From Raja brachyura (Eukaryota): DNA of 64,000 nt. Every line of letters begins with the position of its first letter. Positions within the stretch are counted from its first letter, which is position 1. The translations under genes and the position numbers were made by a program. Positions 1-64,000 of this stretch are shown here, piece after piece. Location: the NCBI GenBank assembly GCA_963514005.1, contig OY740781.1, forward strand, positions 23,560,001 to 23,624,000, in the 5' to 3' direction. The notes under the pieces are model-generated. The model searched no databases and was not told the origin of the DNA. It was given only the letters and a program-made list of their open reading frames with translations.

Positions 1-236
1 CCATAACCGGCACACTCGTCGGGCTGCAAAACTGGCAAGAAAACCCCTGTGAAAAGAGGCTCCTGCCTGAAAAACCCTGGTAAGTAAAAAACGAACTTAC
101 CTTCTAGGTTTAACTTACCGCTGGCAGGAACTCTGTCCTGCCAGTCTGGTGCTTGCGCCAGAGCGGCTGACGTATGGTGCGCATACGGCTTGGCGGGTCT
201 TCTTCACGGAATCACTCACGTGACTCCGAAGTAAAA
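1..236. mobile_element. Terminal fragment of a CpG-rich repeat, possibly a DIRS-type retroelement end
   Basis: CpG-rich segment ending abruptly at tcactcacgtgactccgaagtaaaat; small hairpin ctggcagga...tcctgccag at 121-144. Family assignment is from recollection only. Confidence 0.25.
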
Positions 237-325
237 TTGTCACTTAACCGACTAAGGTACAGTGAAATTTGAGTTTCCATACAGCAATAATAAGTGAAAA
301 GAACACAATACACGCATAAATAAAA

Positions 326-2870
326 TTCCGCTAGCCCCAAGAGTTCTATCTAACTTTCTTTTAAATGCATGCAGTGATTGGCCTCCACTGCCTTCTGTGG
401 CAGAGAATTCCACAAATTCACAACTCTGGGTGAAAAAGTTATTTTATCATCTCAGTATTAAATGGTCTCCCCTTTATTCTTAGACTGTGGCCCCTGGTTC
501 TGGATGCCCCTAACATTGGGAACATTTTTCCTGCATCTAGCTTGTCCAGTCCTTTTATAATTTTATATGTTTATAAGATCCCCTCTCATTCATCTAAATA
601 CCAGTGAAATCAAGCCCAGTCTTTCCAATCTTTCCTCATATGACAGTCCTGCCATCCCGGGGATTAACCGAGTGAACCTATGCTGCACTGCTCCAATAGC
701 AAGGATATCCTTCCTAAAAGACCAAAACTGCAAACAATATTCCAGATATGGTCTCACCAGGGCCATGTACAACTGCAGAAGGACCTCTTTACTCCTATAC
801 TCAAATCCTCTCGTTATGAAGGCTAACATGCCATTAGCTTTCTTCACTGCCTGCTGTACCTGCATGTTTACTTTCAGTGACTGGTGACAAGGACACCCAG
901 ATCTCGTTGCACTCCCCTTTTTCCTAATCTGACATCATTGTGATAATAATCTGCCTCCTTGTTCTTGCTGCCAAAGTGGATAACCTCACATTTATCTACA
1001 TTATACTACATCTGTCATGCATCTGCCCACTCACTCAACCAGTCCAAGTCACCCTGCAACCTCCTAGCATCCTCTCCACAGTTCACACTGCACCCAGCTT
1101 TGTGTCCTCTTCAAATTTGCTAGTCTTACTTTTAATCCCATCATCTAAATCATTAATATTGTAAATAGTTGCGGCCCCAGCACCGAGCCTTGCGGCACTC
1201 CACTCGCCACTGCCTGCCATTCTGACAGGGACCCGTTTATTCCTACTCTTTGTTTCCTGTCTGCCAACCAATTCTTTGTCCATGTCAATACCTTACCCCC
1301 TATACCATAATTTTGCCCACAAATCCCCTGTTTGGAACCTTGTCAAAGGCTTTCTGAAAGTCCAGATACACTACATCCACTGGCTCTCCTTCATCCATTT
1401 TAATTGTCACATCTTCAAAAAATTCCAGAAGATTAGTCAAGCAGGAGTTCCACGTCATAAATCCATGCTGACTTGGACCAATCCTTTTACTGCTATCCAA
1501 ATGTGGCAAATCCAATTATCTTTAATAGTTGACTCCAGCATCTTCCCCACCACCGACGTCAGGCTAACTGGTCTATAATTCCCAGTTTTCTCTCTCACTA
1601 CTTTCTTGAAAACTGGGTTAACATTAGCTAACTTCCAATCCACAGAACAGATCCTGAACCTATAGAACATTGGAAAATGATCACCGATGCGTCCATGATT
1701 TCGAGAGCCACCTCCTTGGGTACCCTGGGATGAAGACCATCAGCCCTGGGGATTTATCAGCCTTCAGTCCCATCAGTCTACCCAATACTATTTCTTGCCT
1801 AATGCAAATTTCTTTCAGTCTCCCTAGATCCTCTGTCCTCTAGTACATCTGGGAGATTGTTTGTGTTTTCCTTAGTGAAGACAGAACCAAAGTACCTGTT
1901 CAACTCTTCTGTCATTTCCTTGTTCCCCATAATAATGTCATCTTTTTCTCTTTACACTTAATACTTATCATATTATGGTCACTACCTCCTAGCGGTTCCT
2001 TTACCTTGAGTTCCCTTATTAAATCTAAATCCAGAATTGCCATCTCTCTGGTAGGCTCCAGTACAAGCTGCTCTAAGAATCCATCTCGGAGGCACTCTAC
2101 AAACTCCTTTTCTTGGGGTCCAGAACCAACCTGATTGTCCATGCAATCTGCATATTGAAATCTTCCATAACCACAGTGGCATTACCTTTGGTACATGCCA
2201 ATTTTAACTTGTGCTGCAACTTGCACCCTATATCCAGGCTACTGTTATGGGGCCTGTAGATAACTCCCATTCGTGATTTCCTTAGTTCCATCCACAGCGA
2301 CTCTACATCGTCAGTCCCTATGTCACCCCATGCTAGGGACTGAATCTCAACCCTCGCCAACAGAGCTACCCCACCTCCTCTGCCCACCTGCCTGTCCTTT
2401 CTATAGGACGTACAACCCTGGATATTCAGTTCCCAGTCCTGATCCTCCTGCAATTTTAACTTGTGCTGCAACCTGCACCCAATATCCAGGCTACTGTTTG
2501 GGGTCCTGTAGATAACTCCCATTCGTGTCTTCTTACCTTTTACAATTCATAAATTTTATCCATAGCGACTATACTTCATCAGTCCCTATGTCACCCCTCG
2601 CTAGGGAATACATTTCATCCCTCTCTGTAATCCCCACAATGTCATATCTACCAATCTCTAACTGAGCCTCAAGCTCATCCACTTTACTTCTTATACTTTG
2701 TGCATGCATATATACTTTTAATCCATTACTCACCGCACCTTTCACATCAAATCCTATTTCACTTGGCCATACTCTGCTATCCCTTTGTGAGCTTTCTGTC
2801 CTGTTAATGCTGGTCTCTTTCTTAACTTTTCCTATATTCTCTTTCCTTTTAACTCCATCCTTATATTTCC
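326..2870 (-). mobile_element. Decayed CR1 LINE ORF2 (endonuclease + RT) and 3' end, internally deleted and duplicated
   Basis: Frameshifted fragments VDVVYLDFQKAFDKVP, GNYRPVSLTSVVGKMLES, RKDRQVGRGGGVAL, EPLGGSDHNMI, RPYLEYCLQFW. Confidence 0.9.
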
Positions 2871-3277
2871 AAATTGTCTCCTTCAAAGATTTCTTGCACA
2901 TCGTGTTCTTCCATCGTGTTTAAAAATCAACAGTCAACAAAGTCTAAGCATTTGGTGCATAACTTTCATGCAACAATCAGGACACACTTCACAAATATAA
3001 ACAAAGTTATTTAACAAGCGGAGTAGTGATCCTGACACAAAGCTTAGCCCCGTATTCTGTCATGTCATCCTCTTTTATGCAACAGTTACCTGTGGGGACC
3101 ATACAGTCCCATCGCCATTTTAAGAAGTTCAAAGCTAAAATATCCATTGCATCAGAGGAGCTATTACCTTAATGATTGGAGAACTACACTTTTTGACTTG
3201 CAGGCCTATCAGTCAAGGAACGGTGACAAGCCAAAACTTGCCAAAACTCCTTTGCATTTAAAAACCGGTTGACATAC

Positions 3278-3424
3278 CCTCTGGTAGTCCTGTTGTTTGT
3301 TGATATATTGCATCTGCCCAATCAAACGATGAATTATTTTCTGCACATCATTCATTGTGTCCTTGGCTCCATCAAGAGATGCTTCATTGTTATGTTCACC
3401 AACCTGAATGTCCAAATTGATGCG
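3278..3424 (-). CDS. TMED11: TMED11-like p24 protein, exon 4 (end of GOLD domain and coiled coil)
   Basis: ttttacag|CGC...CAGAGG|gtatgt; 147 bp, phase 0/0; RINLDIQVGEH...QMQYINKQQDYQR matches the p24-alpha RxHLDIQVGEH...QxYQR pattern. The final exon (TM + KKxx) was not found in the window. Confidence 0.9.
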
Positions 3425-3559
3425 CTGTAAAATAAAAACACTATAACCTGACAGGGAATTACATTTAGATACAATTACCTCTGAGGAAATTATCTTTATT
3501 TCGTTCAATATTGAGAATTTTGAATTAAGTTCATGGAAAACACAAAATTAGATGGAAAG

Positions 3560-4380
3560 GCAAGAAAGTGAGGAGAATATAACCAGTGTTATAAACAGTG
3601 ATAGGTTCAGTAAGTCGGCAAGTGGAGTATTATGTGGAAAAAAACCATGAAGATCATTTTGGAAGGAAGAAAGAAACTAATGTTATTTCAATGGAGATAA
3701 ACTACGGAATGCTGCTGCACAATGGGATTTGTGGGTTCTCACTGAACAGAAAGCTAGTGCATAATTGTGGCAGTAAAAGGAGAACTAATGGTACCCTGGC
3801 TGTTATTTCAAGGGTGTTGGAGGTTAAAGTATGGAAGTGTTACTGCAGATGCAGAAGCCACTAATGAAACAACATCGAAAGTACTGCAAATAATTTTGGT
3901 TCTCCCATTTTAGTAAAAATTCTATCACTTCGAAGGCAGTTCAGAGAGGATTCAATAGGATGATCCTGGAAAGCGGGGTTACCTTACAAGGAGAGGTTAA
4001 ATAAGTTATTGAGAAGCAATCTTATTGAAATCTCACTGAGGCAATCTTATTCAAAATTTAAGAGAATGAGATGGTAGAAATGCTGAGGAACTACTTCATC
4101 TCAAAGGAAATACCAGAACCAGAAAACATAGTCTAAGGAGGCACCCATTTAATTCTGAGGCGAGGAATAATTTATTCTTTGAGAGGGTTCTGAGTCTTTG
4201 GAACTCCACAGAGTTCTTGTGTCTGTTTAAAGCTATTTGGATTTCTAATCAGTGAGGGAACAAGGCTTATAAAATAAATAGCAGGAAAACAGATAAGGAA
4301 TGCCGAAACGGCCACAATCCTATTGAAAGATTAGAAACAGCAAGATGTTTTACTTTTGTATTCATATCTTATGGTCTTAA
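3560..4380 (+). mobile_element. Old, highly decayed CR1 3' half
   Basis: Degenerate similarity to younger CR1 copies in the window (gaaggcagttcagagaggattc, gagtctttggaactc, 3' tail). Confidence 0.65.
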
Positions 4381-4457
4381 ATTGAATTCCCTTCCAAAAG
4401 CAAAGAGCAAAACACTTCATGTTGTTAAAGAAGGAACTGCAGATGCTGGAGAATCGA

Positions 4458-4646
4458 GGGTTACACAAAAAGCTGGAGAAACTCAGCGGGTGCAGCAGCA
4501 TCTAAGGAGCGAAGGAGATAGGCGACGTTTCAGGTCGAGACCCTTCTTCAGACTGAAGAAGGGTCTCGACCCGAAACGTCGCCTATCTCCTTCGCTCCTT
4601 AGATGCTGCTGCACCCGCTGAGTTTCGCCAGCTTTTTGTGTAACCC
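4458..4646. repeat. 189-bp near-perfect palindrome of a Penelope-derived short repeat
   Basis: gggttacacaaaaagctgg...cttcag A ctgaag...ccagctttttgtgtaaccc; 94-bp arms, 1-nt centre at 4552, 2 mismatches seen. Confidence 0.95.
4553..4580 (+). ncRNA. Minimal hammerhead-ribozyme-like core (representative copy)
   Basis: CTGAAGA-A-GGGTC-TC-GACCC-GAAAC-GTC = CUGANGA box, stem II, GAAA box, NUH triplet; stem I is not evident. Confidence 0.4.
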
Positions 4647-4896
4647 AGAAAAACACTTCAGATGTGTTTGCATGGAAAATGCTGGGAACTATAGGCCAGT
4701 GAGCTACAAACTCCATACACACAGCACCCGTCGTCAGGATCTAACCTAGGTCTCTGGAGCTATACTGCAGCAACTCTACCTCTGCCCCGCTATGCCGCCC
4801 TAGATTAGATCTCAACATTACCACTAATGGCCACATTTCATTAGAAAACAAGGTAAGCAGAAGGTTTTCTGCTTACCTTCCTGCATCTAGCCTGTC

Positions 4897-5257
4897 TTAA
4901 GGGGTTGGACAGGCTAGATGCAGGAAGATTGTTCCCGATGTTGGGGAGGTCCAGGACAAGGGGTCACAGCTTAAGGATAAGGGGGAAATCCTTTAGGACC
5001 GAGATGAGAAGGACTTTTTTCACACAGAGTGTTGGGTCTCTGGAACTCTCTGCCACAGAGGGTAGTTGAGGCCAGTTTATTGTCTATATTTAAGAGGGAG
5101 TTAGATGTGGCCCTTGTGGCTAAGGGGATCAGAGGGTATGGAGAGAAGGCAGGTACGGGATACTGAGTTGGATGATCAGCCATGATCATATTGAATGGCG
5201 GTGCAGGCTCGAAGGGCCGAATGGCCTACTCCTGCACCTAATTTCTATGTTTCTATG
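4897..5257 (+). mobile_element. Young 5'-truncated CR1 3' end
   Basis: Encodes the CR1 ORF2 C-terminus (...GIRGYGEKAGTGY*) and ends in the ttctatgtttctatg tail. Confidence 0.92.
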
Positions 5258-5407
5258 ATTTATGAATTTGGTTGTTTTTTGTATAGCATCGTGAAGCTTT
5301 GTGCTGCATTTATTAAGTATATATTGGCATTAGTCATTGTACTAATAATTTATCATTTGTTCACAGTTTAGTAAAATAAAAATATGATGCCAAAATGATG
5401 CACATAC

Positions 5408-5533
5408 CAATTTCTCTCCAGCAAACACTGCTAGTTTGGTGGAGTTGGAAGACAGGCAGATGTAGTGCTCCCCTGGAGAGTGCGAATGAAATGTAAAATG
5501 ACTTTCTGGACCATATAATTTATGTAGCAAAAT
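5408..5533 (-). CDS. TMED11: TMED11-like exon 3 (GOLD domain)
   Basis: aaaacag|ATT...AAATTG|gtatgt; 126 bp, phase 0/0; [42 protein letters not shown] contains the p24-alpha FTFxSHxPGEHxICL motif and second GOLD Cys. Confidence 0.93.
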
Positions 5534-5674
5534 CTGTTTTTAAGAGAGAAGCATTATTTAGCCAATGATTAAATCATTTATACTTTTTTTTTGTTTTTCT
5601 TGCAGCTTTACAGAGAGTTGATATGACCACTCCTGGAACGTTGCAAAATTTTGCACTCCATATTTAAGAAATAA

Positions 5675-6566
5675 CTAGACCAAGTGGGACCCGTTGGGCC
5701 CCGTCCCCTCAACGCGCGGTTGCGGGGTGTGGGTGGCCTTCGGCGTCACACACACACACACTAACCACCCTCCACTGACGCATAGTCTCCAACTCTTAGG
5801 CACGTCTAGAGAGGGAGGGGGGTAGAGAGAGAGGGGGCAGAGACAGAGCGAGAGAGGGGCAGAGAGAGGGGCGCAGAGAGAGAGAGAGAGAGAGAGAGGT
5901 GGTACAGAGAGGGGAGGGGGGATGGGGGAGGGTGGGTGAGAGAGAGGGGAGTTCGGGAGCTCTTAGGTACAGGGCCTGACTTGCTTGTTCTTTCTGCGTC
6001 TTCTGCACCCAAAAGGAGGGGGGAGAGGCCGGGGGAGGGAGGGAGAAGGGGGGGGGGGGGAGGGAGGGAGAAGGGGGGGGAGGTAGATGGGGAGGAGGGG
6101 GGAAGGTGGGGGTGAGAGGGGGCAGTGGGAGAGGGGATGAGAGAGGGGGGAGTAAGAGGGATGGCGGGGGGAGAGAGAGGAGGGGGAGAGAGAGTGCGAG
6201 GATAGGGAAGGGGGGGTGGAAGAGAGGCCACGGGGACGGGGGGAACAGAGGCAGGGCGGGGGGTGGTGGAAGAGAGAGGCCGGGGGGGAAAGAGAGGCCG
6301 AGGGGGGGAGAGAGAGGAGCCGACCGAGGAGCTAAGAGAAAGCCATCCCCGAGAGAAATCGACCCCCGAATGTCTTTTGGGGGGGTGTGGGGAGATGGAG
6401 GAGGGGGGATGGGGAGAGGGGAGAGGAAGGGGGGGAGAGAGAGAGAGAGGAGGGGGAGAGAGGGGCGAGAGAGAGGGGGCAGAGGAGGTTGGGGGAGAGG
6501 GGTGAGAGAGGGGGGGGGCAGAGAGAGAGGGGAACAGAGGCGGGGTGGGGAATATAAATATTAAGA
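5675..6566 (-). mobile_element. Non-autonomous Helitron-like element with G/A-rich low-complexity interior
   Basis: Minus-strand 3' end ggggccc-aac-gggtccc hairpin then acttggtCTAG|T; candidate 5' TC end (tcttaatatttatatt) at 6566. Confidence 0.5.
5808..6550 (+). repeat. Polypurine (GA)n/G-run low-complexity tract
   Basis: Long runs of G and GA on the + strand; source of the Pro-rich and Gly/Arg-rich spurious ORFs. Confidence 0.9.
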
Positions 6567-7023
6567 GGTTAGGAAATAGAATTATTGAAACTACTATTGG
6601 CTGAAACTAACTATGATTATTTTTTATCAATTTGTGGCTGTGATCTGAAGCCACTCCAGAAATGGAGAAACCAGTTTATCAAATGTTGATTGATTTTTGA
6701 CAGTCTGGGAATATAGAGGCTGATCAAAGGAAAACAGTCTCACTGTATCATGATGCTGATTACTCAGTTTGTTAGCACCAATATTGCAACAGAGAATGAA
6801 AAACGATCATAAATGCTATTTTGCATTAAAAACATTAAAGAGTGCAGATTGTACAATTAGCATGTGAGTCAAAAGGATATGTTCACATTTCAGATTTATC
6901 CTTCCAGTTCTAATAAACAATTACATCTGACCCATTAATCATTCAATTGCTTGGTTTGCATCATTCAGCAGAGATTGCATTGTAATAATTTATTAAAATC
7001 CATAATCTAAGGTGCTATTGTAC

Positions 7024-7124
7024 CTGTTCACCTGGACCCTTGATGTTCACAACCAAACCCAAACCTGGGGCAGAAGGAAAGAAATCATGCGTTGCAAAAT
7101 CCCAAGATTGCATTTTGTATCTTC
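7024..7124 (-). CDS. TMED11: TMED11-like exon 2
   Basis: cttttcag|GA AGA TAC...GAACAG|gta; 101 bp, phase 1/0; (G)RYKMQSWDFATHDFFPSAPGLGLVVNIKGPGEQ has the PS(A/T)PGLG motif of p24-alpha. Absent from the ORF track; found by manual translation. Confidence 0.9.
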
Positions 7125-7429
7125 CTGAAAAGATAAAGGAGATTTACGGTTGTAATATACTAGATTCAATTACTGTTTTCTTGATTACCATTAACAACTA
7201 TGGAGAAATAGGCTATAATGTGACATTACATCATGGAACTTCGTGCTTCTCAAATCCACCTTCCCATCCCATGCAACATATTCTTAGAAGGCAAAACAGC
7301 AACTTTAAGCCCCGATTGAGTCTTATCTTGGGGCTTAATTTAAGAAACAAAATCCATAAGACCACCAAAAAATTTCCTATAGGAACTGAGTAAGTATAGT
7401 TTTAGAGGAAAATGGACAGACAATGGTCT

Positions 7430-7945
7430 TGATTTGGGCCCCAAATCTGAGGAAGGATGTCCTAGCATTGGAGAGGATCCAGAGGGGGTATACGAGAATG
7501 ATCCCAGCAATGATTGGGCAAACATATGATGAGGGTTTGAAGGCACTGGGCCTGTACTCGCTGGAGTTTAGAAGGATGAGGGGACTCCTCATTGAAACTT
7601 ACTGAATAGTGAAAGGCCTGGGGAGAGTGTATGTTGAGAGGATGTTTCCACTAGTGAGAGAGTCTAGGACCAGAAGCCATAGCCTCAGAATAAAAAGATG
7701 TTCCTTGGGAGATGAGAAGGAATTTATTTAGTCAGAAGGTGTTGAATCTGAAATTAATTGCCACAGGCGGCTGTGGAGGCCAAGTCAATGGATATTGGTA
7801 AGGCAGAGTGACAGATTCTAGATAGGTAACGGTGTCAGGAGTTATGGGGCGAAGGCAGGGGAATGGAATTGAGAGGGAAACATAGATCAGACATGATTGA
7901 ATGACGGAGTAGACTTGATGGACCGAATGGCCTAATTTTGCTCCA
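7430..7945 (+). mobile_element. CR1 3' fragment
   Basis: WAPNLRKDVLALERIQRGYTRMIP...LYSLEFRRMRG plus CR1 3' UTR. Confidence 0.88.
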
Positions 7946-7954
7946 AGAATTCTA

Positions 7955-9410
7955 TCCCCTACTCCCAATTCTTCCGTCTACGCCTCATCTGCTCCCAGGA
8001 TGAGGTGTTCCATACCAGGGCATCGGTGATGTTCTCATTCTTTAGGGAACGGGGGATCCCCTCTTCCATTATGCATTGAAAAGATGCATTGAACAAGCTC
8101 TAGGCTTGTATTCACTGGAGTTTAGAAAGATGAGGGGGGATCTTATAGAAACGTATAAAAGGACTGGACAAGCTAGATGCAGGAAAAATGTTCCCAATAT
8201 TGGGCGAGTCCAGAACCAGGGGCCACAGTCTCAGAATAAAGGGGAGGTCATTTAAGACTGATCTGAGAAAAAACTTTTTCTCCCAGAGAGTTGTGAATTT
8301 ATGGAATTCTCTGCCACAGAGGGCAGTGGAGGCCAAATCACTGGATGGATTTAAGAGAGAGTTCGATAGAGCTCTAGGGGCTAGTAGAGTCAAGGGATAT
8401 GGGGAGAAGGCAGGCACGGTTTATTGCTAGGGGACAATGAATGGCAGTGCTGGCTCGAAGGGCCAAATGGCCTCCTCCTGCACCTATGTTCTATGTTTCT
8501 ATGAGGCTCTCACTAGGGTCTCTATATACCGCAGCTCCACTCTTACTCCCCCTTCCCCTATTCGTAACAATGACAGAGTCGCCCTTGACCATCACTTTCT
8601 ACCCCATCTGCTGTCGCATAGAACATATAATCCTCCAACATTTTCGCCACCTCCAATGGGATCCCACTACTGGCCATATCTCCCCATCTCCACCCCTTTC
8701 TGATTACCGCAGAGACCGTTCCCTCCATAACTCCCTGGTCAATTCATCCCTTCCCGCCCAAACCACCCCCTCCCCAGGTACTTTCCCCTGCAACCGCAGG
8801 AGATGCAACACTTGTCCTTCTACCTCCCCCATCGACTCCATCCAAGGACCCAATTAGTCTTTCCAGGTGAGGCAGAGGTTCACTTGCACCTCCTCCAACC
8901 TCATCTACTGTATCCGCTGTTCCAGGTGTTAACTTCTCTACATCTGCGAGACCAAGCGCAGGCTCGGCGATTGTTTCGCTGAACACCTCCGCTCAGTCCG
9001 TCGTAACCAACCTGATCTCCCGGTTGCTCAGCACTTCAAATCCCTCTCCCATTCCCAATCTGACCTTTCTGTCCTGGGCCTCCTCCATTGTCAGAGTGAG
9101 GCCCAGCGCAAATTGGAGGAACAGCACCTCGTATTTCACTTGGGTAGTTTACACCCCAGCGATATGAACATTGACTTCTCTAATTTCAGATAGCCCTTGC
9201 TTTCCCCCTCCCCCTTCACAGTTCTCCTACAAGTCCTATTGTCTCCGCCCACTTTCTCTCTTTTTCCTGCCCCCCCCCCGACATCAGTCTGAAGAAAGGT
9301 CTCGACCCAAAACATCACCCATTCCTTCTCTTCATAGATGCTGCCTCACCCACTGATTAATCCAGCATTTTGTGTCTATCTTTGATTTTATCCAGCATCT
9401 GCAGTTATTT
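7955..9410 (+). mobile_element. Penelope-like retroelement remnant (RT C-terminus, GIY-YIG endonuclease, terminal repeat), interrupted by a CR1
   Basis: PCNRRRCNTC zinc-knuckle linker, then FTCTSSNLIYCIRCSRC*LLYICETKRRLGDCFAEHLRS (GIY-YIG), followed by the ctgaaga...aaac terminal motif at 9289. Confidence 0.88.
8085..8502 (+). mobile_element. CR1 3' end nested in the Penelope remnant
   Basis: MFPILGESRTRGHSLRIKGRSFKTDLRKNFFSQRVVNLWNSLP; ttctatgtttctatg tail; Penelope sequence resumes afterwards. Confidence 0.9.
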
Positions 9411-10844
9411 CTCACACAAAATGTTGTCTGTCCATTTTCCTCCATACATGCTGTCTGACCTATTGAGTTTATAGAGCACTTTGATTTTTGTTCAAGATTC
9501 CAGCAACTGCCGTCTCTTGTAACTTCCTCTTCGAAACCAACAATAGTTTTGTAAAATATTTCAGAATATCTGAAAGTCTAATTGTTCTTTAGGAAGTGTT
9601 CAGTTGTCTGGAGTTTCTAATCAGTCAAGTGCCACCACTTTCATCTGACGTCAAAGTGAATTGCCAAATGGACTCTGGTGTATGTAACCCCATTTCAATG
9701 TGATTTGCAATCAGGTCCCTGCTGTAGAGTGGTGTCAGTTTTAGAGATATCACAAGTCTTGTGAGCAGATACTTCATTTCAACAACAATCTTAACGTAGT
9801 AGAACAAAGAATCGCAGATGCTGGTTAATACACAAATAAACATAATGTGCTGGAGTAACTAAGCGGGTCAGTCTGAAGAAGGGTCTTGAACCGAAACATC
9901 ATCTATCCATGTTCTCCAAGGATGCTGCCTGACCCGCTAAGTTACTCCAGCACTTTGTGTTCTTAATAACATAAATAGATTCCTGAGAGAATAGAAGGAC
10001 AAGCAATGTGAATCTCCCCATGAGACATATAACACAAAATCTGACGCACTTACCCTCAACCAACCTCTAACTATGTACTTTAGAAATGAGACAATCTGTC
10101 TACAATAATTTACAGTGATTATCCCTTGATAAAAGATTTTCAAGACATTGTTGGAACAACACAAGCCAAGAAATGTGATTGCAAAGCTTTGGGTATTTCA
10201 TCATGTTATAGTGCACTAACAATGTAAACCAGAGTAAATGACATTAACATTCACTTATGGATCATATTGTGCTAATCACTAAATTGGATTGGGCATTTTT
10301 GGTCAAGTTCCTTTTTTTTAGGTCTGGTCTGCCGTATAAATTCAACAATAGGCTTGCCATTAACAACATACTACAAAGCAAAGAAGCTTAATCTGAATTT
10401 AATTGCTACTTAACTACCACATGATGTTAATTGGTCTCATTCTATCAGGGATGCTCCCTTTGTTCCAAGCACCGCTGCTAATTAAAATAAATAATTAAAT
10501 TGGAAAGTATACAGAGAAGATTTACGAGGACATCGCCAGGACTCAACGGTCTCAGCTGTAGGGAGACGTTGGGCAGGCTGGGACTTTATTTATTGGAGTA
10601 CAGGAAACTGAGAGTTATCTCAGGTATGTAAAATCATGAGGGGAATGGAGAAAGTAAATACACTGTATCTTACCCAGGGTTAGGGAAATCAAGAACCAGA
10701 GGACTGAGGATAAAAGAGGGGCAACATTTAATAGGAACCTGAGGGGCAACCTTTTCACACAGAGGTGGTGTGTATTTGGAACAAACTGCCAGAAGAGGTG
10801 GTTCAGGCAGGTATTATAAGAGTATTTAAAATACTCTTGGACAG

Positions 10845-12864
10845 TGTAGATTGGTTATTGCATGTGAACCAATCATAATAGAGTAGCTTCACTAAAACCA
10901 CCTTACTGTATGATTTATATTAACACCCACTTCCTACATTAGGTAGTCTTGGAAGCGGTGATGATGAATTAACAATTCACAACCTGCTGTACCGTTATAC
11001 TATGTGTTACAATTAAAGATGACTTTAAACTCCAGACCTGTGTAACATAATCATTTACATGGTGTCAGAAGTGGGATACGAACCCATGCCTCCAATCGGA
11101 GACCAATTAGCACATTTGAGGAGTCCACTGTGCATACACTCCTTCACACAGCTGGTAAGATTTTGTATCCCTCTGTATCAATGTCAATTAACAACAAGCC
11201 TGTGTAGGCCAAGCTGGATATGGGTGCCCGCGTGAATGTAATGTCTGTGAATGTCTACATGAGATGAAAAATAATGAGACCTTGACTAGAGACCGCTCTA
11301 CCTTAAGTGCTTATGGGGAAGAACTACCTTTAAATGTGTGCTGCAAAACACCACAAGAAATCTGACTTTCTATATCTTAAAATCTGACTCTGTGACTACT
11401 GGGCATCCATATGTGCCAAGACCTAGGGCTAGTCTCCTTCGACCGCTCCGTTCACAAGTTATTAATATCTGAGGACCAGCTCGAATCTGCCCATGAGGAT
11501 GATCCAATTAGCACATATGAGGAGTCCACTGTGCATACACTCCTTCACACAGCCACTGATGGCACTCTTCAGCTACTCTCATCAATAATCAAAAGAGGCT
11601 GGCCAGACAGACAATCCAGCACACCACTGGAGCTTCAGCCATTCTACCTCGTTCGCGATGAGCTGGTAATACAGTTATGGTGTCATGGTTAAAGGCCACA
11701 AAGTCGTGATCCCCTCATCATTACAAGACAAATACTACAAAGAGGCACACAACGGTCACCCAGGTACCAAGGCCACGTTGGCTCACGCACAGAGCATGTT
11801 CTATTGGCCCAGCATGGCCAAATACATACGGGACAGAACAGCCTCCTGTCCCATCTGCAACAGTTTGGCACCACACCAACAGAAACAGCCTCTGCTACAA
11901 CAACCCCAACCAGCACTGCCTAGGACGTCGCTGGCAGCAGACATTTTCGAATGGCACGGTAAACACTACCTAGTCCTGGTCGACTCCTACTCTAACTGGT
12001 TCGAACTCAATTTACTGCCCTCCATCACATCCAAAATGGTCATTCATAAGCTACAGAAACACTTTTCCACATTTGGCGCACCAGTCCGTCTGCAAACTGA
12101 CAAATGAAGACAATTTACCAGTCACATATTCAAACACTTTCCCAACCGATGGAACTTCCACCATGTCACAAGCAGCCCTGAATACCCTCAAAGTAATGGG
12201 CTCGCTGAACGGGCCATCAGGAGCGCAAAACAACTCATGGCTCACTCGTGCCGAAAGGCAGCGCAGCTCATCTTCGATTCTGACATCGGGGAATGATGGA
12301 GGCTATTAGAAATCGACTATGAACACTATATCAACATCGTCCATCGTAATGAACCAGATGCTGTCAAGGCTTCTTTTCTACTAAACCTGGCGGAACCGGC
12401 GGCCCTGTCTAACAACAACACTACCTCTCCCGCATGTTCACCCTATTGGTCGCCTAAAGTGCCCCCAGCTGCTTTCTCCCCTCCGGGGTCACTGCTTCCC
12501 TCCCCCACTAACCTTTCTGGTGCGGAGGGAGAGGGGTTGGTCCATACGCGTTCGGGTCGTATTAGTAGACCTCCTGACGGATACGGCGAATGCGTTTAAA
12601 TTTGCGCGTCTTACATGTGCTTAACTATATCCGCTCTTTACGGGAAGGATGTGGATTGGTTATAGCATGTGAACCAATCATAGTAAAGTGGCATCACTAA
12701 CCCCACCTTACTGTATGCTTTATATTAACACCCACTTCCTACATTAGGTAGTCTTGGAAGCGGTGATGATGAATTAACATCTAACAACCTGCTGTACCGC
12801 TATACTATGTGTTATAATAAAAGATGACTTTAAACTCCAGACCTGTGTAACATAATCATTTACA
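10845..12864 (+). mobile_element. Internally deleted Ty3/Gypsy LTR retrotransposon inserted in an old CR1 fragment
   Basis: Two 215-bp TG...CA LTRs (10845-11059, 12650-12864, about 15 differences); PBS at 11060; purine tract gggaagga before the 3' LTR; protease relic AKLDMGARVNVM; integrase HHCC (AHNGHPG...CPIC) and core (YLVLVDSYSNW...LQTD); no gag/RT seen; possible degenerate 5-bp TSD gacag/gaatg. Confidence 0.93.
11060..11105 (+). other. Extended primer-binding site complementary to the 3' part of tRNA-Leu(CAA), including CCA
   Basis: tggtgtcagaagtgggatacgaacccatgcctccaatcggagacca; reverse complement = 3' anticodon stem, variable arm, T arm, acceptor stem and CCA of vertebrate tRNA-Leu(CAA). 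Confidence 0.9.
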
Positions 12865-13112
12865 GAATGGTACATTGATAGGTAAGGTTTGGACGGATTT
12901 GGGCATAACACATGCAACTAGGATGAGCTTAGATGGGGCATCATGGTTGGCATGTACAAGATGGACCAAAGAGCCTGTATCTGTGCTCTATGTACTTTCT
13001 CTCCCTCCCAGTTCTGACGAAGAGTCCCAGACCTGAAACATTAACAGTTTCTCTTTCCACAGATGCCACCAAACCTGCAGATTTCTTTCCCAGAATTTAC
13101 TGTTTTCATTAT

Positions 13113-14350
13113 GACAGGGGCTATGACAGAAATATTTAAAATGTCATTAGAAACTGGAATAGTCCCCGAGGATTGGCGTACTGCGCATGTTGTTCCATTG
13201 TTTAAAAAGGGTTCTAAAAGTAAACCTAGCAATTATAGACCGGTTAGTTTGACTTCAGTGGTGGGCAAATTAATGGAAAAGATACTTAGAGATAATATAT
13301 ATAAGTATCTGGATAAAGAGGGTCTAATTAGGAACAGTCAACATGGATTTATGCCTGGAAGGTCATGTTTGACTAATCTTCTTGAATTTTTTGAAGAGGT
13401 TACTAGGGAAATTGACGAGGGTAAAGCAGTGGATGTTGTCTATATGGACTTCAGTAAGGCCTTTGACAAGGTTCCTCATGGAAGGTTGGTTAAGAAGGTT
13501 CAACTGTTGGGTATAAATGCAGGAATAGCAAGATGGATTCAACAGTGGCTGAATGGGAGAAGCCAGAGAGTAATGGTGGATGGCTGTTTGTCGGGTTGGA
13601 GGCAGGTGACTAGTGGGGTGCCTCAGGGATCTGTGTTGGGTCCTTTGTTGTTTGTCATGTACATCAATGATCTGGATGAAGGGGTGGTAAATTGGATTAG
13701 TAAGTATGCAGATGATACCAAGATAGGGGGTGTTGTGGATAATGAAGAGGATTTCCAAAGTCTACAGAGTGATTTAGGCCAGTTGGAAAAATGGGCTGAA
13801 AGATGGCAGATGGAGTTTAATGCTGATAAATGTGAGGTGCTACACCTTGGCAGGACAAATCAAAATAGGACGTACATGGTAAACGGTAGGGAATTGAAGA
13901 ATACAGTTGAACAGAGGGATCTGGGAATAACCGTGCATAGTTCCTTGAAGGTAGAATCTCATATAGATAGGGTGGTAAAGAAAGCTTTTGGTATGCTAGC
14001 CTTTATAAATCAGAGCATTGTATAGAAGCTGGGATGTAATGTTAAAATTGGGAAGATTCAAACAAGAGGACATGAGTTTAGAATTAAGAGACAGAGATTT
14101 AGGGGTAACATGAGGGGGAACTTCTTTACTCAGAGAGTGGTAGCGGTGTGGAATGAGCTTCCAGTGGAAGTGGTGGCGGCAGGTTCGTTGGTATCATTTA
14201 AAAATAAATTGGATAGGCATATGGATGAGAAGGGTATGGAGGGTTATGGTATGAGTGCAGGCAGGTGGGACTAAGGGAAAAAAGTTGTTCGGCACGGACT
14301 TGAAGGGCCGAGATGGCCTGTTTCCGTGCTGTAATTGTTATATGGTTATT
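13113..14350 (+). mobile_element. Young CR1 (second subfamily), RT domain with internal deletion plus 3' UTR
   Basis: About 300 aa open RT: NYRPVSLTSVVGK, YMDFSKAFDKVPH, GVPQGSVLGP, KYADDTK; tail gtaattgttatatggtta. Confidence 0.95.
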
Positions 14351-14554
14351 ACATAATTTACAAATTCATTATTAAATTCATTATCTCATGTTGCATTCAC
14401 TTTTTCTTAAAGATCCCTCTTAAAGGTAACGATATTAATTAAGCCTTTTTCTGGTTGTTTCCTTTTTCTGGTTGTTTTCATGTACTGATCTAGAAAAGAT
14501 ATTTCATACACATTTTATGAACTTGTCCACTTTATTACTGCTTATTTGGCTGAG

Positions 14555-14762
14555 ACAATAGGTGCAGGAGTAAGCCATTTGGCCCTTCAAGCCAGCACTG
14601 CCATTCAATATGATCATGGCTGATCATCCACAATCAGTACCCCATTCCTGCCTTCTGACTCTGCTATCTTTAAGAGCTCTATCCAACTCTCTCATGAAAG
14701 CATCCAGAGAATTGGCCTCCACTGCCTTCTGAGGCAGAGAATTCCACAGATTCATAACTCTC
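14555..14762 (-). mobile_element. CR1 3' fragment
   Basis: Reverse complement of the CR1 3' UTR (gacaataggtgcaggagta...ggcagagaattccaca). Confidence 0.85.
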
Positions 14763-14937
14763 CATTGTTCAAATATGCAGATTAGACTTTTCCAAGATTA
14801 TTGAATTACTCTAATTATTTACATCTCTACTTTTCTGATGTCTGTCATGACCAATGGTACAGTTAATATTTGTGGGGGTGTCTATATAAATGTCAGAAGT
14901 GTTTCCTGCCTCTTGCATTTTCCTAGCTCAACTCAAA

Positions 14938-15487
14938 CTGAAGAAGGGTCTCGACCCGAAACGTTACCCATTCCTTCTCTCCAGAGATGCTGCCCGTCCC
15001 GCTGAGTTACTCCAGCATTTTGTGTCTACCTTCAAACTAATTTTAATTCTACATAGGAATATATTGAGCCAAATAATTTCTTACTACAGCACAGATCACA
15101 ACTGTTTTTAATAGCATAGAATGAAATGCTCGGAGAAGGAGAAAGAGGTGCAGCGCACAGGCCTTGAACCTGGTGAGACGCAGGAGGAGCCCTGCCGGGA
15201 GTCACCCCACAGAGCCCAGTCCCTCCATGCACTAGAGTCTCCCAACTCCTGCAGAGTAGTTATTAAGATGGCTGATCCGTGGGCGGTTGCTGCTGGGACG
15301 CAAGTCGGGGCCTGATCAACCCCAACTGGGTCGCCTGGGCGAGGGTGTCTAATGTTGTGAGACCCGAAACACCTGACGACCTCAGGTCACACCACTGAGG
15401 ATGTGTCCCAGCTCATCTAGAAGATGTATTTTTCACACCTCCATTTCCATTGTGCCTTTCTTCCCAAATGTCGTTACCTTGAACATT
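14938..15487 (+). repeat. Left arm of ~550-bp inverted duplication
   Basis: Reverse complement of 17221-17771, about 95% identical in the stretches compared; near-identical 64-aa ORFs at 15121(+) and 17587(-). Confidence 0.95.
15258..15432 (+). mobile_element. 3' end of a HERO-like (restriction-like endonuclease) non-LTR element; second copy at about 17275-17450 (-)
   Basis: IKMADPWAVAAGTQVGA* and the following cctgatcaacccc...gacccgaaacacc...gatgtgtcccag resemble fish HERO C-terminus and 3' UTR (from recollection). Confidence 0.5.
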
Positions 15488-16828
15488 CAGTTCCCATCTT
15501 TGGAACTCCTGCATCCACCTTTCTGTATTGGAAATTAGATAATTTACTTCTATTTAAGTCAATAGTTTGTCTATCTGGTTATTAATGGTGCATGCATTTT
15601 GATGGAGTACATTTAATTTTCCACTTTTAACATTTCCCGTACTTTGACTCAAAAGTTTTGCATCATTGCAATCTCAAATTCTAGAACAATTAGAATGGAC
15701 AGTTTAGATTACATCAAATGTGATTACATCATGTGTGAAAGGTTTTTGTTTTAATTGAAGAAAAGTCTGGAACTTATTATAGACATTCCCATTATTAATA
15801 CATAACCTGCCTTTTTCAAAACAAATGATTGTGTCATAAAAGGCAGCCTTTTAGCTCAATCCAGAAATAAGCTCATGCAATCTTATTTAGTGTTGTTTTC
15901 AATTCAAATGATCAAAGGAAGTTCAACAACAATTTTCTTGTTAATGTAAAACGTTACCAGACATTTTATGATACTCAATTACATTGTCATGCCCAACACA
16001 GCTCTTTTTATAGATTGTATTTTTTCCCCCATATATTCCCATCATGGTGCTGCAATTTTGGAAGGAACGGTTCTTCCATTGATTTGAAAATGAAGTAAAT
16101 TAAATGTAATTAATTGGATGGAGTATATAGAGGTCTTCAGTCTTCCTGGTCTCCTTAGTTTTATAACTGGTGAATACTGTGCAATGATATTAATGGCTTA
16201 TGTATTTTGGCACAATACCAAAGAAGTATTTACACAAAAGCTAATAGTCACAATTCCAAGGACGCTAAATGAATAAACAAGGTGACCTCCATTGGTGAGA
16301 ATGTTGCAGGTGACAAACAGCAGTTTTTTTAACATATTGTTAAAGGCTATATTAGTTTCATTTTAATAGAGATAGTTTTATATAATATATTATCACTTGT
16401 GAATATCAAGGGGTCATGATTATGCAGTTCACGATGCCAAACATTTGTATTAAAATATGTTCAATTGAAAAAAGGAAAAGTGCACTTGAATCATAAGAAA
16501 CATAACTTAAATGTAAAATCATAAATAAGTAGAGTGCTGAATCAATATAAAGCAGGGATTTGACAAGATAAATAGAAATACTGCACTGTACTTCATGCCT
16601 CTAACCCACAATCCCATTGATATTTTACAGTAAAACAATAAGTATGAACCTAAACTTAACAGCTGAAAAATGATTTTGGTGACTTTGATTTTTCTGAATC
16701 ATAATGTGATATGTAGAAGTTGTTAGAAATGAAAATCTCTTTGTATGGTTGCAAACATTGTTCATTTTGTTTTATTTAAAGAAAAATAAATCCACGTTCA
16801 CCTGAACAACACATGAACACATGCTCAC

Positions 16829-16958
16829 CTGTAACTAGTGTATCACCTGGGATGTCCTCTATGATGCATTTTTCCTCTGTTTCCCCCTGATGAAAATAGA
16901 GGGCAAAGGAGAGACTGCAGCTCAAAATGAAAAGAAATCCCTTGACTAGAGCCTTCAT
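16829..16958 (-). CDS. TMED11: TMED11-like exon 1 (signal peptide and GOLD start)
   Basis: gaaATGAAG...ACAG|gtgagc; 130 bp, phase 1; [44 protein letters not shown] matches p24-alpha LYFHxGETExKCxIExIP. Adjacency to SPON2 supports TMED11 over TMED4/9. Confidence 0.92.
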
Positions 16959-17220
16959 TTCAATTTCTGATTCAGTAACATAAGCAAAACACTGTTGAAA
17001 GACACGTCGCACAAAGCCTGTCTACTGATTTAACTGGGGCACTTCAGACCAGCTTTGGGAAGGTTAGGTGAAAATACTCTCACATTGTATAAGAACACCA
17101 CCCAGTGGCAGTTAATATTGGTGATCACTCAATAATATTCTTACAGGAATTGCTGGAAATTTAGTTTTATTTAAAGTTAAACATGTTTGCATGCCTGGTA
17201 TTATTTTGCCAGTTTTGGGA

Positions 17221-17771
17221 AATGTTCAAGGTAACGACATTTGGGAAGAAAGGCACAAAGGAAATGGAGGTGTGAAAAATACATCTTCTAGATGAGCTGG
17301 GACGCATCCTCAGTGATGTGACCTGGGGTCATCGGGTGTTTTGGGTCTCACAACATCAGACACCCTCGCCCAGGCGACCCAGCCGGGGTTGATCAGGCCC
17401 CGACTTGCGTCCCAGCAGCAACCGCCCACGGATCAGCCATCTTAATAACTACTCTGCAGGGGTTGGGAAACTCTAGTTCATGGAGGGACTGGGCTCTGTG
17501 GGGTGACTCCCGGCCGGGCTCCACCTGCATCTCACCAGGTTCAAGGCCTGTGCGCTGCACCTCTTTCTCCTTCTCCGAGCATTTCATTCTATGCTATTAA
17601 AAACAGTTGTGATCTGTGCCGCAGTAAGAAATTATTTGGCTCAATATATTCCTATATAGAATTAAAATCAGTTTGAAGGTAGACACAAAATGCTGGAGTA
17701 ACTCAGCGGGGACAGGCAGCATCTCTGGAGAGAAGGAATGGGTGATGTTTCGGGTCGAGACCCTTCTTCAG
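17221..17771 (-). repeat. Right arm of ~550-bp inverted duplication
   Basis: Reverse complement of 14938-15487. Confidence 0.95.
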
Positions 17772-18102
17772 ACTGATATGAGGGTGGGGGGGGGGGGGGG
17801 AGACGGGAAGAAGAAAGGAGGTGGGGCCAGTGGGCTGAGGGAGAGCTGAGAAGAGGAGGAGAAAGTAAGGACTACCTGAAATTAGAGAAGTCAATGTTCA
17901 TACCGCTGGGGTGCAAACTGCCCAAGCAAAATATGAGGTGCTGCTCCTCCAATTTACGGTGGTCCTCACTCTGGACCAAGGAGGCCGAGGACAGAGAGTT
18001 GAAGGGAAGGGGGAATCATAGAAGGGTGATAGTGAGGGAGGAGGTTATTAAACTGTCTTCGGAGGGAGGAGGAAAACCTCTTCAAAGTATGCATACCTTG
18101 AG
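17772..18102 (-). mobile_element. Penelope-like 3' fragment contiguous with the right inverted-repeat arm
   Basis: Reverse complement of 17870-17975 matches the GIY-YIG end at 9105-9195 (ggaggagcagcacctcatatt...gaacattgacttctctaatttcag). Confidence 0.8.
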
Positions 18103-18174
18103 GTTTTCCTAATATCCTACTCTTTTGTGTGTGCCATGACAATGATTATTAGTATCTATTTAAATGTTTAGTTT

Positions 18175-19288
18175 AGAAACATAGACATAGAAAATAGGTG
18201 CAGGAGTAGGCCATTCGGCCCTTCGAGCCTGCACCGCCATTCAATGTGATCATGGCTGATCATCCAACTCAGTATCCCGTACCTGCCTTCTCTCCATACC
18301 CCCTGATCCCTTTAGCCACAAGTGCCACATCTAACGCCCTCTTAAATATAGCCAATGAACTGGCCTCAACTACCTTCTGTGGCAGAGAATTCCAGAGACT
18401 CACCACTCTCTGTGTAAAGAATGTTTTCCTCATTTCGGTCCTAAAGGAATTCCCCCTTATCCTTAGACTGTGACCCCTTGTTCTGGACTCCCCCAACATC
18501 GGGAACAATCTTCCAGCATCTAGCTTGTCCAACCCCTTAAGAATTTTGTAGGTTTCTATAAGATCCCCCCTCAATCTTCTAAATTCCATCGAGTACAAAC
18601 CGAGTCTATCCAATCTTTCCTCATATGAAAGTCCTGACATCCCAGGAATCAGTCTGGTGAATCTTCTCTGTACCCCCTCTATGGCAAGGATGTCTTTCCT
18701 CAGATTTGGAGACCAAAACTGTACACAGTACTCCAGGTGTGGCCTCACCAAAACCCTGTACAACTGCAGTAGAACCTCCCTGCTCCTATACTCAAATCCT
18801 TTCGCTATGAATGCTAACATACCATTTGCTTTCTTCACTGCCTGCTGCACCTGCATGCCTACTTTCAATGACTGGTGTACCATGACACCCAGGTCTCGTT
18901 GCATCTCCCCCTTACCTAATCTGCCACCATTCAGATAATAGTCTACCCTCATGTTTTTGCCACCAAAGTGGATAACCTCACATTTATCCACATTGTACTG
19001 CATCTGCCATGCATCTGCCCATTCACTCAGCCTATCCAAATCACCCTGCAGCCTCCAAGCATCCTCCTCACACCTAACTATACCCCCTAGCTTGGTATCA
19101 TCTGCAAATTTGGAGATGTTGCATTGAATTCCCTCGTCCAAATCATTAATATATATTGTAAATAGCTGGGGTCCCAGCACTGAGCCTTGCGGCACCCCAC
19201 TAGTCACTGCCTGCCATTCTGAAAAGGACCCGTTTACTCCTACCCTTTGCCTCCTGTCTGCTAGCCAGTTCTCTATCCACATCAATAC
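18175..19288 (-). mobile_element. Young 5'-truncated CR1 with uninterrupted RT C-half, inserted in a SINE tail
   Basis: About 335 aa open: GVPQGSVLGP, KFADDTKLGG, RPHLEYCVQFW...GYGEKAGTGY*; ttagttt tail sequence on both sides. Confidence 0.96.
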
Positions 19289-19295
19289 ACAACAA

Positions 19296-19606
19296 TTAGT
19301 TTTGAGAAATAGCGCAGAAACAGGCCCTTCGGTCCACCTGGTCTGTGTCGACCAGCGATCCCCGCATAATAACACTGTCCTACATACACTAGGGACAATT
19401 TACATTTACACCAAGTCAATTCACCCACATACCTGTACGTCTTTGGAGCGTGGGAGGAAACTGAACATTTCGGAGAAAACCCACGCGGTCACAGTGAGAA
19501 CGTACAAACTCAGTACAGACAGTACCTGTAGTCGGGATCAAACCCAGGTCTTCGGCGCTATATGTGCTGTAAGGCAGCAACTCTACTGCTGCGCCACCAT
19601 GCTGCC
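19296..19606 (-). mobile_element. tRNA-derived SINE
   Basis: Minus-strand head ggcagcatggtggcgcagcagtagag (A box), gggtttgatccc (B box), conserved core, CR1-like 3' end; many homologues in the window. Confidence 0.88.
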
Positions 19607-19996
19607 ATGAGACAACCCATTCCACCATCTGACATCCATGGTTCCACTGTGTTGCTGGACAGTGATGGGTGGGATTGTCTCTTCTTTTAGCCTCCAGAAA
19701 TAGACTAATTTCTATCCCTACTGCCACTCAAATTGAATTAAGCTAACTGAAAATAGACACAAAATGCTGGAGTAACTCAGTGGGACATGCAGCACCTGTG
19801 GGTAGAAGAAATGGGTGACATTTCGGGTCGAGACCCTTCTTGAGACTCAATGTTTGAACCTGGCACCTCTCTTTTAGGCTGACACAATACCACACCAACT
19901 CCTGATTAGACTGCCAGCAAAACACATAGCTCCACACTTCAACTAAGTAGAATAACCGATGAGTGTATTGACCAGATGTCAGATATGGGAATAATT

Positions 19997-20970
19997 TAGA
20001 CAATAGACAATAGGTGCAGGAGAGGGGTGGAAGATTGCAACCTTCACGTGGTCCACCCTGTTTCGACTAATGCAATCAACTCGACGTGCGCAAACGGAAG
20101 ATCAAATAGAACAAGTTGTCCAACAACTTTAGGCTGTGCACGTCACAGGAAAGATGAAGAAGAAGGTGCAGGAGTAGGCAATTCGGCCCTTCGAGCCAGC
20201 GCCGCCATTCATTGTGATCATGGCTGATCATCCCCAATCAGTACCCCATTCCTGCCTTCTCCCCATATCCCCTGACTCCGCTACTTTTAAGAGCCCTCTG
20301 AGGCAGAGAATTCCACAGACTCACCACACACTGTGAGAAAAAGTGTTTCCTCATCTCCGTTCTAAACAGATTACCCCTTATTCTTAAACTGTGGCCCCTG
20401 GTTCTGGACTCCCCCAACACCGGGAACATGTTTCCTGCCTCTATCGTGTCCAAACCCTTAACAATCTTATACGTTTCAATGAGATATCCTCTCATCCTTC
20501 TAAACTCCAGATTCTACAAACCCTGCTGCTCTATTCTCTCAGCATTTGCTCATCCCGCTGTCCCGGGAATTAACCTTGTAAACCTACGCTGCACTCCCTC
20601 ACTAGCCAGAATGTCCTTCCTCAAATTAGGGGACCAAAACTGCACACAATACTCCAGGTGTGGTCTCACTAGGGCTCTGTTCAACTGCAGAAGGACCTCT
20701 TTGCTCCTATATTTGATTCCTCTTGTTATAAAGGCCAACATACCATTCGCTTTCTTCACTGATGCTGTATCTGCATGCTTACTTTCATAGACTGATGTAC
20801 AAGGGCCCCCAGATTCCATTGTACTTCCCCTTTTCCCAACTTGACGCCAATTAGATAGTAATCTGCCTTCCTTTTTGCTACCAAAGTGGATAACTTCACA
20901 TTTATCCGCATTAAACTTAATCTGCCATGCATCTGCCCACTCCCCCAACCTGTCCAAGTCACCCTGCATT
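19997..20970 (-). mobile_element. CR1 3' portion carrying a nested 141-bp insertion
   Basis: MQGDLDRLGEWADAWQ...RPHLEYCVQFWSPNLRKDI; tagacaatagacaatag tail. Confidence 0.92.
20023..20163 (+). mobile_element. 141-bp retroposed element with (GAA)n tail and 11-bp TSD
   Basis: TSD aggtgcaggag at 20012-20022 and 20164-20174; insert ends gatgaagaagaa. Confidence 0.8.
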
Positions 20971-21703
20971 CTGATTTTAAAATGCGGTAACCTTGTAACA
21001 GAGAAAAATGTATAAAAAGGACATGGTTTTCAAATTTATTAGCAATATTCTGGATGAACTGTGCAGTCTGAAGATGGATCCTGACCCTAAACATTGCCTG
21101 CCTATTTCCTTTGCTGATGCTGCCTGACCTGCTGATTCCTTCAGCATTTTCGCTCAAGATGCTAGTATTTGCAGTTTCTTATGTCTTGTTATTGATATTG
21201 TTGTATAATTAACCACATAAAGAAGACTAATCCAAGGCATGTAACTAATTGGATTTTCAAAAAACAGTCTTTTACAAAGTTGCCATGTGAGATTATTACA
21301 CTAAAATTATGAGTTGTATGATCTGAACTAATGTAAGTGCATTGTTTGATCAGCTAATGTACAGAAAGCATAGAGCGGTAACTGAAAGTTGTATGTAGTG
21401 AGTAATTCAAGGATCAGTACTTCAGTTTTAGCTGTTTACAAACCAATAATGTGGATACATTATTCTTATTGTCATCTAAGTTTAATGATGGTACAAAGTT
21501 AGAAAGATAGAAAATCAAGTTAAGTGCCAAACAGGTTACCATTTCTTAAATAAATACTTCTTATTTATTTTCACAGAAGAGGAGGATTGATAGGAGTAGG
21601 ACAAATGCCATTAATGGTAGGATAAGTTGCAGATATGAGCAGAGAGATCGAATATAGAATTTAATTTGTGCAAATGTGAGGTGTTGCTCTTTGGAAGGTC
21701 AAG

Positions 21704-21975
21704 TAACCATATATAACCATATAACAATTACAGCACGGAAACAGGCCTTCTCGGCCCTTCCAGTCCATGCCGACCATTCATTTTCCCCTAGTCCCATCTA
21801 CCTGCACTCAGACCATACCCCTCCATTCCCTTCCCGTCCATATACCTATCCACTTTACTTTTAAATGTTAAAATCGATCCTGCCTCCACCACTTCTGCAG
21901 GAAGATCATTCCACACAGCCACCACTCTCGGAGTAAAGAAGTTCCCCCTCATGTTACCCCTAAACTTCTGTCCCA
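21704..21975 (-). mobile_element. CR1 3' end (second subfamily)
   Basis: GQKFRGNMRGNFFTPRVVAVWNDLP; taaccatatataaccatataacaattac tail. Confidence 0.9.
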
Positions 21976-21979
21976 AATG

Positions 21980-22510
21980 TAAGGTGAAAGTTAATAGACC
22001 TTAAACAGCATTGATGTGTAGAGGGATATTCAGACCCAAGTTGATAGCTTCTTGAAAATGGGAACACAAATGGAATGGTAAAGGAGGTTTATGGTATGCT
22101 TGTTATTATTGGTCGGGCATTGAGTATAAGTGGCATGAAGTAATGAATCAGACTTTGGTTTATAGGCAAGGTACAGAATATAGGAACAACAACTTATAAA
22201 TGTTGGTTTGGCCACAGCTGAAGTACTGCATGTTGCTCTGATCACGACACTAGAGGTAAGACCTGATTGCACTGAAGAGTGCAGAGAGGATTCACCAGAA
22301 TGTTGCCTGGAATGGAGCATTTCACTTAAAGGCTGGGTTTGTTTTCTTCAAGGCAGAGATGCCTGACGATGACTTGGTAAAGGTGTAGAGAATTATGGGA
22401 GCATTGGCAAGGTAGAAAGTAGGATTTGTTTCTTATAACAAAGGTGTACAAAAACAGAAGACTAAGGTATTGAGTAATGTGGAAAAGGTTTAGAGGTGAT
22501 CTGAGGAAGG
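21980..22510 (+). mobile_element. Old decayed CR1 fragment
   Basis: Degenerate gagtgcagagaggattcaccagaatgttgcctgg and tttagaggtgatctgaggaag motifs. Confidence 0.65.
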
Positions 22511-22736
22511 TCTAAGGAATATTTCCAGAGACCCTGGTTCGAACCTGACTCCAGAGTTTGTACATTCTTACCATGGCCGCGTGGTTTTCTGCGAGATCTT
22601 CAGTTTCCTCCCATACTCCAAAGTAGGTAAATTGGCTTGGTGTATATGTGAATTGTCCTTGGTGTGTGTAGGATAGTGTTAATGTGCGGGAATCGCTGGT
22701 CGGTGGGACGAAATGCCTGTTTTCGCACTGTATCTC

Positions 22737-23653
22737 TAAACAAGTTGACCTTCTTTGGTGAGCATGTTGCAGATGACAAGCAGCAGTTTTTCAATAGCTT
22801 GGTAAAGGAAATATTTGTTCCAATTTTAGAACAGATAATGTTATATAACATTGATGCTTAAGTACAAAGGATCATGACTATGCAGTTAAGGATGCCAAAC
22901 ATTTGTGTTAAAATATGTTCAAATGAGAAAAGAAAATGTACGCTTGAATTGTAAGAAATACAAATCTCAGAAGTAAAATTATAGATGAGGAGAGTGCAGA
23001 ATCAATTAAAACAGGCATTTGATTAGATAAATAGGTGAAAATACAATGTACAAGAGCACCACCCAGTGGAAATTAATTGTGGTAATCCCTAAATAAAAAT
23101 CTTAAATGTGTCATACAGCACAGAGACAGGCCCTTCAGCCCAAATTGCCTTTTCTGACCAAGCTGCCCCATTTTTATTGGTCCCACTTGTCCGTGTTTAA
23201 CCTGTATCCCTCTAAACCCTTCCTGTCTATGTACTTGTTTAATGTTGTTAGAGTATCGAATTGATGAAAACAAATATTTTATTTTTATTGTAACGATTCC
23301 TTTGTGTTTGTGTGCCTGAAATTATTTTCCCAGCTTTGCCTAATATCCTACTCTTTCTTTTATGTGTGCCATGACAATGATTATTGGTATCTATTTAAAG
23401 GTGAGGACATCCCATTCTACCATCTGACATCCATGGTTCCACCAGGTGTTGCTGGACAACGGTGGGTGGGATTGCCTCTTCTTTCAGCCTCTCAGGATAC
23501 TCGGGATGAATTTCTATCCCTACTGTCACACAAATTGAAGTAAGCTAACGCTGAAGATGGACACAAAATGCTGGAGCGAAATCAATGCAAGATCAATGGT
23601 TGGACTTGGAACCAGTTTTTTGCAGATGCAACATCCCACCAACTCCTGATTAA
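22737..23653 (-). pseudogene. Diverged duplicate of the TMED11 5' region lacking exon 1
   Basis: Collinear homology to 16274-16575, 17065-17216, 18108-18167, 19608-19770 and 19891-19911. Confidence 0.8.
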
Positions 23654-23849
23654 ACTTGGCAATTTTTTTTTTGCAGGTTCCAGTGGTGGGCACTTATTTG
23701 AATGTAATGACCTTGATACAGGACACTTAGAAAACCAACATAAATTTAGAACATAGAGGCAATTGTACATTAGATTAATTATTTTCTATAAACTCAGTTA
23801 TGGAGTCTGCAAGAAGATACAACGGAGACTCATCAGCCATAAACACCTT

Positions 23850-25630
23850 GAATAGTAGAATAGATCTCAGACTGCTGATCATAGACTACAGATCAGCATT
23901 CAACACAATCATCCCCTCTAAACCAGGGAACTGGGTCTTCGTGCATTCCTTTGTAGATGGATCCTCAACTTTCTCATCAACAGAACATAATTGGTACAAA
24001 GTAGCAACAACACTTCCTCCTCAACAACCATAATAGGGGCACCTCAAGGTTCAGCCCCCTGCTCTTCCTTTATACTTATGACTGTGTAGCCCGACAAGGT
24101 TACAACCCCATTTATAAATTGCCGAAGATACCATAATTGTTGGACATACTATAGATAATGATAAGTCAGAGTATAGGAAGGAGATCAATCTTCTGATAGA
24201 ATGATGCCAGAAAATCAACCTTGATCGCAACAGCAGTAAAACAAACTGATTGTTAACTTTAGAAGAGGAAGGCTGAGAATCCACAAACCTTAGAATTAAG
24301 AAAATTATTAGAATTAAGGGACAGAAATTTAGGGGTAACATGAGGGGGAACTTCTTTACTCAGAGAGTGGTAGCGGTGTGAAATGAGCTTCCAGTGGAAG
24401 TGGTGGCGGCAGGTTTGTTGGTATCATTTAAAAATAAATTGGATAGGCATATGGATGAGAAGGGTATGGAGGGTTATGGTATTAGTGCAGGCAGGTGGGA
24501 CTAAGGGAAAAAAGTTGTTCGGCACGGACTTGAAGGGCCGAGATGGCCTGTTTCCGTGCTGTAATTGTTATATGGTTATATGGTTAAACCTGTCTTAGTT
24601 GGAGGTGGAGGAGAAGGTCAACAACTTCAAATTGCTGGGAATGTATATCTTTGAAGATCTGTCCTGGACCCAGCGCATCAATGCAATCATAAGGAAAGCC
24701 CATCAATGCCTCTACTTCCTTAGAAGATTGAGGCAATTTGGTATGTTGAATACTCTCTTGATGTTCCACAGAGGTCCAGTTGAGAACGTACTGACCGGTT
24801 GCAACACGGTCTGGTCCAGGAATGAACGAGATTGTAAGAAGTGGTGAATGCTGCCCAGTCCAGCATTGGAACTGAGCTCTCCACCATTAAAGGGATCGAC
24901 AGGAAGCGTTGTCGCAAAAAGACAACCATAATCATGAACGGAGCAGCAAATCATACACCAGCAACACCACTCTGGCTATGCTCTCATTTCACCCCTGCCA
25001 TTGGGAAGAAGGTAAAGGAGTCTGAAAACCGTGACGTCCAGGTTCAGGAACTGCATTTTCCCAACAACCATCAGGCTATTAAACGCTATGAACTCCAACC
25101 AAATTCAGAACTAAAAACTGCCTTTATTGCACCAGACACAATTTTGCACTATATTGAGTTTTTTTCACTTATTGAACTTTTTATTTATATAATATGCTAT
25201 CTATTGTGTTCTGTGTTTACCTGTTGTGCCGCTGCAAGTACGAATTTCATTTTTTCCCGTTCCAGTACATATGACCAAGGAACACACTTGATAAAACACA
25301 CTCTTAAAAACCTCTACAGTTGCACTATAGAAAGTATACTGTCAGGTTGCATCACAGCTTGATTTGGGAACAGTTCTGTCCAAGACAGCAAGAAATTGCA
25401 GAGTTGTGGTTGTAGCTCAGTCCATTACATGGACTAGTCTTCCCACTATTGATTCCATCTACACGTCACACTGTCTTGCGATTGAATTCATCTGCACTTC
25501 ACACTGCCATAGAAAGAGCCAACAGAGTCAAAGATTTGTTCACCCCAATCATTCCTTCTCCCTGCTCCTATCTGGCAGAAGATTCAGGAGCTTGAAAGCA
25601 CGCACCACCAAACCCATGAACAGCTTCTTC
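23850..25630 (+). mobile_element. Decayed Rex1/Babar-type LINE fragments with nested CR1 3' end (about 24305-24585)
   Basis: RLLIIDYRSAFNTIIPSK; VNNFKLLGMYIFEDLSWT...KAHQCLYFLRRLRQFG; LYSCTIESILSGCITA; nested CR1 nearly identical to 14077-14350. Confidence 0.82.
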
Positions 25631-25967
25631 GGAAGATAGACACAAAGAGGTGGAGTGATTCAGTGGGGCAAGCAGCATCTCTGGCGAGAGGGAATGGGTG
25701 ATGTTTCGGGTCGAGACACTTCTTTAGACAGCTTTTTCCCCTCTAGGGTATTGTCTGATTTTCCTCTACCTCATTGAGGATATAGCAATATGATGTGTTA
25801 AAATGTTGAGAACTATATTCTACACTCTTCCTCTCACTTTTCTTTTGTTCCATCTATTGTAATTGAGTTTGGCCTGTATATATTGTATTTGTATTTATAT
25901 ATTGTAGATCTGATCTGTTTGGATAGCATGCAAAACAAAGCTTTTCACTTTACCTTAGTACACGTGA

Positions 25968-26954
25968 TAGCAATGTTACAAAATTTTGAGATTTTAAAAA
26001 TCAAGTCTGCAATGTATCCCATCAGATAAAGCATAAAAAGAAGTTTAATTTGACACCTAATTCACTTTCATATCTTCAGTATTAAGAACGTTATGACCAT
26101 TTTCATACTCGGAAATTAGCATCTTGTTCCCCATTGCCTTGACTTAACTCAAAAGCTGTGATCTAGAACAGTTAAAAGCCCATAACTTTCTTAAAAATTA
26201 AGAGAATTAAATTTTCAGTTATTATAGATTGAAGCATTCTGAAACAAATATGAAACAATCTTACTTGGAAGACCTGAAATTAAAGCATATAATTAGTTAT
26301 CCAATTGTAGCAAATTACAAAATTCAATGAGTAGATCTAAACATCTATCCATTTCTTAAGAAAAGATAAACTTTCAAACAATAATCCACAATAACATAAT
26401 TTTTAAATCTCATTTTCATGAATTTCTAGGCCAAATTGAAGGAATTTAGTGTTTAATGCCTGTAAATTAATGGCCATTTAAATCAACTAGCGAGTGGGTT
26501 TTAGTGGAATGCGGTGGATTGGAACGTTGCGGTTTGCAGTGAAGTTGGGAGGAAAAATACTGTTGGTTCATACATTTTTTTTGGACCCCATTTCGCTACA
26601 TGAAAATGTGATTAAAGCCTCCCTAAAAAACAACTTTTAATATAAAAATAAACTGTGTACCTTTTTTTCTCCCCTACACAAAACCCTTCCCGTTGTCGGC
26701 GCTCACGGCTTTTGAAGGTGATTTTTAAATTACTCTAGTTAATAAATAATCTAGCATAATTTAAAAATACCTTCATGAATGAAATGTCGGAGCGATTTTA
26801 CTTCCGCAACAAAATCGCTCGACATGGATCGATTTTCCCAGTCTGCAGAAAAACGGCACTTTAAACATGCCCCCCTCTGAAAGGCGCCAAAGTCACGCAC
26901 ACGGGGAGCGGCAGAACTGCAGCGCTGCTCAAGGTAAGTTTTGTAACATACCTA
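25968..26954. mobile_element. Non-autonomous DNA transposon (hAT-like), 987 bp
   Basis: Imperfect 16-bp TIRs tagcaatgttacaaaa / ttttgtaacataccta; direct repeat cacgtga at 25961-25967 and 26955-26961 (8 bp if the preceding a is counted). Confidence 0.78.
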
Positions 26955-27199
26955 CACGTGACAACAATCTAATTTTTGTTAAACAGCAGAACAGAAATAA
27001 GGTGCCAATGATCTTCTACTTCTGTTTCTTGTTTTAGTGAAATGAAGAAGTCATCCAGCAACATTTTTACAAAAGATCACCAGGAAATACAGCTCCAGAC
27101 CTAATTTACTTGCATGATGTGCTTGACAATCTATCGTGTACTGTACGTTACCTTTGGAATTTGGTTCCATTCATGTTAATAAATCCAAAATGTGGACCT

Positions 27200-27434
27200 T
27201 TAGCTTAGTTTAAAGATATGGTGCGAAAACAGCTTCTTCGGCCCGCTGGGTCCATGCCAACCAGCGATCCCCGCACACCTACACTATCTTACGCACACTA
27301 GGGACAATTTTTACAATTATGCCTATAAACCTGTACATCATTGGAATGTGGGAGGAAGCCTGAGATTCCTGAGAAAACCCACACAGGTCGCAGGGGGATC
27401 TGTCACCAACTCTACCGCTGCGCCACAGTGCTGC
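27200..27434 (-). mobile_element. tRNA-derived SINE, internally deleted
   Basis: Homologous to 19296-19606. Confidence 0.75.
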
Positions 27435-28127
27435 ACTAGTTAGTTTCACCACTAGGCCTGAAGGTTCCTCAAAGACTGATGGTGCAGGGCTGTGACGCAT
27501 ATGTAAAAGTAATCAAAGATTGATGCAAGCTTAGTTCTGACTTTTAATTTTTTTAATTATTCAGAACATGTGTTTCTTGCCCCCAACATTTAGAACAAGC
27601 AGTCAGAACATTTCTTAAACAAGTATAAAAGATGCAGTTTAGGCAACGATAGAATTAAATACAACAATGTACAAGCAATCAAGTATATACAAATACATGT
27701 TCATTGGAAATAAAGTGGGAAATTAGATAACAATAAACTTAGCAACTTTTGAAAGCATAGATTGTGGCACAAAAGCAGAGGATATTAGAATTTGTAGCTA
27801 TGCATGTTCTAGTAGTCCTTTCAGTATAATAAAAATAATAATAATAATGCACATTGCTAGAATTCAAAATTAAGAACCCTCAAGTGCAAGTGCAAATTGA
27901 TTTTGTGCATCCCATTTCACAAAATACATACATCAGAGCACAATACAGCTCATTAATGCATTTTAAGAGGAAATCAGCTGAACATAGTCATACAGCACAG
28001 AATCAAGTCCTTCAGCCCAACTTGTCCATGCTGCCCCAGATAGCCATTAAATCTAGTTTGCGTGTGAATCATATCACCATGAACTTTCCCTATCCAATGT
28101 ATCTGTCCAAATGTCCCTTAAACATTG

Positions 28128-28434
28128 TTTAGTTTTAATTTAGTTTAGAGATATGACGCGGAAACAGGCCTTTTGACCCACCGAGTCCGCGCCCGACCAG
28201 CGATCCTTGCAAACTAACGCTATCCTACACACACGGGAAAATTTAAACTTACACCGAGCCAATTAACCTACGAACCTGTACGTCTTTGGAGCGTAGGGGG
28301 AAACTGGAGCTTCCCAGAGGAAACCCACGCAGTCAGACGGAGAATGTACAAACTCCATACACACAAGGATCCATAGTCAGATCAAGCACAGTTCCCTGGT
28401 GCTGTAAGGTAGCAATTCTACCACTGTGCCACCA
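28128..28434 (-). mobile_element. tRNA-derived SINE inserted in a CR1 3' fragment (about 27985-29070, minus strand)
   Basis: (tttag)n tail and conserved core; host CR1 sequence resumes at about 28478. Confidence 0.8.
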
Positions 28435-31400
28435 ACTTTCTGGAAATCGATTGTAGATTAGATAACAATATGTACATATTGTTATTGTACCTCAACTACT
28501 TCATCTGGCAGATCTTTCCATATATCCACCAGACTATGTAAATATTTGTCCTTTTGGTTCCTATTAAATTTTTCCCCTCCCAGCTTAAACTAATGTCCTC
28601 TATTTCATAATTACCCTACCCTAGGAAAAACTGCATTTACCTTATCTATGTTTAAGAAGGAACTGCAGATGCTGGAAAATCGAAGGTAGACAAAAATGCT
28701 GGAGAAACTCAGCTGGTGAGGCAGCATCTATGGAGCGAAGGAAATAGGCAACGTTTCGGGCCGAAACCCTTCTTCAGAATGTCTACCTGTTTACCTTATC
28801 TATGTCTCTCATGATTTTATGCACCTTTGTAAAATCACCCTTCACTCCAAGGAAGAATTTCACAACCTGCCCAATCTCTACCTCTGGCTCAAGCTCTCGA
28901 GTCCTGGCAAAATCCTTATTAATTTTATCTGACCCTATCCAACTTAATGGTATCTCTGCTACATCAGAGCAACCAAAACTGAACACCAATACTCCAAGTG
29001 TGTCCTCACTAATGTCTTGTACAACTGCAACACAACATCCCATTTTCTATACTCACGGCCCACCGATGAAAGGCAATGTTAAATGTTTTTCCTTCCACAG
29101 ATGCTGCCTCATCTGCCGAGTGTTTCAAACATTCTTTTTATTTCAGATTTCCAGTATCTGCAGGTTTTTATTTTTTTTCGCTCTGCATATAATGCACATG
29201 TATTCCACTTGTATAAATGACCAGTGATCTATCCTACCAGCAGTTGCGAGTAAGCAACAAGTTCTCTTCTCAACAAATAAAATAAAATTCCCTTATACCT
29301 CATTATTTCACACTGCCTAATTTCCTTGGGATACTTTTTCGAAGTGGGACTTCAATGAATATACCAATTTTCCATCATGTTCTTGGTAGCAGGAATCACA
29401 AGGGATGTGGTAAAAGTTTTCAAAAACGGAGCTACTTCACTAATGTCATTTAGAAACAAAAATATGCCGTCCTGTCCCAGTTTGCCCAACATTGGGGTCC
29501 AGTCACACAATCATGTGGACATCTGAAAATCCCCAGAAGTGTCTTCGCATGTCAGCAACAGAGGTAATAATTGGGGCCCTATCGATTTATTGGCCAACAA
29601 AAAACCTGGAGAAGCCTAGCGATGGTATCCCAACTAATTATATTCTATGGAGACACACGAGACTGCAGATGCTGGAATCGTGAGCTAAGCATTGTGCTGG
29701 ATTAACTCAATGGTTCAGACAGCATCTATGGAAGGATCAGATAGGTGGAGTTTCAGGTATGGATCTTTGAGTTACTCCAGCACTTTGCTTTCTTTTATTC
29801 AATGATTGTTCAATAAAGCTGCAAATATTCTGGGTGACTCTTCGACAGATTTTCTTTCCCTTTTAGTGCAAAGCCATCACTGCTACTTTTGATACTAGCC
29901 CACAAACAATGCATTATAAACCAATGATTTTAATTCAAGTTTCTTAAGAAATAACTTCAAATCCAATCACTATCATTGCACTTCAAAGTGTCCATTCAAC
30001 ATATCACTCAAATCTATACATTTTAATCATTAGTTAATTGGTAAATTCCAGAGATCATTTTTGGTTTGAGTGACCGAGTCATTGATTATAGAAATACTTA
30101 AATTGTTCATGTGTCAAGAACACATTTTTATATATCTTGTTATATAGATATTGTTTTTTCTGGCTTCGGATTTTAATTCATTCTCTGAAATGTTTGAAGC
30201 TGAAGCAATTGTAATTACCAATGCAATCAATTTCAAATCCATATTCCAACTTTTGGTTGAAATTTGTAACTTTGGTTAATCTAATGCAAGGTTTGAAATG
30301 AATACTAGTGCAACGATTCAGGAGGCAAAGTCTCCACAAGCCAAAGAATGAAAAACCCAAAACGTCACATATTCCTTTTCTCCAGGGATGCTGGCTGACC
30401 CGCTGAGTTACTCCAGCTTTTTGTGTCTACCTTCTAATGAAAAACAAGATTTAAACATTGCATTAAGATACAGGAATCTCCTTAACTTGCAACAAAGATA
30501 TTTACAAAGAGAAAAGCTGGGTTGAAACAGCCCTTTAATTCAAGCACCATATTGATTTTTGTAAAATTTTGGTTGGACATCTAGGCAAAAGATAGAACTG
30601 GGTAAAGGGAAACTGCAATTTGTTGAAAAGTGCTTGTCGGTAATGCATTCTCAGGGGGAAGTTGTGCATGTGAATAATGTAATCACTCTTCATGACTAAT
30701 CAGGGAACTGTTATTTGTTAATGCTCAAGGTCTCCACATAGTATGTTGTTTGCCTAAGAAAAGTGATTGCAATCTCTTTAAGACCCACTCACTCATCCGG
30801 TAAATTTATGGAGCAGTGTGACTCTTAAATAAGAACACATGGGCATAAGGCAAATTAACATTCCTGTTTTCAAATCAATTCCTTTGGTTATTATCTTAGA
30901 ACTGTTAACTAGCTACTGCACACAGTACTGCCAGGTAATTAAATTCAGATTGTAAAATGAACATTATTAAACAGTCAGTCGTCGATCACCTTGTATAAAT
31001 ACCATCACAGAGGAAGGCATTCATATATTGCCATCAACACCATAAAGCAGCATAGAACCCAGAAGTTCCTGTAAATTAAAATGGTGCACAGTATAAATAA
31101 TGCAAGATCTGGTAGTGACTTCCAAGCTGCAGTCTAATCTATGAGTTTGCTCATGAGATTTGTTTACCGCTGTGTATCCATGACTACTGTTTTGAATCAT
31201 GGCTTGCACTAATTACTGATGATAAACAAGGTGGAGAGAAACTTAATTTTTCATTTCGTAGACGACAAAACCTGGCAGAATAAAAATAGGGTTAGTGTGG
31301 AAAAACTGTCAATGCAGATGGCATTTAAAACCTGGAATTACTAACAATTATCTGAAATCACTGGTATTGTATGGTGATCCAATCTTTCACAAGATTCAGC

Positions 31401-31455
31401 CCTTAAAATCCAATAAAAGGTTGACGATATACACTGCCACCACTCGGTGGTGCTG

Positions 31456-31634
31456 TTACACACAGTTGTGCAGAACACATTGCTCCTCTTCCTCCAGCAC
31501 TGGGCATGGGGTACCACTGTTGGCTGGTTTCAACCTGATGTAACGGGTACGATGCTTAATACCCATCTCTGTGCACTTCCCCACGCACAAGCCCCAGGAG
31601 GACCAGTTGGAAACTTCACAATCCAGTGGGGTCT
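31456..31634 (-). CDS. SPON2: Spondin-2 last coding exon (thrombospondin type-1 repeat)
   Basis: cattacag|AG ACC...GTG TAA; 179 bp, phase 1; [21 protein letters not shown]...[31 protein letters not shown]. Confidence 0.97.
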
Positions 31635-31953
31635 CTGTAATGAACACAGAAATCAGTTACAATTATTTTTTCTATGGTTCAGTAATGTAAAAGCATGAAC
31701 AATTAATGCAAGCTTTCTGTGAATCCTAACCATTACGCCGTTATATAGTTTAGAGGTACAGCGTGGAAACAGGCCCTTCGGCCCACCAAATCCACACTGA
31801 CCATCGATCGCCCATACGCTAGTTCTACGTTATCCCACTTTTGTATCCAACACACTAAGGGTAATTTACAGTGCTTAATTTATCTACAAACCTGCACATC
31901 TTTGGAATCTGGGAGGAAATTGGAGCACCCGGAGAAAACCCAAAAGGTCACAT

Positions 31954-33374
31954 AGAGAGGCGGGGGAGAGAAAACAGGGAATTATAGACCAGTTAGCCTG
32001 ACATTGGTGGTGGGGAAGATGCTAGAGTCAATTATAAAAGATGAGATAGCCGCACATTTTTATAGCAGCAACAGGATTGGTCCGATTCTGCATGGATTTA
32101 CGAAGGGGATATCATGCTTGACTAATCTTCTGGAATTTTTTGAAGATGTAACTAGGAAAATGGACCAGGGAGAGCCAGTGGATGTAGTGTACCTGGACTT
32201 TCAGAAAGCATTTGATAAGGTCCCACATCGGAGATTAGTGGGCATAATTAGGGCACATGGTATTGGGGGTAGAGGGGGGGGGGGGGAACCATGGATAGAG
32301 AAGTGGTTGGCAGACAGGAAACAAAGAGTAGGGATTAACGGGTCCCTTTCAGAATGGCAGGCAGTGACTAGTGGGGTACCGCAAGGCTCGGTGCTGGGAC
32401 CGCAGCCATTTACAATATACATCAATGATTTGGATGAAGGGATTCAAAGTAACATTAGCAAATTTGCAGATGACACAAAGCTGGGTGCCAGTGTGAATTG
32501 GGAGGAGGATGCTATGAGAATGCAGGGTGACTTGGACAGGTTGGGGGAGCGGGCAGATGCATAGCAGATGACGTTTCATGCGGATAAATGTGAGGTTATC
32601 CACTTTGGTAGCAAAAACAGGAAGGCAGATTACTATCTAAATGGCGTCAAGTTGGGAAAAGGGGAAGTACAACGGGATCTGGGGGTCCTTGTTCATCAGT
32701 CTATGAAAGTAAGCATGCAGGTACAGCAGGCTGTGAAGAAAGCGAATGGCATGTTGGCCTCTATAACAAGAGGAATCGAATATAGGAGCAAAGAGGTCCT
32801 TCTGCAGTTGTACAGAGCCCTAGTGAGACCACACCTGGAATATTGTGTGCAGTTTTGGTCCCCTAATTTGAGGAAGGACATTCTTGCTATTGAGGGAGTG
32901 CAACGTAGGTTTACAAGGTTAATTCCCGGGATGGCGGGACGGTCATATGCTGAGAGAATGGAGCAGCTGGGCTTGTACACTCTGGAGTTTAGAAGGATGA
33001 GAGGTTATCTCATTGAAACATATAAGATTGTTAAGGGTTTGGACACGCTAGAGGCAGGAAACATGTTCCCGATGTTGGGGGAGTCCAGAACCAGGGGCCA
33101 CAGTTTAAGAATAAGGAGTAAGCCATTTAGAACGGAGACGAGGAAACACTTTTTCTCACAGGGAGTTGTGAGTCTGTGGAATTCTCTGCCTCAGAGGGTG
33201 GTGGAGGCAGGTTCTCTGGATGCTTTCAAGAGAGCAAGATAGGACTTAAAAATAGCGGAGTCAGGGGATATGGGGAGAAGGCAGGAACTGATTGGGGATG
33301 ATCAGCCATGATCACATTGAATGGTGGTGCTGGCTCGAAGGGCCGAATGGCCTACTCCTGCACCTATTGTCTAT
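31954..33374 (+). mobile_element. CR1 RT region and 3' UTR, truncating a SINE (31748-31953, minus strand)
   Basis: YLDFQKAFDKVPH, GVPQGSVLGP, KFADDTK, RPHLEYCVQFW; one internal stop. Confidence 0.95.
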
Positions 33375-33661
33375 GACTGGAAACTGAAACCGCAGTTAAA
33401 GCTTAAATAAATCCTAGAACGATGTAGCCCAAGAGGAAGTCATCCGGCCCTCTTTGCTTGTGTCAGCCCTTTGAATGAAGCCTCCTAATTATTCACTCTC
33501 TGGGTGTATAATCTAGCTGGATGTGAATAATATAGCCGATGATAGACATGGACAAATAAAATTTGCAATGAGTGCTGGAGCCAATCCCTAACACGCAGAT
33601 AACAGATCAGTAGATAATTATTTCCTACTTATATTTGCATTAAGAGCAATTTATAACCTAC

Positions 33662-33839
33662 CCGAGACAGAATCATCTATTTCATTTCCCATGGGCAAAA
33701 GGTTGGACTGAACTGTTGAAATGCCAATTAACTGGCTATCCTTCAGCCTCGTCAGTGTTACTCTTGCAATTGCAGGCAGTTGCTTCAGTCTGGGATAGAA
33801 GAAAGAGTTTGCAGGGTGCCTTGGTGAACTCGACGTTAT
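33662..33839 (-). CDS. SPON2: Spondin-2 coding exon 4
   Basis: catttag|ATA...TCG G|gtaggt; 178 bp, phase 0/1; ITSSSPRHPANSFFYPRLKQLPAIARVTLTRL...GNEIDDSVS. Absent from the ORF track; translated manually. Confidence 0.95.
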
Positions 33840-34348
33840 CTAAATGATGGAAACACATTCAACAAGTACGTAGAGATATTGGCAATAATACATCTGTCAC
33901 TCAATCACTAAAATGTTGACACACATACATAGGGGGCAAGTAATGTACAAAATATTTCTGAAATCATGGAGATTTATTTAAATTATATCATTTTGACATG
34001 TTCATGTGTAAAAGTATAAAGAAACATTGGATGTCAGCTAATAGATGTCAAATAATAGATCATTCATTTCTAATATATACATTTGAAAACATGATCCTGA
34101 ATCAACTCATTAATAAACAAATTAGTGTTAAGACAGAATTGTGCTATATTCTGATATAAATGGACAATTACAAGATAGTAAGTGTGAAACAAAAGCAAGA
34201 CAGTCAACATGGAAACAGGCATTTCGGCCACCTTGCTCATGCTGACCAAGATGCCCCATCTACTTGTCCACCTACCCACGTTTGGCCTATATTCCTCTGA
34301 ATCTTTCCTATCCATGTACCTGTCCAAATATCTTGTAAATGTTGTTAA

Positions 34349-35947
34349 AGGGAGGTTGCATGACAGTCGAGGTCACGACCCATGACCTGTACTGGGTCGT
34401 GAAGAAAGCAAATGGTATGTTAGCATTCATAGCGAAAGGATTCGAGTATAGGAGCAGGGAGGTTCTACTGCAGTTGTACAGGGTTTTGGTGAGGCCACAC
34501 CTGGAGTATTGCGTACAGTTTTGGTCTCCAAATCTGAGGAAAGACATCCTCGCCATAGAGGGGGTACAGAGAAGATTCACCAGACTGATTCCTGGGATGT
34601 CAGGACTTTCATATGAGGAAAGATTGGATAGACTCGGCTTGTACTCGCTGGAATTTAGAAGATTGAGGGGGGATCTTATAGAAACTTACAAAATTCTTAA
34701 GGGGTTGGACAAGCTAGATGCAGGAAGATTGTTCCCGATGTTGGGGGAGTCCAGAACAAGGGGTCACAGTCTAAGGATAAGGGGGAATTCCTTTAGGACC
34801 GAAATGAGGAAAACATTCTTTACACAGAGAGTGGTGAGTCTCTGGAATTCTCTGCCACAGAAGGTAGTTGAGGCCAGTTCATTGGCTACATTTAAGAGGG
34901 CGTTAGATGTGGCACTTGTGGCTAAAGGGATCAGGGGGTATGGAGAGAAGGCAGGTACGGGATACTGAGTTGGATGATCAGCCATAATCACATTGAATGG
35001 CGGTGCAGGCTCGAAGGGCCGAATGGCCTACTCCACCTATTTTCTATGTTTCTATGTACTGTTGACACCCAATGCCTTCTGGAGTACAAGCGGTGAACGT
35101 CAGGCAATCACTTACTATGGCTGCCAGTATAGCGGACCCATCTTCTGTCGCAGCATCCGGACTCCACACCGACCGGTTCCACACTTGCGGACCCCGGGCC
35201 GTCTGTCCCCTCGTGTGGTGGTCTGGGGGGGGGGGGGGGGGGGGATGAATCACTGCGTGTGTGGGTCGGGGTCCAAGTGGGTGAATCACCCCGTGTGGTG
35301 GTGGGGGTCCGGGGGTCGGGTGGGTGAATTACCCCATGGTGGGGGTCGGGGTCCAGAGCCGGTGCATCGCGGTCAGTGACTCTGGGTGGGCGGATGGACC
35401 AGACTGTCCCCAACTCTGCTGCAGCTGACGGGGACGTTGCCGGGTTTTCGTCCCCGTGTGTCCGCTGCCCAGAGCCGCGGACCCACTCCATCCGGCCCCG
35501 TGTGTGTGCGCTGCCAACCCACAGCCCATCACAGTGCGGCCGCTCAGGGGGAGACGGGCCAGAGGGCGGCCGTGGCCGGACAGCGCTGACCCGGTGAGGA
35601 GAGTGGGGGGGGGGGGGGGGGCTATCCCGAGGGATGCGCTCCATCGGTCACTTACACCTTGGTCACCCTCCATCCCCTGCTGTCGTGGGTCAAGACTTGC
35701 CCTCAATCCACCGGCAAGTTGCTCTTTCGCAAGTCAGTGAGCAGCAGTGATTTTGGCAGTTTTCTCTCATGGTTACCCCTATTTCCACAATTTTGTACAG
35801 CGTAACAATTGACCATTTTGACGTTTTTTTAAAAGGTAAGAACGTACGTGCTTCGTGTGTTACTAGTGAATGCCGGAAGCTGCCTTGCACTCCAGAAGGA
35901 TTGAGCTACTCACACCTTTGACCTTACGACCTTGCGTGCAACCCCCT
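34349..35947. mobile_element. GC-rich non-autonomous DNA transposon with nested CR1
   Basis: Imperfect TIRs agggaggttgcatg / cgtgcaaccccct at a TA-rich site; the host CR1 tail aaatgttgtta|tagtacc rejoins when it is removed. Confidence 0.65.
34397..35057 (+). mobile_element. Young CR1 3' portion
   Basis: VKKANGMLAFIAKGFEYRSREV...GYGEKAGTGY*; almost identical to the 18175-18845 copy. Confidence 0.95.
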
Positions 35948-36409
35948 TATAGTACCAGCCTACCACTATCTCCTCTGGCAGTGCGTTCCGTACACCCACC
36001 ATAGTCTGTACGAAACAAATTACCCTTTAGATTCCTATATATTCCTCTAATGATCTTATACACCTCTGTAAGGTCACCCCTCAACCTCCTGCGCTCCAAG
36101 GAATAAGTCCTAGCCTGCCCAACCTCTCCCTATAGCTCAGGCCCTCAAGTCCTAGCAACATCCTCATAAATCTTCTCTGCACTCTTTCCAGCTTAACAAC
36201 ATCCTCCCTAGTAGGGTGACCTACTTAATTTTGGTTGGAAACTCTCCTCTTGTGTCAGAGTTTAGACCTGTGGATACACATTGGGTCTTGCTGACTACGG
36301 TATTGACCCTGTAGAATGTATTCTGGACGTAAATGAAAACTAAATGCTAGAAATCCAAAACAAAGCCAGACAATGCTGTAAACAAATCAGGTGAGGTTGG
36401 ATCAGTAGC

Positions 36410-36712
36410 TTAGTTATGAGATGCAATGTGGAAACAAGCCCTTCGGCCAACCGAGTCCGCGCCAACTGGCGATCGCTGTACACTAACACGATCTACACAC
36501 TAGGGACTATCTACAATTTTTACCAAAGCCGATTTTTACCTACAAACCTATACGTGTTTGGAGTGTGGGAGGAAACCAGAGTACCCGGAGAAAACCCACG
36601 TAATCACGGGGAGAACGTACAAACTCCGTATGGACAGCACCTATGGTCAGGATCGAACCCTGCTCTCCGGCGCTGTAAGGCAGCAAGTCTATCACTGCAC
36701 ACATTGTGCCAC
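36410..36712 (-). mobile_element. tRNA-derived SINE
   Basis: Homologous to 19296-19606; B box gggttcgatcc on the minus strand. Confidence 0.82.
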
Positions 36713-37296
36713 ACTTCAAAAAGAACAGGTGGGACGTGAAGATAGGGCTTCTTGGTCAGCACAAGTAGACAAAAGAAGCAGTTAATGCTTCAGATCTGAG
36801 ACCCTTAGTTCTGACGTTCTCTTTCTGCTGCCCTGAAGAGTGTTTTCACCATTTTCTGCTTTTGTTTCCCTCAGATGTACTCTGAGGGAGACTTTCATCT
36901 CCTGGAAGCCAGTACAGTCCCACAATTACCCACTAGCTCAGTTCCTCGAAGCACTGTTCTGCGATGGGGAGCAGTGCCACTCACACCTACTGATTTTCAG
37001 ATCCACAATTTTGGCTCAATCAGATATTCTCAACAATGATATCCATGACTACAGATGCATCAGAGTCAAGCTCAATGCTGTCATCAACACATGTGGCACT
37101 GACCAAGATGGACCCTTCAAATACCACAGCAACTAATGTGGACATTGGCAGGTTGAGAACCACATGATTTGTACAATATCATATCTGCCAAGCCATTAGG
37201 ATATACAAGGAGATCTAGGTAAATTAACTTTTGACACCATACTGGAAGGATTTCCATGGATGTACTTTGTATGGATGCTTTCCATTGTGCTGTTAC

Positions 37297-37488
37297 CTCA
37301 GTGATCGTGTCTTGGGGAATAGTGGCAAAATTTGGAGAAGAGAACGTGAAGCCACTGTCTGTTCCAGCATCGTAAGGATACAGATCTACAGAGACTTGCT
37401 CCTTCCAAGTGTCTCCTTCACACAGATCAAAACTGTCACTACCCACAAACCAGTCTGGACTTGGCACAATGCGAGCAATGAATGACAT
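37297..37488 (-). CDS. SPON2: Spondin-2 coding exon 3 (spondin domain)
   Basis: ttgcag|ATG...GAG|gtaac; 192 bp, phase 0/0; [22 protein letters not shown]...[30 protein letters not shown]. Confidence 0.97.
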
Positions 37489-37675
37489 CTGCAAATAAGC
37501 ACAAGGAACTTGGTTAATCCTTTTACTATAATGCGTACCAAAATGTTCTGCGATTATCTCACCGTATGCCAATAGAATGAAGGTACAAGTATGTCTACGG
37601 GATTTTTTTTTAGTCGGTTCCCTTGCAGTCATTAGGCTGGGTAGTAAATTACAGGTGAAACCTATGTTTACCTAC

Positions 37676-38270
37676 GTCACAGCTTAGGGATAAGGGGGAA
37701 ATCCTTTAGGACCGAGATGAGAAGAATTTTTTTCACACAGAGAGTGGTGGGTCTCTGGAACTCTCTGCCACAGAGGGTAGTTGAGGCCAGTTCATTGGCT
37801 ATATTTAAGAGGGAGTTAGATGTGGCCCTTGTGGCTAAAGGGATCAGGGGGTATGGAGAGAAGGCAGGTACGGGATACTGAGTTGGATGATCAGCCATGA
37901 TCATATTGAATGGCGGTGTAGGCTCGAAGGGCCAAATGGCCTACTCCTGCACCTAATTTCTATGTTTCTATGTTTAGTTTAGAGATACATCGTGGAAACA
38001 GGCCCTTCGATCTACCGAATCCATGCCGACCAGCGATTCCCGTACACTAGAACTATCGTACACACTAGGGACAATTTACAATTCGTACCGACTGCCAATT
38101 AGTCTACAAGCCTGTACATATTTGGACTGTGGGGAAAAACCGGAGCACCAGGAGGAAATGCATGCCGTCACAGCGAGATCGTACAAGCTCCGTACAGACA
38201 GCACCCATAATCAGGATCGAACCCAGGTCTCAGTTTCTATAAGGCCGCAACTCTACCTCTGTGCCACCAC
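37676..38270. mobile_element. CR1 3' end (+, 37676-37972) tail-to-tail with a tRNA-derived SINE (-, 37973-38270)
   Basis: CR1 ttctatgtttctatg tail abuts the SINE tttagtttag tail. Confidence 0.88.
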
Positions 38271-38414
38271 TAGTTTGCTTTACTATTGGCATGGATAGGA
38301 TCCAAAAGTATATCCAAATGAATGAGTTGGTTGCTTGGGGGAAAAAAGTTTGTAAATTATCCAGTGTAAATTACAAAAGAGAAGGTCGATTGATACAGAA
38401 AAGTAAATACTCAC

Positions 38415-38638
38415 CAGAGAATGTCTGGCGTGCACCTCAAATTCAGTCGAAGTCTGTTCCACACCATTCGGGATAGCTGGAGTTGAGAAAATGCCATAGA
38501 CACTTTGGATTTTCTCGCCCGACGCTTCAACCTCTCGCATTAATGTCCAGGCCTCACTTTTCTCCACAAACTCCCGCACTCCGTTACTGGCATATTCACC
38601 CACCCTCCACATGTGGTAGTCACTGCTGTGGCTGACGA
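38415..38638 (-). CDS. SPON2: Spondin-2 coding exon 2 (spondin domain)
   Basis: ctttattcag|TC GTC...CTG|gtgagt; 224 bp, phase 1/0; [51 protein letters not shown]...FEVHARHSL. Confidence 0.97.
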
Positions 38639-39060
38639 CTGAATAAAGATCACAGACGTTACTCAAGAGCATTTATTTTATGATTTTTCATGCAAATCAA
38701 AAGTAAAACATCTAAAGAAAAATGTGTCCAATGACCAGAATCCAGAAATACAATCCTACATTAAGGAGAGTCCCCATTACTGCACCACTATCAGTACATT
38801 ACAGGAAGCCATTTGGCTCCATGCAAAAGCAATTCAGTTATCCCTGGCTTCCCACAAAGCTGCTCCTTTCACATCAAGGAATTCATTGCCACGGACGGCT
38901 GTGGAAGCCAAGACAAAATGTATATTTTTAAGGCAAGAGATTGACAGATTCTTGATTAGGACGGAAGTCAAGAGTTATGGGGAGAAGGCAGAATAAGGGG
39001 GATTGTGACGAATAGATAGGTCAGTCATGATGTGAAAGAGCGGAGTGGACTTGATGGATA

Positions 39061-39874
39061 GAATGTGGATAAATGTGAGGTTATCCACTTTGGTGGCAAA
39101 AACAGGAAAGCAGACTATTATCTAAATGGTGGCCGATTAGGAAAAGGGGAGATGCAGCGCGACCTGGGTGTCATGGTACACCAGTCATTGAAAGTAGGCA
39201 TGCAGGTGCAGCAGGCAGTGAAGAAAACAAATGATATGTTAGCTTTCATAGCAAAAGGATTTGAGTATAGGAGCAGGGAGGTTCTACTTCAGTTGTATAG
39301 GGTCTCGGTGAGACCACACCTGGAGTATTGCGTACAGTTCTGGTCTCCAAATCTGAGAAAGGACATTATTGCCATAGAGGGAATGCAGAGAAAGTTCACC
39401 AGACTCATTCCTGGGATGTCAGGACTGTCTTATGAAGAAAGACTGCATAGACTCGGTTTATACTCCCTAGAATTTAGGAGATTGAGAGGGGATCTTATAG
39501 AAACTTTAAAAATTCTTAAGGGGTTGGACAGGCTAGATGCAACATTGTTCCCGATGTTGGGGAGGTCCAGAACAAGAGGGTCACAGCTTAAGGATAAGGG
39601 GGAAATCCTTTAGGACCGAGATGAGAAGGACTTTTTTCACACAGAGAGTGGTGGGTCTCTGGAACTCTCTGCCACAGAGGGTAGTTGAGGCCAGTTCATT
39701 GGCTATATTTAAGAGGGAGTTAGATGTGGCCCTTGTGGCTAAGGGGATCAGAGGGTATGGAGAGAAGGCAGGTACGGGATACTGAGTTGGATGATCAGCC
39801 ATGATCATAATGAATTGGCGGTGCAGGCTCGAAGGGCCGAATGGCCTACTCCTGCACCTAATTTCTATGTTTCT
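39061..39874 (+). mobile_element. CR1 3' portion
   Basis: DKCEVIHFGGKN...RPHLEYCVQFW...GYGEKAGTGY*, with one frameshift. Confidence 0.95.
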
Positions 39875-40476
39875 AATACTTCTATAACTTATGAATTATT
39901 CATCTGGCCCCATTTCTGAGCACTACAATTTAATCTACTATTCCCCCGACACTACATTCTAGATCCTAACCACTGACTGCATAAGACAATTGTTCTCATT
40001 ATGTCTGATTCTTTTGCCAATCAGGTTATTCTGTACCCACTATTTCTTGACCTTCCTGCCAATGGAAATGATCATTTTGGATGGGGGCTGAATGACGACA
40101 GGGCAACTTACTTTACTCTCCCAAATAGTAGCATTGTTTTTTTTTAGCATCCATCCAAGAGCAGGCAAGAGTTCAAAAGATATAATATCCAATCATGCAG
40201 GGCTCCCTCATTGAATTGTCAACCCAGAATGTGAGATGGTCTTAGAGATTGGCATGAAACGAGTATTATCTTAGTGTCATTACCAATCCCGAAATATCTT
40301 TCCATCACATGATATCTTCAGCATAAATATTATTTAATTCGAGGGACAAGATGAGAAGTTTCTGTACAAAGAGAGATGCCAGTCTTGCAAATTATTAATC
40401 CCAGACATTGTCAATGCTCAGATAGTGAACATATTTAAGACAATGATCAGTAATCTTTTTTTGAATGCCAACATAC

Positions 40477-40765
40477 GGGCAGCATGGTGACGCAGTGGTA
40501 GAGTTGCTGCCTTAACGCAAAGAGACCCGGGTCCGAATCCTGACTCTGTCTGTACAGAGTTTGTACGTTCTCCCCGTGACATGCATGGGTTTTCTCCAGG
40601 AGCTCTGGTTTCCTCTCACACTCCAAAGATGTACAGGATTGTAAGTTAATAGGCTTGGTGAAAATTGTAAATTGTCCTTGATGTATGTAGGATCGTGTTA
40701 ATGTGCAGGGATCACTGATCACCATGGCCTCAGTGGGCCGAAGGGCCTGTTTTCTTGCTGTATGA
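40477..40765 (+). mobile_element. tRNA-derived SINE
   Basis: gggcagcatggtgacgcagtggtagag A box; gggtccgaatcc B box; conserved core. Confidence 0.85.
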
Positions 40766-41169
40766 CTGTCATGCAAAGTGGATGCCATTGAGTCTCCTTC
40801 TGAGTTCCCACCTTCCCGCATTTTAAGAAAGAACTGCAGATGCTGACAAAATCGAAGGTAGATACAAAATGCTGGAGAAACTCAGTCGGTGAGGCAGCAT
40901 CTATGGAGAGAAGGAATTGGCAACGGTTCGGGTCGAGTCTGAAGAAGGGTCTCAACCCAAAACGTCTCGACCTGAAATGTTCCTTCTCTCCATAGATGCT
41001 GCCTCACCCGCTGAGTTTCTCCAGCATTTTGCGTCTACCTTTAATTCATTTTAATTCATGTGTAAGCATTAGACACAGCACAACATCTCACTCAAGACCT
41101 GTGCTACAAAACTAACAATGGCTTGGATTGTCCCTTACGCTTACCGATTTCTAACCAACGATGTGAAGG

Positions 41170-41550
41170 ATGATGGAGGATCTCATTGAAACCCAATGAA
41201 TAACAAAAGGACTGGATAGAATGGACATGGATAGAATGTTTCCAGTAGTGGGAAAGTCTAGGACCAGACGGCACAGCCTCAGAATAAAAGGATGTACCTT
41301 TAGAAAGGAGATGAGGAGGAATTTCATTGGCCAGACTGTGGCAAGTCTGTGGAATTCATTGCCACAAACAGCTGTGAAGGGAAATACATTGGGTATTTTT
41401 AAGATGGAGATGGATAGTTTCTTGATTAGGAAGGGTGTCAAAGATTACAGGGAGAATAGGGTTGAGAGAGAAAAATAGATCAGCTATGATTGAATAGCAG
41501 AGTCAACTCTATGGGCTGAATTTTACTCCGACGTCTTATGCTCTTATGTG
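41170..41550 (+). mobile_element. Older CR1 3' fragment
   Basis: MFPVVGKSRTRRHSLRIKG...SLWNSLPQ. Confidence 0.85.
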
Positions 41551-41731
41551 GAAATGTTATGTACTCCCTAACCATCAGCACAATGGGATTATCTTTCCTG
41601 GGACTACAACGATTCATGGTGTATAACATGTCACAATCTTCAGCATGCATAAGGTCTTGGGGAAAAAAATAAATAGAATGCCCATATAGAGCAAATTAAA
41701 AATAGGGAGGGAAATGGTGATGGCATAAATC

Positions 41732-41747
41732 CCACCAGGGGGCAGTG
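41732..41747 (+). promoter_or_regulatory. Candidate CTCF binding site
   Basis: CCACCAGGGGGCAGTG matches the CTCF core CCASYAGRKGGCRS at every position; lies in non-repeat sequence. Confidence 0.6.
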
Positions 41748-42520
41748 CGATCCATAGTTTCAACAGAAGAGACGCATAAAGCTGGAGTAACTCGGCGGGA
41801 CAAGCAGCATCTCTGGAGAGAAGGAATGGGTGACTTTTCGGGTCGAGACCCTTCTTCAGACATAGTTTCAACAGTCGACTGAAAACGGCTTTAACTGGGA
41901 AGAAACATTCTCCATTGTAACCAAAATAGACAAGTTATTGTTTTCACTGTGTAACTCATTGTTAGAGGCAGTCAAGACGTCTGAAGAAGGGTCTCGACCC
42001 GAAACGTCGCCTATCTCCTTCGCTCCTTAGATGCTGCTGCACCCGCTGAGTTTCTCCAGCTTTTTGTGTAACCCCCAAAGACGACCAGAGACATTCGTGC
42101 ATAATTGATCGTATTTTACAACAGACAAGCTCGACCCCGATTAACTGAAGTTAGACACAAAAAGCTGGAGTAACTCAGCGGGTCAGACAGCATCTCTGGA
42201 GAAAAGGAATAGGTGAAGTTTCGAGTCGAGATCCTTCAGCCTGAGAGTCAGGGGGAAAGGAAACGAGAGATATAGAAAGATGTAGAACAAATGAATGAAA
42301 GATATGCCAAAAGTAACAAGGAAAGGCGGTGCCCACAAGGGCCCATTTGTGGCTGTGGGCTTGGTGATATCAGTTTAGTTCAATTAAACAAAGCCAGTGT
42401 GAGATAGAAGATAACTCAGCGGGACAAGCAAGCAGCATCTCTGGAGAGAAGGAATGGGACCACAAAATGATGGAGTAACTCAGTATGGGAGGACGCTTTT
42501 GGAGGGGCGCGCACACTCAC

Positions 42521-42710
42521 CGATGAGCGGGGACCACTGCGCCGGAGGCCGGTAGAGCGGGTACTGCTTGGGGAAGGCAGTGCGGCTCCACTTGCCCGAG
42601 AAGATAAGGCTGTACTTGGCGCGGCCCTTCGCCGCACACAGTGACTCCCCGGCCACGCAGCCCAGCACCGCGACACAGAGCGTACACACAACTTTCCAAA
42701 CTTTGCACAT
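42521..42710 (-). CDS. SPON2: Spondin-2 coding exon 1 (signal peptide and spondin domain start)
   Basis: accacgATG...ATC G|gtgagt; 190 bp, phase 1; [63 protein letters not shown]; probable acceptor cttttttttaccgcag starting the exon at 42744. Total CDS 963 bp = 320 aa. Confidence 0.95.
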
Positions 42711-43136
42711 CGTGGTATCTTTTTGTGGAGGAGATGTTTAGGTACTGCGGTAAAAAAAAGAGATCGGCATGAATGTATCTTATTGAAAGAACGTTTCACC
42801 CCATTGGCTTTTATTAACAACCATTTAACAATAAATTACATTTTACTGTTTAAATCGTGTTTGCATTTACACACAACGCCCGATGGTTATCTCAATGCAA
42901 ACTTTGCATTCGCAATTTATTTAGGCTGGCGTTAATTAAGTGGTTTAACCTCGAGGCAAAAGCAAAGAAGCGAGGGGGACATTTTTTATGTAAATAGTGA
43001 CTTATGAGCATTTATTGTTCTTGGTAAATAATGGAAAAGCAGAAATGATGCAAAGCAGAAAATGTGGTAAATGCATGCAGCTCTCTGCAAACCGAGCTGT
43101 TGCCTGGTCGCGTCGCTCGCTGCACCGTATACTCAC

Positions 43137-43244
43137 TGAATGACGATCTTTAGTGGAGTCTGCTAACTGCCAATGTTTGCAGGTGTTCGGTAGGGCTGCG
43201 GCGGGACCTCTGCAGAAATCGACAGTAACTGCCTGGTATTTATG
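43137..43244 (-). promoter_or_regulatory. SPON2: Putative SPON2 core promoter and non-coding first exon
   Basis: TATA-like CATAAATA at 43244-43237, then about 75 nt ending at donor TCA|gtgagt (43137/43136); CpG-rich; pairs with the acceptor at 42745. Confidence 0.55.
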
Positions 43245-44079
43245 CTTCCACCGAACCCTCGTTACTCAAACAATTATTGTAACCTTTCGACCTCGCATTT
43301 AAGGGTGTGCGCGGCGCGTTGACATGAAAAGGACTATTTATTTATTTCTCTCTATAATGTCTAAAACACCCTTGCGGGTGATAGGTTTAAAAATGAGAGT
43401 GTAAAACATAAATCAACCTACTGCAACAGATCATCTTCCACTCTGGGGCAGTTTGTTACCGCCTTCGATCTGACATGGTTCTGTTGTAACACGATTCTAG
43501 CGAACTCTCTCTGCCATTTATGTAGCTTAATGAGTTCCACAGTACTACCAGTTAAATGTGATAGGGAACGATATGTACTTTTTTGGTTTAAAAAATCATG
43601 TTTATCAGGTACATGTATAGGTTTTAGCGGGAAATGGACCAAACACATGCAAATGGGACTAGATGAGGCATCTAAATTGGCAGGAACGAGTTGGGCCGAA
43701 GGGTCTGTTTAATTGATTCATTGGACGATACAGCAAGGAAACGGGCCAGTTTGGCCCACCATGTCCACGTGACAACGTCAACCATCGGTCACCTAAAGAC
43801 ATAGAGTCACACTGCGTGAAAACAGGCTATTCGGTCCAACTTGCCCATACCAACTAGTCCCACCTGCCTGCGTTTGGCCCATATCCCTTTAAATATGTCC
43901 TATCCCCGTACCTGTCTAATTGGTTCATAAACGTTGCAATAGTACCTGCCTCAACTCCCTCCTCTGGCAGTTCGTTCCATACACCCATCATCCTTTGTGT
44001 GAAAAAGTTATCCTTCACATTCCTATTAAATCTACCAGTTGAACGTTATAGGGAACTATATATATATATATATACATAT

Positions 44080-44100
44080 ACATGACATTAAAAAACTAAG

Positions 44101-44140
<40 letters not shown>

Positions 44141-44162
44141 ACTTAGTTTTTTAATGTCATGT
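44080..44162. repeat. 83-bp palindrome with (TA)n centre
   Basis: acatgacattaaaaaactaag-(ta)n-cttagttttttaatgtcatgt. Confidence 0.95.
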
Positions 44163-45399
44163 TCAGATACAGCCTCTCTGAGGTTCGAATGACAAGTAAT
44201 AAAATCTAATCTAATCTAATACGGTTAGAGGCCCAGGTTAGCCATCTTGTTCGGCATGGATTGGACGAATTGGACCGAAGGGCATGTTTCTGTGCTGTAT
44301 CATCCTAAAACTGCAACAACTAAAATAATTGGATGTTACATAAATTCCGTACAATTGATTGATTGGAAATAACTCACAGTAGTTTTATGTTATTTCATCC
44401 ACTCCCTGTACACCAGGGGCAATTTACAGACGCCTACGAACCCGCACGCCCTTAGGATGTGGGAAGAAACCAGAGCACTCGGAGGAAACCCACGCGGTCA
44501 CACGGAGAACGTGCAAACTCTATATGGACAATCTGAAAAGCGTTATTCCTTTGGGCTGCTGGATCTGAATTTGTGAACTGTGCCATTAATATTATTTTCA
44601 AATAGATATTTGGTAGCAGGAATGCCTTCGCTTGCGGCATCCAATGAGTCTACATCATTGTACTGTATTGACATTAGTCTGTGGAAATGGGGTGAATGTG
44701 CTGAGAAATGTTGGCGCAAACCAAGTAAATAGATTTACTGTGTAGGAAGGAATTGCAGATGCTGGTTTGCACAGAAGATAGGAGCAAAATGCTGGAGTAA
44801 CTCACCGGGTCAGACAGCATCTCTGGGTTTAAGGAATGGACGAAGTGCCTGGCCCGCTGAGTTACTTCAGCATTTTGTGTCGATCTAATAGATTTGCTGG
44901 TCTATGCGGGATGTATATGTTTAACGTCTCACCCGCCCAGGTCCCATTTATAATGCAGTCATCCCCCACAATGCTGAAAGAGAAAACGGCCGCTTTGGTG
45001 ACATTGTCCGCTGGTGACATTGTCTAGTATCTTTGGTCTGGATTGCTAGAATCTGACGTCTGGGTCTACGGCAGCTGGAGAACAACTGGCCTGCCGTGCT
45101 GAGGCCGGGAACCTACCTTACGTACATTGATCCCACAATTGTGCAGGCCGCGGATGTCCGCCAAAGAGGCGGTGTTTGTGCTCGACCAAAATACAACTCA
45201 ACTGGGTCGGGCAGCAGCCGTGGAGGGCAGGAACTGTTGACGTTTCTGGTCTAGACACTTTAATGGAATGGGATTGGGGGGGGGGGGGGGGTGGGGAGGG
45301 GGGGGGGGGGGGGGGTGGTGAGGGTGGATAGTGACAAGGAGCTGGGATCCTGGTTAATAAAATGTTAGATAGCATCTGTGGATGAAATGGACCGACGCG

Positions 45400-58719: not shown

Positions 58720-59530
58720 GAGACAGGAGATTGCTCTGGCAGATAGCATTAAGGATAGTCCCAAGAGATTTTATAAGTACATATAGGAAAAAAGGGTAAC
58801 CAGAGAGAGAGAGTGGGACCCCTCAGCAGTCAAAGCGGTCAACTCTACATGGAGCCACAGGAGATAGGCAAGATCCTCAGTGAGCATTTCTCCTCTGTTT
58901 TTACTGTGGAGAAAGACAGGAGGACAGAGGAACTTGGGGCAGTCACTGGACATGTCTTGAGAGCAGTCAGTGTTATGGTCATGGCAGTGCTGATGGTCCT
59001 GATGCGTATCAAGGTAGGAAAATCTCCTGGGCCTGATCAGATATGTCTGAGGATACTCTGGGAAGCGAGAAAGGAAATTGCAGAAGTCCTGGCTGTGATT
59101 TACGAGTCACCATTAAATACAAGCGAGGTGCTGGCAGGCTGGAGGGTAACAAATGTTGTGCCTCTACTCACGAAGAGCTGCAGGGAAAATGCTGGGAACT
59201 ACAGGTCAGTGAGCTTAACATCTTTGGTCAGAAAGTTACTAGAGAGTATTCAGAGGGGTGGGATATACATGCATTTAGATGGACAAGAGTAGATTAGGGG
59301 GAGGCAGCATGGTTTTGTACATTGTAGGCCGTATCTCATGAATCTGATTGAGTGTTTTGATGATGTGACTAAAAAGGTTGATGAGGGCAGAGTTGTAGAT
59401 GTTGTATATATGGATTTCAGTAAGGCATTCAACAAGGTTCTGCATGGCAGGCTGCTCGGGAAGGTTAGATCCAATGGGATCCAAGGAGAGATAATTTAAT
59501 GGATAGAAAACTGGCTTCATGGTAGGAAGC
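58720..59530 (+). mobile_element. Decayed CR1 ORF2 (linker and RT N-half)
   Basis: KSPGPDQICLRILWE, GNYRSVSLTSLVRKLLES, tatatggatttcagtaaggcattc (YMDFSKAF). Confidence 0.88.
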
Positions 59531-59539
59531 CCTCTTCAA

Positions 59540-59760
59540 CCACATATCCATCTGTCCTATTCCGTCCTGCTCTTTAACTTTCTGCCTAATGCCTTAAGCT
59601 CACATTGCAGAACCTCATCTCTATTTCTATCTATGTCCTTGCCCCCTCTGGCTGTTAAATCTTCACATTCAGAATGTTCTGTAATTGTGCTGAGACATGT
59701 TTGACCCTGGGACCAGGATGGCAAATACCATGCTGGAGTATCATTCTGGAGCACAGAAGC
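59540..59760 (-). mobile_element. CR1 ORF1 esterase (SGNH-like) fragment
   Basis: KDIDRNRDEVLQCELKALGRKLKSRTE and upstream tgccatcctggtcccagggtcaaacatgtc (C.PG.RVKHV). Confidence 0.6.
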
Positions 59761-59902
59761 ACATACTGTATCTGTCCCACACACTAATAAATGTCCCATC
59801 ACTCCCGTACTTTGTACCAGAGCCAACATTTGCGCCGCCAAGTTGGCTACAGATGTTGTTAGACGAGAGGCCATCTCATCTAACAATGTCCAAAATGATG
59901 TA

Positions 59903-60415
59903 GAGAGTCATAAAGACCCATAGAGTCATACAGCGTGGAAACAGACCCTTCAGCCTAACTTGCCCATGCCGACCAACATACCCCATCTACACTAGTGCTA
60001 ACTGCCTGCTTTTGGCCCATATCCCTCTAAGCCTACCCTATCCATATACCTGTCTAGATGTTTCTTAAACGTTGCAATAGTACCTGCCTCTGCTACCTCC
60101 TCTAGCAGCTTGTTCCATACACCCACTACCCTTTGTGTAAAAAAGTTACCTCTCAGGTTCCCGTCAAATCTTTCTCCCCTCATCTTAAACCTCTGTCCTA
60201 TGTTCCTCTGGGCATTTGCCCAATCTATTGCTCTCATGTATTTGTACACTTATATAAGATGACCCATCAACCTCCTGTGCTCCAAGGAATAAAGCTCTAA
60301 TCTGCACAACCTCTCCATATAGCTCAGTCCCTCCTGTGAGTACTGGAAACATCCTGGTAAATTTTCTCTGAACCCATTCAAGTTTGACAACATCTTTCCG
60401 ATAACATGGTGACCA
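59903..60415 (-). mobile_element. CR1 3' end
   Basis: FKMRGERFDGNLRGNFFTQRVVGVWNKL...HLDRYMDR; catagagtcata tail. Confidence 0.88.
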
Positions 60416-61181
60416 AAGCTTTAAGGGGGGACTCCTGCACTACCTCCTTTCATCTACTGGTCTTGGTAGTCACCCAACTCCTTTCTGTACCTGTGGTGTG
60501 ACAATGAAAAAAAAAGTGCAAGCTATGATGTTTTCTGCTTTCCTGATGCTCCGTAACAAGTCCAACTGCTCTTCCAACTGCACTATGCACTTTGCAGCTC
60601 AACGCACTTCCCACAGTTAAAGTCACCAAGGACATTGTAAACTTCACACCTGGCATAGCTATTCGCCTGCAGCAATATAGCAGTAACGTTTCAATGACTT
60701 CATATATGTCATGATGTTCACTTTTGATCAATGTTTCTCAATCTGAATTTTTTTTTTTAAGAGAATTTATTCTTGGAAACTGGTCGTCATTGGTACGAGC
60801 AGCATTCTATGCCCATTTATAGTTCCCAGCAGAGAATGCAGTGATATGCAATTTCCTGAGCAAGTGTAGTCTATTTTGTGAAGGTGCTCCCACATTGCTG
60901 CGAGATATTAAGTTCCACGATAAAGGAAGATTGATTTATGGAGTGATTTATATCCAAACCAGGATGCTGTTGGAGGGGAACTGGGAGGTGATCACATTTC
61001 ATGATCAGCTTTCATTTCAAATGCTGCTCTTTTGCCTTAACTTAAAATGGTAAAACTTAAAATGGAAAAGAAACATGTAGCCCAAATCAAATGAAAAACA
61101 GTGTTAATCACTTAGCCAGCAATATGCTGATATGTTAATTTTTTTTAAATGTGATAAATAGAATGTCATTATTGTGATATA

Positions 61182-61504
61182 GTTTTAGTTTAGTTTAGTT
61201 TAGTTTAGTTTAGTTACTGTATATGCAGCATGTAAACAGGCACTTTGGCCCGCCGAGTCTGCACATTAACACTACCCTACATACGCTTGGGACAACTTAC
61301 ACTTTTACCAAGCCAATTAAACTACAAACCTGTACGTCTTTTGAGTCTGGGAGGAATCTGAAGATCTCGGAGAAAACCCATGTGGTTACGGTGAGAACGT
61401 ACAAACTCCGTACAGACAGCACCCGTAGTCAGATTTGAACCCAGCTCCCTGACGCTGCAAGTGCTGTAAGGCAGCGACTCTAACACTGTGCTACCGTGCT
61501 GCCC
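61182..61504 (-). mobile_element. tRNA-derived SINE with (TTTAG)n tail
   Basis: Homologous to 19296-19606; tail repeats at 61182-61214. Confidence 0.88.
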
Positions 61505-62434
61505 TGCAGTGATTTGCATCACAACAAATACCATGGAAATCAGTAGAAAGAAACGTAAACTACCAATATTGGAAATTCCATAAGACTCTATACCACATGC
61601 ATTCTCTTATGAATAAGATTTTTAGAAAGTCTTTCAGCTTTTTCCGACTAAATATTTGTGGCAATATATGATAAGGAAATGTTAATATTCATCATGGCCA
61701 GATGAATCTGAAGGGGGATCCCGAACATTTGAATCTCCAACCACAGTCTCAAATATGTAAACATTTCTAAGCATTTCTCTGGTACCGCCAGAGAGATTTT
61801 TGTGGTTGTAACTTGCATGGAATGGCATTTGAAAATGTCAAGCTGTACTTACTAGAACTAGCCAGAGTGTGTCATCAAATGTCTGATTGGAAATGGACCA
61901 GCGAAATTTGGATGCAACATTTCAAATTCAGAAAATATATTGTAGGACTTTTTTTTCCTTCTGATCAATTTCCCCTTAAAAGTATTCTGCTTATGAAGTA
62001 GTTTGAAAGCAATTTGGAGGGTAACATTCAGACACATGTCATATGAATCTGAAGGGGATCCTAAACACTTGAATCTCCATCCCCAAGTCTTAAAGATGTG
62101 AGATATGTGTCTGTTCTGTCTGCATTATGTCAGGTAATCTCTACTGTCTGCTGTCTACTATCTGGACTTCTATAGTCTGGACTTCAGATGAATGAGAGGT
62201 GATCTCATTGAAATGAGATCATCTGAAGGTGCCTGACATGGTACAAACTGAGAAGATCCTCCCCTAAGAGAATCTAAAAAAGGGACCTGGTTTCAAAATA
62301 AAGATTTGTCCAATGATGACAGGATCAAGAAGGAATTTATTTTCTCAGAAGATTGATAATTATTGGACTTCAATTTATACTATTAAGGTGCAACCAAAGA
62401 TAGCTGTGCATGTCTCATCTCTGTCCTGGATGTT

Positions 62435-63105
62435 TGGCCTGTTGCAGCGCCAGAGACCCGGGTTCGATCCCGACTATGGGTGCTGTCTGCATGGCGTTTG
62501 AACGATCTCCCAGTGACCACATGGGTTTTCTCCGAGATCTTTGGTTTCCTCCCACACTCCAAAGACATATACGTTTGTAGGTTAATTGGCTTGGTGTGTG
62601 TGTAAATTGTCCCTAGAGTGTGTAGGATAATGTTAATATGCGGGGATCGATGGTCGATGCGGACGCGGTGGCCTGAAGGGCCTATTTCTGCACTGTGTCT
62701 CCAAACTAAAATCTCAACCTGAGGAAATATTCCTGCATCCACCCTGCCAAGCACTATAACAACTTTGTATCGTTCAATGAGATCACCTCTTATGTGAAGA
62801 TGTTTCCTGTGGTGGGAGGATTTAGGACTAGAGGACATAGCTTCAGAAAAAAAGATGCACCTTTAGAATAGGGTGCTGTCTGTACGAAGTTTATACGTTC
62901 TCCCCATGACCTGCGTGGCTTTTCTCTGGGTGCTCAGGTTTCCTTCCACACTTCAAAGTGTACAGGTTTGTGAGGCTAATTGGCTTGGTAAAATTGTATA
63001 TTGTTCCTAGAGTGTGCAAGACAGTGTTAGTATGCGGGGATCACTGATCTGCGCGGACTCGGTGGGCCGAAGGGCCTGTATCTCTAAATTAAACTAAACT
63101 AAACT
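62435..63105 (+). mobile_element. Two SINE copies (62435-62710, 62868-63105) separated by CR1 fragments
   Basis: B box gggttcgatccc at about 62460; conserved cores; aaactaaactaaact tail. Confidence 0.8.
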
Positions 63106-64000
63106 AATATAAGATTGAGCTTTTGGATATAAATGCTTTTCCAATAAATGTTTCGTCTAAAGTGCTGAATCCAAAGTGAAAGATTGATTTCTCCAGATAA
63201 AGTTTACTATTTGACAATAGAAAGATGCATTTACAATAATTGTGTCGCCCTGCTGGCAATAAAGATGGTTTGAATTTAAATTCCACTGCAGGAAAATGTG
63301 AACATGTGTAAGTCTGGTATTTTGCGGGTTTTCAGCTAACAAAACCAAGTTGAATTACTGGAATCTTGTAAAAATCCAATCAGTGTTTCCATAGTGGGCA
63401 AGTGACCCTTGTTTTAATAGCCTATATATGATCTGGCAATCTCCACCACAAGATTGGCTCTAACCACTCTTTCAATTGACTTAACAAGCCACTCAATTTA
63501 GAGGTGAGAATAATGTGTCTTGACCACATCCTGAGAAGAAATGGAAAATGAAAACCAATACTGAATGCTTCTGTAGGTACAACTGTGCTGTAATGGAATA
63601 ATCGTATTATTTGTTTCTTCATTTTTCAATATGGATTAATAAACCCAAAAGCAATATCACAAATAGTTCCATGAGATTATATTTCAAAGTCACCTCAAAA
63701 CCATTTAGAATGGGAACATTATGATTTTCAGATATAAGTTACTGTCTGTGCTGTCATTGTTTAATGTCTCATAACAAATACTTACCCCACAACTTTAATA
63801 GAGGCATGAATTCATTTAAAGCTGAATGATTACTGCTTCCATCATGAGAAGTTTTTATTATATTATATAATAGTTTCATTCAGTTTAGTTTAGTGTCACG
63901 TACACCGAGGCCAGTGAAAAGCTTTTGTTGTATGCGATCTAGTCAGTGGAAAGACTATAAGTTATTATATTTGAGCTGTCCACAGTGTACAGATACAGGA

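Follow-up and report, generated by a model that had tools for sequence, protein, structure and literature searches.

How did the first exon of a TMED11-like gene of the skate Raja brachyura come to lie between two inverted copies of the same sequence of about 550 bp, and does this arrangement act on the gene? The locus was analysed within a stretch of 64,000 nucleotides (contig OY740781.1, positions 23,560,001 to 23,624,000 of the forward strand), called the window in the following, to whose first base all coordinates refer. The analysis covers one haplotype of one species.

The inverted repeat and the gene that it surrounds

An inverted repeat around this exon had been described in an earlier note from inspection of the sequence, and its coordinates and identity proved correct by self-BLAST (14927-15487 versus 17782-17221, 95.0% over 562 columns) as well as by a repeat finder (14998-15487/17221-17710, 96%, separation 1733 nt). 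The cores of the arms (14938-15486 and 17222-17771) are 95.6% identical over 550 columns and differ by 23 substitutions, namely 19 transitions and 4 transversions, and by one single-base indel; their K2P distance is 0.043. CpG columns of the alignment differ in 10/46 cases, other columns in 13/503 and GpC control columns in 3/52, and CpG was lost in both arms (five times in the right, four times in the left). These differences stem from long-standing decay of methylated DNA and not from read error, and they indicate germline methylation. The longest perfect tract between the arms is 90 bp, and random placement of 24 differences yields a perfect tract of at least 90 bp in 29% of trials. Because the observed tract is no longer than chance placement gives, the arms hold no homogenised block; each has decayed on its own since the duplication, without homogenisation.

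Eight inverted pairs of at least 200 bp and at least 85% identity are present in the window, three of which bracket exon 1 and four a spondin exon. The arm pair is the closest and most identical of those around exon 1 and the only one of the eight that holds locally single-copy DNA, since no third copy of its non-Penelope part (beyond the first 97 bp) was found in the 64 kb.

The coding part of exon 1 (16958-16829, minus strand) comprises the signal peptide and the start of the GOLD domain and is followed by a GT donor. A protein search with this exon gave nine matches among 11 candidates, all nine named TMED11-like and derived from sharks and rays; the best match, from Rhinoraja longicauda, is identical at 41/43 amino acids. 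Exons 2 (7124-7024), 3 (5533-5408) and 4 (3424-3278) are open, have AG/GT borders and follow exon 1 consecutively on the same minus strand. Exons 3 and 4 match PF01105 (EMP24_GP25L domain), as single exons below the curated cut-off. No exon 5 turned up in the window; it probably lies left of base 1. Upstream of the gene and on the same strand, Spondin_N and TSP1 exons were recognised by Pfam at 31459-42737, which places SPON2 next to it, as in mammals. By its best matches, the EMP24_GP25L domain and the SPON2 neighbour, the gene is TMED11 (p24 alpha), the function of which is described as little known in an excerpt of PMC7045115. The Pfam scan covered 159 of the 261 listed open reading frames of at least 45 amino acids outside repeats (123 and 36 in two runs). 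A CIS_tube match in it was below the cut-off and was taken as chance.

The spacer of about 1.73 kb holds the start codon, the signal-peptide exon and about 260 bp of upstream DNA, just as the earlier note had it: the ATG is located 263 bp from the right arm. The native upstream DNA between the ATG and this arm (16959..17217, minus strand) is predicted promoter DNA.

The right arm is part of an insertion of about 890 bp

A decayed direct paralog of 16274-19912, lacking exon 1, is located at 22737..23656 on the plus strand (80-95% identity by block). It shares the upstream blocks 17065-17143 and 17183-17217 at 84% and 80%, and it joins the equivalents of positions 17217 and 18108 directly, at 23338/23339. 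The flanks of this empty site align beyond chance (1/2000 and 0/2000 shuffles scored as well), and a search for the inserted sequence in the paralog found none (102/200 shuffles scored as well). The empty site comes from a paralog and not from an allele. As the paralog runs straight through the site, 17218-18107 (minus strand) is a single insertion of about 890 bp, made without any loss of target DNA. The motif GTTTT is present on either side, at 17212-17216 and 18103-18107, with a chance probability of about 0.024. It is possibly a target duplication of 5 bp, although it is of low complexity, overlaps the palindrome at the 5′ end of the insertion and misfits as a duplication at one base.

The right arm (17218..17771, minus strand) consists of a pLTR (17771-17674) and an inverted copy of the 3′ flank of the left pLTR. 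It had been regarded as one arm of a pair, and as such it is real, but it is merely part of the larger insertion, which reaches 18107. The donor sequence can be followed to about 15494-15496, and the junction shows a deletion of 4 nt relative to the donor and a microhomology of 2 nt. Extension of the paralog alignment over the left arm did not beat shuffled sequences in any of ten tests, so that the paralog provides no empty site for the left pLTR. Since the spacer is collinear with the paralog and with exons 2-4, it stands in the ancestral orientation and has not been inverted.

The left arm is the donor

The left arm (14938..15496, plus strand) is native DNA of intron 1. An old CR1 endonuclease relic (15431..15619, minus strand) crosses its inner border at 15487 and continues into the spacer. 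At the DNA level the sequence spanning this junction matches a CR1 copy in the window with a score of 23, reached by 0/300 shuffles. The peptide encoded by the spacer portion alone matched two CR1 pieces of the window with scores that 1/2000 and 61/2000 shuffles attained, and the DNA of this portion gave no significant match (97/300 shuffles scored as well). No continuation of CR1 was detected beyond the right arm in six of six frame tests (55-500 of 500 shuffles were as good). Since the relic crosses an inner border on the left only, it is the left arm that served as donor. The two arms are not equivalent: the left one is native intron DNA and the right one part of an insertion.

At the outer end of the left arm is a solo Penelope-like pLTR of the short 3′ form (14934..15038, plus strand), which carries a hammerhead-type core at 14938. 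The direct repeat CAAACT stands on either side of it (14934-14939 and 15033-15038; chance of a shared 6-mer 0.022), and this copy starts and ends at the points usual for the other copies in the window. The 3′ CAAACT is also present in the right arm, where the sequence upstream of the pLTR is the element's own; the DNA upstream of the left pLTR is unrelated to it (1643/2000 shuffles scored as well). About 460 bp of flank behind the pLTR were copied from left to right. The view that the arms arose by one duplication and not by independent insertions is supported for these 460 bp, whereas the left pLTR appears to have inserted earlier, as a solo copy, and the right arm forms the tail of a longer insertion of Penelope type.

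A mosaic structure of the arms had been proposed as well. The pLTR with its hammerhead-type core and the CR1 endonuclease scrap were recovered, the latter by means of the CR1 copy in the window, but the portion called unique DNA is probably shorter than claimed, because a relic open reading frame of 64 codons (15121..15315, plus strand) runs into the HERO-like end, which extends to about 15430. The middle of the arm is presumably the 3′ end of a HERO-like non-LTR retrotransposon. The relic reading frame has no Pfam match, and as a gene it was ruled out by six non-synonymous and no synonymous differences between the arms.

A 7-mer at the donor breakpoint (15488..15494, plus strand) recurs without change close to where the Penelope tail ends. 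This likeness was noticed post hoc, and 2.4-2.8% of the 16-nt windows in 15040-17220 reach a match of that length. It would suit a single integration and a two-step origin, which are both considered below, equally well.

The Penelope-like part of the insertion

The outer part of the insertion, about 340 bp, includes sequence that is 77-80% identical to a longer copy in the window at 9048-9390. Positions 17772..18000 (minus strand) comprise a Penelope-like 3′ UTR and the C-terminal end of a GIY-YIG endonuclease and have no counterpart at the left arm. The endonuclease peptide matches the long copy at 8933-9190 with a score of 143 (0/2000 shuffles as high). The long copy in turn scores 0.95-0.96 to GIY-YIG clusters, the top one of which carries Pfam PF01541 on 15% of its members, and its translation (8780-9200) shows a CX2-5CxxC linker and CCHH-type residues, outside the insertion itself. 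A cysteine linker of this type is defined for Neptune in PMC8557442 (excerpt). All that the insertion holds of the endonuclease are the last 45 or so amino acids, and the reverse transcriptase region is absent from it.

Searches with these pieces gave little. A homolog search with the endonuclease end yielded one match among seven candidates, a skate gene model with the relic at its C-terminus; the linker region matched none of 2767 candidates, and no full-length relative was obtained. Pfam assigned no relevant family or domain to the Penelope-like and CR1 fragments, the 47-aa peptide of the insertion stayed below 0.9 in the Atlas, and a PDB search gave 0 matches. A representative search returned 887 matches without names, from which the table alone was taken.

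The pattern of a minimal hammerhead core occurs at 14938 and at 17771 and has 11 matches in the window, all of them in this repeat family; such cores are reported for the pLTRs of Penelope-like elements (PLEs) in an excerpt of PMC4209133. Rfam gave six matches in 14500-18500, all far under the gathering scores and none of them a hammerhead, and in folding predictions the hammerhead was not the lowest-energy fold (z 0.44 and -0.98). On its sequence pattern, a putative hammerhead core in the pLTR of about 97 bp is nevertheless supported. The pLTRs have two discrete 3′ ends: 10 of the 24 listed copies have a tail of about 35 nt, and both arms are of the short form. A head-to-head pair of pLTRs at one insertion is seen at 4454-4650, while the only pLTR of the insertion studied here has host DNA 3′ of it and does not enclose it together with a second pLTR.

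The 5′-most piece (18001..18110, minus strand) ends in an imperfect palindrome of 41 nt (18070-18110), which overlaps the junction and whose predicted hairpin has a z of -4.4 (0/200 shuffles as stable). No other copy of 18001-18102 exists in the window. The insertion is chimeric: a longer PLE is joined, within the pLTR, to the flank of the left pLTR. The left and right pLTRs are 96% identical, the next-best copy in the window reaches 94% and there are no private shared variants, so that the switch point cannot be placed within the pLTR.

Origin of the inverted repeat

We consider it somewhat probable that the inverted repeat is the fossil of one target-primed PLE insertion that captured local DNA. 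First, a short solo pLTR would have integrated into intron 1, antisense to TMED11 and beside older relics, a step well supported by the flanking repeat and the usual ends of this copy. A piece of 890 bp was then inserted, 260 bp from the ATG on its upstream side and with all target DNA kept, as read from the empty site; its 3′ 550 bp are a pLTR and an inverted copy of the sequence that follows the intronic pLTR, and its 5′ 340 bp are a fragment of a longer PLE that the intronic copy does not contain. In this event the PLE enzyme may have nicked AT-rich promoter DNA and begun copying on a local template, at a spot resembling a PLE tail. The simplest such template would be RNA read through from the pLTR in the intron and running toward the target. 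About 560 nt would have been copied back to the pLTR, followed by a switch, through pLTR homology, to the RNA of a longer PLE, and the 5′ junction would have closed at the palindrome.

We infer a single target-primed event because the tail sits exactly between the end of the pLTR and the edge of the target. The 5′ palindrome and the two discrete 3′ ends fit the PLE anatomy described in excerpts of PMC3846280, PMC8557442 and PMC11167929, and for rotifer PLEs host-DNA capture in trans and 5′ palindromes are reported or proposed, as are read-through and template jumps (PMC3846280, excerpt). The purified anole PLE enzyme needs no target homology; its reverse transcription begins within its own RNA, and sequence added at the 3′ end is used only weakly as a starting point (PMC11167929, excerpt). 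Since it starts within its own RNA, a transduction of 460 nt would be a minor path.

The same product with the same direction of copying would result from two steps, which we regard as unlikely but as the strongest competitor. A PLE would have inserted upstream of the gene, and a later break at its 3′ end would have been repaired via the inverted pLTR 1.7 kb away, by a one-sided invasion that copied 460 bp beyond the homology and then rejoined (ectopic synthesis-dependent repair). The close inverted homology of 97 bp was at hand for such an invasion, a break could come from the PLE endonuclease, which nicks its own pLTR according to an excerpt of PMC11167929, the 7-mer shared with the tail could serve as rejoining microhomology and the 4-nt deletion at the junction suits end joining. 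Nevertheless, rejoining must have removed the entire old 3′ end and yet nothing of the target, of which no base is missing, and most long tails in the window extend about 10 nt beyond the 7-mer.

Replication template switching (FoSTeS/MMBIR) with several jumps and without reverse transcriptase is quite improbable. The fork would have switched by microhomology to intron 1 and by pLTR homology to another PLE copy before returning. Microhomology of 2 nt and local inverted copying are typical of this process (PMC2583991, excerpt) and the piece 18001-18102 could be one more jump, but at least three switches and a near-exact return at the end are needed, and the 5′ palindrome and the tail-like breakpoint are features of the PLE type. 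It is highly improbable that an element at another site already bore the mosaic tail and gave rise to both arms, as members of a multi-copy composite family, given that no third copy exists in the 64 kb, that the left pLTR's own flanking repeat puts its flank outside its insertion and that the CR1 relic extends into the spacer.

Inversions with staggered breaks, known from work on Drosophila, leave inverted duplications as scars. Each arm indeed has one apparently native continuation, CR1 inside the left and Penelope outside the right, as expected for such scars. This origin is extremely improbable here: in the paralog the right end of the spacer, oriented as it is today, directly adjoins the outer flank, and exon 1 lies on the strand of exons 2-4, so that the spacer is not inverted relative to the ancestor. 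An assembly artefact (fold-back read or misjoin) has a negligible probability, as the 19 transitions to 4 transversions, enriched at CpG and spread over both arms, are evolutionary decay.

Inversion of exon 1 and pairing of transcripts

The earlier note went on to propose an inversion polymorphism or structural switch. This part was not borne out: the spacer runs collinearly with both exons 2-4 and the paralog, the longest perfect tract measures 90 bp and both arms are decayed at CpG. It appears highly improbable to us that the arms serve as a substrate of recurrent inversion, as an off-switch of TMED11 or as a regulatory stem of the pre-mRNA around exon 1. Recurrent human inversions do use repeats of more than 90% identity from 654 bp up (PMC6748972, excerpt), close repeats can recombine on tracts shorter than 50 bp (PMC2583991, excerpt) and no other inverted pair around exon 1 is as close or as similar in sequence as the arms, with 95.6% identity. 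Against a switch, the present orientation is ancestral, a homogenised block is absent, and the tract of 90 bp falls short of the efficient minima given for mammals in the excerpt of PMC2583991 (134-232 bp in mitosis, 300-500 bp in meiosis), although close repeats may need less. Furthermore, the CpG decay points to germline methylation, the flipped state yields no alternative product and neither a recombinase site nor a start site that would serve a switch is known. Rare flips of exon 1 between the arms are possible and would simply detach it, producing a null allele; there is no sign of a switch that is regulated or often used.

A transcript spanning both arms, if it exists, would be expected to pair strongly, since the predicted duplex is very stable (-1108 kcal/mol). 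The CpG decay in the right arm argues against an unmethylated promoter there. An RNA-editing signature was sought in the differences between the arms and gave no signal (A-to-G bias 6 versus 2, C/T 6 versus 5).

Meaning of the duplication and likeness to known systems

The inverted duplication is probably without function and probably of no consequence for TMED11 itself. Its value lies in the fact that donor, acceptor, empty site and both junctions are found within 10 kb, which makes the event fully readable. For the question of how PLEs finish integration and capture host DNA, the anatomy of the skate locus yields the prediction given below. The exact arrangement did not turn up in searches of open-access literature, which is weak evidence of novelty.

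A local 'flank hopping', in which read-through RNA of a solo pLTR is reinserted nearby after a jump to a second PLE template, may be a recurrent route; we put this forward tentatively and hold it on balance for doubtful. If it is true, inverted repeats of host DNA are built around genes. It predicts that long non-element tails of PLEs in the PLE-rich genomes of sharks and skates have their source preferentially beside a solo pLTR close by, from which they were copied in inverse orientation. Should such tails be common, solo pLTRs would be a source of local inverted duplications. It is very improbable that this route is combined with tissue-specific control, in which the upstream pLTR, in TMED11 sense, would act as an alternative promoter and exon 1 would be looped out by a pre-mRNA self-complementary over 550 bp and be edited, silenced or now and then flipped. 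The hopping route alone is more likely than a regulatory use.

Among known systems, the recurrent NAHR inversions described in an excerpt of PMC6748972 share with the skate locus inverted repeats of more than 90% identity beside a first exon and its promoter. The inversion HsInv0030, for example, exchanges the first exons of CTRB1 and CTRB2 (PMC6748972). The skate arms are shorter than the smallest repeats listed in that excerpt (654 bp), and a flip would not swap sequence between paralogs but yield a null allele; a second orientation is not known. Local templated inverted insertions by FoSTeS/MMBIR (PMC2583991, excerpt) likewise comprise a nearby inverted copy and a junction with 2-nt microhomology. 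In the skate, however, a retroelement is attached to the copy, and 97 bp of element homology form one of the junctions.

In 3′ transduction by non-LTR retrotransposons the insertion carries DNA from downstream of the source copy, as does the insertion in the skate. The latter differs in that it has no poly(A) and in that its 5′ part is longer than the source copy, for which reason a second template is needed.

The closest likeness of the element itself is to PLEs of the Neptune type (excerpts of PMC8557442, PMC11167929 and PMC4209133). Shared features are the C-terminal GIY-YIG end, the pLTR with a minimal hammerhead, the optional tail of 30-40 nt, heavy 5′ truncation and an AT-rich target. 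The usual PLE inverted repeat in these sources consists of head-to-head pLTRs within one insertion, whereas the repeat in the skate is tail-to-tail, involves two loci and is mostly host DNA.

For the capture of host DNA the nearest system is that of the Penelope elements of Adineta vaga (PMC3846280, excerpt), with which the skate insertion has in common host DNA joined to a pLTR, mobilisation in trans, proof by an empty site and a palindrome at the 5′ end, and for which read-through and template jumps were proposed. In Adineta vaga the host DNA lies between pLTRs, moves to a distant locus and is accompanied by a duplication of 8 bp. In the skate, in contrast, it follows the pLTR on the 3′ side, derives from DNA flanking another, solo pLTR 1.7 kb away and forms a local inverted repeat. 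The arrangement around exon 1 of TMED11 is an inverted duplication, local and old, that arose with or through a PLE; it is a variant of the known capture of host DNA by these elements.

Results

The 5′ region of TMED11 (16274-19912) has a decayed duplicate in direct orientation at 22737-23656. Identity between the two ranges from 80 to 95% by block and is highest in the outer blocks. The duplicate lacks approximately 490 bp equivalent to 16575-17064, exon 1 included, which represents a loss, and a TAG microhomology is present at this deletion. Of the Penelope-like terminal repeat (pLTR) found at 19748-19847 of the TMED11 locus, the counterpart in the duplicate (23552-23576) comprises the last 25 bp only. 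The CR1 and SINE-like insertions at 18177-19611, which shift the ancestral upstream DNA another 1.4 kb away from exon 1, are absent from the duplicate. Within this region, 18179-18838 shares 97.7% identity with an inverted copy at 34399-35057.

Both arms of the inverted repeat around exon 1 retain an open frame of 64 codons (15121-15315 on the plus strand and 17587-17393 on the minus strand). The arm-to-arm differences in this frame comprise six non-synonymous and no synonymous changes. The frame resembles an internally deleted retroelement. The Penelope endonuclease end contained in the insertion 17218-18107 upstream of exon 1 was also seen at the C-terminus of P0010, a gene model from a skate that is annotated as "neuromedin-U receptor 1"; its presence there is probably due to annotation read-through.

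Intron 1 of TMED11 harbors the remnant of an LTR element (10845-12864) with 215-bp direct repeats of 93% identity, TG..CA ends and a primer-site-like stretch following the first repeat. Within this remnant, 11670-12104 matches an integrase zinc-binding domain (E 1e-14). A SPON2-like gene lies upstream of TMED11 on the same (minus) strand, with exons encoding Spondin_N and TSP1 at 31459-42737. A near-perfect palindrome at 44057-44162 consists of unique arms of about 22 bp flanking a (TA)n core.

The longest Penelope-like fragment in the window (8441-9420, plus strand) includes linker, endonuclease, pLTR and tail and is interrupted by stops. Further inverted pLTR copies are closely spaced at 41763-42078 and 41977-42246, one tail-to-tail pair among them. 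The head-to-head pLTR pairs at 4454-4650, 40853-41043, 46322-46535 and 53236-53519 correspond to the inverted arrangement that is usual for Penelope elements.
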